Source of the DNA: Amoebophrya sp. A120
Lineage: Eukaryota > Protista > Dinoflagellata
Length of the DNA stretch: 64,000 nucleotides
Direction: 5' to 3'
Assembly: GCA_905178155.1 (NCBI GenBank)
Contig: CAJINV010000003.1
Location: forward strand, 9,989,979-10,053,978
In this document: piece after piece, positions 1-64,000 of the stretch
How positions within the stretch are numbered: position 1 is the first letter of the stretch
Layout: each line of letters starts with the position of its first letter
Notes under the pieces: model-generated
The model's database searches: none
What the model was told of the DNA's origin: nothing
Seen by the model: the letters and a program-made list of their open reading frames with translations, nothing else
Made by a program: the position numbers and the translations under genes

Positions 1-1678
1 AATTGAATTGTATACTGAGAGCCGGGATAGTTATGCTCCTGGAAGATCCCTCTGTATAAGAGTTCTCTGCTGGATCTTGATCAGATTCTATGTAAGTAGG
101 CGATCTCGTTTATTTGGTGAGGGTAGATCCTTGAGTGCCTAGGATGAAGATCGAGAACGCCGCGTCTTTCCTGCACCCTTCAGACGTAGTAAGTGCCAAC
201 TTGAAATACGCTATCCAGACGTGTGAGCGCTCAACTTCGTCTCCATACTCAGGGGGATTATGTGGTGCGATACTAGCTGATAGCCGTGTGGCCGCGACTA
301 TTGTAAAAAGCAGCCGGCTTCCGTTTTGAGTTGAAAAAACGAATCCAAAACAGAGCGGCCCAATGAATTCATGCGCTTTTGTCTGCAGCGGCAGCGAAAT
401 CTCGCGGAGTGGTATCTTCCTGCAGCTTCACGTCTTGTGCCTTCGCGGCCTTCTTCCTTCTGCCTCCTCTAGGGCTGCGCCTTGGAAAGGGCGGACTTGG
501 TGTGTCATATATTTTCTATGTGCTATGTTTTTCGCCTTTCGGGCCGGGCCCTTGTCAGCATCTAGCCCAACTTTGGCGTACTTCCGCTTCTTTTTTGTGC
601 TATTGACTAAAGATATGCGCCCCAACAAACATCGCCGGTTTTGCTTTTATCTCCTTGCTTTATTGAGCTTGGGCGCACAGTTGTTTTGCCGCTAAATCTT
701 TGTTGGGTGTCCCTTTTCCGTGTACATTCCGTGCGCAGGGCGCGCTTTCCTCTGTGTTCTCCCGATATTTGCCCGCCCCCCCGGCCGTTCCCGGTGTGCC
801 TCTTCATTCCCCGAGACCGGGGTTCCGGCGCGCTTCACGACGCTGCCCCCTTCCCTTAACACGGGGTCTCTCCTCCCATGCCAATAACTGCGCGCTGCTG
901 TGTTTGGTATACATAAAAATTGACTCGTTTACGCGGCAAGTCGCGGTATGGACGATAAAAAGGGAGACGCTGGCGCTTTTATGAGCAGTTTGGTACTAAG
1001 TACGGCATGCGCATCTTTTGCAGCCACGTCGCAGTGATAAAGGATTGTCGATAGGATGGGGCAGAAGGGTGCTGGTCTACCTTCCAGAACTACAGGTTGA
1101 TTCGCGTACACAGAGATAACGCGGCACAAATCTCCTGTGAGTGTGAGAGGAAGGGACTTCCTTCGTGACATACGCGGCCGCGCGATTAGGCGTAGAGACG
1201 GTAAAGGGATTTCCGCTATTCAGCGACGATTTGCGGACCTCTATCAATTTCAAAAGTGCACGGGCCTTAGAATTGAGGAACTTAGTATATCGCCCAGTCG
1301 TTCTCAATGACAATATATGAAACTTGGGTTGCATGAAAAAGAAAACAGAAGCTGTTACTTCATTTTCTACAGTGTCCAGGTGAGCCATTTCATCTTGACC
1401 ACGGGAAAAGTTCCGCCTTTTTCTCGCCGATGTGCAACGCAGCTCGCCTGCGATAAGAGTTTGTATTTTGGAAATGATATCCATATCGTGCAAGCTATAT
1501 GGAAAGCTTAAGGTCTTGCATTAAGAAGCTTCGTGGGGCAGTCATACTGCTTTAATTCGCGGTAGGTCAGCTTTTCGTACTGGTAACTTTCTTTGTCCTG
1601 GATGAGACGCCCGGTGAAGCCATACAAGGACTACTAGCAAGAGACACTCTTGCACCGGAACCGCAGTACGATGAGGGT

Positions 1679-4090
1679 GTGCGCGATTTGTGGTGCGACG
1701 CGCCAGTGTGTCCGAGGGTGGAGTGGGGCCCTGCGAGAGGCGAGAATGCGGCTGAGACTGCTCTGAAACAGGACAGCCTGTATCTAATCGCTGTGCCTCG
1801 CGTGGGAAATTCTGGGGAAGCGCTCCAGGAGTATCGGAACCGCGTCGATTTCCTCAACCGTTCGACAATCTCTGCGAACAATATGGATACGAGTGCGAAT
1901 CCTGCTGGCACCGACCGAAAATATCTCCACAGCAGGGATAAAACCACGAGGCTGCAACTGCGCCGCTTTCTTTTAGATCGCAAGAGCTCGGGGCGTGATA
2001 TTTTTTTTGTCTCAGGTTTCTCCCCAGTGGCCGACGATCTGATAACGTTTGCGACTTCCATTGTGCACGTAGAAACAGACCTGGGCGGCGGTGTGCAGAA
2101 GGATTTGATTGCGTCGGTGGGGGGGCCTAACCGAAGATTCGTTTTTCGGTACGCCGCTACCGAGGAACTTCTCCGGCCTGACGACGCATCCGTGGATCAC
2201 AACCCTGAAAGAAGTGCGGTGTCAGTTTCTCCCTTGACTGTGTCCGAGCGTCGGCAAATTGGTCAAGAGTTCCACGCAACAACCTCTTCGTTCCTGCAGG
2301 CGTATCTGCCTGACCTCTTTCGGAAGAAGCACCTGCGTAGATTGGTGGGTCAGCTCGAGCAAGATCTCATTGCAGCAGAGGCTCAGGCTGGCCGCTGCCA
2401 GACTACGACAGCGCAGATAGGTAAAAAGAGGAAAGTAGATACGATCGGTGCGGCCCAAGACTCGCTTGCAGTGCCGTCAGACTTCGAGCTAAAGCGTGAC
2501 GGATCTGCGGCGCTTCGGCAAGCAGGTGCAGAAGATGCAAGTCAAGCGCAACGAATCGACACCACGCAGGTCTGGCGCAACTCGGTTAGAGTAGGCACGA
2601 TGCAGTCCTCTTACCGAGATAAAACGATATATAATTCGCAGCGCAAAAACGTCGTCGAGACACCGGATGTACAAATCCTAGTCCAGGAACAAGCCACAGA
2701 AAAGGGACATGGCGCAGCGGAGTTGGACTTCGAAGAAAGTGAGGCCGCTGCAATTCTGCGGACGCTTTTTCGGTGCAGCGATGCGCCGTCGTACGGATTC
2801 CAGAAACTTACCGGGGTAAGGGTTCCTGTGCATTTCGCGGTGCTGCGCGTGCTCTTCGAGCTAGACAGTTATGCGCCGCTTCTGCAGCAGTTCCGCGAGA
2901 ATGTTGTTTCTCCGTTGAGGGTGCAAAGATCACCAGGTTTTGTTCCGGACTGGAGGCCATTGAAGAAACGCACCGTGCCCGCATTTCGTTGGTTCCACAG
3001 CCTGACACCGTTTCGGGCATATACCACGGCGCAAAACAACGACAGTATGAGGCGACAGCTAGGGGGCAGATTCACCACGTTTGATGCAGCGACCACATGT
3101 GCGCCCGCAGCAACACGGTCTGCCCTTGAGCTTCCCGCGGCCACGGTCGCGGTTCCTTGGGGTGCAGATTCCTATCACGTTGAGCTGCTGCGCCGTCGTG
3201 TTCTCTCGTTTGCGCCCATGGTGTATGAGCATGTCGTACGGGTGTGCGTCCGAGCGGATTTGCAGCCCGGAGACTATCTACGAGCGGCGCGTCTTCTTTG
3301 GCTGGTGCAAGGAGGCTCGGGGTTACACGAATCGCCAGACACAAATTATATCCGTGCGCCAGGTGGAGCAGGGCCATGTTCGTCCCGCGACAGAAGATTG
3401 CAGGAGCAAGTTCTTCCTCCAATTGACGGGACTGAGTATCGTATTGTCTGGATAGCGGTCAATGCAGAGACAACGACCGCATTCTGTACGCATGCAGCTC
3501 CTGAAACAGGGCACAAGGTAAAATCAACAAACGGAGATGCAGGGTCACCCTGGCTGATGTGTCCTTGGGAGACGTCCTTACGTAGCGAGATACATGGGCA
3601 GAAAGAGCTTGCGGTTGGCAGCAAAGGAGAGTTGCTCGTACCATATGCGATACGGAGTGCTCCAGGACCAGGAGGCAACCTCACAGAGACTCGGTTTTTC
3701 TGTCAGCCTACAGAAAAAGGTTGCGGGCCGAAAAACAATGACGAACATCCCAATCACGCCTCCCTTTCAGTAGGCGTCTGTTCAGTGTGGAACCCATTCC
3801 TGAACCGGGAAATGCAGGTGGCCTGTCGGGCTGCCGTCGCGAGGACGCGTGAACTGCAACCGATAGCAAGATCATTTGAGGATCTCCAAGAGACAACATC
3901 AGCCACGAGGTTTCGCTCGACACAAGTGCGCACGTGTGCGCTAGCGGGGCCATTGATTGCGCCCTCTTCTATTGGTACCTCACATACACCGAAGCACGTT
4001 CACTCGTCTGACTATCGCCTGCAAATATGTCTGGGTCTGGAAACATGCAAACCGGTGGTCGTGCGCATTTCGGACCACGCAAGAATCTGA
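1679..4090 (+). CDS. Long uninterrupted ORF (803 codons), unknown protein; probably a large terminal exon
   Basis: 2.4 kb stop-free frame in non-repetitive sequence. The frame is open back to about 1556, with candidate AG acceptors near 1565-1570, and the first in-frame ATG is near 1883. No family recognised. Confidence 0.65.
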   Translation: MRDLWCDAPVCPRVEWGPARGENAAETALKQDSLYLIAVPRVGNSGEALQEYRNRVDFLNRSTISANNMDTSANPAGTDRKYLHSRDKTTRLQLRRFLLDRKSSGRDIFFVSGFSPVADDLITFATSIVHVETDLGGGVQKDLIASVGGPNRRFVFRYAATEELLRPDDASVDHNPERSAVSVSPLTVSERRQIGQEFHATTSSFLQAYLPDLFRKKHLRRLVGQLEQDLIAAEAQAGRCQTTTAQIGKKRKVDTIGAAQDSLAVPSDFELKRDGSAALRQAGAEDASQAQRIDTTQVWRNSVRVGTMQSSYRDKTIYNSQRKNVVETPDVQILVQEQATEKGHGAAELDFEESEAAAILRTLFRCSDAPSYGFQKLTGVRVPVHFAVLRVLFELDSYAPLLQQFRENVVSPLRVQRSPGFVPDWRPLKKRTVPAFRWFHSLTPFRAYTTAQNNDSMRRQLGGRFTTFDAATTCAPAATRSALELPAATVAVPWGADSYHVELLRRRVLSFAPMVYEHVVRVCVRADLQPGDYLRAARLLWLVQGGSGLHESPDTNYIRAPGGAGPCSSRDRRLQEQVLPPIDGTEYRIVWIAVNAETTTAFCTHAAPETGHKVKSTNGDAGSPWLMCPWETSLRSEIHGQKELAVGSKGELLVPYAIRSAPGPGGNLTETRFFCQPTEKGCGPKNNDEHPNHASLSVGVCSVWNPFLNREMQVACRAAVARTRELQPIARSFEDLQETTSATRFRSTQVRTCALAGPLIAPSSIGTSHTPKHVHSSDYRLQICLGLETCKPVVVRISDHARI

Positions 4091-7000
4091 TAACTTACTT
4101 CTAACTCAATTCTGACACTACCAAAAACAGCTTCGCCTTCTGGTAAGCTCTTCGAAGCCTTCAAGTTCCATTGTCTAACCCCAATCCAACGCCATATGTT
4201 ACTGATACTGTAAAATCTCTGTTTGGAATTGCCAAGGCACTAGGACGACCCTGATCGTCCATAGCCCCCTCACATTGTTAGCGCGCAGACATTCGCACAC
4301 CCACGCTGAGGCGTGTACACCTGTGCCATCAGTCCTCGCAATTACTACGCTGGAGCTTCGCCTTGCTCTTGGGTTCGAATTGAGAGGTAGATAGTCATAA
4401 TCGCCTCAATTTGAGTGATAGAGCGTTGGCTCTTGTCGTTCGTGGCGCTGCATTGTACTACTTCGAAAAGCATGAGGACCTCAGGCGTTTTTCCTCTATA
4501 ACTTTGGTCACGATAGCGGCAAGGTGCGCGGCGTTTTATCTCCTCGTCGGGGTTCCGTGGTCATCGGGTCCTCGCTTATCATTTTGAAAATTTCTGTCGC
4601 CTTTCAAGACACTGAAAAAGCAAGAGAGCATATGGACTGCTTGGAATGCGAGTGGATTCGTCATCATGGCCGACAGACGAAGTGCCTGGCGCCTTGCATA
4701 TCACAAACAAAATAGTCTGTTGGGATTGGCAGTTTGTTGGTGCTGCACCATCAGAAGTGCGGAACTTCCGAACGGTCGCCACCTTTCCGATAGTCCGATA
4801 CTTCATAATAAGTACGTAATTCACGTACTAGGCAACCTGCATTCGCCCGGACAGCGGCACCGTCGGCGCTCTTTCTCTTTCCAGGAGACTGAATTTTCGG
4901 CGCTGAAGACAAAGACCTTGGCATGCTGAAACAGGCTTTGTATGATCTAAATCTAGTAGATGGGCGATGCCTTTCGAAGTGATTGCGTTCGAGGTAGGAC
5001 CCGACGACCAAGTCAACGCGTGGTGTCTCTTCTTTCTCGCGGTGTTTTTCGCTTTATCAAAACGAATATACAGCAACCCCGATTCCGCGCGCCTGGGAAT
5101 GAGGTCGGTCCCGGACGACATGCGTACGTAGTACAACTAACGCGCATTTGTTTTGCAAGAACAGAGGAGACCATAGATACGTGCTTCGCGGTCCGCTCTT
5201 CTCAACGCGGCACCGAAGCAATGGATGCGAGCATGATTGTTTTGCCATTGTGAAGGTGGGCGAGGGCATTACGAAATCTTAATCGTGCCGGTTTTGTTTT
5301 TTTTAGGAAATTTTGTTTTGTGTAACAACGCAAAGAGATCACGTTCTTGAAATGCGAGGACATGAGAAAGAATGTGGTTGGGTTTGGGCGACTTTTTCGT
5401 TGTCATACACTACTTTGCTTGATAGCAATTGCAAAAATGTGTCGGTGTGAGAAAGTGCGCGCACGCCTTTGTAGTTTGTAGCAAAGAAGTTCTTCAATGC
5501 ATACCGAAGCGCCCCGAATTCATATTCAATGATCCTGCCCGGGCTCATTGTGACTTTCGATGCCCTTGGTGGAGCGTTTTGATTAAAGAAAATATCACCA
5601 CGATGAAGCGTGCTACGTGAGGGTGACTTTTCCGGCAACGGCTTCCAAGGCAAACTCGCCGACCAACGTGCGCCGACGGCAATGCGGTCCGCCGACAGAA
5701 GTTGTTCGACAGATCGGCGGCGCCCAACGCCGTGGATTTGTGCCATATGGGCCGCTCTACAGAGCACCCAACAAAACCGCACCAAAGATACACGCAGCGA
5801 CTCCGCAGCGTGTGGCTGCGATTTTAGGGGAATTTTGGAAGATCGCGCAAGCGATCATTGATTTCTTCGGCAACTTCACACGAAGCATAAGCGGTGGCGC
5901 AGACGCTCAATAAGGAAGAACAAGAAGATAGTTGTAAGCGTAAAACGCACGACAGAGCGCGCCTATTGTTGACTAGTCCTTGTAGCACGGGGCCGATCTT
6001 CCGCTCGTGTTGCTAGCCCTTGGTTGTTCGAGGGGTCCATGCCATTGATTCCTTGAGGAGAACTTTCGCAAGCAAAATTAAGCGCAGAAAGGGGCAATCT
6101 TTCGACCTTTTACCAATGCCCGCCACACAATTAGACGAAAAGCCTTGCACGGGGGTGTGGGTGACCCGGAGAATGCGAAAAAGCGTACAGTGGCCCCATT
6201 TAGGGGAGCTCCCACACATGGGCGCTGCATTGTACGCGGCCGCGGAAGCGCTCTCCTTGTGGCGCTTTTCTTATGCCCAGAAGGAGGCCACACGCACACA
6301 GTAGGCCTCTGTCGGCATCTTATGTCGTCGTTTATGTTCTTTCTAGCCAGCACGGTCGCTGGCCCGTTTCGTTAATCAGGGAAGGCGAGAAAACGTCGCC
6401 GTTCTCACTACCTCCACCTTGGCGGCCGGTTTTGGTAGAGGGGTGGTTACATAGTGAAGCAGTGCGCGGGGCGTCGGGAGCCGTTTGCATTTCGACGCCA
6501 GTACATTTTTGCAGCGCATATTTTGACTCTACGCACGATTGGGGCTCTCATACGGTAGCAGGTATGCGACGTTCTACCCTTCTAAGAGCTACCATGACGA
6601 AACTTGTGTTGCCGGTTCGTGTTGCTAAAAAAGCAGCGCTGCCCGACTGGAATTAGTCGATCATGCGATTATATTCAGTCCTTGCCATGCGCACCGCAAG
6701 CAACTGAATCAGACCTACACGGTAAGCAATGCCTTGCTCAATGACCAGACCACCTGTGCACAATCGGGTCACACGAGTTGAAGTCTCGGTATTTCGTGTG
6801 GGAGCTCTGTTTTTTACCCTGACAATAGCACTGATGGCACTATGGAAACAAAATGTCCTTTCCCCTGCACGCAATTTCCGCTGCGTGCTTTCTTTTTCTG
6901 TGCACGATAATTTAACTGTTTGTATTGCATGAGGGCAATGAGGCAGCCTCTTGTTGCATTGTGCAGTCGACTCTGTAATGCTGTTCGGTCCAGCGCATGT

Positions 7001-8140
7001 GCAGAGGAGAGACCGCAACCGCATATCGTGCTAAACAGGAAGACCACTAGGCGTCTGGCTGGCTTAGGATATGCCTGCAGTCTGAGGTCACATCACAAGT
7101 TGACTTGTGTCGATGTATGATCATGCTATACGAATCTACTTGATCTGTATCTGTAAAATGCACCGGGAAGACTTTTCGTCTCAATAGCGTTTGAAGTATT
7201 TGGTGATGAGTCCGCCACTGCGAGAGCTTCGACCTCCCAGCCAAATGGAAGCGCTACGAATTATCCTGTACGTCGAAGCTGCGCATCTCTTGGAACAACG
7301 TCTTCCGGTCGGTGCCCTTCCGCACGCGTTCGTGCTCGCGTGACGCCTAAGCCTGAGCGTAAGCACGAGAAATTTAGCTCTGCATCATGATCAGCACCAG
7401 CGAAAATAAATGTAGAACCGCGACCGAAGCAGTAGCCGTCCCCGTTGCACTTGCAGCGACAGAAACAGAATGTCCTGCGCCCCTTCGAGCTCGAGGCTGG
7501 CGTCTTCTTTAAGAATCTGAGCATGCCAAATACGTTGATCCGGAGTGAAATCGTAGACGCAGGCAAGGACGCAAAGACTGGAAAAGTTTGCTAGTGCGCC
7601 GTGGCTAATTCTGGCTGACGCAAGAACTAGCTACCGACGGTTCTGCTGTTGTGTTCACTTCCTGGCTAGCATCCTCGAGAACGCGCAGACTTTTTGTATA
7701 TGGGGCAGCACGGCCTTCACGGTGAAAGTCGAGGTGAATAAGTGCGCGCCCCCTGCTCCCCTTTGCGAGTACCTCAAAAGCCCAAAAAGGAGCGCTTTAG
7801 ATGGAACAGCGTAGACCGAGCCGTCGCCCGCAGAAGCGCGCGGCTCCGCTGCGAGACTTTTGAGAAAGAAAGTTTGGCTTGGTCAGTAGGGAGGACCCGT
7901 TCTGTCCGAGCGTCCGCGCGGTTGTTTCGCTTATTCGGGCCGAAGTTCAATTTCCTTTGCGTTTGCCGTTTGTTGCCGTCACGTCTACTTTGACCTATAT
8001 GCTTTGTGGGATCCCGTGGGCAAACGCAGCAGTAGGTGTATCCACAACTAGCGTCGCGCCATTTCTAGTCAGGGACTCACTCGGTGTCGTCTTCTTCATT
8101 TCAAGCCCATTTGTCACAGGATGCGCAAACCTAGCCGTAG

Positions 8141-8850
8141 TATGTAGTGAGGTCGCCGAACGGCTCTAACCTGGCAGCTTTCTTGACAGTAACCGCCAAA
8201 AACGACCGGCAGTTTTCAAGCCTGTAGAGAGTTTTTTTGCCTGGAAAAAATGAAGGCGCGCCAGCCTGTTTGGCTTTGTTGTCAACGAATCGCCGGCGGA
8301 TTCTATCGATCGCCGCTGGATAAAACGACGCAAGGGAGCCGGCAAAAGGGGCGCCCTTCTGAGGCGCCCACCGCCTTGGTTTCTGGCGATATGGCCAAAA
8401 AAACGAGACCAAAATCAGAACAGCGAAGCCACATGGTGCGGCCGCGATTTCGGAGCATTTTGGGCGGCCGCGAAGGCGGCCGCCTTTTCGCCGTTTATAG
8501 AGCCTGGGGAGGTTTGCAAAAAGCGCCGGCGCGAAAAATAAAAACGAAAAAAGAAAAAGCGCGCGACACGCGCGAAGCCAATCTGCATGCTACGGGCCCG
8601 ATTTTCCGTCGGTTCTTGGGCGCCCCCCGTGGCGCCTGGATCGGCCCCATAGCGTCGGGGCTGGCTTCCGGACAGGAATTCCGAAAATTTGCCAAAAAGC
8701 GGCCATGTTTTTCAACCGGCCGCCATGCCGTGCGGCATAACCTTACCCACGGCGGCGTGGCGGGCCCAAAAAAAGCAAAGCCGTGGCCAAGGCAACGGCC
8801 GGCAAGAAAACGCCACCGGCCTCACTACCTCCGCCCCGGCGGCTATATTT
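8141..8850 (+). mobile_element. Non-autonomous Helentron/Helitron2-like element, full copy A
   Basis: Begins TATGTAGTGAGGTC. The inverted copy GGCCTCACTAC is subterminal (8818-8828) and is followed by the hairpin CCGCC-cc-GGCGG and CTATATTT. Colinear with, and highly similar to, 49713-50428. Confidence 0.75.
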
Positions 8851-9920
8851 TGTATAGTTCGCTTCGCTACAGCGCGAACGTCAAATCTCCCTCTGGGATT
8901 TTACGCAGAGATATATGCTCAGAGGATCCGCATGTTCTAACTTACTTGGCAGCCTCCTTGACATAATCGGCGAAGATGCTGGGCCATGCCGAATTATCGG
9001 CGCGATTGTTTCTTTATGCAGACTCACTCGAGAAAGGTGCTGGGAAGCTCAAGCTAGGCAAAGCTAGAGCGTATGCGCTTGATACGTAAATTAAAAGCGC
9101 AAGCGCTCTAATTTTCCGCAGCCAATGCAATCAGCATGCCAACAGGCCGACCTCCCGCCGCTGCGACGGCGCCCGCCGGGAGTCCATAGCAGGCCCACCC
9201 GCCCGGGGGTATTTCTGGAAGAAAATCCGCAAAATATGCGAAATGCCGGCCAGCGTTTTCGCCCGCCGCCAGGCCAAGCGGCCCCGCCTTATCCGCGGCG
9301 GGGAGGTGCGGCGTGCGCAAAAAGTGCGCCGCCCGGCTCACATCGCAGGCGACCGCCTTAGGATAGCACCCGGCGCGCCTTTGCCGGGGCAGGAGAAGGC
9401 GCCGAAGCCATTGTTTGTATATTGGCAGCGCCCACGCCGTCCTGTATGCAAAGAGCCTGCTGCAGCACAAATTGCAAAACCCAAGGCGCTGCTAGATCTG
9501 GAAACCACGTAGACAGGGGGCTCGAAGCAAATACGAGACGAGGGCGCCCGGCAGAGAGCGAACACACCCCAGCGACCAGCATCGGAGGCGCAGCTGGCGG
9601 AAAACCCTTCGGCCCTGCAGCGACAGACACGGTCGCGCCCCCCAAAACTTTTTTGGGTTTTTTACTCGGTGCGCCAATCGGATGTGGAAGCTATGGAACC
9701 GCGACACATGTCGCGCCTGCTCTCTAGTGCCATGTGGGCCCTCGCCTGTTTTATCTCTTCGAAACGCAGCCCGGGCCTTTTTAGGCGGGCGTGTTTGCGG
9801 TGTCGAAGTGTTTGCCAAGCAGCTCAGCACACGCGCTGGTCGAGTGCATCGGCGCGCCATGTTTGTTTTCGTGGCTCCGCCACGTCGGGGGCAATCCAAT
9901 GGGCTGTGCTCCTCTGTCGC

Positions 9921-10750
9921 ATGTAGTGAGGCTACCGCGCGGCCCCAGCCTGGCAGTTCTCTTCGCAGAGACACAGCAACACGGCCGGCAGTCTCCGGGC
10001 TTATGAGAGAGTTCTACAAGCGTACGACCTCAGAAAAGGTCAAGCGCCTCGGCGTGATTGGCTTCGCCTCCAACGGGCTCCGCCGAAGATTGCTGACAGT
10101 CTCGACGATGGCATGCCGGCAGAGGCGTGCCCCGCCCTGAGTTTTGGACTTTTCCGGCGCCCAAAAGAGGGCCCACAGAGGCCGCACGCAAAAGCAAGAC
10201 GGCCCGCGGCTTTTGGGCAGTCGCGAAAGCGGCCGCCCTTTCGCCAGATTGGCTCACCGCAAGCCGCGGCATCTCCGCGAAGCTGGCGCCCTTCAAAAAA
10301 TGGAACGCAAAAAGCAAAAAGCGCGCCGGGCTAATAGACCTGGCCCGCCCGCCAAAGGCCCGGCGTTTTTCCGAATCCCCGGGCCGTGAGGACTGGGCGC
10401 ATGCCATCGAGGCGGGCTTTCGGGGGACCGCACTTAGTGAATTTGCCAAGTTTTTTATTTGCTGGCTGCCATCCCGTTTGGCGTTGGCCAAGCTCCAACC
10501 TGCACATGCACGACTGCGGCCCGCCCCCGCCGCTCGCCCACGCGCGCCCCTTGCCCGCTTCTTGGCGGCGCTTTTCGCGTCGGCGGTCGAGGCGAAGGGG
10601 ACGCAGGAAAGGACCTGCAAGGCGTTTGTTAAGGGGCCTGATTTTGGGTGCTTTGTTATGGCCAAGGTCTGCTCTTCCGGCTCTGCAGCCCGCCGGCCGG
10701 TGCAAGGGAACGGCAGCGACCTTACTACCTCCGCCCTGGTGGCTATGCTT
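9921..10750 (+). mobile_element. Diverged copy of the Helentron-like family
   Basis: 5' ATGTAGTGAGG at 9921; 3' GACCTTACTAC-CTCCGCCCTGGTGG-CTATGCTT at 10718-10750. Confidence 0.55.
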
Positions 10751-10864
10751 GGCATCCTTAGCGAGGCCGGCAGCTTCTTCCGAGGGCTCTGGCTTGTTTC
10801 GCTGCTTTCGGGGCCCCTCCAAGGCCTTTGGTTTGGTTGTTTCTTTATTTTTTGCGGCATCACA

Positions 10865-11215
10865 GAAACTCCGACCCCAGGCCCAGCCCAAGCTTGGCAG
10901 AAGATTCAGTCCCGACCCTGATTTTCATGCTCAAGGCCAAGCGCGAAGCTGAGGCCAATTATACCTCCGCCCGAACTAAGACCGCAGCTTCCAAGTTGAC
11001 GCTGAGGCCCAAGCTTAAGCGCGAAGCAGGGACTCGACCTAAATCGCGAAGTTGAGGCCGAGCCTCTAGCTCGAAGCTGAAACGCAGGCACAGCTATGAA
11101 GTTCGTTGAGAGTGAGGCCGCAGCTCGATGCTGAGGCTCGAACGCAGACTCCTGGTCGAGGGAGTCTCAAACTCGAAACCAAAGCTCAAACCGAAACTCG
11201 ATCGCGAGATGGTTT
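10865..11215. repeat. Degenerate 6-bp-period low-complexity repeat
   Basis: GAAGCT/GAGGCC/GAAACT-type hexamers; a similar tract occurs at about 55105-55300. Confidence 0.5.
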
Positions 11216-14200
11216 TTGAAACTGCAGAGCTTCACCTATGTAAAACTTCCACTGGGTAAGAACGGGCTTTCCGTGTGGTTTTCTTTTACGCCGATAGTAT
11301 CGGCGGAAATTGACACCGACATGCCGAGCAGGTTTTTGCAGAAAGTGCGCAGCTGTATAGACAGGAAGGATGGGTCGGGACAAGGTGAAGCCAGTCGGTC
11401 TTGCCTGGGCACGTGAGCATAGAAAATCGCTGCTCGCTGCGTATCAGTGAGGTTCGTGGAGAGTCTTCGGGAAAGTTGCTCGTTTTCGTTGAGAGTGTAC
11501 AGAGAGTAGTCTTTGCGTCGCGCGTGCCTTGTATGCGAAAAATAAGAGGCACCGGAAGTTGACACAGAGGAGGTCCATCAAGCGGAAAATGTCATCCGTG
11601 GTATGACATACACGATTCATTGTCAGAGTGACTCAACTCTTCGAGCAATTCGCTTCGGATGGTTGAAAGTGAGAATTGCCGCATGGTCGTTTTCGTTAGC
11701 CTCGATAGACATGCCAAGAAAATGCAAAAAAGATTGCTGACCTACTGTCCATAGATTAGTTGCCGCGCACAATTGACTGTAGCGCCACCATGATAGAAAG
11801 TGCGGCCTTCGGGCACCATCACGACCAAACTGGAGTTGCAGTGACGGCGCGCACAGAGGAGGCTTCGGGCTCGCGAGGGCCCCCGGCTGCTGAAAACAAA
11901 GGGAGTGGCACACAAAAGTCGATCGTTGACGTCGCAGAGGAATGTACGGTCTCCTTCGTTATTCTGCCCGACTATCCACAATATATTTGCCGCATTCGTA
12001 CACAAAATGCCGACGGTCCAGTGCCTGACTGACAAGATTCTGTTCGTATCTTCATCGTGTTCAGAACGACAACTATCGTTTTGCAGTTTGGAAAAATTTG
12101 TACTATCAACATAGATCATGATCATTCTGTGCGTGTGCGGGAAATATGTACTATTGCATGCCGAGCACTACGGGCAAACAAAAGTGCTCAAGCTGGACCA
12201 AACGATACGGGAAATACGAGAGGCCTTGGAGCGGGAGCTGGCCATACCAAACTATGAGAATGCGTAACTCCCCTTTGCCCTCATCTGTCGTGGAAAAGTA
12301 GAGATCCACGGATGCTAATTCTTCGAGTTTCAGCTGCGTTGTAGCCTTAGCTAGTAATTGTGAGCAGCGTAGTGCTCGGACTCGACAGCAGCAACCACTA
12401 CAACAATAGGTCAGCCAAGGGCCGGGGCAACCTAGAGACGAGCAACAGGCCCCGTCGTACACATAAAGCGCGCCTTAATGACGACAGCATGGGCGAAGAA
12501 CCATGGAGCTCTGGATGGAGACTACTACTCCGCTTCTCGTCGTTGGACTCACACACGCCTGCCAAGCTGAGCGACTAGAGCCTCCGCCTTTGCGGTCCCA
12601 CGGGGACACTCTTCAGCGGTTCAATCGCTCAGCAGACGGGGCGAAAGCCTCCGGCTGCGCTGCGCCCTGTTCCAGATTCCTTCGCGCCTAGTTCATATCC
12701 ATGAACCCCATCGGTTCCAACCAGGACCGACGGACGAGCGTGATCGCAGTAAGACCATCGGGGGAAAAGAGGCCGCTTCGCGGATCCCTAGAGAAGGCGC
12801 CGACCTAAGCTCGGCAGGGGCCGAATCACATTGCCTGCGTGTTTGCTGGTGATTGGAAAAGTGGCGCGCCTGCCACCTCGCAAAGCTTTCGTGGCTGCCG
12901 CCGCTGCGTCATGCCGGTGGGGCACTTGGCCCCCTGTGAAGAAACTCACAGTGGGGTGGCTGGGCTTTCGGGGGGTTCGCCGGTTGGCGTGAGAAACAGG
13001 GGGGCAGGCCCAAAAAGTGCTCGCGGCGAGGGGCCTATCGGGGCGGAGTTTTCGTAATTCTCCGCAGCGCTGCGCTTGCGCCCCCGGTGCAGCATACTGC
13101 TGGCGCCCTTACTCGGCGGGGGCGGCCCCGGAGGCTGTTTTTCTTTCGTTTTCTCCAAGGGCTGCCTCGCACTACCGCCGCCCGCGCGCGGGCTTTTCCG
13201 CCAACGCACTGGGGCGCGCGCTCTGCGTTTTCTTTGTGCGCGCGCCTCCTAGATCACGCGCGCGCAGCTCTCGCCTTTGCCCCGCCCGGCCCTGCTTTGC
13301 CCGGCGGGCCGAGTGCCGAGGCGGCCCCGCGTCTTTTGGCCGCTACCGCGTTCCCCCGTGGAGCCCAGATAGCTGCGCCCCCGCTCGGACCTGGCGGACG
13401 CTCGGGGGGGGGGGCGCGCCCTCTCGATTCGCCCGGGCGTAGCTCCTGGCGCCCTTTCATGACCTTGCAGCCCCCTTCTGCGCCGGGCGTCTCGGGGCCG
13501 CTTTGCGTGTTTTGGAATTGCGCGCGCCGACGAAAGACTTCACGGTCGCGGAGCCCAACTACTCGGGCCTTTGTCCCGGACGCGTGCGCTCGGCATACGC
13601 CCGGAAGCCCACGCGGCGGGCTTTCCGGGCAAGCGGCGCCGCCATTTCCGACAAGAGGAAAAATAAGGCGGGGGTGGTTCGCTCACACGACACGGACAAA
13701 AATGCGGCTGGCACACTGGCTGAATTCTGCAAGAAGGGTCGCGCCAGCGGCGACTTCCTCGAAGCAAAAATCCCACAGGCGAGCAGCCTTGCTAGCAGTT
13801 GCGAACAACGGAGCGCCACAACTGGAGTTGCATGAGTAGACCCACCCGCAAGCTATCAATCTATATGAGCCAGGGCCTTGGTGCGCAAAAACCCGCCGGC
13901 TTGTGCGTATTTGCTTTGGATTAAGCGCGCCGAGCGGCCCGCTGCGGCCTCGGCGGGCGCTGTCCTTCGCGCGCACCGCGGAGGGGGGCCCTTGTGTGGG
14001 ATCCGCGGCCCGCTCAGAGAGCTTGCCGCGCCTTTTTTGCGTGCCGCCGTACTTTCCACGCGCGGCGCGCCCGGTAATTCCGCGCGCTTCGCTGTGCATT
14101 AGAGCCCTCCAAAGCCGGGCTGGTCCGGCCCCGTTCCTTGGAGTCTTTTTGCTCTTTTTTATTTGCCACTATTCACCCTCGGGCAAAGAAAAAAAATAGG

Positions 14201-15596
14201 CGCACGGCCCGCCTTCGGGGTGCTCGAAAATGGGGAACCGCGCGGGGGCCCAAGGAAGCCCCTGCGGTCGTGGGGCGGTCTTCGTTGCCCTGGGTCTGTC
14301 CTCTGCACTGCCACCGACTCTGGGAGCTGCGGCCGCGCTTTTTTCTCCACTGCAGCCAGGCTGGTGGCCTCAGTGAGTGCGTGTGTCGGCTTGGGTCTCC
14401 CTCAGTCGCGCGCCTGTGCAGTTTCTCTAAAAGCCGGAAGGGTCGTTTTCTCGTCTATCGGCAGACTTCGCCGACCCCGGTTGCCGCTCCCACTAGATCC
14501 AACGACTGCTGTAATTGCTGACTTTTCTCCAGCCGGGTCCCATCCTGTGCATTCGTGACCCTCAAATAGAGAGGAGGGCGGGTTGCGCAGTTTCATACAA
14601 GCAAGTCGCTCTCTATGATGCAGCTCACGGGCGTCGAAGGTGGTGCCGTAAGTGGTACACTGCAAGACACGAGAAGCCTGCGGCAGTACGGTGTTCGGTG
14701 ATAAAATGAAAAGCGCCCCGACCCCAGCGCAGACTGGCAAATACAGGAGGGGAGCGTATTTGGAAAGCTGCATGTGCAACGCAGAACATGATAGATTTTT
14801 AGCGACGCTCTGTGTTGCGCGGCGGCACAGAATCTATACATAGTATGCGCCATACCAGAGCGTCCCGGCACCACCGCTAGGCTATGAGACGAAATGGACA
14901 GTGTTTATTTTCTTCACGTGACATCGCTGTAGGTGCAGGTTCAGGTCTCCTGTATCAATCTGTACCTTCTTTGCTTCTTGCTTTCATGTGGAAAGGCGGG
15001 AGCAGCGCTTTTGCACGCGTTTTTATTTATCTGGAGCGTCGTGGGTCGCTCAGTAAACAGAAAGCGACACCAGGCTCCAAGTTCAGCCGCAGAGCAAAGA
15101 GGAAAGACAAAAACTGGCTACCAACTGATCCGACGAAAGCGCGGAAGCGCTTTTCCTGCCTGCTCTTGTTGTCGCTCGTATACTTTTTCTGAATCTGTTA
15201 AGGAGTGAAGTTTGGCCAGTTTCTGTCTGCAAAGTCGAAAATATAGCAAGTTGAAAGCTGTTGCTGAGTTTGTATACAAGCGACGCCGCGCTTGCGCAGG
15301 CCAAAGATTTCCGTTTGGACACTTTAAGTACACTTCTTGGGGAAGGGCGCTTTTTGGTATGATATCCGTCCCGGCAACCAGATAGGAATAGAACTCCGGA
15401 TCAACTATTATGAAGCTGCAGCGAGCAACTCGTCGTATTTATAGTCTCGACACAAAAGCAAAATCATGAGTCTTCTGCACGAAGTTTTGAAACAGAAACG
15501 AAGACTTATCAGAGGATAGTAAGTATGTTTTTCTGTCCGGCCGAAGCAGGAGAAGGGTAGGTTCCTGCTGCCTTGAAAAGCAAAACACTCATTCAG

Positions 15597-18500
15597 GTAT
15601 GTTATGCCGGAGGTTTTAAGTGTGACCGTTGCAGACGTCGAGGGAAGGCAAAGACAACTCACTGTTGCAGTTACGCAAGTCGCAGACGGATTTTTTTGAA
15701 CGGAGCAGGGCCTTCAAATTGATACAACATACCTGGTTAATATATGTGGGTTTACTTTTGGATGGGGAGCTAATAATTAAAAAAAGCGCACACGTCATTC
15801 CATTTTTTTTGGTAAGTCTTGAAAATTTAAGCTTGCTGATGTAATCAGAGGAGCAAATGGAAGTGCGGCAAAGTCATGCCTTGGAAGCTCTTTCTTAAAG
15901 CAACTCACGGACTTTTCATGAATAGAGTTTGCTTCGACACAACGAGACCGAGGCATGGGAAGTGCTGTTTTGAAGAAATCCCATCTGACCGACTCATAGC
16001 AATTGAAAAGCAACAAGCCGCAAAGCCCTATCAGGGTGGATATCGCCACAAGGCTTCGGGTAATTGAGAAACTCATTATTTGTATATCAGTCTGCTATAT
16101 AAAGTATCCGTTGGTGCTCTCCTTGAACAAAAATGCTTGCAGTTTAAATCAGTAATATTGATTACTTGCTGCCTGTAGCAGGAACCACAACCAATCCACG
16201 CGGCGTGGGCCGCGTGGGAAAAAATGCTCCTTGAAGGGTTAATTCGGTACCCGCGCCTGCATTGGTTTAGGGTTTCGGGCTTCTAAGGTTGAGGGTTTAG
16301 GATCGTCGGGCACGGGATACTCTTCCTGGCCCCCCTCCCACTCCCTGCGCGCCCTCTGTGGCTTTATCCTGTGCCCGTGCCTCCGCTCCCTCTCGCGCTT
16401 GCCTGGTGTTTCTTCTCGCCGACCCATGTGCCACCCCACGGCCATCGCTCATGTTGATGCTCTACGTAGCTGGTTGGGCTTTTGAGATTTTTTGGAAGTT
16501 GCTGAGGCCCTTCGGGTCGTTGGGATCGAAGGGTAAGGAGTTGCGATTCCTGTATTCCATCCCAATCCTTTTCTCTTGTGACCTCGGGAAGAAGCCGCAT
16601 GAGGCAGGAGGCGTCAGATTTGAAGAAAAAAGCGCGATCTTTAGATTGCAGTGGTTCAAAAAAAGGGCAAGAAAAACCAACACCTTTGAAGACGGGCGAG
16701 CCATATTGGGCTACTTTCATGCCTCTGCTGGGTACAAGGGGACGCCAAGAGAGGCCAAGCGCTATACTTTTGAAGCAAAAAGACGTCCTTTTGGTTGTTC
16801 TTGCTCTTTTAGGCCTCAGGCAAGATCCGGAAAAAGTGGGTCGCAAGATCCGAAAGAAGCCAAGGGCGGCTACAAAGTTGGCCACTGTTGGTCTTCTGCC
16901 GGCCGAGCGAGGTCCGGAAGAACGCAAAGAAAAGGGCCCGCTTCTACGATAGTGCGCACATTTGCGCTTGGGCTTCCTCAGAGGTGTTAAAAAATAAGTC
17001 GCTTGCGCATCACGAAAGCGCTCGCTTTTGGCCAGATCCAGAAGACGGCAGAGGAGTTGCTTTCTCGTTATAAAGGCGGCCACTCTTCTTGGCTCCCTGC
17101 GGAAGGGGTGATCCCGGAGGAAATTAAAAAGCCACTTGCTTCTTTACAAAAGTGGTCATTTGTGCCTTCTACTGGAGGGGCCAGAGCTGGAAGAAACCAA
17201 AAGAAAAGCGCGCCTGTCCTTAGAAAAGTGGGCGCCTCTGGAGTCTTCCAGAAGGGCCAGACCTTCCGGAGGCCCGAGAAGCATCCAGCCGCTTTAGCCA
17301 AAATGCGCCATCGAAAGTGCCGCGTTTCATTTTGAGCCTTCAGGAGATTTTAAAGGCTGGGCCTTGAGGAGGTTCAAAACCTTCTGAAGGGCAAAAGGTC
17401 GCGAGCTGCCGAATTTTCTGAAGGTTTTTTGGACCCAAACGTTTCAGAGGGTTGAGAGAACACCTGCAGAAGGTCCAGACCGCCTGCGGGGGAGAAAAAG
17501 AAGCTATACTCTTCCGAGACTTGACCCAGTTCTGTTTTTGTTTCGGTCATTTTTTTACGGCGCTCGAATGTTCACAAGGTTTTTGCCCGTCTTCATGCGG
17601 CACGCCATTCGAGCCGTGGGCAAATGTGAGCGCACACTCCCGATATATGATTCACTAAGCCTGTTTCTCCTTTTGGACCTCTGGCCGTTTTCCACTTATC
17701 TTAATCAGTACCCCTTGTTTGGTATACCAAAGCATCGCAAACGGAGCGCAATGGCCTTCCCGTTGCCACATGTGCGCAATTCGATGGCGTGCCATCGTTC
17801 AAAAAGCCGGCCAGTGCTCGTTCGGGGCGAAAAAGTGGATTGGAAAGGAGCCCCATTTTCTTCAAAGACAGCAAAAACAGGAGGCCTCCAGAAGTGGAAA
17901 GGCCAAAAAAGTCAAACTTTGCGGCTCGGCTTGCTTTGTTTCGGAAAAGGAGCAACGGCAGTTTGAACTACGGCTGATGGCGTGGAGCGTTGCGTGGCTG
18001 AAATGTTGCCACCCGGGAGGCTGTCTGACCGCTTCTGGGCCAGAATATGAAAAAGACGCAAACTCTCGAGTAGCACAAGCCACCCAAAAAGACTGCGAAA
18101 CTCGTGCCCGGACCATCGGCCGCTTACAAATTGAAGGCGATGCCTTTAGCTTAAAATGCTCACTCCGTTTGGAAAGTGCGACCCGGAAGAGGCCGCACAT
18201 TGTCCGGGCCGAAGCAATAAAAAGAACGCATTACTTCTCGGAGCGGACGCGTGCCCTTCCTGCCCAGTTTTCGGCCTCGTTGAGGGCCAGGAATTGCGGC
18301 GCTTCCCTTTCTTACAAACGCTTTACTTGGGCGGCCCAAAAGGACTGCCGGGAAACGCGAAAACTACGCAAATCCGTGGGATTCGTCGGCTTTTGCCGGT
18401 CCGCCTGCTCTGCTCGCGCATAGACCTTCGCGCTGACTCGGACGCTATGCGCGCTTTTGTGTATCAGCATCAGCCCTTCCGGCGCGACCTGCATAAACGA

Positions 18501-21500
18501 ACTCGGTATTGATAGTCTATTTCCATCTCCGTTTACACTTCTTCGCCATATTTCCCGTGTCTGAGAATATAACGCGCCTGCATTTCAGGCGTCATGTACC
18601 ATCACGGGAGCACTCAAACCGCCAGGCTCGAGTATGCGTTCGAAGAGGCCGTCTACTGCCGAGCAAGAAGGAGCAAGTTTATAGTGCGGCAATTTTCAAC
18701 TCAATGCGGTACAAGGTTCGTCCACGCCCTTACTCATGTTGCATGATCATTTGTTACATAGATAAGAAGACGCAAAGGGTATGCTTGCTCTTACGTGCCA
18801 GTTAGGAGCGCATCTTCCATATGATATTGAGGAGAAGGAGTATACAACCAAGTTTCACCGAGACACGCTATCAGACGAAGAGTGCGTGGCGTTTACAACA
18901 CTTTGCCACGAATACTGCACAACTTTTCTATATTTCAGGCAAAAAGTTTTTTTACCCAATAGATAGATAGATAGCTAGCTAGCTAGCTAGCTCTACCCGG
19001 CAGGAAGACAAAACTAGTTCTAAAAAATTATTTACCTTATGCGATCAACAGGCTCGAGAATTTGTCTTCTGAAGTCAAATGACTCAGCACGCCTTCTATT
19101 AAGTCCCCTAAAGTCTGGTCTGCTAATCCAGGCGGTGGCAATTATTTCGTGCCAGACTTCTAAACAAGTTTTCTTGCCTCTTGGCGGTAGTTTGTCTAAT
19201 AGAGAGCCCCCAGCTCGAGGCGGCGCCGGCGGCGCCACCTAGAACCCAGTTTGCGTCTTGGGCGGCGCCCCCAGGTTTGCGTGTTGGGCGATTTTTGAAG
19301 CGTAAAAAATTTTGGGCTTCGCGCGATTTTCGGAGATCAGAAAAGTTTTGGGCTTTGCGCGATTTTTTGAATTTTCAAAAAAGGGCGATAGTGCGAGGGT
19401 GCTAGAGCGAGGCGGACCGCAATCGAGCTTCCCTTCACTGCTAAAACGGGTGGCGTTGCGTCACTCGAGATGCCTGGCTCTCAATGCAATGCAATGCAAT
19501 GCAATGCAATGCAATGCAATGCAATGCAATGCAATGCAATGCAATGCAATGCAATGCAATGCAATGCAATGCAATGCAGACAATCGACCTTCAGGAACTC
19601 AATGACAGGACGAGGGCAGCTCTTCGAGCTCGCCTGACGCGGAGTTTTTGTCTAAGAAGCTCGCGCTGCATTGAATTTTCAAAAAAGTTTCGAAGTTTGC
19701 GAATTTATTCGAAAAATTTCAGAAATATTCAGGAGGTGGGCGAATGTTGGGAACTCGTGAATATTTTGGACATTGGCGAAGTTCGGAAAAGGCTGTGGAG
19801 ATAGGCACCTTCACAAACTCGAGCATATTTTTAATTTATGAAAGCGGGCAAAGTTCTTGCTCTACTTCTAGTTCGCAAAAAAATTTTTTAAGTTTGGCAA
19901 TTTCAACAGCCCGAAGATGTTTTGAAAGACAAAAAAAAGTCTGCAGCTGCGTTGCGCGATTTTCTTTCCCCGGGGCGCTCGTTCATCTTCCGCAGCGCAG
20001 CAATAGGAGACATATGCCATGCCTAGGCGACTATATACTAACTATATATAGTTCATCGTCACACTTAACTAGCCACGTACGCTTCGCGTTTGCCTGTAGA
20101 AATGTTAAAGAATAACGCAGCACAGGGCGCCAAGGAATAGAAGGACGGGGCAGTAGTCGCTCGAAAAACGAGAAAGAACTAGGCGCGGACGGGCTTCCCC
20201 TGGCGAAGCATGTCGGCCCGGCGCGCCGCGACCCGCAGGCCTGAATGATCTTGCCTGGCTGCGCCTTTCGGCGTGCCGGTTTGCTTCCGCAGGGGCCGTG
20301 GAAGTCCGCGTGGCTTGCTGCATGTCCTCCGTTTGCCCCTGCCTGCCTCGATCCGTCCGGGTTGCCGGAGGTGCCTGGCAGGACCCTCTTGGGGCCACTC
20401 GGCTTCGCCTGCATGCTGGGGCCCGCAGAAGACGGCGCCGCCAAGGCCTTCCGCCCTTATTGAGGCCCGGTATGTTAGGTGGGTCTATCTCCTGGCTTTG
20501 GCTTTTCATTCAGGGCGGCCGCGGTTCGGGTCGCGCGCGCAGCGCGAAAAGGTCGGTCTGCTCGTTTCTGCGGATCGCCAGCGAGATGGTACGGAGAAGG
20601 GGCGCGCGAGCGGAGGAAGTGGGGGGCGCCGCGATCTCGAGCGCCAAGGGTTGAAGCTAGAAACACTCGCACAGCAGACATCGGACGCGGAAGCAACTTG
20701 CAGCCCCAGGAGGGCACGTGCTGGCTTGTCACCACACATCAGAAGTCGCTAGCTTTCTGCGCTATTGTGCCTCCGCCGGCTTCCCGCCGGTGGGGCGCCC
20801 GACTTTTTTTTGCGATTGCGCAGCCAGTATGTGGTTGTAGGTCTGCGCATTTCCATTTGTTTCTATCTCGATTGGGAACCGTCTCTCCTGTGCCTGAACA
20901 AGTACCGGTCAATGCGACTAACGGAAAAGGCCGCGCTCTTGCGTCGTGCCATCGCCAAGAAAGCGACTGGCTTCGGAGCGAAATAACGCCCCACCTCAAC
21001 GTGCAAGAGCCATGGCGCACAGTATGGTGATCTAGAGGAGTGTTGCGCGTCGCAAATGAATTATCTTAGGCCTTGGCAAAAATATAGATTTGGATCTTGA
21101 GGGGCTCGCAGGGCAATTTGTAAAAGTCACGCCAAGTATATCGAAGAAAAAAACACCATCACAATCACAAAACTCAAATTTTCAAAATTTTTGACCATCA
21201 AAATTAAAATTTCGCTGGACTTTCGCGGCACTCCCGAACCTGTTGTATCTGGTTTTGAGTGTTGAGTTTTGCAGCAGATGATTTATGATATTGGCTATTG
21301 GCGGTAAGCTAGCTAGTTAAGAAGAGAGATTTCTGAAGACAATCGTTCAGCTTCCAGCAGACGAACAGTGGTAGATGGGGTTGTCGCCCTCTGGCCCCAC
21401 CTGGGGCCAGAGGGCGACAACCCCATCTACCAAGCTTCGTCTGCTGGAAGCTGATCGTTTGTCTTCAGAACTCTCTCTTAACTAGCTTACTCAAACCGCC

Positions 21501-24500
21501 ATTTTTGACATAACCAAATAGCTAACACAAAAATAAATACATTCGCATTCGAGAATTGAAAAGTATTTTCTTACCTGAAAATCAAAATAATTTTTTGTTC
21601 AGCTCCTGCAAAATTTTGAAAATTTGAATTTTGTGATTGTGATGGTGTTTTTTTCTTCGATAAAGTAGTTTGTGTCCTCGATACGCGCAGACCGTCGATC
21701 ACAGAACGCGCTCGGTTCAGTCAACACGGGAAACAGGCACCCAAATGCCAAAGAAAGGTACGACATACGGCCAGGCTCTGCGGCCGACAATATCTTGTAA
21801 AGCATGAGTCCACTTCTACGCTGATGAAGTGATAAGCTGCAAGTTCTTCGCGTAGCAAGCATATTTTTGATTATCTATGAGTAGTATCATGGTGGTATGT
21901 ACACGTAGGGAGGTCACGAACGTTGTAAGCTCGCGTCTTTTTTGCCATCTAGTGCGAAAAACGACCGGCAGTTTTGAAGCGGGCGGAGGTGTTTGCACAC
22001 GAAAAGCCACGCAGTTTTGAGCTGGCCGGGGCTTTGTTCCGAAACAAGCCCCCCCGAAATTGCAGCTATTGCCGTGTATAAAGACGACGCAGAGCAGGAG
22101 CCCAAAACAAAGTGGCGCCTTAGGGCCTGCCGATTCGAGGGGCAGAAAAAACAGCGGCGTGAAAACAAAAAACCAGCATGCTGTGGGCCTCATCTTAGCC
22201 CACAGTTGAAGACAAAAAAGCGGCCAGCAAAGTCGGCTACTTGTAGGGCCTGGAGCAGGCCAAAAGCAAACAACAAAAAAAGGACGCGCCGCCAAAAGCT
22301 GAATGCATGCTGACTGGGTGCTCACGGAGCCGGCCCGGGCGGGCGCCCGGGCGGGGCCATGGCTACCTTTTTTGTTTCCCAAGAGCCTCCTTTGTTAACC
22401 TTGTAACCCTCTGCGCGATACCCCGCGCACAGGCCCCCATTTTAACGCGAACCTTTTTAACGCGCAATGCCCAGCGTACCTTTTTAACGCAAACAGGCCC
22501 CCTGCTTAACCCTCTGCGCAATACCCCGCGCAGGATAGATGGTGATGATGATGATGATGATGATGATGACCAAGAGTTTACCGCTTTTCGCCCTGTGCCA
22601 AGAATCGAAGGCCAGGGCGCCGCATGTTCCAGGCCCGATTTCGGGCACCCAAGGGGTCGACGCTCGCGGAGGCCCAGCCTGGGCCACTGCAGGTGGGCCA
22701 GGTTTTTTCTTTTAGTTGGCATGGGTTTGCCGCCTTTCGCCAGAAACCGAAAGCCAGGCCGCGCACTCTTGGCAAGGTTTCTGGCCCTCATGGGGCCGCC
22801 CTCCTGGTGGCGGCTCAGCCGGGGCCAGGACCAGCCTGCGGGAAAGCGTTCTGCTTCTGAAAGCAGCTGGGGAGGCTATAAATCGCCTACTTCACTCGCG
22901 ATATTGATGGCGTGCCGCATCATGCGGAAGAATGATTTGCGCGAGGTCATGGCGGTCACAGAAGGACGCGGTCAAAGGCCGCGCAAAAAAACCGCCCTGG
23001 CCGCACTACCCCCCGAGCCGGCTACTACTAATAAAATATATTGGTAGCCAGTGGCGCCGAAAGAACGTGCGCCGGCGACTCTGTTGGCGTTTAGGTGACA
23101 AGCTGGGGGATTTGTCCTCTCTATGTGCTGAAGTCACAAGACTTCTACTTACTTAATATGTCTGGTGAGTTTTTTGCCACCGAAGCAGCAAAACGAGCGG
23201 CAGTTTGTGTGCGGCCGGAAGTCTTTTCTCCACATAGAAAGGCTGCGGCTTCTTCTAAGCTGGTAGGGCTTATTTGCCGCCGAATAAACCTGCCTGAGTG
23301 ATAATGTTAATTCTATATCCGCGACGTGAAAAAAGAAAAAGAACGCAAGGGCGCCGGCAAAAGTGGCGGCCTTGTGAGGCACCCACCGCCTGAGATATCG
23401 GCGGCTTGCGGCGCTCAAAAAGGGGCGCAAGGAACGCGCCAGCACGAGCGAAACAGGTGGGCCGCCTGGCGCGGGCAGGATTTCGGCGCATCTCCAAGGG
23501 CCAAAAGGGCCGCCATTAAGGCGGCCACCTGTGCGGCGGGCAGCAGGCCAAAAGCTGTGCGCTCTAGACGGAAAAACGCCCCAAATAATACAGGAGCCGG
23601 CAAAACCCGACAGCCGGCCTGCCATGCTATTGGCCCGACGCCGGGCGCTCATAGGTCTGCGGCCGGCGGAGACCCCTGCGTTTGGGGGCGACTTTCTTTT
23701 TTGAAGACAAACAGCCAGCGCGCGACTTTTTGGCCCCAATACTAACTTCCTGCCACGCCACGAAGACCAATATATTTATAGGCGCGGCGGCGCAGTTCTC
23801 GAGACAGAGAGCGCGACTGTTCCGCTCATTGCGCTGCGCGAAAAAGACAGAAGGACGGGCCGTAGCCAGCCAAACAAAAAAAACCGCACTGACGTCACTA
23901 CCCCCGCTGAGGCGGCGTAGTGTATATTGTAAATCGGCTTTTTTGGAAAAAACTGGTCGCGCGCGCTACCATAGCGTGACCGCGTGTCAGTCTCAACAAA
24001 ACAAAACAGGAGTGGTTTACGTGAGCGACGAGCACGATAAAGTGATCTCAGGCACGCGGTATTTCAGCAGTGCGGACCTTTTTGCGCTCAGACTCGAAAA
24101 AATCCAAGTCATACAGTGCCATGCTCGGGGTATGTTTGCACGGAGACGCGCGCGCATGCTAAGACAGGTGAGTACTATGCTATGTGCTTTTCTGTTCGCG
24201 GCTAAGACCGTAGCTATCCTACGAGACTCGAAGAGCTGCGCCCGCTAGGCCTGGCAACACAAACTTGCGCTAGAAGGAGCAGAGTTCACAGAGTTCCAGG
24301 GCGGGACTCGTTTTTATGGCGGGGGAGAGCACCTCCGACGCCGACCCCTCCTTTTGGTTTTGCTCCACTTCTTACATGCGTCAGCGTGTGAGAACGCATA
24401 GCACTGTCATTCTGGGGGGGGGAACCCCCCCCGTTCCAGCGCGCATTGCTGTGACCGTGTGAGAAGCTCCCCTTTTTTCATCCTGGGGGAGGAGACCCCC

Positions 24501-27500
24501 CCACCCCACCCCACCCCCGCCTCCCTCTTGTATCGCGCACTGTGATCAACGTGTGAAAACCGGCAGCACTTTCTTCCTGGTGGGGGAAGACCCCATCCCA
24601 CCCCCCCTCCCACTTTTCCAGCGCGTGCTGCTATGACGGTGCGGCAACCTGCACTATGTTCACTCGGGGGGGGGCGAAATCCGCCCCGACATCCCCGTGA
24701 CCTCCATGGGGGTGAAGCCCCTCGGCCTTTCCGCCCGTAGCGAGCGGCAGCAGGCCAGGAGTGCAGCCCCGCCCGATAGCGCTAGGGAAGCGGCGCCAGC
24801 GCATGCTGGGCAAGCGGCAGCCGCGAGGGAAGCGAAAGCCGGCTAGCGCAGGGAAGCGGTAGCCGGCTTGCGCAGGGAAGCCGTAGCTGGCACTCTGAGT
24901 ACGGTGTCGTTCCGTTGAGCAAGCCTCTGCCAAAGTGCCTTCTGCCTTAGTTCAGGCTGCTTCTTGTTGCCCTGTCCGGTTGCTATGATGGGTAGGGTCC
25001 CTCTCCCTGCGTGGCTAGGTGCTGCTACACGACGGACCCCGCAGAGGCAGGTGCTATCCCACGGAGGCTGACTCGTTACCCGACTCGCCATGTCAAGCCC
25101 GGCCCGGGGGCAGGCCGGCTCGTGCCCGAACGTACGCCCATACATAGTAATGGATCCGATGCCGTTCTTTCACCTGGGCCCGGCCTGAAAAGAGTGGCTC
25201 CGGAATACCTCGCGGGGCGCCAGGAGCTATGCGTTGGATCTCCGCTGGCTGCATTGCCAGGAGTGTAGGATACCTGCCGGCCGATGCGACGGCGCTGGAC
25301 CACGTTCCACAGCCCCATGCTGCACCCTCGGCGTGCTCTCGTCGGTCCGACGCCTGATGCAGCTGCCCGTCAGGGCAAGCGTACGCAGGAGTGGGCTGGG
25401 CTAGGTGCGGCACATTCGTCGCACCTCCTTGCCAGGCCGCGCACCCTACCGGCGAGATGGGGAACACCATCCACCCCAAGGACACGTGGCAGAGCTTGAG
25501 GATTTATTTTTGCGGTGCTCTAAAACATTTCCATCGTGATGAAGCGATGACAAACAAACGCCAGTACTACTACTTCCCCAAACCACAGCGTAGAGACGAG
25601 AGCGCGCAGCTCGCAGTCGCGAAAGAGCAGAGGAAGCAGCTGGAGGCCGAGTTGCGACACAAGCGCGAGTATCCGCTGCAAGCGCGAGCACCCGCCTGGA
25701 TCAAGAAAAATGCAAATTCTTGCGCTTGCTGCTGCTGTTTGTGTGCAATGAGAATGACGAGAACAGTGGCGCTTCAATTCATCACATGGATTGGCGTTTA
25801 TGGGAAAATTATTATGAGTGTGCTGCAGGGAACGTCAAGCTGAAAGCAGCGGACATTGCCCAATTATGGCGGTTCGCTGTTTTTTTGCTGTATCTTTTAT
25901 GACGAGCTCGTATCAAGAAAAGAGTCAAAGAGTTGGTAGAAATGAATGGTTGAGTATGAGCGTCAGACGGAAGGTAGCTAAGACGTGATGAGTAGCGGAA
26001 TTGCCTTATGTACTCAAGCACACGCATTGTAAGCACTCTTGCATTTTCTTCGACTCAGATATGTTTGCAAATGAAAACGAGATTCAGCGGCGCATGCATC
26101 CCAGGACGTACGAAGACTTCGCAGTTCTGCACAAAGAATTGGAGATGTGGCGAGTAAAAGAAACCCGAAGAATAAAAGAAGGTAGAACTGTGGTAGTTGT
26201 TTTCTTTGCCTTCCTGAGGTTGCCCTCATGAAACAATTCTCATCTTTGCAAATAGCGCTCGTCTATTTTGCGCGACAGACTTTTTGTTTTTACACCGCAT
26301 GCATTATACCCAAAATAGATCTGGACACCAGTAAGGAGCAGAAGCACCAAGCCTTGGAGCAGCTGCTGCACAAAGAGACGAGGTTGCTGCAGACCCTGGA
26401 CAAGTTGAAGACTCAGGCGCACAAGCAAAACAAGGGCGCCAAGGTCCGAAAACAGCTCGAACAAATGTCACAGCGTATCCTGGGTAAAAACCTCAAAACC
26501 TCGCCGCGTGGCACGTACGCAGCAGAGAAGTCCACTTTATTTACTACATCGCGCAGAGTTCGGGTGTGAACTTACTGCCTGACCGTCTTCGGAGGTGGTT
26601 TCTAGATCCAGTCTGTGTGCCGGTTTTTACGTCGGCGCGACTTAGGGTGCATGGGGTAAAAATACGAATGGCCACGCCGGCGTGTCCGGCTACCGCTTAC
26701 CTGACGTGCACAATGCGCGAAGTTGAATAAAGTCAAAAGTCTGTTTTTGTGTAGTCTACTCCATGCATCGGGCGATATTGTCTGGGGTGGTTTTTGGACA
26801 GGATACCTCCAAAGGTGTGGCGGCAAAGTGATAACGAGATTGTACGCAAGACATTTGAGTGGCTGTCTCTCCGTTGTCCCGGTAACCTCACATGGAAGAC
26901 ATATCACAGACGCAGTGCTGTGTGGGATTGGTTGCAGATCGATTTGCAATGCGAAAAGCTCAATTGAACAGAAAAAGCATACAACATCGTGATTGGGTTC
27001 AGAAGCAGCTGCAGGAGACGCAGGCTGTTTTGACCAGTTGCGGCCGTGTGCGCAGCATGACGAGCTTGCGTTTTTATGCAAAATGAAAGACTCAATGAGG
27101 CACTCCCACTTGAGCTTCCAATGGATTTCTTGTGAGTCGGATCGTGGCAATGGAGAATCAGCTATCTGGCGCGTATAAGCGACAACGGTCCACACACCCT
27201 ACACCACTAGGGCAAAAGAACTGCTCGACCTCTTATGATCTGCAAGAGTGATGTAATCGCTTCCGACACTGGCCTCGCTCATTTCCTCCAGCCGTTTTTC
27301 TATGAGTGCGCATGTCTTGTTGCAACCAGTTGTTATTTGGCAGCATATATATGCTTAGCATAACCACGGCTGCGCGACTATGCCACTGTTGCAACGCATA
27401 CCTCTACAACGGCCTCAATTTGCCCCTCCTGTCTATTGACGAAAGGCTCGACGTGCTGCTACACGTATAGCTTTGTTCTTTTTGGTCTTCGTTTTTTGAC

Positions 27501-28740
27501 TCTCGGAGATCGGACCTTCTGGCTATCTCTTTTATTCGTCGCCACCTCTACCTCTAGGCAAAAACAAAAAGTCGTCTTGCCAAACACATCATGCACAGAA
27601 GTGGATCGTGATGTATCGGCCGTCGTGCCTCTGCCGACCGGCTCTCGTACGAGGGATCTGGTATTAAGAATAAAGAGAAGAACTGGAATAAAAAAAAGAG
27701 AGAGAAAACTCGTTTATGCGATACTGGCCGCCACGCAATTTCTTTTTCTACGCATTCGCCGTGGCGCACTAAATTTACATGGGTCGCCGGGAAAGGTCGG
27801 CGGGCCAAACACACAACGCACGGAAGTGAGACTATGTGTCAGCCGTTGCGCTTCTTTTACCGAGCGATCCTCGTACGAGGGGGATTGGGCGTGATGCTAG
27901 CAATTTACATCGGTTGCCCTCGCCGCGCCACCTCTAGGCAAAAGGTTGCCGCGCCAAACATACAACGCACGGAAGTGAGTCGTTTTCGTCATGTATCAGC
28001 CATCTCGCCTTGTCTACCGTCCGATCCTCGTGCGTGGGGGATCGCGCGCTGCCCTTCGTGTCTAGTACTGGCTATCACGCAGTCTCTATGTAGTCGCTGT
28101 TCCGCACGAAGTTTGCGCTGGTCGTCGTGCCACCTTTAGGTATATTGAGGTTCTTGTCGTTCCAAACCCACAACGCACGGATGTGAGTCATCATTTTTAT
28201 GTGTCTACTTTTCGGCCGTCGCGACTCTACCGACCGATCCTGGTACGAGGGGAATCGGGCGTGTCCCTTTGGATACAAATAAGTACGCACCGCACGACGG
28301 CAGTGAGTGGTCACTATGTATCAGCCGCCGCCGCGCCTCTACCGACCGACCCTCGCACGAGGGGAATCAGGCGTGGCTCTTTGGATGCAAATGTAAGAAA
28401 TCATATCCAGAATGAGTCCGAGTTTATTCCTGATTCTTAGATCAATTTGCAATGACGTCTGCAGGTGAAGTGGACGGTAAAGGAGTTCGACTGCAATCTG
28501 ACCAGAGACATAGTCGACTTGATTGATCGAGAAGCCGACATGTTGAACCGAGGCCGCAGCGAGTCGAGCTTCGCTGGCCTACGAAAACGGCTGGCAAACT
28601 TGTTCCTCCAATTTGTCGAAACGCCGGACTTCAACCCCGAGGCGAGTCGATTCCAGCAGGTTCCGCGGGACATGATTCGTCAGACCGCAGTGCAGCCGCT
28701 GTCTACCGTTCCGCTCAACACTGCAGTTGGCCGAAAATGA
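15597..28740 (+). CDS. IQUB: IQ and ubiquitin-like domain-containing protein (IQUB/FAP253, flagellar radial spoke); multi-exon, 5' exons not resolved
   Basis: Inferred exons, boundaries approximate: 15597-15669 (YVMPEVLSVTV..), 16002-16059 (IEK..KPYQGGYRHKASG), 18589-18632 (VMYHHGSTQT), 18832-18868 (KFHRDT), 21689-21757 (QT..TRSVQSTRETGTQM), 24010-24167 (IQ motif IQCHARGMFARR), 25589-25669, 26082-26181 (RRMHPRTYEDF..LEMWR), 26319-26474, 26807-26841 (PKVW), 27182-27233 (HTPYTTRAKEL), 27406-27464 (ERLDVLLH), 28465-28740 (VKWTVKEFDCNLTRDIVDLIDREAD..FNPEA). The motif order matches the IQUB family as I recall it. Confidence 0.9.
18959..18992. repeat. Compound (TAGA)n(TAGC)n microsatellite
   Basis: atagatagatagatagctagctagctagctagct, read directly from the sequence. 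Confidence 0.9.
19482..19578. repeat. (CAATG)19 pentanucleotide microsatellite
   Basis: Perfect tandem array; it explains the MQCNA-repeat ORFs in the track. Confidence 0.97.
21139..21662. mobile_element. Foldback/MITE-like element with about 50-bp TIRs, TA ends and a perfect central hairpin
   Basis: TCGAAGAAAAAAACACCATCACAATCACAAAA.. at 21141 is the reverse complement of the sequence ending at 21660. Central 31-bp perfect arms at 21369-21399 and 21402-21432, with imperfect pairing extending over about 21300-21490. Confidence 0.85.
21904..23030 (+). mobile_element. Helentron-like family copy containing a nested insertion
   Basis: 5' CGTAGGGAGGTCAC...AAAACGACCGGCAGTTTTGAAGC; degenerate 3' GCCGCACTAC-CCCCCG at about 23000. 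Confidence 0.55.
22386..22569 (+). mobile_element. 184-bp SINE-like insertion with a (GAT)n tail and a 7-bp TSD
   Basis: CCAAGAG at 22379-22385 and 22570-22576; ends in a GAT run; internal direct repeat TAACCCTCTGCGC(G/A)ATACCCCGCGCA. Confidence 0.7.
23122..23928 (+). mobile_element. Diverged Helentron-like family copy
   Basis: Degenerate 5' TATGTGCTGAAGTCAC..AAAACGAGCGGCAGTTT; 3' GACGTCACTAC (23891-23901) followed by the hairpin CCGC-tgag-GCGG and TATATT. Confidence 0.5.
24010..24167 (+). CDS. IQUB: IQUB exon carrying the IQ motif
   Basis: cag| ... |gtgagt boundaries; encodes VVYVSDEHDKVISGTRYFSS..KIQVIQCHARGMFARRRARMLRQ. Confidence 0.85.
24315..24890. repeat. Repeated G-tract/C-tract hairpin units followed by short tandem AGCGCAGGGAAGCG units
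   Basis: GGGGGGGGAACCCCCCCC, GGGGGAGGAGACCCCCC, GGGGGAAGACCCC and similar; GGGAAGC repeated about every 20 bp at about 24780-24885. Confidence 0.6.
27583..28400 (+). repeat. Five-unit degenerate repeat array inside the last IQUB intron
   Basis: Core ACAACGCACGGAAGTGAG..TATCAGCC..CCGATCCTCGTACGAGGGG starting near 27583, 27808, 27956, 28164 and 28286, separated by variable spacers. Confidence 0.8.
28465..28740 (+). CDS. IQUB: IQUB terminal exon
   Basis: ctgcag| acceptor; conserved C-terminus LIDREADMLNRG..GLRKRLANLFLQFVETPDFNPEA; TGA at 28738-28740. Confidence 0.9.
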   Translation: MKWTVKEFDCNLTRDIVDLIDREADMLNRGRSESSFAGLRKRLANLFLQFVETPDFNPEASRFQQVPRDMIRQTAVQPLSTVPLNTAVGRK

Positions 28741-29594
28741 CCAGAGGAGGAGAACCAGCATGTCCCCCGGTTGGCCCGATGCATCAGTTTCGCGTTACTT
28801 GTTGTGCTGCCTGATTCCGAAGTAGCTTTCATGCCCAGCCAATTATACTATATGAATACAGCCCTATCCTATAATTTAATGAATCTAAATACGCTCGTTC
28901 AAGGTTTGGGCGTTTTGCTTTTCCTTTTGTTAATGACTGACCCGCATTATCTCAAGCATGCTGCAATTGTCAACTGATATTCCGTGAGCAATGTGCTTCA
29001 GGAATGCGCAGGGCTTCCACTTAGGTAACAGATTTTTCCGCTCTATAATTCAACCGTGTGATGATTTGCTACACGGAAAACAATCCGAGAACATTTGGCG
29101 CTCAGGCTCCGGCGGTTTGGAAGCAGTTGGTTTAGTCTCTTCGCAAGACCACGACCATACGGATGCATGTTTCATGTATATAAAATCCCGCGGGACGTCT
29201 GCCGCGATCAACCGAGACCGAACAGATTTCAATCGAAAAATAGGAGTCGTGTGGGAATAGCTCTGCCATCGTTGAGTATGTGCTGCATTTTATTCAGACC
29301 GTGGCTTTTTGTTTCTCTTTAATCCACTTCGCAGTTTTCGATCGCGAGGCGATGCTGTTTTTCTGATTCGCTGTAGTTTCGCGCAGTCCTGGAACTATGG
29401 ATCGAGTCTTGTCGTTCTAGCGAAAGGCTGTTACTCACTTTTCTGTAAAAACTAACTCAGGAAACGCAAAAGCAAAACCAAAAAGAAGTAGAACGAAGCC
29501 CGGCCCCTTTTTTCGTTACCCCTCCCCTTTTTTTCTTTTTTTCTAGTCTGCGAAACAGTAAAACGAGGTGCGTACCCCGCGCGTCCCATCGCAC

Positions 29595-29615
29595 GATAGA
29601 TAGATAGATAGATAG
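29595..29615. repeat. (GATA)5 microsatellite
   Basis: Read directly from the sequence. Confidence 0.85.
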
Positions 29616-29928
29616 CGATTACAACTCAGAGCGGAAGCCTATGGACGTAAAGTCGTTGGTTGAGCGAATCATTGTCAGCAGCCCGCAAAAGCCCGCAGCA
29701 GCTCGCTTTATCGGGTCTCGCGGTTTTCGCCGAAAAATTAGATCAACCCGGTGAATCATCAGTAGGACTCGATGCTTAATACGCTGGACGTTTTTCTCCT
29801 ACGTACTACTTACTGCCTCGCTTGCGGATGTTCGCGCATACATGAAGGGCGATTTCTGTAGTTGTTAGAGAGTAGAGGAGTCGCTTCCAGAAGGAGTGAA
29901 AGCGATCGGAATCAGTCACAGTCAATAG

Positions 29929-32300
29929 ATGGGCTTGGCATACAGTAGCATTTTTCAGCGACTGCCCCCCGGGGCCCGCGTGGTTGTGATGGGACCTCAG
30001 AACGCGGGCAAGAAGACGTTGGTGGGCCGGCTCAAATTACAGGAGGAAAAGATCGTAGTTCGCATGCCGGATGCATTCAGCATTCGAGCCTTTCGCACGC
30101 CTCCGACCACCGTGACCGGATCTGGCCGGGCGGACGGCGTAGGAGATGGACCACGATATGCATTGCAAACATAGTATCCATCTGGGTCTGCGAGGTATTG
30201 ATGCTAATTCTTGAATGACAAAGCGACTGCTGCAGGAAGCAACGGGTCACAAGTGTTGTAGCGCAGGATAATTGGCTCGTCTTGTACATGACAAGCCCGG
30301 TTGTTGTCTGCGCGGATTCCTACAAGAGAGGTAGCTTGTCCCCAAGTGGCGACGAAGAACGGGAGCAGCAGAGCGCGGCGAGGTTCCGGCACTGCAATGG
30401 CTCCCTTCTGTTTTCAGCATAGCAAGCCGCACTGGCCACACCTCGCCCCCCGTAAAGGATAGAAGTAGCCCCCCGCAAGTGCGGCCAATGCCGTCCGCGC
30501 GTGGTCCCATGCTGTGCGACCGGGGCCAAGGTTTTGGACGGTCCGTGACGAACGTGCTGGACAGCCAGGAGATCGTATGATATCCGGGGCGCGATCTCGC
30601 ACTCTCCGGCCGGCTCGAGGTTGGTGGGAGGTGGCGCCTCGCTGAGACCGGGCTTTGGCAATTCTTGGGGGCGCCTTTCTGAAACGCCGAAACCCGCAGA
30701 GACCGGGCCGACCGGCCAGGCAATCGTTCGCTACCTGCTCGCTTCGCATGTTATTGATAGTCTGCCTGATGCGGGTTGGGCGTTCGCCGGCTGACTAGGC
30801 GCGCAGCTTTTGCCTTTCCCGGCTGGGTGGTAGAGCAATCTGTGGCCGGGGTACGTCGGAGGGTGTTGCTTCGCCATTCCTTTTCTCCGCGTATGACAAT
30901 CGCCTCGAACAGGGACTGCCAGCAAAGTGGGGCGGCGCTGCGACAAGCATGGAAGCCGAGAGGGGCAGCGCTACACTTCGAAGCGCAGGCGACAGGGCGT
31001 CAGCCACAAAGAAGCGGCGAAGGGCTCCGGGTGGCTGCCTATGCGAATCTGTAGCGCGTCGCCTGGGCTGTGCCGGCTCCCCGCGAGAATGTGTCTAAGG
31101 CAGGCCGCTAATCTCCCATGGGGGCCACGGGGTTGATCGGGTTGAATCATGAGCAAAACAGCCAATCTACCTGGTAGATGTAGGCGGCAGCGCGCCTCCC
31201 TGCGTTGCGTTACCACAGAACTTGCCGGAGGGGTGTCAGTGATGCGCGTGCGCCGGCCAGCAGCGCAAACAGGCCGGCCGGCCACAGGCCCGGCGGGGTT
31301 GTTCACATTGGCGGCATGGGCAACAAGAAGCCGCTGCGCAAGAACGGCAGGCACCAGCGAGCTTGTTGGCGCCACGACAAAGGGCGACGGACAGGACGCG
31401 GGCGAGGCGTGCAGCACGCAGGCGGGCCCAGGTGCAACGAGGCGCCTACGTCCAGCGCGCGCCCGCTGAGTGGTTTGCCTTGTTGCCAGCAGGCCCGGCG
31501 AGCAACCTACTGCTGCAGGACACGCGGGCAGGCCGAAGAAAACAAGCGTGGCAACGGCGGGGGATGCAGCGCAGGGAGCGCCGGCGATGTATTGCGATGG
31601 CGGGGGGCGCTTCGGGTCAGGGCAAACCGGGCGCACCGGAACACGTAGCGAAGGCAGGGAAGCAGGCGAGGCGATGCGCCGCAGGGGCAGGGAGCGAACG
31701 CCCGCGAGTGCGATGTTGCGTTGGCTGCAGTGTTCCCGACCTAGAATTGTTTGCAATGGATGCATGACCTGCGGAAGCAACGCCGTCGGTGCTGTGCCTT
31801 GATTTAACACGAAAAATCTGGGCCAAGTACGCTGCGGATTTGCGGAAGTACTACAGTCAAGCGGAGTGTCTCTATGAGAGTGCACAAGCCCTCGCCCACG
31901 TCAGTTGAAGGGCATCTGCAGAAAAAGAACAAGGGGTAGCGAAGTGGTCGCAGCCCCTGTATGATACACTGGGAAAGGGGGAGCGGTGCACCCGCATAGT
32001 TGCATTTTCGTCGTTGACAGTAGTGACCGAGATTCGCTACTGGACGCCAAGGATCTGCTGCGCCGGTTGCTGAAAGACCCTTCCGTCACGGATAGTGTTA
32101 TTCTGGTGCTGGCAAACAAGCAGGACGTGGACGGCGCACTGTCGGTGGGCTCCGTGACACGCCTGTTGGATCTGGAGCAATTCAACAGCTTGATCTGGCG
32201 CGTCATTTCCACATCCGCGCTCTCTGAGCAGGGCGTCTACGAAGCCTTGGACTGGATGAGCCGAACAATCGTCAAGAAGGCGGAGCTCGATGCAGATTGA
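29929..32300 (+). CDS. Divergent ADP-ribosylation factor (ARF/ARL)-like small GTPase, at least 4 exons
   Basis: N-terminal MG myristoylation-type start; P-loop GPQNAGKKT; exon at about 31807-31847 (TRKIWAKY, equivalent to IRPLWRHY); GT-AG intron 31848-31999; last exon CIFVVDSSDR..VLANKQD..TSA..GVYEALDW ending at TGA 32300. Confidence 0.85.
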
Positions 32301-33476
32301 GATGATAGTGCGTGCCTAAGCAAGTGCGAAGCACTCACGCGCTTGGCTGTAGCAAGCCAGCCGGAGTAGAAATGCAGCGCCGCGAGTGGGAGCACGTACT
32401 ATCGACAGAGGCGGTCTTTCTCGGATAGTACATTCAAGGTCTGGGGGAGCAGGTTCACTACGGACAAGCGAGTAGTGCAGAGTTTAGATCTATAGAATAC
32501 TGCTATTGGGAGTTTTCATCCTGTGACTGTTGCTTTGTGTTCCTACGGCCGCTTTTCGGAGCAGTGCCATTATTTGTGTAGAATACTGCGAAAAGGCCCT
32601 TGGACAATTATACTAATGAATATAGGACTATAGTATGTAGCTAGCAGTAGCACGGGCGGTCGCTCCGCGACCGCTGGAGAGGTGTGGAGTATACTAAAAA
32701 ACGACGGGCCCGATTTCCTAGTGGGAAGGCTGCACCAGCCGCGGGGAAGGGGTGGGGGGCGAAAACCCTACAAGCACAGGGCTCGTCCGCGCGCCTGAGC
32801 CCCCTAGAGAAACACAAAGGCGTGGCAGCGGCCCGCCCAAGTCCCCCGGAGCAGGAGAAGCTCCGGGGAACAGAAAGGACGCCTGGGGCAGCCGCAAACG
32901 GGAAGGGGGCGAGCCTTCCGAGCGGTTCCCGATTTGCGAGGACCCCTCCAAGGCGGTGGGGCTGCTTTTGACGGGACCCACAAGACCGCGGACGCGGAGC
33001 ATGCAAAAAGAAGGGCCTAGCCAGCCCGCCACCTGCAGCCAGCACAGCGGTGGGGCTTGGCGCGCTGTTTTTGGGAATCATATTTATACATAGGGCGCCG
33101 AGAAAAGGCGCGTCCTGTTCTTTGTGCAGGGCGGCGGGGGCATCCACACCAAGAAGGGGCCACCCCCGCGAGGCAAAACGGGGCGGCCCAAACAAAGCGC
33201 AAAGCCATCTCCGGCGCCGTGGCATGGCCGCAGTTACTTCGCATGCACCTGCGGGCACAGCATCACGCGCCGCGCCACCCCTGTCCAGTATCTATTAACT
33301 CGCCCTCTTAGGGTTGTGCCCCATTTTCCCGGGGACGAGCGCCACACGCACACCGCGCTAGCACACAGACACGGCCTGCACGGCGCTAGTTACTCCACAG
33401 GGCAAGGGAAGCCAGCAGCGCGGGCGAGCTGTGGCGGAACCTCGGGGCGAACCGGCCCGCGAGGCACTGGGGGCAA

Positions 33477-33636
33477 ATTTCTACTAGTAAGTTTTCTACG
33501 TAGTAAACTTTCTACTAGTAGCCTTACTAATAGGTAGAATTTTTGCTCCCTTGTTCCGATAAACTTACTAGTGACGTTGTTTACCAGTAAGAGTTTGCAG
33601 ATTTTCGTAAACTAGGAAGATTTCACTAGTAGAAAT
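33477..33636. mobile_element. Small MITE-like inverted-repeat element rich in ACTAGT
   Basis: 12-bp TIR ATTTCTACTAGT / ACTAGTAGAAAT, with internal copies of CTACTAGTA. Confidence 0.55.
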
Positions 33637-33683
33637 CACACGAAGCGCCAATCGCATTTCTTGCCGTATAGTAAGTATAGCTG

Positions 33684-33820
33684 GTATTGCGAGGCCACCG
33701 AACGGCTCTAACCAGGGAGTTTTTTTGGCTTCTCCCGCGCAAAACGACTGGCAGTTTTCAATCCTACAGAGAGTTCCTATACATGAAAAAAGTCACAGCG
33801 TGCCAGCCTGTTTGGCTCTC
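33684..33820 (+). mobile_element. 5' fragment of the Helentron-like family
   Basis: GAGGCCACCGAACGGCTCTAACC..AAAACGACTGGCAGTTTTCAA..GCCAGCCTGTTTGGCT matches the start of copies A and B. Confidence 0.7.
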
Positions 33821-34363
33821 CGGACTCGAAGTGTCGTTATGTGAGGGATAAGTCGGCGCTCGTCCTTTCGAAGAGTTATATTTATTTTTGCGGGAAGAAG
33901 TAGGAGTTGAAGTAGGCTCAAACGCTTGCACGCGTCTGCGTCGTCGTTTTGGACTGGTGCAGATAGTGTCGAAAATTTTGCAAAAGGGTGGCGCACTGCG
34001 TTGAGATTTTTGGGGCCCTCACTCGCTGCTTCTTGCCATCGCGTCCATAATAAATACTTAAGGCTATTTGTCATGATTTTGGTGAGACTGAGTGGCAAGA
34101 AAGAGCGAGAGTCTCCTCCTTGCACTGCGTAGTGAATAAGTAATGGATCTCGGTTTCAAAGACTGGAATCGGTGAAGAGGCTTCTGCACATCTCTACAGC
34201 ATGCAACGACATCGCGCTCGGAATAATACATCGTTTTAGAAGAATCTTTAAGTTCAGGTTGCTACTCTTTGGAGGAGAAGCACGGCACTGTTTGTGATTT
34301 TTACTCACTCAACTTCATACATACTCTTTTCGTGCCTTCTGCGGAGCAAGCGCAAGTCCTGTG

Positions 34364-34610
34364 ATGCCAGAAGTTGAGGCAAACGAACAGCAAGGCGGCG
34401 CAAGCCCAACCGCGCAATCTGGGAGCGCAGAGTCACTTTCTCCTGAACGCAGCCCCGAGCTGAGTCCCGCAGGTCGCATATCAGAAGCGAGTCATGACGA
34501 TAGCTTTGTGCCAAAAAAGTTGAAGCCAGAACAAATTCGGCAACTCAGCAACCAGTCCCTCGGCGACGTCGCAAACCAGTACCACCAGCGGAAGTTTCCG
34601 AAGGCCTTTC
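34364..34610 (+). CDS. Probable first exon (S/P/E-rich N-terminus), possibly of the downstream coiled-coil gene
   Basis: ATG-initiated MPEVEANEQQGGASP..QRKFPKAF followed by a gtatag donor. The link to later exons is not shown. Confidence 0.5.
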
Positions 34611-37600
34611 GTATAGGATTTGTCTTGTATTGCGTGTGAAATTTGAATTTCGCGAGAAGTACTCTTTCGCATGCTTGTCGTATTGGAGGGCGGTTGGGGC
34701 AGTTCGTGTCGCTGTGTCAACACCAATTTGGTCATTGACCTCTCTGGTACTACTGATAGCGAAAGTAATTCCTGCACCTGTTTTATTGTATTGATGTATC
34801 ACTTAACAGGCCAGCGAGACAAAACAGTGGAGATAAATAATTACGCGGGCGTATCGTGTGCAAAAGCTATACCGATCCATAAGCAACGAGACATCTTTTG
34901 CCACTGCACCGCGAGTCACAGGGCCACAAGCCCATGATGCCAGCACGATAAAGAAATTTCCCAGCGCGCATTCACGGATCAGTCCGGAATACAGACGGTA
35001 GAAATATACGACTATGCAGGCTTGGTTCGAAAGTCAACTTTCATAGATATAGAGCTTTGCTGTACTAGAGAGGACATGTGGAAGACATTAACTCACGAGC
35101 ATATATGTGCCCCACTCTAAGCGCGATGTGCTCTCGTCGGTATCTGTGAAATGAGGACGCGAAGTGTCTCGAAGGCCCCCGTGAACAAGACGATCACACG
35201 TACCAGCTGACGAGCAGAATGCTTCCAAGCGACTCGCTTGCCTGCTCTGCTTCCTCGCTCTTCATCCTTGGTTCCCATGCTCCTTCGTCATCTCTCCTCC
35301 TTGAAAAATTGAAATTGTCAGTGTCGTGTGCTATTGTTGTGTTTCTCTTGATAAAACTTCTGTCCTGTCGGATATCATTTTGCACAGGATAGGCAGCTGG
35401 TATCATTCCTTGCACTCTGGTGGACGGAAAACTACACCTGTTACTCAATCAGCCCAGGCTATGGAGGCGTTGGGTGGGAAGTTGTCAAGTTGGGAATAAT
35501 TTGTCATGCATAGACGCGACAGCTCCGACACCGACAAGTTGGACGTGGATTCGCCATTTTGCAGCGAAGCATGACAAATTTACTTTAGCCCCTGATCCTG
35601 AACGGAGTTTTTATTTTTAGTTCTGGCCACCCGAATAGCAATAGCTCCGCAGCGACTTCATTGAGCCGCATCTATGATGCTTGTGCTCAGGCCCTTTCTT
35701 TAGCATTGTATGCAACGCGGAGCTTTGGCCCGTGAGCTAGAAATAAGACACATGGCGAGCGTTCGTGGTTGCGGTCTGTGTAGTCTGACAAATCATTTTG
35801 CTTGCGACGTCGCTACATTGCTGGGATCATGAGCGCTGTTGTCCTTTCCTTAGAATAGAAATCTGCGCTCGCCCCTGGAGCAGCTCTCCAGCACAGGGAA
35901 ATCTGCTTATTAGTATATCAAAGGTTTCTGCGGCTCCTAAGGAATTTGCTACAACGCTGCTGCTGCAAAGCGGCGCATCAGGGGTGGCCACTCAAGGTCG
36001 AGAAGCTGGCTAAGTGCTGCTGCCACTGAGAAAAAACTACTGTTGCGGCGGCCGCCTTAAGATTTTTGCCAAGCTGCCACTTTGTAACAGCGGCGCGCTT
36101 AAAGGCCGTGAAGGCGGAGGCTCTTTTCTTAAGGAGTTTGCTGAGGGCTCCTTAGCAGCTTTCTACGGAGCTCGCTCAGGGCTTCTTACCCGATTCCCAA
36201 GGAGCTTTTTCAGGGCGCTCCTCAGGAGTTTGCTAAGGGCTCCCGAGCGGCCTCCTTAGGGGCCCGTGCGCTTTGCCTTTTGCGCTTTGGCCTCCTGGCC
36301 TTTTCGCTTTGGCCCGTGTTCTCGATGTGGCTCAGACGCGGGCGCTAAACTTAGCAAGGCAAGGCGTGAACTTTTGCCATTGCGCCTCCCATAATGCCGC
36401 GAGCGCAATTTGTTTGGCTGCGGTTTGCTACTGTATACCAAAAAAAAAAACGCCGCCGGCGCTCCCCGACCTGATTCCCCGGATTTCGGTAAATGCGAAC
36501 AGTACTCAAGAACCCTCGCGGAAGAATTAGATCCCGCGGGGCCACCTCTTTTTCCGATCTGAAGTTGTCTATGTGATATTTCGCTGCGTTTTTATTTTTG
36601 TGATTTGTATAAAAAAAAAAGAAAAATCCCGCAGGTTGAAGAGATCGAAATCGGAACGGCGACGGAGCTGGGGCGTCGGGTTTGCTTTGGCCGTTTCGCC
36701 TTGCTTCGCTTAGGCTCGCCTCTTTTTGCATTGGCAGGCCGTTCCGCTTTTATCTTTCCGCCATGCTTGATTCTTTCGCTTCGGCCTCTTGTTTCGGTAT
36801 CCGGGTAGACCAGGGCCCCTGCTCAGACCAGGGACCCTAGACCAGGGCACCTGGTAAAACCCGGTCCCCTACGAGCTGATCGCTGCCGCGGGGTGGCCTA
36901 CTCCTGGCCGAAAAATGTGCGCCAGCTTGCCAGAGTGCCAGCGGCCCATTGGCGTGCGCCCGTTCTTTGCAGACGATTTTGTAGCGGATTTCCGAAGGGA
37001 GGTTCTGCAATCCTTCCTGGAATCCGCTGGCCAAATCTGGCACATGCCTTCGGGGAGGGGCCCACGCCACCGGGGAACGGCCGACAGACGCGGCGGGAAT
37101 CAGGCCCGAGGCTGCCGGAGAGGATTCATCCTTTTCGAAGTCCCCGTCTGCCTAAATCGCGCCACGCCCTCGGGGGCCGGCCGATTCAACGGCCCGGCAA
37201 TAGGGCTCAGACCATCGGGGATGGGCCGCGGGGGGCGGATACTCCGGGAGGGATTCTGGGGCGAACCCTCGGCGGAGTCCTCTGCCCATCCAAGTCGGAT
37301 ACACAGCGCCGGGGAAAGGTCGACGGCCGGGGCTGGCCGAGGGTCGGTGGGGCTTCTGCGGAATCCCCTGCCCGGATTGGTCCCCGGCCTTCGGGGGTGG
37401 CCGGGGGAGAGCTGTGCGCAGGTTTGCCGGATCTCACATCTTGGCCGCAGGCCGTTCGGGGTTGTCTGTCGTATCCCTCCTCTCGATTTTGGCGCGAAGC
37501 CGTATCGCTTGCACCATGTGGCCACAAATCGAACCGTGCAGCGCCGGCGCGCTACATTCGTGCGCAATCTCAAGAGGGACGGCCCTAGAGCGGGGGCAGG

Positions 37601-39799
37601 GGCATTCCGGGAAATTACTTTCCCCGACCGAAGCGATAGCGTTCGGAGTCGGTGTCGGACTGTGGGTCTGAGTGGCCGCGCCACCGTCTCGAAGCGGAGA
37701 AACAGGCTCGGCAGACCGGCTGCCGGTAACGCCGGTCCAGATGGACCCTGCCTGGCCGCGGGAAGTGCGCTTGCTTGACGATCTCCCACCTGGGTATTCC
37801 ATACAAGCACGGGAAGAAGGCCGGGGTCAGGTGGTATGACTTCGGAGGAAAGAAAAAGGACAAACTATTATCCCGTGTGAAGTGGTCCCCATCCCGATGG
37901 TCGTGTCGCATATATACTCAAATATATAGTGGATGCGCAGCAAGTCATTCGGTTTCCCGTGACAGTCGCTTTCTACCATTGTTGGGCATTTTCGTCAATA
38001 GTCTAATAAGGATAAGGGAGTGGTGCTACTATACACGCTGAGCACGCGACGGCGCTGGGCGTCAGACGTATTGTGCGGAATTGTGAAAGTTTCTGGATTT
38101 CTTGTGTTGGAACTCGTTACGTGAGTCTGGCATGGGGGTGGTTTTGCACGGGATAAGTATGAAATTGAGCTCCATGCTCTCGCCCAAGAAAAAATACAAC
38201 CCGGTAACTCGCACACCTATGTAAGTATGCTACTTACGGGGCGTAACTAACTAGTGAGTCACTGCTGTTGTAGTGATAGTCTTCGCTATCACTTATTTTT
38301 CTGTCAGGGATTTTCTCGTAAAAGGCTCACGTAGAAGTGAGCACAAGTGGCTCTTCGATCAGGAGTCTCAACGTTGAATATCAAGTTGTGCTGCAGTCTT
38401 CTACCCATCAAAAACAACAAACGCTGTGCGTTTTTGGATGGGCTTTCTTAGTATTGCAGCGTCAGTCCCGGTCGTGAATCTTTCTTATGCGGTCTTTTCT
38501 GCACATAGTCTGTGCATCGCGAGATATTTTTCGCAGATGGTGTTACACGGATACAATACATATAACGCGACGCCGTCTTTTTCTCGGGTGGGGAGAGTTT
38601 TCGATATGATTGAAGGTGGAGTTACCAATCGAGTGCGGTAGTGAATGATTTTTTTTTCTAAGCGAAGTAAAGTCATGGTCGCGTAAGACTCCGAGCTTCT
38701 CGTTCCTATTGGTGATGTACTCATGTTGGGTCGCTTGACATGCACGAAGAAGAAGGAGATAACTGCTTGCTTCAAAACAAGAGAGACAAAAACCATGTAC
38801 ATAGCGAAAAAATTTCCTCAGCCTGCCGGAAGTTCACGAAGTACACATACGGCCTCTTCGCGATTGATACGGACTGGGCTTCAGCAGATGTGCTGGACTA
38901 TCGATGTTTTAGACAGGGCGTTTCAAGACGGTGCAAGCGGTTTGCCTTGCATGATGTGTCTCAGCAACAGAAAATATTAGATATCGCGGGCGGCTTTTTT
39001 GGCATCTCCCTCGCAAAACGACCGGAAGTTTTCAAGCCTGCCGCGGTTTTTTTTCATAAAAGAGCTTCACTTTCTAATTGGCCAGGACTCCGCCGTCAAA
39101 GAACCCCGACGGAATTGTATTTGCCTAAAGTCGACACATGGGAGTCGGCACAAGTGACTCCCCAGTGGGGCGCCCGGCATTTCAGATGCCGCCGCTTGAG
39201 GGCGCCCAGAAAGGGCCCTCAAAAAATTGCGAACAAACAAAAACCGCGAACCCGCATGGAGGTGTGGGCGCCACTTTGGCCCACTTTGGAAGGCTGCAAA
39301 AGTGGCAGCCGAAATGGCCCACGTCGGTGGCGCACTTGTACCGCGGTGGGCAGCGCAAAGCGTGCGCGCTTTTGATTCAAAAAAACAAAAGCGCACTAAG
39401 TCTGCCAAAATCGTTAAACAGCCCGCATGCTGCGGGCCCGGTTTGTGGCCCCCAAGGGGCCGGCCTTGGCGGGGACCAGGTTTGATTTTGTGAAGTCGGA
39501 AAGCTGTTAAGGTATGGCCGCGACCTATGTTACATGTGCGCCAGGCCATGAGGGATAGCATTATGCGCGCGGCGGGTATGGCGCACGGCAGGAGCAGGGC
39601 CCTGGGAGCCCGGATGCCCCAATACGTCGAGCGCCTTGACAAAAAAGCCGCAAAGAAACCACGGAGAGAGGCGGCTGCCTGTTATATAATGGTAGCGGCG
39701 TCGGGTTCTGCGTGCGAACGCGAAGTCAATGCAAATATGCCGCTGCGTCGAGTGCCGCAGATCTGAGGGCCTACATCAGCCCACCCCTTTGCATTTTTC

Positions 39800-40540
39800 T
39801 ATGAAGTGACTTCACATGGAGCGTGCTAATCTGGTGGCTTTTTTGACATGTCCCGCGCAAAGCGACCGGCAGTTTTCAAACGGCCGGACGTGTTTTTTCA
39901 CAAAAAAACAAAAAGCCTCTCCCTATCCAGCGATCCTGGCAGACCCGGTGCTTACTCGCCGGCGGATTCTACCGACCAGCGCATGAAAAAACGACGCAGA
40001 TGAAGAAGACGAGCCGACAAAAATCGCGCCCTTCTAGGGCGCGCCCGGCCTCGGATTCCGCCTATTTGGGGCGCCCAAAAAGGGACGCCAAAGAAGCGGC
40101 AGCGCGAAAAATACAGCGAAGCCGCATAGTATGGGCCTTATTTCGGCCCACATTGGGGCTCCACAAAAGTTGCCAACAAGGCCGAGCACTTCGGAGGCCG
40201 GCGGAAGGCCATACGTTGCGTTTTTGCGACAAGAAAAAATAAACACAGCGCCGCCTGCCGAAAAGTGAAAGCTAATCCGCATACCTTGGGCCCGAGTTCG
40301 GGCGCTCAAGGGGCCGGTCCCGGTGGCCGGCCAGGCTGGGCCATAGCATGCGTAGAGGGCTCCCCTTTTCGAACTGAAGCGGCTGGCAACTTTGGGCCGC
40401 GACTTTTATCGGCCGCCGCGCCGTCGCGCAGGCATAACATTAAGCGCGGCGGCATGTTGGTAGCCATAGAAGTGCGGGTTCTTGGCTTGAGGACAAAAAA
40501 CCCGCTATGACCTCACTACCCCCCCCCTTGTCTCTATTCA
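39800..40540 (+). mobile_element. Helentron-like family copy
   Basis: Degenerate 5' end, AAAGCGACCGGCAGTTTTCAAA core, internal similarity to copy A, and 3' GACCTCACTAC at 40509-40519. Confidence 0.65.
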
Positions 40541-43500
40541 GAAGCCGCGCGCAGGCACGCAGTCCCGGCATCCCCCGCGTAGCCGCCCAAACCACTCAAG
40601 ATACCGGCCCACGGAGGAGCCCGGCCGTTCTGCGGCGTTTTATTTTGTGTTCGAATAGGCACCGGCACACAGACGTCACGGGCTGCGCTGCGGCACTGCT
40701 GCTTGATGACACTTTACTATAGAGGAGGGCGCCCGCACCGCTGCTGTCGACAAGGACCGCGCCCGGTCGTTAACAGGGCTTCGCCGTCTTGGGGCGGTGT
40801 CGCGGGTGGCCCCTACAAATTGCAAACCGGCTGAAAACGGACCGGAAGGTAGGCGTCTGATAGGGCTTTCCCCCACGTCCTCCCGGAGGGTCTTGAGTAG
40901 TCACTTGCGACATCATACATACCGCAATGAGCTTTCCTCTTTAGGGGGAAATTTAAGCGTCACAAGGTGGGACGGGCTGCACCTGCGAGCCAAGATCCCA
41001 AGTAAGGTGAAATTAGTACCGTCAGGATCAATCTCTGATGTCGCTTTGAGAAGCTGCGGGAGTGATTCGTTTCTGCGTGATTTAGCCTTTTTCCATTTTG
41101 AAATGTCCCTGATTGGAACCGCTATACTCACGAGGTGTCCGAGATCTACACACGAAAAGAAAGCATGGAAAGAAAATGCTGTCTCATAAAGACGTTGTAG
41201 ATATTTATTTTGTGAAAAATCTTCTATTCGCATAACTTTTGCATTTCGTTGCGAGCGTTCTTGCTCGTGGTCCCGATACAGAGAGAACAGAACAAAAAAT
41301 GTACAGAAAGTGTTGCTGCAGTGAACTGCGACTTACACTTAGCATGATGAGTGAGACTTTCAGTTTCTGAATCTACAGTAAGTTTGCATGCCATAGTGGT
41401 GAGCATTTTTTTCTCGGTATACGAGGTACTTTATGATCTCGGGGAGACGTACACCCATACCTTAGAAACCGTTATAGACGTCGCTCGCGCTCTCCAGCGA
41501 CTTTTCAAGGAGCCAAATGGTCACGCGATCGTTGGGTGAAGAAATATTTTTATAAGAAAAGTAGAAGGCTTGCATTTTGATTTTGGACGCTAGCCTAGGC
41601 ATGCCATGCCTACGCACGAGTTTCAGATACAGCATGCGTGTGGAATTGAACTAAACTAAAGCAAGCGGCGGGCTTCCCCTGTCACTTTAGCTAGGCAAAC
41701 CGCTGAGGCTATTGCTAGAAGAGAACCTGAGAAGCTTTTTTTGGAAATGGCTTTACGGATTTATCATGTGATTGGGATTTTTGTTATTGTTTGTGAGAGC
41801 CAGCTTTTGGCTTTTGCTTTTGGGCCGGAGTCTTGGGAGATCGGGGCTAGCTAGTGCTGGGGCTTCTCGGGGGTCGAGATTGCGACGTTCTTGTTTCTGT
41901 CTGCCGTCCACGTCTTTGAGCCATTTATTTCCCTGTGGGACGTGCTGAATGCGAATGGCCCTCGTGGACCGGCATCTGATCTCGGCAAGGATCTTCGTGA
42001 CAGGGATCGGGAAAAACTGAGAAAACGAAAAGGGCGAAATAAAAGAAAACAAAAGGCGGCCGGGGCGTTTACATTTGGGGGGGACGCTGAGGGCTACCAC
42101 CGGTGTGCTAGGATAGCGGAGACGGAGAAAAGCGGAAGGTGGGCAAGGGCAGGGCGTGGGCTGGAGAGGTTCTCTACCCCTGCCTTGCCTGTCTCCGCTA
42201 TTCCCCCCTTCGTTCTCTTTTCCCATGGACTATGTCCTCCTGCCCCTCGACTCCTCTCTCCGCGACCTACGCCTCGCGCTACTTCTGCACCCGAAACGGT
42301 ACTGGTGCTCCAGCTGCTCCGCTCGCGTCGGCTCGCTCACTCTCCCCCGCCACGGCTGGCATCGACCTTCCCTTTCTTGCAGTATTCAGTCAGTCCGCGC
42401 GGCGCCGATTCTTTCTTTGCCCACGGCTTCGTCCAGTTCGTGCTCCCCTCCTACTTTCCCGTCGCTCTCCTGCCAGTTTGCGCCCCCTGGAGTTTCCCTT
42501 GCAGTTCGTTTTGTGCCCTTGTTTTCTGTGTTTCCGCAGTTCGCAAAAATGTGACTTCGGGCAACCAACAGGAACTTGCAGATAGCACATTCGGAAGGCA
42601 AAGGCGTGTCTCCACGTCAGGACAGGCTTCCACGCTGCCTTACACTAGTCGAGTGAAGGCCCGCCGCTGTCTACTGCAGGGCTACTTCAGAAGCTCCGCC
42701 GTGCCGCCACTAATTGCACTGGTGGCGACTGCACAGCGGAGCCAAGGCGATTAAATCATTATCATCGTCGTCATATGACAACTAAAAAAACTACTTACTT
42801 ACATGAAAAAGCTACGATAGTGATTGAATCGGGTACGGGTGTGCTCTCCTAGATGATACACTTGGCCACTACTACTCAAGAGCGGGACAGACTGGTGCAA
42901 AGCGTGGCTATATTGAAGAAAAAAACAGTGTTAGTGGAAAACCAACGCACAGCAGATAGAAGATGCAAGACAGTGGCTACGCCTACACTTGTCACGTTCG
43001 CCCAACACCGTAGGCTACTGCTGATGTATTCCATGCGTGTTTTCACAGGCTTTCAGATGCGTCATGCGGAGCGAGCAACTTACAGATGCACTCAGCGCAG
43101 CGATTGACAGCTTAGAGGTTCACTAGCACAGTTTTCTTCTTTGATAGGCGGCTTGAGAGTGGTAAGGTGCAAGTCGTTTTGCCCGCTCCGTTTTTTTATG
43201 AAACAACAAGAAAGCAGCAAAGGTGTTTTGGAATGTGTACGACATGGATTTTTTATTTGTGACTGTTCCTTGCTTGCTTGATTCGATCCTCTGTGAAAGA
43301 CGAAATCCTAAATCAGATGCCGTCTGCTTTTACAATGCAGCCGAAAGTTACCACGTTTACCTGATGCCGGTCCCCTTTCTTGCAGCAGACGTGTTCTGCG
43401 AAGTCTCCTCGTCTATGGACGGTGGCAAGCGAGAGTTTCAGTGGATCCCGCACGACATTTATCCAAGAAAAAAACTTTTTCTCTGTAACTTTTCTCGAGA

Positions 43501-44779
43501 GCAGCAAGGGCAACATCACAAAATTCTCGCTGCGTGTTATAACTGTATCTAGAACGGGCTGCCGCTCCGCGACCGGCGCCCTGACGACGAGGGAGCGCAA
43601 GTTGAAGCGAGGAGAGAAAAGCACACCGAGCCAGACACCATGGCATCGCCTCAGTGTTCGTGGCAATAGACGGACAACCAAAGAGTGCCGCCGTTGACCT
43701 TTCCTGATGCGGGGGGAAAATACCGGCAGGATGCAGCGCTTGGGGGGCAACGAAGCTTACGTTCGCGACTTTTTTGCGAATCCTCGCAAACAAGGCTGGC
43801 GCAAAGGTATTCAAAACCTTTGCAAAGATCCGCCATGCGTCGCCGCCCTAGAAACACGGGCACCCACCTGTACCGAAAGCAGCAAAGAGGGGGGGCGTAG
43901 AGCCAAAGGGCCGGCGTCAAGCTATGCGAGGCGACGGGGTTCCGGCGCAAAGGCCTGGGGGCTCCTGCAAAAAAACGGCCGAGAAGCACGGGATGCGGTG
44001 ACAAGCTATGATATAGAACCAAGACAGAGGCGATCGCAGCCAAAACGATGGGAAGCCCACTGCCCGGGCCGAAAAGCCCGCGGCAAGCGACTCAAGGCCC
44101 GGCCGCAGTGGCCAAAATGCAGGACGCAGCCAGACGGCAAACCCAAAAAACCTAACACAGCAAAGGCGTTGAAGTGCGCTAGGGCGTCGGGGCCGGAAAG
44201 TCTCTGCGCCGGCGCTCGCGCAAGGAAGTCCGGCCTCCAGAGCCGTAGGCCGCGGGGAGCAGAACGATCGGATCCATCGAAGCCAACTCCTGGGGCCGCC
44301 TGGATACCGAAGTTGGGCGCGCCAAGATGGCCCCGGAGGCAGCCGAGCCCAGCCATGGGCCACCAGTCGCGCCCGGCCAGGCGCCCGAAGGGAATGGAGA
44401 CTGGGCCCCAAACAGAGCAGGCCAGCATGCCCGCGCGCCACCCCGGGCATGAGAAAGGGGTCAGATCGGCGGGCGGCGCGCACTCTTTTGCCTGCCTCCG
44501 AGCCGCGCCCACTAGTAGCGCAGGGTCCTTCGTGCGTGTCCTGTGCCGTCAGTAATTATTCCATAGTGCCCTTTGTGTGCATTTGCATTTCTAGCAGTGG
44601 AGGAAGGCAAGTTGCAGTTTGTCATGAGTTTCCAAGGAAACACACATTGCTGTGTCGTGTCTTCGGCAACAGTACTCAGAGTAGTTTCTTTCTTGGATGA
44701 AATTTTTCAGGCAGGACCGCTTTCAGGTATAGCTGGAGACGTTTGCTTTGGGAATTTTCATTATTCGTATATTTTTTAG

Positions 44780-47700
44780 AGCGCTGCAAGCGAAGACTGG
44801 AAGGATCATAAGCTCACGCAGCTAAAAAACAACACCATCGAGGGTCAGAAAAATGCTTCGGCTCAAATAAAGCAGTACATTCAACATTGCGTAGCTCGCA
44901 TCCAGAGCCGGGCGCTGTTTGCGCAGTTGACGGGCGTCGAAGTGCAGAAGATCGTGCAGGGATGGTCACAGATTCTGGATCGCGAGCGGCCAAACACTTT
45001 TGAGGTGATGAAGTAAGGGGCTGTGTCCTTCCTTGGAAACGGAAACTGGTGCAACGGTCTGCCTCAGGAAGATGAAGTGTGTTACTTCGCTGAGATTACC
45101 GCTCCCATCAAAGATGCATGCAACTACCTGCTTCTGCTTGTTTCGAGGACAAAAGAAAACGAAGAGAAAAATTTTTTATGATTATATATAGTATTCTTTT
45201 ACACTTAGAGTTACGCTTAGATATACTTATAGATCGCCATTGCCTTGCGGTTGCGCTCACGCGACCAGAACGAAGGACCTCCACGCGGTCGCTATGTTTT
45301 CAACCGCGTTCTCCATCGTGTTCGTGTGTGATAGTGGTCCTATGTAAGACGAGAAGGCGCGGCTCAGTAGGACACACCTTAACAAAGTAGAACTGTAAAT
45401 TCTTGGGTAAAATCCTGGCAAAAAGATTTGGGCCCCTTGTTCGGCCGACGAGGCTTTTCCGTTCGGCGCTCAGTGCGAATGCTTTGCGCACTTCCTCGCG
45501 GAAACTTGTTGCCGCTTTCCGTGGCGTCGCATCGCCCCAACTCGAAAAGCGCTGCTGGATTGGGCTGCCTTCAACTGACCCGGACGACATAAAAATGATC
45601 TGGCACCCGGGTAAATTCAGCGGGATAAGAAGATATAAACTCGCAAACTCGTGAGAGAGTGCTTTGACTAGCGTAAAAAATAGGGTAAAAAGTAGCGTAA
45701 AAACTAGCCTAAAACTCCCCCCCCGGGAAGTCGGGAAGTATTTCCCGCCCCCGAGTAAAGTACGGCGGCAGGCGATTAGTTTTAAAAAGACATTGCAAAC
45801 CTAAAACGATTTTCCCGTAGTTTTTTCCGGTGAAAAAAAAGTCCGCTTGCCCCGATACACGATGTCACTTCCCGCTTCCCGCTCCTTTTCTTCTTTTCGT
45901 TCGTCCATTGTGCAGGCGCAAAACCAATGCACAGGCCTCGCGCCGTCGGGACCGGCTAGGGTTGGCGCATTTTTTGCAACCTGAAATGGCGCCGAGAGTA
46001 ATATTGTTATATTACTACGCGCCGGACAATTTTAACGGCTTAGGCTTTTCGTTAGGGTCGATTTTACAGAAGTGCAATGTTATGGCGAGTCCTACTGAGG
46101 CGCCTGCGTCTCCTGTAGCGAGAAAGTTACTGCGAGCACTTTCCGAATCGCTTCGGTATTGGCTCACTGTATTGCAGAGGTCAGGTGATTGGTTTCGATA
46201 GTCAAGTGTATGTGGCACTAGCCACGGAGGCTTCGCCTGTAGTAATGAGAAGACGAGGGTAATTAAAATTATGCAGCTAGATGTAGATCGAATGCGAACA
46301 ACAAAGTAGTATAACAAAGCGACCGGCTACTGCTAAAAATCTCTGAGGACGTGTTAAGTGCTACTTCAAAAGAATAAAAGAAACCAAGCGCCATCGCCCA
46401 GTCCTGTTTTGGTTTGCTACCAGAGAAGGTGCGCCAAATTCCATCGCTCACCAAATGAAAAAACGGCGCAGGCGAGCCGACAGAAGTGGTGCCCTTGCCC
46501 CGAGGGGGTCCGGGCATTTAAGAGTGCGCTCAAAGAGCCCGCGCGCAAAATACCAGCAGCGGACCCGCATGGCGTGGCGGCAATGTCGCCGGGGCTGTGC
46601 GCAATCGCGAGAGCGCTGGGCTTCTCAGCGGTTTCTAATGCAGGAGAGCTTCGCAAATGCAAAAGCTAAAGTTGCCTGTGCGCCCGTGAAAAAGCAAAAC
46701 GGATGCAATACAAAGCGCGCCAAATTTTCAAGCCCGCCAGCATGGCGTACGGGGCCGGCGGATCGCCGTCTTCTGGGCGACCGTTCGTTTGGATGCCAAA
46801 GTAGGTCCACGCTCTTCGGGATAGGGATAGCCGCCGGAGTGGAATTCGCAAAATCTGCGGGAGCCCCAGCCGTTTCTTCATGGGCCGCGACACCGTCCGG
46901 CGCAACGCTGGCCACGGGGGCAGGGTGTGTGCGAAACATGCGGGCCACTGCCCGCGCTGCTGCATTTCCACGGCTTCTCCCGCATTGTGCGCGGCTGCTC
47001 CGGGGCGGCACTTTTGGCAACTTTGCCGAAGCTGAAATAGGCGGGCAGCAAAGGCACTGCTCGGCCGCATGTCGCGCGGCCGCCCGACAAGACGCCGTGC
47101 CAGCGTGAAGTGGCCTGGTCGGCGGCGACCCTCGCCTCGCCCGTGGAGAAAAACAAAACGAACTGATGGGGACGAGCGTAATCGATTCGAGCGACGAAAA
47201 GTTTATGAGATGCTGTTTAACTTTAATTTTGCAAACCCAGCTAATACACATTACGAGTACTCTACATAGAAATCGCAAGACGATCAAGAATAGTTAGAAA
47301 GGTGAGTGAAAAGATATCAAATTCTGCTATGAGTTTCGAGCACGCACCTACACTAGAAAAGGGCATTAAGAACGAAAACTTCTAATGGAACAGATGAATG
47401 TCGGCCGGTCGAACTCGAACGTGCTGGTCGGATTTGGGTCCGTAGCCATTTTGGCTCAGGGAAGCGAGGACGGAAGCCCCGCCTTTCGAACACTCGATTT
47501 CATTATCAGGCAAATAGTATCCTCTTCCGCGCTCAAGATCTTCTTTGCCTGATTCACGTAGGGGAGGAGACATCGTCAGCTGAAGTAAGCAGAGCATAGA
47601 ACAGAATCTCTGTGCTTTCTACCGTATGTAGTGAGGTCACGAACGTATTATCCTAGCTCTTTTTTTGACAGGTCTCATCCAAAACGACCGGCAGAGCAAC

Positions 47701-50700
47701 GCGTTGGCGTTCTATGAATTCGCGGCCGAGACCCAGAGCGTTTCTTCCACGCGTGCGCTTATAAATATGTAGTGAGGTCACAGGCCTGCTAGTCTTGCGG
47801 CTTTTTTGCCCCGTCCCACGCAAAATGGCCGGCAGCTTTCAAGCGGCCGGGAGTGCTTATACACATACATTTATGAGTTTTCGTACATGCCTTCGGTTTC
47901 TAGAACATGGGCAAACGGGTTTTTACTTGTATAGCGACGCTGTAGTAATAAAATAATTTACAGACCACTTTTGTAAGACGACCTAATACATAAACAGGTT
48001 TAGGGTTCCGGCTTGTGTTCAGGCCCGAGAGGCGACCACACTGCTCTTTCCTAGTCGTGTGCCAGGTTGCGAACAGATGTAAACCCGCTCCTGTCTATCG
48101 AGGGACTGAGTAAGAGGCAACGCCAATCGCCACCTAATTCCCGTCCCGTCCCGGCAAAGTCTCTCGGTCTTGATCGAAGTAATGATGACTCTTTTCGGTT
48201 GGTTGCTCATCTCCGCGGGTCCAAGCTTCGGTGTTCCTAGAATATGGACAGACGCACTTGTGCATGTTTTTCGGTTCTGCTCGAGACCGGATATTCTTGG
48301 TCCTGGTTTTTTGTGCCGTCCGTTCACTTCCTTCGGTGCGGTATCGTGAATCTCGTCATTCGTTCAAGCCACAAGAAGTAGCGCACCACAGAAATCTATT
48401 AATTTCTCATGCTACTGCTCGTACACAATCTGAATCTCGTTCTTGGATTGCAAATGAAACGTCACCAGCATGCTGGAGCACTAGAAATTTTCCTTCATGC
48501 GAAGCACCTTAGGAAACTTACCTTCTGCTTCTCAACGTCAACGGGCAGCGACGCTTATGCACCTTCCCCACCCGATAATTTTATTTTGTTTTATGTTTGA
48601 GCAGTAGGTGGTTACCGGAAGTTACTCAGGCTTTCTCCTGACGCATTGTAGCAATACCGTAACAAAAGTAGTGGTATATATTATTTTAGGGGCGTATATC
48701 AAGTGCTACTACATTGGGTTTATTGGAACTATTATTGAGGAGTTTTCGCTGCACGCATAGAACCCTGTCCTCGAACGTGAACTCTTTTTCTGGTTTTGGG
48801 TGCTTGGTGTCGACGTCGAGTTTTTTTTTTCGCCGCTTTTTCTTTGACCCCCGAGAACTGCAGTCCTATTACAGCACTTCCTTTTTCGCAGGTGTCGACG
48901 AAAAAAGAGCAGGTAGGTATAATTTGGAGCTAACAGGAGGCACTTCAGGCGGAGGCACAGAATTTTGCTGCATTCGCTATAGTTCCATAGCAGTAAACGT
49001 AAATCCTCTAGGCTTTTCGTTGAATAGATTCGGGGAGTTCTTTTCCTCTGACCGTCGACGTTTGCGTGCTTTCGGGACAAAAACGCGTATGGTCGGATCT
49101 TCCCCCCGAGTTTTTTCCCTCTAACAGTAAGCTGCAAGAGGTATTTTTGATTTTTTGAACCCTATAGAGATAGTGCTCCTTGTCACTTCTTTTTCAACTT
49201 AGTTACGTCCGCCGCTGGAAAGCGAAACTCGTTATCTGAGTTTCCATAATCCAGTACATACATAAGGTTGAGTCGGGAAATAATAATACAACTTAAAGAG
49301 TAACAAGTCCGTGAAGCTCATTTGGATTTTGCGTTGCAGGCTATGTCTTCTCGAGGGAAAAAGAATCGCTGCCGCAACGAAGCGGAATTGATCGAAAACG
49401 CAATCGCCGTGGAGGCGCGGAAAAAATACATCACAACGCTGGTTCAGGAGCGCGCTTCTCTCGATTCCAGACTGGCCGAACGAGAACAGGAAATCGCCGA
49501 GGTAAAAAGCTGAACGTCACTAGAATCTGTTTTGTCACATTAGTCGATGTGCTGCATGTGCTTCTTTATTTGTCGTGGGTACTAAGGCATTCGCAGCGAC
49601 GTAGTGCGTAGGGTATAGCTCGTACCACGAGAGCTGGTACCGAGATTAGTATACAGTTTGCGTGAACTAAAAAAAAGTGACTGAGTGCAGTTGATGACTG
49701 ACACGCTATTAATATGTAGTGAGGTCACCGAACGGTTCCAACCTGGCAGTTTGCTTGACACTAACCGCCGAAAGCGACCGGCAGTTTTCAAGCCTACAGA
49801 GAGTTTTTTTGCATGAAAAAGATCACAGCGCGCCAGCCTGTTTGGGTTTGTTATCAACGCATCGCCTGCGGATTCTGTCGCTCGCCGGTGGATAAAATGA
49901 CGCAGGGGAGCCGGCAAAAGGGGCGACCTTCTGAGGCGCCCGCCGCTTGGGATTCCGGCGATTTGGGGCGCCCGAAAAAAGCGCGCCCAAAGCCAGAACA
50001 GCGAAGCCGCGCGGTATGGTCGCGACTTCGGAGCATTTTGGGCGGCCGCGAAAGCGGCCGCCTTTGCGGCTGTTTGTGATCGGGGGAAGCTTTGCAAAAA
50101 GCGCAGACGCGAAAAAGAAAAACGCAAAAAAGAAAAAGCGCGCCAGGTGCGCGAAGCCAATCCGCATGCTAAAGGTCCGACTTTTCTTCGTTTTTGGGCG
50201 CCCCCCGCGGCGCCAGGATCGGCCCAATAGCGCCGGGGCTGGCGTTCGGCCAAGAATTTTGGAAATTTGCCAAAAGCCCGCCACTTTTTCCAACTGGCCG
50301 CCATGCCGTGAGGCATAACGTTACCCACGGCGGCACGGCGGGCCCAGAAAAAGCAAAGTCGTGGCCAGAGCAGCGGTCGGCAAGAAAACACCACCGACCT
50401 CACTACCTCCGCCCCGGCGGCTATATTTCGTGACTGGATCTCCGGAGCATAGAGTCTGTGACTAATTGACTTGCGACGTCAAAGCTATCTGATGAAGCTG
50501 ATCAATCTGGGATGAATTTTTGATGTCAAAACCAGGCGATTATTAATTTATGATTGATACTAGCCACGTATGCTTCATCGCCTGCGGAAGTGTGAAACAA
50601 AATTCAATTACTCCGCTAGATCGAAAAACAAAAAAAAGAGCCAGAACAGGAGTTCAAAAATAAAAAACGAAAAGCCAGGGTCTGAAGCAGCTCCGTCCCG

Positions 50701-53700
50701 TTTGCGGTTGCGGTTGTGCGCAGATCTTGATTGCCATTGCGGTTGCAAGCAGTTTTTGCGGTTGTAAAGCGGATACGCGGCTGTGCTAACAGCCGTGGGC
50801 AGTTGTTGTGGCTGGAGTGGTTTTTGCGTCACTTTTCTGCATGAGCATGCCGTGGCTTTCAACATGCTTCGTGCCAAATTGTGGGTAGGTGTAGGTCTCC
50901 ACGGCAAGAAGAGTCCCGCGCTTTTCCACTCGATGCAGGCACTGAGTGTCGAGACCGTTTTGCTTAGGCCCGTTTGCTTCCCGCCAGCTCTTCAAGACTT
51001 TGAAAGCCTGGGGCGTCGTTCTTCCTTCCAGCGCCGAGCACGCTTTTTTCAGCCAGCTTCTTTTGACGACCCTGCCTGCTATTTTTGTTGCGTGTTGAAT
51101 TCAAAAGGTCTCAAAGTTCTGCTGTTGGCCCTCACCTTTAAGCTTTGCCTTTCCGCAGCTTCCACTTTTTGACTTTAGCCTTTACTTTTTACTTTTAGTT
51201 TTTACCCGTAGCTTTTTCTTTTTTTAGTTTTTACTTTTAGACTTTTTTCTTTTAGTTTTTTCTTTTAGGTTTTGCGTTTGGTTTTTTGTTTGTTTGTTTG
51301 TTCATGTTGGATACACGGAATCCGGGTGAAGAATAATTCTTCTCTCGTGTTGTTCTAGCGCTACTTGAAGAAAAAGCCAGTCTGACATAACCACTTTGGG
51401 CTTGCACTTGAGAAAAAGCTTAGACGTAGGAGCTGAAAAGTTAAAAAGTTTTTGGCGAAAGGTGAGAATCTACAACGAGCTGAAGCCTTTTGAAAAGTTA
51501 AAAGCTTTGCCGGAGTTGAAAAGGTTGCTGAGAGTCTATAAAAGTTTTCCTTGCCCTGTCGTAAAAAGAAAGCAAACGCTTTTGCAGCTTCCGAAACAGA
51601 GTAAGTTAAAAACTCGCCTGTGGGAAGAGCTGTTTTTGTGAAAAGAGAGCCGCTTTGTCAGGTCTTGTTGTTGTCGAAACTTACCTGAAAGCCCAAAAGT
51701 TACTTCGCAGAGAGAAAGTTTTGCTTTTTTTGTTTTTACTTTTTTTTTGAAGGTTTGCTACTGCCCACCTGGCTGTGGGTTACTTGTGCTGCAGATCCTC
51801 GGCAGGTCTGTCTTACGCCGAAACTCTAGTTTTTTCCATTGTTGCTTTAAAAGCAACAAGAAAAAAACTGCTCCTTTCCACAAAAGCAAGCTGAAAGGAG
51901 CAGTTTTTTTCTTGTGAAGTTGAAGGCGTTGTTTTGAAAAAGCACGAAAAACGACCTAGAAGTGCGCGACCAGTAATTTTTATTTTTGTCGAGGGGCTCG
52001 AAGTAGCACTATTTATGCTGCGTCGCGACCTGTGCGCGCCACCAGGATAACCTCACTCACCCCGTGGCCCTACAGTGTACGCGGAGGATAGTTGCAACCA
52101 ACCTTGCTCGCCAGTCCATCTTCGGTCTGCGTCGCCATCATATCATAGATATCACCACAGCCGCCGGCCCATCCCGGGTTGTCAGCCCTTGATGACTATG
52201 AGGCCGGGCGGCGTGGATCACTTCCGCGTCGGTGGATAAAAAAGATAGATACTTAGCGCGCGTTCTCAGGTGTGTGGTTACTCGCCCGCGGGCCGGGTGC
52301 CTGGCTGCGTGCTCGTTCGCCGCGCCTGGGGGTATTTTGTTCGTCCTCCCCTGTCGGTACTTCCACCTGATATCACTGCACTCCGGGCCCTAGTCGGATT
52401 GTCAGTCCGACTAGACTATGGCGGCCAGGCGCAGGTCACTGGCGGTGGTGCTTCTGTTCGGAAAGGTGGCCGCTTTTGTGCGCCCCCTGTGGCGCGCGGA
52501 CTTTCTGCGTCGGGTTGCTACGCAGCGTAGTAGCTGCCGGGGTCGCTCGCCCACCATAGGTGGCGGACGGCGGGGAAGGATCCGACCAACGGCGCCAGTA
52601 GTGTGCTGGCTCCTAGTAGCGCGCTGGCCGTCTGGTTGGGCTTGGCTTTACAGTCGTCGGGCGTCTCGACCCCCCACCACTTTAAAAACGCGCGCAGTCG
52701 TTTTTTTACTTTTGCTTTTTGTTTTTGTTTTTTGGCTTTTGCTTTCAGTTTGAAGTTGAAGCTGTGGAGTAATTGTTTGGCCATCACGACTTTAGTCGTA
52801 GCAAGGGATAGATTTGAATCTGGGCTGAAGTTTTTGAATTCTTTCTTCGAACTCTGCGAACTTTGTGAACTCTTAAGCCTTCGTGATATGATTTCGTAGA
52901 TATGCCTATCAATCCTCGTCAAAATGAATCGCATATAATCGACAGGCCTTCGCGAAGCAAATGCAGCAGGAGCGGGAGGAGCTCGAGCTGGCGAAGCAAG
53001 CTGCTCTGCAAGAATGCCAGCGCACGTTCCATGAGCGGGTACATTGGTTACACACAGTTGCATTCAATTGATGAACTCCATTTCCACATCAAGTATTCTG
53101 ATTTCAGTGTCACGATTATGGTTGCGTTTTCGATTTTGTTAGCTTTATTTGGTCGCAATTGAATCCGTACATATTTATGCCTGCTATACAATCATCAGGA
53201 ACTGGAGTTATTGCACCAGCTGAATGAAGAGCGCTTCCTACGAGGTTGGAATCGTCAGCCCCCTTCGCCAAATCATTTCTGCTTCTTGGCAGTAGATGCT
53301 CAAACGTTTTCGCATCCTGCAAATAGAATTTACCATATTGTAAATGTTTCGAGAGCCCGAGCCTGGCACAAAAAAAAGAAAGCTTTGCCATGCTCAGACC
53401 TCTACTCCGGGGAAGCTGAAGCTCATTGATTCACTTGCGTCCTCCCAATGTGCTTCCTTTGTGTTTGCAGGAATTCGTGTCGCTACTTTCACTGTGATTC
53501 GAGAATTCTTTATATCTGGAAGTAGTACGCTGTAAAAAAATAGAGCGTCCTCCCCTGAACAGTTGCGAGGCCTCTTCTATAGCGACGGTACGATCATCAG
53601 TATTGTTCATGTCGTTCTTGGCATATTGTAACAAAGCAAGAAGATTATATTTTGGGAAGAGGCTCTTGCCCGCGATATTACAAGACCGAGAGCACACGCG

Positions 53701-56296
53701 TCCAGCTCGAAGAAGAAACTGAGAAGGAGAAAAAGAAGACCCTCGAGAAGGTGGACCAGCTGAAGGAGCTGGAGCTGAAAAGACTGAAGAAGCGCGAGCG
53801 GCAGCTTATCAGCCAGAAAAGGGTTTGTTAGCGTATCACGTCATGCAAGAAAAACAGAAATTGAAAAAATCACAAGCTTATATGCAACATGGATGAGGTT
53901 ACCAAAAGTGCTTTTTTGCCTACCCCCAGGGGTTAGCATGTGCCGCTGGAGGCGGGCGTCCACTCGATGATGATGATGATGATGATGATACTCCAAGTCC
54001 AAGGAAGTAGCAAGGCAGGGGTCGGTAAGAGATATTCCAAGGCTTTGAATACGCCCCTAGATTCAAATGGAACAAATAGAAAGTATTGCGCGGGCGACCT
54101 CCTAGTGTTCGACTGTTAGCAACCCCTACGCCAGCGTCGCCTGTAGGTTTGCACAGCTCAGAAATTCCAATAGACGCTGCGCTAGATTCACAAACCAAGG
54201 AGGCAAGTGCCAAAGGCCTGGCGTGGACGGGAGCGCTCAACAGTGGGGCAGCGCGCCTTTCTCTTTAGGCGGAGAGCGGCAGAGAAAGCGGGGCGCGTTT
54301 CCCTTTCTGCTATGCGTGCGGCATTTTTCCGGGCGGGGAAAGTTTTTTATGTGCGCCGCGCGCGCGGGCCGGCGCCCTTCCGTCCGGGGCGTGCGGGGCT
54401 CTCGCCACACTTGGGGCGCGCACCCAGCGGGTGCGCGAAATTCGCCGGACGGTGTCTATGACAGGGGCCAAAAACGAAATCTGGGCTGTGGGCAGCCTGG
54501 CCAGAACGCTCCGCCGTTCTCTGCCGGAGTTGGGCCGCACATTCTAGGCGCGGGCGGGGCCTGCGAAAAATCTACGCGATTGCGTCGGGCAGCATGGGCA
54601 GCACCCCCGTGACTTTTTTCGTTGCTGACGAGAGCAGGCCCAGTCTAGCCTCTGGAAGCGATCTGCCACTGGGGTGGCGCCACGACAATCGCGCGCCCGG
54701 CGAGAGTGCCTCGCTTTTTCTTGTTTGGCTCCTTTAAGTTCAAGGCCGCGGCCCTCCTGCCTGTGTTTTGCTGCGGTTTTTGCACTCTTTTCTAGTGGAG
54801 GGACTTCTTCCGGCGTCGAAACCTTTGCCAAACATCTCAAGCCCCGCACTTACCCACTGCTGCCCAGATAAGTGCAGTGGCTCGACGGCTCTTTTACTTC
54901 AGTCGATTGGGTCTCTCCCTCACATAGTAAAAGACGCATTAGCTTGGCCTTGTCCTTGAGGAAGCCATTACATCGGGGCCGGCTGTTGCACACTCATCGG
55001 GGCCGACAGTTGCAGAGTATTCCTGTGGGGGCCGGCACATTTCGGAGCCTAGTAGGCCTCCTAAGGATCCGATCCCCATCAAACTCTTGGGCTTTGCTGG
55101 GCCTAGTCCCACACTCGAAGAAGTCGAAACTCAGACCCAGGTTCGACGTCGAAAGAGAAGCCCGCACCAATGAACGTCGGAACTCAACTCCAAACCCCAC
55201 GGCAAAGGTGCGACCCAAGCTAGAACTGAAACGCAATCCCAAGTGTCAAACAGATTCCAAGCTGAGACTGGACCTGAAAGCTGAAAAGAAAACGGAAATG
55301 GGTAGTTTTGTAATGACATAGCACTCACTCACACTCTCAGAGGGTGCCAGTATGCATATGCAAGGATGTGACTCTGCAGTGCGTCGCATACTCATTGATA
55401 TGTTGTAGCTATGCAAACTCTTTTCCGTGTGATGCAGCTGGACGAATACAAGAAGACGGAGGAGAAACGTTTCCGGCGAAAGCTCGAGGTGGAGAAAGAG
55501 AACCTAAAAAAGGAGCTGAGCGCGAAGCTCTTCGTTGAGAAGAAGAAGTACGTCACTCAGCTGGAAAAGAAGGAAAAGCAGCTGGAAAAGAAGAAGGAGG
55601 CAGAGCTGGCGGAGGCCCGCGAAACCATGGTGAATCAGCTCACCACCGTGAAGAAGAGCTTGGAAAAGGAGAAGCACAGCTACCAGGAACAGTTGAAAGC
55701 GAAGTTGGAGGACGAACAAAGATTCGAGCTGGAAAAAATCAAGCGCGCGTCGGAAGTGCCGGCGGAGCCTGATTGGGTGATCGTCTCGTGTCCCCACAAT
55801 CTGCTCACCGTTGTGGAACACTAGGCGAACACGTCGGCGCCACAATAATTCTGTTGCTCAAATGCTCCGACTTGAAACCTCCATGATCTTGATCGAAACA
55901 CAGCCAATCCGTTTTGCTCCAGGACTGCACTCAAAGTCAGGCCCTGCTTCCTAAGTGCTGCTATAAAATTCGGCATATATTCACTTGTGCACTTTTTTTC
56001 TAGGGGCGCCCATTTTGATTTAGAGTTATATATAGCGTTCTCATTTGCAAAAATGTTGTCTGATGCTATCACGTCCTTATTCACAACTTTCCACTGAGTC
56101 GCTCCGTTCTCGTCTCTGATTGCAGGTATATACACATTTAAGCTTTTTTACCATTTATTTTTATTGAGTAGGTATTACTAATTCTAATTCAACATCCATG
56201 TATCCTTTTATTTCATCTCAGACTCAGTCCACGCCAAAGCGCTGCCTCAGAAGTAGTGCCTGGCGCAGCAGGAGCGGAACGCGGCGCACCGAATGC
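44780..56296 (+). CDS. Large multi-exon coiled-coil (K/E-rich) protein, partial model
   Basis: Open exons, mostly AG/GT-bounded: 44780-45004, 49340-49501, 52946-53038, 53199-about 53244, about 53688-53822, 55438-55755, 56257-56296. They translate to heptad-like E/K/Q/L-rich helices. Further exons are likely upstream (37.8-43.5 kb) and downstream (about 56690). Confidence 0.7.
47439..47460 (+). other. Dinoflagellate spliced-leader (DinoSL) relic
   Basis: TCCGTAGCCATTTTGGCTCAGG versus the consensus DCCGTAGCCATTTTGGCTCAAG (21/22). Not followed by a GT donor, so unlikely to be an intact SL RNA gene. Confidence 0.9.
47625..47865 (+). mobile_element. Two tandem 5' fragments of the Helentron-like family
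   Basis: TATGTAGTGAGGTCAC at 47625 and 47766, each followed by a T-run and an AAAA(C/T)G(A/G)CCGGCAG motif. Confidence 0.75.
49713..50428 (+). mobile_element. Non-autonomous Helentron/Helitron2-like element, full copy B
   Basis: GTAGTGAGGTC (49716) with its exact inverse GACCTCACTAC (50396-50406), followed by the hairpin CCGCC-cc-GGCGG and CTATATTT, identical to the 3' end of copy A. Confidence 0.8.
51856..51915. repeat. Perfect 23-bp inverted repeat with a 14-nt loop
   Basis: ACAAGAAAAAAACTGCTCCTTTC (51856-51878) / GAAAGGAGCAGTTTTTTTCTTGT (51893-51915). Confidence 0.85.
53966..53989. repeat. (GAT)8 microsatellite
   Basis: Read directly from the sequence. Confidence 0.9.
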
Positions 56297-59036
56297 GTAT
56301 TTCCTCTGCAAAAGGCGACACGCGGGGGAAGAAGGCTTTTGCTAGTGTATTTCACAAGTATCAAAATTCCATTTACGATCACGTAGAAAAATTCCATTTA
56401 CGCATTCGTTGTGCATACGGGTAAGGACGCAAATCTATCCTACATGCTCCCCAAAAACGTAGCACCCAGTATCTATCCGCGAGATGTGAATTTTTTGACA
56501 AAAAAGACAAAGGACGCGACGTGTTGTTGTTGGGGATTCTTTTGACTATCACATTCACACAACAGAAGCAGATCAACAAATACTCGTAAGAGCGTGTCCG
56601 TACAGTTGCCTTCACGTAGTTGCAAACATCAGCCAGACGTTCGCTGAAAAGTAATTTCTTGTTTCTCCCACGGTTACTCCATGTCCATTCCGAGGAACGT
56701 AAAGCAGCCAAGCAAGCTATGGCGCAACTAGGAAGTAGACAACCGGAGAAAGAAGCACTACACTTAATACATCAATTGGGCCCGGTGGCGACTACTTAAC
56801 AACAAGTACATCAGGGCGATGCTCTCAATCCAGTGTCACGACAACGGATGTGAACCGGGCCTGCTTCGCCCAGCAGGATTTTTTCACGTCTCTAAAACTT
56901 CTTTTGATTCACTGCTAGCCTCGCACTGATTTACTTGTAATTTCTTATCGGCAACTTGAACTATATTTAGGTCTATAGGAAGTCGCTTAGTGCTCCCGAT
57001 TGTGATAAGCTGATGAGTTGTTCATGATCACATAAATCTTCGGCGGCCCCAAAATCCTCTACCTGACAAAGGGGAGGCGGAGCTTCAGTTCTTTCGTGCG
57101 GACTCGGGATGATATTTTTCCCCCCTCAACGCTTTCCCATCTGCTCTGAAAGCTGCGGAGGCTACTAAAAACCGTTCTACCTGAAAGATGTTGCACAGCA
57201 CTCCTCTGTTATGAACACGACGATGAAGATAGAAGTCGCCTTGGTGAATGAATAGAGTGGCTCCCTTCATCATACGTCAAAACGAACTACATTGCGTGTT
57301 CTGAAAAGCGATGCCCTAAGTTCTTGTCTCGTCTTATATGCCATTGATAAATGGTTGGAAATTATATATTATATATAAAGAAAGAAAACGGTGTTGTTCC
57401 TGTTGCTGTACGTGTTTTTGCGCGAAGGCTGCCGAACAACACTTTTCTTCCAACACAGCGTTTTTCTTATACGAAAATTCATTGCGTGGGTTGCGAGTGT
57501 AGACTTTATGCATGCTTGAAGGATCTGCGACGTATATGATTTTTCGGCTACTCCTGAAGAAACAGTTTGTTACGCCTGAAGAGGTACTCGCTCGCCCGAA
57601 GAAGCGAGCACACAACTGAGTGTGGGGCTACGTTCTTTCTTACACAGGATACGCGAAGGTGGCGAAAGCCAAGGCACCCCCAGCCACATTAGCCAATATT
57701 GTGGAGTGGATGTGTATCCGAGGAAAAAAACGGCTTCTGGGTAAGAATCGCGTGAAAAAATTTCCTGCGTGACAAAATGAAACTACAAGAATACCAAGAA
57801 CTTGTCATGCATAGCTACTGCGTGAAGCCAAGCCCCTCATAGAGAGACTGAATATATGGTTGTCCGACACCGGCGGCTTCGAGTTCGACAGACTCCCACG
57901 AGCACTGGTTTTTTTTTTTGGATAATGTGCTGCGCCCCGACGGGGTATTACAAATGAGTATGGCTGAGGTTGAAGTTCTTTGTGGTTTAGTAAGACAGCG
58001 CTAGAACAGCCGGCGGCTTCGGAGGTTTTCGAGCGTTTTTGAAAAGCGAAGCGCTCTTGGTTAACTGGGTTTGTGGCAAACGATTCGCGCGGAGGCTCCT
58101 TGGTTCGCGGGAAGAGAATACGATGCAGGGGTGCCATCTAAAGTGGCGCCCTTCGGAGGTGCTGGCGCTTACCGGGTTATACATAAAGTGCTATGATAGA
58201 GGAAAGAGTAAAAGATCAGAGATCCTTCAGAAGAAAACTCTACAGAGGACGTGCAGAAGGTTGAAAAAAACAGGCGTAGCAAATCATTGAATTTGGTCTC
58301 AGACAAAGCGCAGTGCTGTGTTTGTGTGTCTGGGTGTTGCCGCGCCTCGTGTGTCTCACCGACCTCGCCCCCCGTCTGTCAGTGGTGGCAGGCGTACCTC
58401 TCCGCCGCTGCCGAGCGAACGCCGGCCGTTCGCTGAGGCCGCCGGGCGATCGTTCAGACGATTGCCCGTCTCCGTCAGAACGTTGACGCAAAAGCGCTTT
58501 TACGGGAGTAATTTCGCAAGTTCTCGCTCGTGTTTAAACATTCATAAGGCCGCGCATAGTATCAATTGAGAAAAGAGCGCTGTGATTCTGGTTTGTTAAC
58601 CACAAAAATCAAACTGGCTCCAGCTCCAAAATTGATCCTGATTGAAAGCGTCCCCGCAACAGAGTCAAGATGGGACATCTGCCAGACAAATCAACCAGCT
58701 TTGGCTGTTTGGCATGACACGTTTTTCCTCGTAGTGTAATCCTGTTGAGGTAGTTTAGAAGCGTCACATATCTAGCTTAGCATGCCGATTCTAGCATCAC
58801 AAAGTTCAAAACACGACTAAAAAATGCGTATCATAGGGGTCCTCATGAGAAACTTTGTTGGCTTTCTGAATTGCATGACAGCCCGGGGGTGGGGATGTTT
58901 TTACACAGAATAACTTTTTCTTTTCTGAAGGTTTAGGTGTAAATGCCTATACCTACTGTAGAAGGAGTCTATCTTTGTTGTTACACATGAAGCACGCTGG
59001 GAAACTGAGTCATATTGCGGAAGAAGGGCCCCGTCT

Positions 59037-60179
59037 TTGAAGAGCAAACAATTTCAATTTGTAATCTTGCGAAGAGATCAAGATCATGTGCAAATACTAA
59101 ATCAGAATGCGTCGTCTCTTGGTCTTGTTGATTCCGGTGGACAAATGATGCAATTGCAAGCGAAAACTCAATTGAGAGGGCCCGCGTGCATGAATTCTCA
59201 CACTAGCGGCATTCGTGCAAGGCGTCGTTACCACTACGCGCGCGCTGTGGTGGGAAGCGTTGGAAGCAGTACAGATAAGGGTCGAGGGCGACCGGGTTCT
59301 GCAAAAAGAAGGTTCACGCACCTTTGTGCTGCAGCTGCAAATTCCTGTCGGCACCGGATAGCAGCGATGCTTTCCCGTATCCGCTCCCAAGCAGGCGATT
59401 CTTGTGTGGTGGAGCCTGCGATTATTGGCTCGTTTCGCTGCCGCGCCACTTACTCTGACACCGCGTTGCAAATACTGCGCAAAGCGTCGCGGTCGACGCT
59501 GTTGCGGTTCCTCGTACCGAACTTGTTAGGGAAACTACAGCAGAGAGCCCTACAACGCTGGGAGCTGGGTGCGGAGCCACTGTTGCGGGTCGACGCGAAT
59601 ACTTCGGTTCCGGAGCTCATCAAGCTCTCTACTGCACAGCGGGAGCGCGGACGCAGTGTGCGGAACCACTGGCATGTGCGGGCCGCTCAGCGGAAGTTGC
59701 TGCGGGCGTTGCACCAAGCACAAGAGCAGGCTGCGAGCAGTGAGACACTGACATTCGCTCGGACAGATTTGATTGGACTTGATCAGGCGGCCCCGTATAC
59801 GAACGGCTGCCGCCAAGGGCACGAGTGGGAGGATGTAGAGGAGTACCTCCGATTGCATGAAGGCAGTCGCCTTCGACGCAAGATTGGCGCGTGGATATGG
59901 AGGGGGCGGTCCCTGTCCCCTTCGCGGCCGCAACTTGTCCGCGGGCTTCTCCGCGAGGTGCTGCGCGCGTACCTTCTCCGGGAAAGTTATCGACGCTATC
60001 CCGCGGGAGGTTGCAGCCCCCAGCTTCCTGTCTGCCTTGCGAAAGACACGGTGCAGATGGTGATGATATCTCGTGTACTATGGACGTCCCCGCCCTTTAA
60101 TACTGGCGTTTATGCATGTCCAGAGCCTGTCCAGTGCGCCTACCCGTGGGAGGCATGGTCGAATGTATGTTGTTCCTAA
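59037..60179 (+). CDS. Hypothetical protein ORF (380 codons)
   Basis: 1.1 kb open frame in non-repetitive DNA, with in-frame ATGs near 59146. No family recognised. Confidence 0.45.
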   Translation: MKSKQFQFVILRRDQDHVQILNQNASSLGLVDSGGQMMQLQAKTQLRGPACMNSHTSGIRARRRYHYARAVVGSVGSSTDKGRGRPGSAKRRFTHLCAAAANSCRHRIAAMLSRIRSQAGDSCVVEPAIIGSFRCRATYSDTALQILRKASRSTLLRFLVPNLLGKLQQRALQRWELGAEPLLRVDANTSVPELIKLSTAQRERGRSVRNHWHVRAAQRKLLRALHQAQEQAASSETLTFARTDLIGLDQAAPYTNGCRQGHEWEDVEEYLRLHEGSRLRRKIGAWIWRGRSLSPSRPQLVRGLLREVLRAYLLRESYRRYPAGGCSPQLPVCLAKDTVQMVMISRVLWTSPPFNTGVYACPEPVQCAYPWEAWSNVCCS

Positions 60180-60951
60180 TTTTACATCCTTGCAACTCTA
60201 ATTGTAATTAACCGCCTAGGCATAGCTCTCCTGTCAGTACGCAGTCGGATTACCACACTGGGAACCTGCTACCCCCCGGCGCAAGCCGCCGGGGGTGTGT
60301 GTCGTGGTGCAGGGGGCGAGTCCATTCAGTGCCTGCAGCTGTGCACTAGAAGTTCTGAGGGCAAATGCAGAAGGAAGGGATCAACGCCGCCCAGTGGGGA
60401 GCCAAAGATAACGCCACTCCTGGGCCGGCTTCCAGAGCGCCAAAAGGTGGCCAGCTTTGTCAACACATGCTGGCGGAGCCGGGGCGCCAACAAAGCCGCG
60501 CGAGGTCGCATCTTCGGAAGCTTCGCGCGGCTCGCTGGGCACTTGCTTTGTTCATCTTGCAATAAAGACCGCGCCCGCGGCTGCCCGCGTGCGTTGCTTG
60601 ATGTTGAGGCCGCCCTAGTTGGCCGCCCTCGCTACGGCATGGCACCGCGCGCCCTCTGGGGCGCGCAGGGCGGCGCGGGAAATCATTTGAAGGACGGATC
60701 AAACGCATGGCGCCCATGGCCTGCCAGATGCGCCCTTCGGGTGTGCTCATGTTCCGGCGAAGCGACAGGCCCGCAACCGCAGCGACGGTCCGGGGGAGCT
60801 TGCGGGAGAGGCTCCGGAAGTAGAGTGGAAGGCCAGAAAAGGGCCCCGCTTGAATGTTTGCGGGAAGATTCAGGCTCGCCTGTGTGTTACCTTTGTGAAA
60901 CCTCGTCCCGGCCCCTACCCTGTTAACTTCACCAAGAGCGCGGCAACAAGT

Positions 60952-61176
60952 GCGCCGTTAACTACTCGCGCCCGCGAGTTGACCCCCGGGCCGGCCGGCC
61001 GGACGGTTAGCTTGCGGCTTGAATGGTTCCCAATTTCTCAATCTGCCCAAGCAGCGAGTTTCTCAATCGGCTCTGTTTTGGGCTGGTTCAGCAGCTGAGA
61101 ACCATACAGGCCGCGAGTTAACCGCCCGGCTGGCCGCCGGAGGGTTAACTCGCGGGCGCGAGATAACTGTCGGCGC
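60952..61176. mobile_element. MITE-like element with about 70-bp imperfect inverted arms
   Basis: CTCGCGCCCGCGAGTTGACCC..ATGGTTC pairs with GAACCAT..GGGTTAACTCGCGGGCGCGAG. Confidence 0.7.
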
Positions 61177-64000
61177 GTTTTCTACCTCACTCCTGTGCAC
61201 TTTGCCCCGTGCGTGTCAATTTTATAGGTTACATTCCAAGTCACGTTATCAACGTGGAATCACGCTAGTCGAATCACGTTTGCAATAGAATCAAGCTAAT
61301 GGAGTCAAGTTATAATAGTCTGGCTTCAGGGTTTGGGGTCTACGGTTTGGGGTTTGTGGTCGTCGGCCAGGGCAGCCGCCGCCGGCCGGCGCCGCCTCTG
61401 TTTTCTCCCTGTTGCGCCAACGCGCCCCCTCGCCCTGCCCGCGCTTGTGGTTATGTTGTTGCCCCATTGTGGTTCTCGGTGCTCGCTCCCGCCGTGGCTC
61501 CTAGGCCGGGCTGGGTGCGTCATTCGTTCCGGCGGACCGGTGGGGCCGCCCGGCGTTCGTTTAGGTTGTGGACATTCGGCAAACGCGACCCCATGGCCAA
61601 CGTGATCCCGCTAGCTGGATTGCATTGCGAAACGTGACGCCAGATTTTGCCTAGCGCGATCGGGGTGGTTTCCAATTTTATGAGAGCCGGCTACGCCCCC
61701 CCCCCGTGACAGACAACCGCCGGGGGCGGATCTCTTCGGTTCGGGGGAGATGTTCCGGTGCCGATGGCGGCGGCAATCGCTGCGCAACAAAAAAGGCCCC
61801 CCCAGCGGCCTGCGCTGCTCCGGCCCCCCCGCCATTCATTTGATTTGCTAGCTAGCGGCCCCGCCTGACCCAGGGCGCGCAGGCGAGGAAAGCCGCCGCC
61901 CCGGCTTCTTTTAAATATCCTGCCCAATCCGTAGAATAGAAGAAGGCAGCAAAAGCAACGGGGGGCGCGCAATTTTGCCGTCATTCTCGACGCGGGGCGG
62001 GCGCGCGCGAGCCAGATGGGCGGGCCCTCATTCAATGCGCCCGAGGAACCCGAGCGCCGGAACGGGGCGGCCGCCCACCCACAAGGCCATGCGTGGACCG
62101 CCTTCCGGCTTCCGCCATGAAAAAGCGCGCGGGCGGGGAAATTTCCCTGCGGACAGGCCGGGGCCGGCGCGCTCGGGCCAATGCCGTCGCCGTTCAGACA
62201 GGAAGCCAGCCTCCGGCAGATTCGGGTAGGTAGAAAAAACCGCAGAGAGTTGCATTAGTTTCAAAGATGGGCCAGCTGCTGCGTCGACGGACGATTTTTC
62301 CGGGTGGGTGGCGCCTTCTCTTCTCCGTATAGCCGCAAGGGCGCCCGGGCTCCTTTTTGGGGGCCCCGCCCCATGTTTTCATTCCGTGTTTGAGGGCCTG
62401 CAACTTTCGCGCGGCCTGTTTTTGCCCCTTTCGGTTCGCCGTTTGCTTGGTGGGCGCCCCCGGCCTTTTTTCCCCGCCAGGGTGGCAGGTTTTGGGAATG
62501 CGTTGGGCCTTTGGTTTTCCAGCCTGGCGGCTGCTTGTGTGCCCCGCGTCGCCTTCGTGTGTTTGGGCCCCCGGGCTTGTGGCTGAAGCACCTACAGCCG
62601 AACAGGCGTGCCGGCGGCGGCGGCTTTCGCAGGTTCGCTCAGCCGGCGTGGCGTGCGTGATGGGCGCTTATCAGGTTGCGGCCAAATTCGCTCGGTTGCT
62701 TGCCGGCTTTTGTGCGCGTCTTGGGTGTCTTTCTTCTTGGCCGGGCCCGCGATAGTCATGCATCGGGAAGGTGACTCACTGCGATAGCCATTGCGAAGAT
62801 AGAAGCGCTCTAAGAGGCAGGCTTGGTTGCGATTCTTTTGGGCCTTCGCACTCGAGAAAATCTTCGCACTCGAGAAAAGGAGCGCGAGCGTTTCATATTT
62901 CCAAACTGCGCCACGAATTGGGGGCAAACACAGCGCAAAGCATTACGCAGGGCCCACGCAAGGCAGCGCGGTAAAAGCTGGAAGCCTTCGGGGTGCAGCT
63001 GGCCTTCTGCGCCGCAAACGGGGGTGGCCGGCGGGGTTTTTTTCCTTGGGGGGTGACGCTTGCGCCCTGGGTGTTTTGGGCGCAACCGATTGAAGCCCTG
63101 TCGCGCCTGGCCTACTTCCCGGCTGGGAAGTGTTTTCTTTTGATCCTCAGGCGGCGCCCTGCCGGCGCCGCACTCTGTGCTGCCTTCACTTGGCAGGGCC
63201 TTCGGGGACCCGTGTTTTCTCCCGCTCAACTGCCTCAGTCTGTCTCCGCTTTATGGCCTTCCTGGCGCAGAAGGTGGCGACAAGCGGGGCCCGGAGTTCG
63301 CCCAGTTCGGCCGATTCGTGCGGCCGCGCGCGCCCGCTGCTTGTTCTTTCCCGCCCCCCCTCGTACACCAGCGCGCCGCGCCTTAGCGCGCCACCTTTTG
63401 CGCCCGCCCCGTTGCGCGTAGTCTCCAGCAGGCGACGGCCGGCCGGGCCCGCTCCGGAACTTTGGTGGTGGGCGCGGGCCGGGATTAAAAGCACTAAAAA
63501 CCTTGGAGCTTTTACTTTGGTTGCCGGGCTCAGGCGTCACGCTCTGGAACTTTGACGGCCGAGATTAAGGGCCAAGCCTTACAACTCTGGCGGCCGAGAC
63601 TATGCCAGGGGCGCAAGAAGCTCGGCGCCCGGGATTAGGGGCAAAACTTTGAGGCGTTGCCTATCGAGGTGGAGCAGTTTGCCAATTCGCAAAGCGAAAG
63701 CGGTGGCGTGCGATTGTTGACAAAAAAGCTGGAACGCCGAACAGGCGGCAAAAGGTTTCGAACCCCAGCACTTTGGAAATTCGCGAAAGTTCTCAAAGTT
63801 CGAAAAGTCTGGCAAAATTTGAGGCGTGGGCCGGTAATTTTTTTCCCCCGGCAAGTCGCCGAACTGCCCCCGCTCAGCAGGTGGAGCTGTATGCGAGGGC
63901 GCCGGGACCAGAAAAATAAAAGGGAGGCGGGGAAGTAGGATAAAGCTAAGAGAAGCGGCCCTCCTTTAAAAAGCGCGCCTGTTAATATGTGTGCCATTTC

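Follow-up and report, generated by a model that had tools for sequence, protein, structure and literature searches.

A common cut register for non-canonical, transposon-like introns in an IQUB gene of Amoebophrya sp. A120 and in neighbouring genes

The window analyzed here is a 64,000-nt stretch of an Amoebophrya sp. A120 contig (CAJINV010000003.1). It contains an IQUB gene on the forward strand at 11790-28740, with 17 exons, 16 introns and a 541-aa product (Pfam PF25805). The gene model in the A120 annotation is GSA120T00015372001, and the exons at 11790-28740 are identical to those of A120, which bears out the assignment to this organism; they encode the protein that A120 annotation lists as model P0001, which differs only by an extra Tyr123. 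This model, which is near-identical to the spliced product, shows 79% and 71% identity to relatives. The original prediction dealt with the segment 15597-28740. The gene starts upstream of it, at 11790, which adds three non-canonical introns and one GT-AG intron.

Introns 4 (15435-15596), 6 (16060-18588), 9 (21758-24009), 10 (24168-25588), 12 (26182-26318) and 16 (27465-28464) are canonical GT-AG introns on the forward strand. The last five had been named in the original prediction, and their coordinates were exact. The acceptor codon and phase of intron 6 are the same in the relative L002, as is the position of intron 9, which contains diverged repeat-family copies. Intron 16 holds three to four diverged internal repeats per family.

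The other 10 of the 16 introns, also on the forward strand, are transcript-supported and have ends that are not GT-AG. Their coordinates are given in the common register described below; some junctions can slide by 1-6 nt. Intron 1 (11972-12164; ends CT-GA, termini TAT...ATG) has a joint in all three putative RNA runs (X1, X2 and X3). It is followed by intron 2 (12252-14601; CT-AG, TAT...ATA), which has a strong TIR, and intron 3 (14698-15368; GT-CG, TGA...ATA). The target-site duplications (TSDs) of these three match at 4, 4 and 3 of 5 positions. Further downstream are introns 5 (15671-16002; TT-AA, TAC...ATA, strong inverted repeat), 7 (18632-18830; GT-GA, TAT...ATA, weak inverted repeat), 8 (18868-21687; CT-CG, TAT...ATA, short anchored stem), 11 (25669-26080; GT-GA, TAT...AAA, weak inverted repeat), 13 (26475-26809; GT-TC, TAT...ATA, strong terminal stem), 14 (26842-27181; GT-CG, TAC...ATA) and 15 (27233-27404; TT-TC, TAT...ATA). 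Up to seven introns of this kind had been expected between 15597 and 28740. Exactly seven were found, and sliding brings none of them to GT-AG, GC-AG, GA-AG or AT-AC ends. In the order given, their direct repeats match at 4, 4, 4, 4, 2, 0 and 5 of 5 positions. Compared with 28 mismatched controls, the terminal duplex ranks above 27 or all of them in the introns starting at 15671, 26475, 26842 and 27233, and does not in the other three. Therefore, each of the seven carries a direct repeat, an inverted repeat or both, as had been proposed. The register is pinned by intron 14, which has no slide.

X1-X3 consist of assembled contigs that are guessed to be RNA and may share data with the published gene model; the guess is based on their joining exons and leaving out introns. 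Contigs of these runs join all 16 IQUB introns, intron 8 as loose ends: only matching ends from either side were seen, since two mapped stretches meet inside this intron. The joints of the introns at 15671 and 18632 are present in X1, X2 and X3. X1 alone has those at 25669, 26475, 26842 and 27233. The DNA-like runs X5 and X6 also cover the locus and contain none of the listed IQUB joints. Depth is 57-269 in the spliced contigs and low or nil over several of the introns. Retaining any IQUB intron would introduce 3-32 in-frame stops; with all of them removed, the frame is open over 541 aa. The neighbouring genes, once spliced, are also open frames, of 949, 209 and 338 aa. The predicted removal of the inserts from transcripts is thus borne out by joints in putative RNA contigs. 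X1-X3 show non-canonical joints rather than only GT/GC/GA-AG junctions elsewhere, and the open spliced frame is not that of an untranscribed pseudogene disrupted by inserts.

A Pfam scan of five long intronic ORFs of IQUB gave no hit, and a scan of 16 long ORFs of the window gave no transposase. Rfam returned no match at gathering score over the whole window, and thus neither RNA genes nor self-splicing introns were found there. The 14 weak microRNA-type matches, all below threshold, lie in a hairpin and in a simple repeat.

To describe the cuts, we used 20 non-canonical junctions, 10 from IQUB and 10 from neighbouring genes, spanning four genes and 39.5 kb. Joints from DNA runs in repeats (4039/4042-8140 and 8388-8827) were excluded from the counts. 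A joint seen only in X2 (8221-8316), which lies in a high-copy repeat and misfits the register at its 3' end, was also excluded. The counts cover the joints listed; 13 more (8 + 5) lie outside the list. All 20 listed non-canonical junctions fit the form exon/N-TAT...ATA-NNNN/exon, with 1 nt before TAT and 4 nt after ATA. At offset 1, 20/20 junctions match TAT/ATA at 4 or more of 6 positions, and the next-best offsets reach 11/20 and 10/20. At least 5 of 6 matches are found at 19/20 junctions, compared to 0.7% of random junctions. Total overhangs other than 5 were tried and rejected, the best giving 7/20 against 19/20 for 5. The five junctions without any slide are all at offset 1, with direct-repeat matches of 0-2 of 5. 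When the cut was placed randomly inside the duplication, the common register appeared in 0 of 50,000 trials.

On the donor side, position +2 is T in 20/20 non-canonical introns, +3 is A in 19/20 (G in one) and +4 is T in 16/20. On the acceptor side, -7 is A in 20/20, -6 is T in 19/20 and -5 is A in 16/20. The inverted repeat starts with TAT in 16 of the 20, with TAC in two, and with TAG and TGA in one each. The canonical donors in the sample have T at +2 in 9/9 and A at +3 in 8/9. G at +1 is found in 6/20 non-canonical introns, an AG acceptor in 3/20 and both together in none. Standard U2-type ends (GT or GC with AG) therefore do not describe these introns, which do have U at +2 and a purine at +3. 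A U12-type assignment was also rejected: there is no AT-AC register at any non-canonical junction examined, and minor snRNAs are reported absent in the available text of PMC7789003. We are confident that, within this stretch, the inserts are TAT...ATA elements that leave in a common register.

The inserts have the appearance of transposons, as had been suggested. Exactly five positions show more direct-repeat matches than the flanks (14, 12, 12, 10 and 11 of 20, a total of 59/100 over the 20 junctions, against 3-7). The inserts are thus TAT...ATA elements with a 5-bp target-site duplication, and the cut falls between its fourth and fifth base. One perfect copy is nested inside intron 8, at 21139-21662. 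It has TAT...ATA termini, a perfect 5-bp TSD, 86-nt arms and a match at each of the first 20 TIR bases. With its TIR, its fixed-length TSD and no transposase, this element is MITE-like. A strict scan for TAT...ATA pairs gave 37 pairs, one of them with a perfect 5-bp TSD; a loose de novo scan gave 251, mostly chance, and was dropped. In the DNA run X5, depth is 300 and 227 in the bins with the nested element, compared to about 43, and over the intron 5 bins DNA-run depth is 131.6 versus 23.4. These raised depths hint that intron 5 and the nested element belong to a repeated family found elsewhere in the genome. Among 80 metagenome loci, only L002 (73% identity) gave usable intron positions. In the span it covers, it shares 0/6 non-canonical and 2/5 canonical positions, a small count on which to judge whether positions are lineage-specific.

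The original prediction held that removal is guided by structure or by repeats. The direct-repeat part is disfavoured, because introns with only 0-1 of 5 direct-repeat matches (26842-27181, 4012-4504 and 6840-7190) leave at the same register, and because U+2 and A-7 are invariant while the direct repeat or the hairpin may decay. The structural part fared better. A terminal duplex that beats 27 or all 28 of the mismatched controls is found in 14/20 non-canonical introns (7/10 in IQUB, being weak in introns 7, 8 and 11) versus 0/9 canonical introns. This part is only partly supported, since such a duplex is absent at 6/20 non-canonical junctions by the same 28 controls, and in whole-intron folds of introns 7 and 15 the ends are unpaired, yet both are spliced in register. 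The +4:-7 pair is mispaired in 4/20 introns with A-7 kept, and +2:-5 varies on the -5 side only, so the invariant bases are not mutual pairing partners.

Heterogeneous genes that mix both intron types have already been described in A120, according to the available text of Farhat et al. (2021; PMC7789003). The original finding is therefore not in itself new: its class of intron, its mixture of intron types in one gene and its gene model have all been published. The introns studied here resemble the A120/A25 introners in the available text of that study: the organism and gene model are the same and the ends are not GT-AG. They fit the A120 non-canonical introner class in their TIRs of 8-20 nt, direct repeats of 3-5 nt and TAT start of the terminal inverted repeat. 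That text reports no clear splicing signature, and its Fig. 3 legend gives the splice sites as variable relative to the hairpin, with the border unknown. In contrast, the register is the same at 20/20 junctions here, where T+2 and A-7 do not vary. This single register is what we add, although figures 3, S19 and S23 of that study may show part of it. The inserts also resemble MITE-derived introners, non-autonomous TIR elements with TSDs that create introns (Gozashti 2025; PMC12130899, available parts). That study lists A120 with 58 introner families. In the rows available (2/58 for A120 and 30/60 for A25), its automated TSD calls range over 2-11 nt with no single register. Many of its introners carry or co-opt splice sites (Fig. 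S8 legend), whereas the A120 inserts need neither G+1 nor AG.

How are these inserts removed? We consider it about an even chance, judging from the sequence, that a relaxed U2-type spliceosome excises them at the common register, relying on an N-UA donor and, instead of AG, on a branch A at -7. The left end of the element would supply U+2 and A+3 of the donor, the +1 base being free, and the right end would supply the A at -7 as putative branch point. The 3' cut would then be set by the distance from A-7 and not by AG. In young elements, the terminal stem may help to juxtapose the two ends, and it may erode later. Exactly one copy of the duplication leaves with the element, so by geometry the coding sequence is restored wherever an element inserts.

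The invariant U+2 and A+3 common to canonical donors favour a spliceosomal route. In the available text of PMC7789003, the nine predominant A120 motifs of Table S4 all have T second, and nearly all spliceosomal proteins were found along with U2, U4, U5 and U6; U1 was not found in the genome. In Entamoeba invadens, the branch A is fixed at -8. Fritillaria borealis offers a parallel: its non-canonical, TIR/TSD-derived introns are reportedly excised by a U2-type spliceosome (Henriet 2019, via the available parts of PMC11282704 and PMC13326754). However, its main ends are AG-AC and AG-AT and its U1 is conserved, while the introns studied here have an N-TA donor and a free acceptor dinucleotide, and U1 went undetected in A120. 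Against a branch at -7, the sequence upstream of A-7 is unlike a U2-pairing box, and T at -9 is found in only 8/20. The second step of known U2 splicing depends centrally on AG, which is dispensable here (3/20). The predicted stem would bury +2 to +4 and A-7, and unwinding would be needed. A parallel-decay pattern over 10 deviations was spotted after the fact (chance about 0.017); conserved transposon ends could account for part of it.

A spliceosome-independent route like that proposed for euglenids is possible but rather unlikely. A nuclease would recognize the stem end, with 1-nt and 4-nt overhangs, and cut at fixed distances, and a ligase would join the exons, releasing a circular or linear intron. 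This is the reading closest to the original prediction. Euglenid nonconventional introns likewise have a terminal stem whose distance to each cut is fixed, TSD-like repeats, a 3' overhang longer than the 5' one, and GT-AG introns alongside (PMC11282704 and PMC11170887, available parts). They pair +4 to +6 with -8 to -6 and are reported to leave as circles (PMC11282704, available text). The pairing there is CAG/CTG, as opposed to TAT/ATA at +2 to +4 and -7 to -5 here, and by these position counts the euglenid motif is absent. No back-joint of the kind that a circle would give is among the joints listed, which come from assembled contigs, a poor guide to such products. The fixed geometry relative to the stem end, the excess of terminal duplexes over canonical introns, the dispensable G+1 and AG and the undetected U1 all suit this route. 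However, the six junctions without such a duplex and the unpaired ends of introns 7 and 15 do not, and the coincidence of T+2/A+3 with the canonical donor also argues against it. The +4:-7 mispairs are uncompensated, with weak covariation at +6:-9 only (p 0.02, one of five positions tested).

It is improbable that the spliceosome uses the stem as a ruler for the 3' cut, with a variable branch further upstream and A-7 merely a conserved transposon end. The lack of a U2-type box near -7, the stem predicted in most introns and the canonical-like donor at +2/+3 would fit, but A-7 is kept in 20/20 even where its partner +4 has changed, and introns with decayed stems retain the register.

Short direct repeats adjoining hairpins, where most of these junctions lie, are the usual setting of reverse-transcriptase template switching, and the guessed RNA status and possible non-independence of the contigs add to this concern, but direct-repeat-guided removal, or artefactual joints over a disrupted gene copy, is strongly disfavoured and very improbable given the in-register junctions that cannot slide, the stops in retained introns, the open frames of IQUB and its neighbours, the contig depth against sparse intron cover and the absence of the listed IQUB joints from DNA-like runs.

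Returning to the relaxed spliceosome, a more specific and more tentative proposal, somewhat short of even odds, is that the introns carry a hidden code: an N-UA donor and an A seven bases from the 3' cut, without G+1 or AG, where branching would occur at that A and the cut would be measured from it. Under such a code, any TAT...ATA element with a 5-bp duplication would be a ready-made, frame-neutral intron. For A25, the TTA...TAA ends and 6-nt overhang in the available text and Table S4 of PMC7789003 are predicted to yield U+2, A+3 and A-7.

In Amoebophrya, introns that leave without GT-AG ends account for more than 60% of the total; for strain AT5, 99.98% GT-AG introns are reported. The single register turns borders described as variable and unknown into exact coordinates. 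It would let tens of thousands of junctions be re-annotated and would explain how insertions restore the reading frame. It also predicts exact products: a lariat with its branch at -7, or else a full-length circle carrying a defined junction. If the spliceosomal reading is true, the Amoebophrya spliceosome would dispense with both G+1 and AG.

The last exon of the IQUB gene (28465-28737, forward strand) retrieved IQUB proteins in a protein search; the best match was P0001 of Amoebophrya sp. A120 (99%), and one from A25 reached 90%. IQUB/FAP253 belongs to the radial spokes of flagella. Seventeen exons between 11790 and 28740 are exact peptide blocks of P0001, the annotated A120 protein, which carries Pfam PF25805. 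The sequence therefore comes from A120 or from a strain whose copies of these exons are identical. All intron placements compatible with P0001 were enumerated and then set against public runs over 19600-39500 and 1-19450. Contigs of X1, X2 and X3, runs from two samples presumed to be RNA, join the exons across introns 1-7. Introns 9-16 are joined in X1, and at intron 8 loose contig ends match from both sides. None of the listed IQUB joints was found in X5 or X6, DNA-like runs that both cover the DNA. Splicing leaves a single open frame of 541 aa that differs from P0001 only in lacking Tyr123, and each intron would bring 3-32 in-frame stops if retained. Intron 3 (14698-15368) is 671 nt in RNA-like contigs of three runs, without the extra Tyr123. 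This residue of the published model falls at a gap in the other aligned proteins. Intron 3 is also spanned by an unspliced X1 contig (depth 5).

A GT-AG register was available for six IQUB introns, including the five named in the original prediction, whose placement was borne out to the nucleotide. No GT-AG, GC-AG, GA-AG or AT-AC register was found for 10 of the 16 introns. Seven of these lie within 15597-28740, where up to seven had been proposed, and they lack AT-AC ends as well as the GT/GC/GA-AG ends originally considered. The observation is confirmed, and neither outcome named in advance as refuting it holds: the gene is not restricted to GT/GC/GA-AG junctions, and it is not an untranscribed pseudogene.

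The cut register was determined for 29 junctions, 16 from IQUB and 13 from three neighbouring genes, 4 of the 13 being rebuilt from loose ends and micro-exons. Nine junctions are canonical and 20 non-canonical. The register exon/N-TAT...ATA-NNNN/exon (slashes marking the cuts) was first noticed in nine IQUB introns, was then true of the remaining eleven junctions, and so fits 20/20. At offset 1, all 20 junctions had at least 4/6 motif matches, compared to 11 at offset 0 and 10 at offset 2. With a total overhang of 5, at least 5/6 matches were seen in 19/20, compared to at most 7 for other totals and 0.7% of random junctions. The five junctions unable to slide (intron starts 26842, 4012, 5422, 6840 and 37865) were all at offset 1, and random cutting within the duplication gave a common register in 0 of 50,000 trials.

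Flank matches were raised at exactly five positions (59/100). An intact form is nested in intron 8, 25 nt from its 3' end: a young MITE-like element (21139-21662) with TAT...ATA ends, 20/20 TIR bases, a perfect 5-bp duplication, an inner hairpin (21322-21479, 78-nt arms) and raised DNA-run depth. Register, flank matches and intact copy together establish that the inserts are TIR elements carrying a target-site duplication of 5 bp, and that the cuts at both ends fall between bases four and five of this duplication. Intron 8 also holds a (CAATG)19 simple repeat (19482-19578). A high-copy family (8138-8853 and 49710-50431, 85% identity over 724 nt) reaches a DNA-run depth of 1531 versus 23. Its pieces lie at 21905-22005, 23337-23490, 33691-33817, 38989-39064, 39800-40173 and 47766-47865, and diverged pieces add length to canonical intron 9. 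Canonical intron 16 contains several diverged direct repeats (27567-28392, spacing 110-370 nt), for which no Rfam match was found.

After intron removal, the neighbouring genes have open frames of 949, 209 (ARF family) and 338 aa. The 844-aa first-exon ORF of the upstream 949-aa gene had no Pfam match. This gene has micro-exons of 10 nt (5412-5421) and 11 nt (6829-6839). The former is flanked by two non-canonical introns and precisely spliced on both sides; therefore, the machinery's need for exon sequence is limited. The ARF-family GTPase gene (29902-32300), just downstream of IQUB, contains a pair of non-canonical introns. Its transcribed region adjoins or overlaps that of IQUB, since an X1 contig extends from the final IQUB exon as far as 30156, although the contig does not prove a single transcript.

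Among 80 metagenome loci compared, L002 (73% identity) is genomic and intron-bearing. Across introns 6-16, two of its intron positions coincide with those of A120, at intron 9 and intron 6, both canonical, the latter seen on its acceptor side alone. In this one relative, 0/6 non-canonical positions in that span are common, no non-canonical intron was found within the span seen, and canonical introns 10, 12 and 16 are also absent. This agrees with recent gain, in a comparison too small for proof. A GT-AG intron (L002 214-348) lies two codons downstream of the intron 8 position.

These introns exemplify a system that has been reported before from the A120 genome. Farhat 2021 (PMC7789003) describes the intron class, TAT-starting inverted repeats, 3-5-nt direct repeats and "heterogeneous genes". 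According to that paper, the placement of the splice sites varies with respect to the hairpin and no clear signature is seen, whereas here 20/20 junctions fit one register. Among the predominant motifs in its Table S4, the nine for A120 all have T in second position and the nine for A25 all begin with TT; these fit our register. Twenty introns in a 39.5-kb stretch yield what is added here, a single cut register in which U+2 and A-7 do not vary. In the Amoebophrya/Syndiniales intron literature searched, which takes in few subscription papers, no such register was found to be stated, although the figures of Farhat 2021 could contain some of it. Passages of PMC11282704, PMC12130899, PMC9860276, PMC11453091, PMC13326754, PMC11170887 and bioRxiv 2022.06.08.495308 were also compared.

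T+2 and A-7 occur in 20/20 non-canonical junctions, A+3 and T-6 in 19/20, and T+4 and A-5 in 16/20; +1, -1 and -2 are free. Canonical donors of these genes have T+2 in 9/9 and A+3 in 8/9. Four introns are mispaired at +4:-7 and retain A-7, and variation at +2:-5 occurs at -5 only. Pairing or transposase binding alone would predict mirror-symmetric decay, and the observed asymmetry, a post hoc comparison (chance about 0.017), would argue against either. We infer, at roughly even odds, that a relaxed U2-type spliceosome would use an N-UA donor, branch at A-7 and set the 3' cut by distance, with the terminal stem as an aid. The apparent read-out of T+2/A+3 and A-7 would favor this, as do a nearly complete A120 spliceosome (PMC7789003), a Fritillaria precedent (PMC11282704) and a branch fixed at -8 in Entamoeba invadens. 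Counting against it, no U2-type box precedes A-7 in the 20 junctions, no AG is needed at the 3' end, U1 was undetected in A120 according to PMC7789003, and the modeled stem would bury both donor and A-7.

The original prediction also proposed repeat- or structure-guided removal, which held only in part. The terminal duplex exceeded at least 27/28 mismatched controls in 14/20 non-canonical versus 0/9 canonical introns. In whole-intron folds, intron 13 was closed at its ends (z -2.1), as was intron 14 in a shifted form; introns 15 and 7 were not. The stem is thus common, not universal. A Euglena-like nuclease/ligase route is possible, if doubtful, and a spliceosome using the stem as ruler with its branch point elsewhere is improbable. 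The direct repeat is dispensable since three introns have 0-1/5 matches, and removal guided by it, or an artefact, is very improbable. The single register and U+2/A-7 make the removal mechanism directly testable.

Follow-up and report, generated by a model that had tools for sequence, protein, structure and literature searches.

Non-canonical introns with terminal inverted repeats ("introners") have already been published for Amoebophrya A120 and A25, where non-canonical introns account for more than 60% of introns (Farhat et al. 2021, PMC7789003). In the available text of that paper, the splice signature is unclear, the intron borders are variable or unknown, and the direct repeats are 3-5 nt long; its Table S4 gives nine predominant splice classes for A120, all beginning with NT, and the classes it gives for A25 all begin with TT. 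Nearly all spliceosomal proteins are present, and the same text reports U1 snRNA as undetected in A25 or A120 (PMC7789003). The prevalence of non-canonical introns and the undetected U1 snRNA together raise the question of how A120 introns are spliced.

Three other groups of introns resemble those of the locus described here, as far as the accessible parts of the sources describe them. In euglenid nonconventional introns, too, the distance between the paired terminal repeats and the non-canonical junctions is fixed, and these introns have duplication-like border repeats and a likely MITE origin (PMC11282704). However, the euglenid stem is formed by CAG at +4..+6 and CTG at -8..-6, whereas here TAT occupies +2..+4 and ATA -7..-5; circular release is a euglenid feature, and the lineage is unrelated to Amoebophrya (PMC11282704). 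The introners of Micromonas, Aureococcus, and Polarella are likewise TIR DNA elements, the splicing of which leaves one target copy, but in those, the element or the duplication provides GT or GC as well as AG, whereas G at +1 and AG are both dispensable here (PMC11282704, PMC12130899). Introns of Fritillaria borealis are mostly non-GT-AG, have a likely MITE origin, and are served by an altered U2 spliceosome; they prefer the ends AG-AC and AG-AT, whereas here the end dinucleotides are nearly free and the position relative to the repeat is fixed (PMC11282704, PMC13326754).

The window, a stretch of 64,000 nucleotides, probably comes from Amoebophrya A120 or a very close strain, judging from its encoded proteins: the spliced 3' part of the IQUB gene equals protein P0001 of Amoebophrya sp. 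A120 in 451 of 452 residues, and the A25 orthologue matches at 90% and 71% over the searched exons. Intron lengths in 12500-32400 were taken from transcript-like contigs of a single sample (runs X1 and X3, presumably RNA), and the joint counts for this segment refer to the joints listed, 15 of 18. All joints derive from two samples of one study, and 22 joints fall outside the listing. Nineteen of these 32 junctions are non-canonical, which means transcript-supported and without GT-AG ends in any register; none of the 19 introns combines a GT or GC donor with an AG acceptor in any allowed register. This share is comparable to the more than 60% in the published text on A120/A25 introners, and the organism is the same by protein identity (PMC7789003). 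The features are listed below with the outer base, repeat ends, and outer four bases of each intron; in the text, introns are named by their first position.

11790..28740, + strand: IQUB gene (IQ and ubiquitin-like domain protein), 541 aa spliced, 16 introns, Pfam PF25805
11972..12164, +: IQUB intron, 193 nt, C-TAT...ATG-CCGA, fits the 1+4 geometry; length based solely on the annotated protein
12252..14601, +: IQUB intron, 2350 nt, C-TAT...ATA-CAAG, fits the 1+4 geometry; annotated protein and a contig loose end at 14598
14698..15368, +: non-canonical intron, 671 nt, G-TGA...ATA-TCCG; contigs; start of left repeat altered
15671..16002, +: non-canonical intron, 332 nt, T-TAC...ATA-GCAA; contigs and homologues
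18632..18830, +: non-canonical intron, 199 nt, G-TAT...ATA-TTGA, then G; contigs; end-to-end duplex weak, z -0.3
18868..21687, +: non-canonical intron, 2820 nt, C-TAT...ATA-CGCG; contigs; holds a nested element
21139..21662, no strand assigned: nested TAT...ATA element; its terminal inverted repeats and 5-bp duplication (AAGTA) are both perfect; separate splicing putative
25669..26080, +: non-canonical intron, 412 nt, G-TAT...AAA-ACGA, then G; contigs; duplex weak, z -0.3
26475..26809, +: non-canonical intron, 335 nt, G-TAT...ATA-CCTC; contigs; duplex z -4.3
26842..27181, +: non-canonical intron, 340 nt, G-TAC...ATA-AGCG; contigs and homologues; no direct repeat, cut pinned
27233..27404, +: non-canonical intron, 172 nt, T-TAT...ATA-CCTC; contigs; perfect 5-bp duplication
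29929..32300, +: ARF-like GTPase gene, 209 aa; both of its introns are non-canonical, and the spliced product equals P0121
30156..31766, +: first ARF intron, 1611 nt, A-TAT...ATG-CATG; contigs; 11-nt exact inverted repeat
31872..32002, +: non-canonical intron, 131 nt, C-TAT...ATA-GTTG; contigs
34851..35395, +: non-canonical intron, 545 nt, G-TAT...ATA-GGCA, then G; contigs; third GT...A/G case
35459..37807, +: non-canonical intron, 2349 nt, C-TAT...ATA-CAAG; contigs
37865..38615, +: non-canonical intron, 751 nt, C-TAT...ATT-GAAG; contigs; no repeat, pinned
38898..41130, +: non-canonical intron, 2233 nt, C-TAT...ATA-CTCA; contigs
41431..42862, +: non-canonical intron, 1432 nt, T-TAT...ATA-CACT; contigs
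42910..43150, +: non-canonical intron, 241 nt, A-TAT...ATA-GGCG; contigs; pinned; 10-nt exon next
43459..44703, +: non-canonical intron, 1245 nt, T-TAT...ATG-AAAT; contigs
53238..53681, +: non-canonical intron, 444 nt, C-TAC...ATA-TTAC; contigs
53806..55438, +: non-canonical intron, 1633 nt, T-TAT...ATG-CAGC; loose end in run X4; perfect 5-bp duplication

All 19 non-canonical introns fit a single geometry, in which the 5' cut lies one base ahead of the terminal inverted repeat TAT...ATA and the 3' cut four bases beyond it. An offset of one nucleotide before the left repeat is allowed by 19/19 introns. The runners-up, offsets 0 and 2, suit 13/19 each and fail in the remaining six, and a cut immediately at TAT or two bases upstream of it was therefore rejected. 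The 5' rule was noted from the first set of introns and then held in 10/10 further ones, and the 3' spacing was noticed only after all joints had been seen. The pattern TAY..ATA with 5 nt outside it is present in 13/19 non-canonical introns and in none of the 13 GT/GC-AG-compatible introns, and any other spacing from 0 to 10 occurs in at most 2/19. One intron of the canonical-compatible group, the GC-AG intron 41163-41425, conforms to the 1+4 geometry as well. ATA is located at -7..-5 in 14 introns; the remaining five differ from it there by a single mismatch. The register rule rests on three genes in one window. The cuts are likely positioned by the repeat and not by the usual GT-AG signal.

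The one and four outer bases together make up one 5-bp target duplication. Four or five of the five bases match in 10/19 introns and none in one pinned intron; in total, 62/95 duplication bases match in the non-canonical introns versus 32/65 in the same comparison of canonical ones. Perfect 5-bp duplications border 21139-21662, 27234-27400, 53807, and 57715-57924; at the last of these, 57714-57928 is a predicted intron. The repeat ends pair in register at 149/209 positions, versus 71-111 when slid by 1-4, and the end duplex reaches z <= -2 in 14/19 non-canonical versus 0/13 canonical-compatible introns. The duplexes of the other 5/19, including 18632 and 25669, are weak (z -1.5 to +0.3); a strong stem is therefore not a constant feature. 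Exact inverted repeats of at least 8 nt were found in only three of the first nine introns; therefore many repeats have decayed. The motif profile shows an end inverted repeat of 8-20 nt that starts with TAT followed by seven nucleotides and AAA, with A at +12, +13, and +14 in 12, 12, and 11 of 19 introns. TAT-start inverted repeats with seven variable bases and an A-run, short direct repeats, and NT-starting splice classes also characterize the Amoebophrya introners in the published text (PMC7789003). Terminal inverted repeats combined with a target duplication of constant length, 5 bp, are the features of MITE or TIR DNA transposons. A BLAST search within the window identified no full copy of any of the 19 introns. 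A scan of the raw window for TAT..ATA gave 89 pairs, mostly without duplication, and was too noisy for finding introns without transcripts.

The position of the repeat provides U at +2 in 19/19 and A at +3 in 18/19 non-canonical introns; the canonical donors of the window have these bases in 12/12 and 11/12. Both bases are part of the repeat itself, so they do not count as separate support for a spliceosome. The first base and the last two bases of the introns are near random. Where the left repeat lacks its TA start, the introns begin with GT (14698) and GC (41163), both of which are usable donors.

We lean towards the interpretation that the introns are transposon-derived Amoebophrya introners with a fixed 1+4 cut, and that a modified spliceosome, as we predict, places the cuts by means of the repeat stem. 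A TIR element would insert and duplicate 5 bp, giving abcde-TAT...ATA-abcde, and the arms would pair in the pre-mRNA and draw the intron ends together. A 5' cut after abcd would produce the intron start e-U-A, equivalent to a canonical G-U-A donor with a free first base. A 3' cut four bases past the stem would require no AG and would join abcd to e, restoring one exact target copy. The A at -7 may be a candidate branch nucleotide; its bias is weak (Fisher p 0.11 on 19 introns, 0.048 on 22). A more far-reaching version, which we put forward only tentatively, is that A120 splicing reads shape instead of end sequence: the stem would serve as a ruler for cuts 1 nt before and 4 nt after it, with an invariant A at -7 as the branch point. 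If this is true, exonic insertions of 5-bp-duplicating TIR elements in either orientation would be removed without trace, which would explain the invasion of genes by tens of thousands of elements.

The same 1+4 geometry could be produced by a separate structure-guided nuclease and ligase, or by a second spliceosome, as proposed for euglenid introns. Such machinery would explain why neither G at +1 nor AG is needed, and it fits the reported failure to detect U1 snRNA in A25 or A120 (PMC7789003) and the release of euglenid TIR introns as circles by an unknown route, each according to the available text (PMC11282704). However, the 1-nt offset puts the U and A of the repeat exactly at donor positions +2 and +3, the introns without a TA start open with usable donors, and the set of spliceosomal proteins is nearly complete. 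We consider this explanation possible but unlikely.

It is very improbable that the cut sites vary within the direct repeats and that the common register is an accident of a small sample. More than one register is allowed at 16/19 junctions, since a cut inside the repeats is unreadable from mRNA, and the legend of Fig. 3 of PMC7789003, the part of the figure available as text, calls the sites variable. Three introns, however, are pinned: 26842, 37865, and 42910 lack a direct repeat, and one base before the left repeat is the sole register they allow. These and the intersection of all 19 introns point to the same offset, and the register-free total spacing of 5 is exact in 13/19. Unlike the account in the available text of PMC7789003, with variable sites and 3-5-nt repeats, all 19 introns here share one register and one duplication length.

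A preliminary description of the window had proposed a one-base-shifted GT...A/G rule (the slash marks the cut) at five junctions between 15670 and 30173. It attributed the rule to a shifted 3' cleavage or G-retaining splicing, or to the footprint of G-containing target-site duplications. The letters are as described, with GT at each start and A/G at each end, and the contigs skip 199 nt at 18632-18830 and 412 nt at 25669-26080, as claimed. The introns placed at 15670-15998 and 26842-27178 exist and had the right length modulo 3, but not the right ends: the contigs skip 15671-16002 (332 nt, not 329) and 26842-27181 (340 nt, not 337), the latter with the ends GT..CG and no repeat. The earlier versions of these two junctions add one residue that is missing from 17/17 IQUB proteins aligned among the 120 hits listed. 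The ARF junction 30112-30173 is not an intron, as the contigs are unbroken over 28465-30154 and then jump to 31766. Positions 30112-30155 are exon, and the remainder to 30173 is the left repeat of the real intron 30156-31766. The product of the earlier ARF version stops at 75 aa; the contig-derived one is the 209-aa A120 protein P0121. The non-canonical introns 18868-21687, 26475-26809, 27233-27404, and 30156-31766 in the same span, and the terminal inverted repeats, were absent from that description.

A G-retaining splice mode is thus highly improbable. Only two of the five junctions are as proposed, and the form is absent in 16/19 non-canonical introns. The first intron base is G in 6, C in 6, T in 5, and A in 2 (chi-square p 0.52), so G is not special. 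The three introns of GT...A/G form (18632, 25669, 34851; 1/10 outside the previously described region) slightly exceed expectation, with a rough p of 0.047 under the target-duplication model and 0.004 if the ends are independent. Among the 13 introns with both GT and AG within 10 nt, -1 is the commonest offset from the nearest GT and AG (4/13), but the other 9/13 have other values, and it does not amount to a rule. The shared-G splice rule is not supported. The suggestion of a target-duplication footprint was right in kind but not in its G, as the duplication is 5 bp of any sequence. The first intron base is the final base of the left copy, and the intron stops one base before the right copy ends; GT...A/G therefore arises when the duplication ends in AG, which under the proposed mechanism would be the special case d = A, e = G.

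A hairpin with a direct repeat is the usual setting of template-switch artefacts, and the contigs are all cDNA-derived, which would suit joints made by reverse transcriptase switching templates across hairpins between direct repeats. Three joints without a repeat, skips of up to 2.8 kb, and restored reading frames that match 17 homologues make this exceedingly improbable. Furthermore, contig depth, a coarse measure, is much greater for spliced than for unspliced forms (210 vs 24 at 34851 in X1, for example). The DNA-like run X6 is flat at ~43x in 34300-54200 and shows none of these joints. The joint 50948-51008, which is also in a DNA-like run, has 8 letters between its sides, and lies inside a repeat, was dropped.

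The chance that assembly indels or nearby canonical sites cause the frameshifts is negligible: the alignment of the DNA run covered 34300-54200, beyond the five sites, but runs X6 and X7, which may be the source sample, contain 0.99 and 0.98 of the words of 24500-31000, and the contigs have no indel inside the span of the five junctions. At the 15671 joint, the protein match supports no letters between the two sides, and at 26842 the record coordinates leave no room for extra letters (144 = 33+46+65). The canonical alternatives of 394, 352, and 56 nt are not among the joints listed, and therefore the four real introns are non-canonical, so the earlier statement that the junctions are not GT-AG holds for them. 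Raw-read run X8 gave 43 partial reads on repeat-like spots and X9 gave 0 reads, with no exon cover.

A scan of metagenomes with P0001 kept 80/268 loci, and the intron type was absent from the four loci examined. The only relative without these introns found for a comparison of filled and empty sites is distant; this genomic relative, L002, has no intron over residues 241-538 and contains GT-AG introns.

The introns themselves are known, and within the literature searched the 1+4 geometry is not yet in print: our search, which covered sources other than the figures of PMC7789003 and Roy 2023, returned no statement of this register. The fixed geometry turns "no clear signature" into a rule, and it supplies exact 5' ends for the mapping of lariats or circles, a candidate branch A, and simple stem-shift mutants; the narrower GT...A/G rule has no such value. 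The contig-based junctions also correct gene models. For example, an additional Tyr stands at the 14698 intron in the public IQUB protein but is absent from the contigs and from 16 homologues.

The non-canonical introns of the window very probably share a fixed geometry, in which the cuts lie one base before the TAT and four bases after the ATA of the terminal inverted repeat (the 1+4 rule, equivalent to a 5-bp duplication). The junctions belong to three genes, come from one study, and were drawn entirely from contigs. Transcript-like contigs from runs X1 and X3 (one sample, RNA type predicted) were aligned to positions 12500-32400, with 15 of 18 joints listed. A second alignment, to 34300-54200, used the transcript-like runs X1, X2, and X4 and the DNA-like run X6, and added the third gene, with 15 of 34 joints listed. 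X6 has a flat coverage of ~43x in long pieces without differences, contains none of the intron joints of 34300-54200, and may represent the source sample. The 32 junctions comprise 15 from the first joint list, one from the contig table of that alignment and, from the second region, 12 read directly, three resolved at two tiny exons, and one from a loose end. The joint 50948-51008 was excluded as a repeat artefact. Thirteen junctions can be read as GT-AG or GC-AG, and 19 cannot. The apparent GC-AG intron 41163-41425 also fits the 1+4 rule and is directly followed by an inferred 5-nt exon (41426-41430); the exon at 43151-43160 is 10 nt long.

The start one base before the repeat was noted on the first nine non-canonical introns, and all of the next ten are also compatible with it. 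Where a direct repeat leaves several options for placing the cut, an offset of one base is possible in 19/19 introns, offsets of 0 and 2 in 13/19 each, and the three introns without a direct repeat permit offset 1 only. The 3′ spacing was spotted later: ATA occupies positions -7 to -5 in 14 introns and is one mismatch off in the remaining five. In a register-free scan, TAY and ATA with exactly 5 nt outside were found in 13/19 non-canonical introns and in 0/13 canonical-compatible ones, and other spacings of 0-10 in at most two of the 19. Arm pairing reaches 149/209 in register, against 71-111 when slid. Two further IQUB introns, set by the annotated protein, fit the rule. The intron starts with G in six cases, C in six, T in five, and A in two, and 11 different terminal dinucleotides occur. 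Two observations count against the rule: the pairing of the intron ends is weak in five of the 19, including those at 18632 and 25669, and the duplication score of the non-canonical introns (62/95) exceeds only modestly that of the canonical ones (32/65), in which AG|G ends mimic a duplication.

The preliminary description proposed a shared G, retained in the mRNA (GT...A|G), at five junctions, which the contigs resolve as follows:

15671-16002: 332 nt skipped, 3 nt more than the proposed 15670-15998
18632 junction: 199 nt skipped, as proposed
25669 junction: 412 nt skipped, as proposed
26842-27181: 340 nt skipped, 3 nt more than the proposed 26842-27178
30112-30154: contigs unbroken where an ARF intron (30112-30173) was proposed, then a jump to 31766

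The proposed forms of the 15671 and 26842 junctions insert a residue missing in 17/17 aligned homologues (17 aligned of 120 hits), and the proposed ARF product stops at 75 aa; the contig joints yield P0121, a 209-aa A120 ARF-like protein. None of the canonical alternatives suggested is among the listed joints (15 of 18, X1 and X3 contigs). Apart from the ARF site, the flagged introns are real, non-canonical, and of the published Amoebophrya kind. The shared G fails as a general splice rule: the GT...A|G form accounts for three cases, and for one of the ten introns outside the region first described. The 1+4 rule is more general and tighter.

The junctions show the intron lengths, register, and spacing. 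An element would insert with a 5-bp target duplication, the arms of its inverted repeat would pair, and the stem would position both cuts so that a single target copy is left. We lean towards removal by a modified spliceosome over a separate nuclease-ligase, which appears less likely, because the 1-nt offset brings the U of the repeat to donor +2 and the A to +3, where canonical introns of the window carry these bases too, and the two introns lacking the TA start of the left repeat begin with GT and GC; the U/A argument is not independent, since both bases also belong to the repeat. An A at -7 occurs in 19/19 non-canonical and 5/12 canonical introns and is kept even where its partner is unable to pair, while -5 varies; this bias (p 0.11, or 0.048 with three introns added) hints weakly at a candidate branch A for the modified spliceosome.

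The length of the duplication is shown to be five by a 524-bp foldback element (21139-21662) with perfect TAT...ATA repeats and a perfect 5-bp duplication. It is nested in intron 18868-21687, ~20 nt from the 3′ end, and splits the right repeat of its host, which is spliced despite it; the element may itself be an intron, nested in another. Another TAT...ATA element, at 57714-57928, has a perfect 5-bp duplication, and the rule predicts it from sequence to be a 215-nt intron; its removal in silico leaves two of three joined frames open over a short stretch.

Over 60% of introns are reported as non-canonical in the work on Amoebophrya A120 and A25, with inverted repeats of 8-20 nt (the A120 type being TAT, seven bases, and As) and direct repeats of 3-5 nt; U1 was not found, a clear splice signature was reported absent, and the cut sites relative to the hairpin were called variable (PMC7789003). 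The nine main A120 splice classes in Table S4 of that paper all start with NT, which agrees with the 1+4 rule. The portions consulted of PMC11282704, PMC12130899, PMC12005148, and PMC11453091 restate these findings and give no register; another strain uses GT-AG (PMC12005148). The literature searched, in the parts consulted, contains no statement of the 1+4 geometry, and the figures and supplementary figures of PMC7789003 may show more. The elements themselves are known and the fixed geometry is probably new; it renders the splicing question testable.

The contig joints give a single open IQUB frame, with 451/452 residues identical to P0001, the A120 IQUB protein; the sole differing residue spans an upstream junction. 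The public protein has an extra Tyr at the 14698-15368 junction, missing from the contigs and 16 homologues and likely an annotation error. In protein searches, the last IQUB exon matched a 542-aa Amoebophrya sp. A120 protein (99%) and its A25 orthologue (90%), and the last ARF exon an A120 protein (100%); Pfam assigned IQUB and Arf. The public A120 proteins are not independent of the runs, because both may derive from the same RNA. The ARF-like protein (29929-32300) is divergent, with GPQNAGKKT at the P-loop position and an insertion in place of the canonical switch region, and among the matches found its close relatives are restricted to a few protists. A single X3 contig spans IQUB exons, the intergenic stretch, and the ARF-like gene (28465-32400), and may reflect read-through or overlapping transcripts, between which a contig cannot discriminate.

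A repeated element family (49715-50430, ~8150-8850, and 47600-48150) occurs in long introns and between genes. Its summed X6 depth is ~6,000 versus 43 (bin 49572-50235), and parts of it recur within intron 38898-41130. The otherwise intron-rich window also contains long open frames, stop to stop, at 1556-4090 (844 codons) and 58962-60179 (405 codons).
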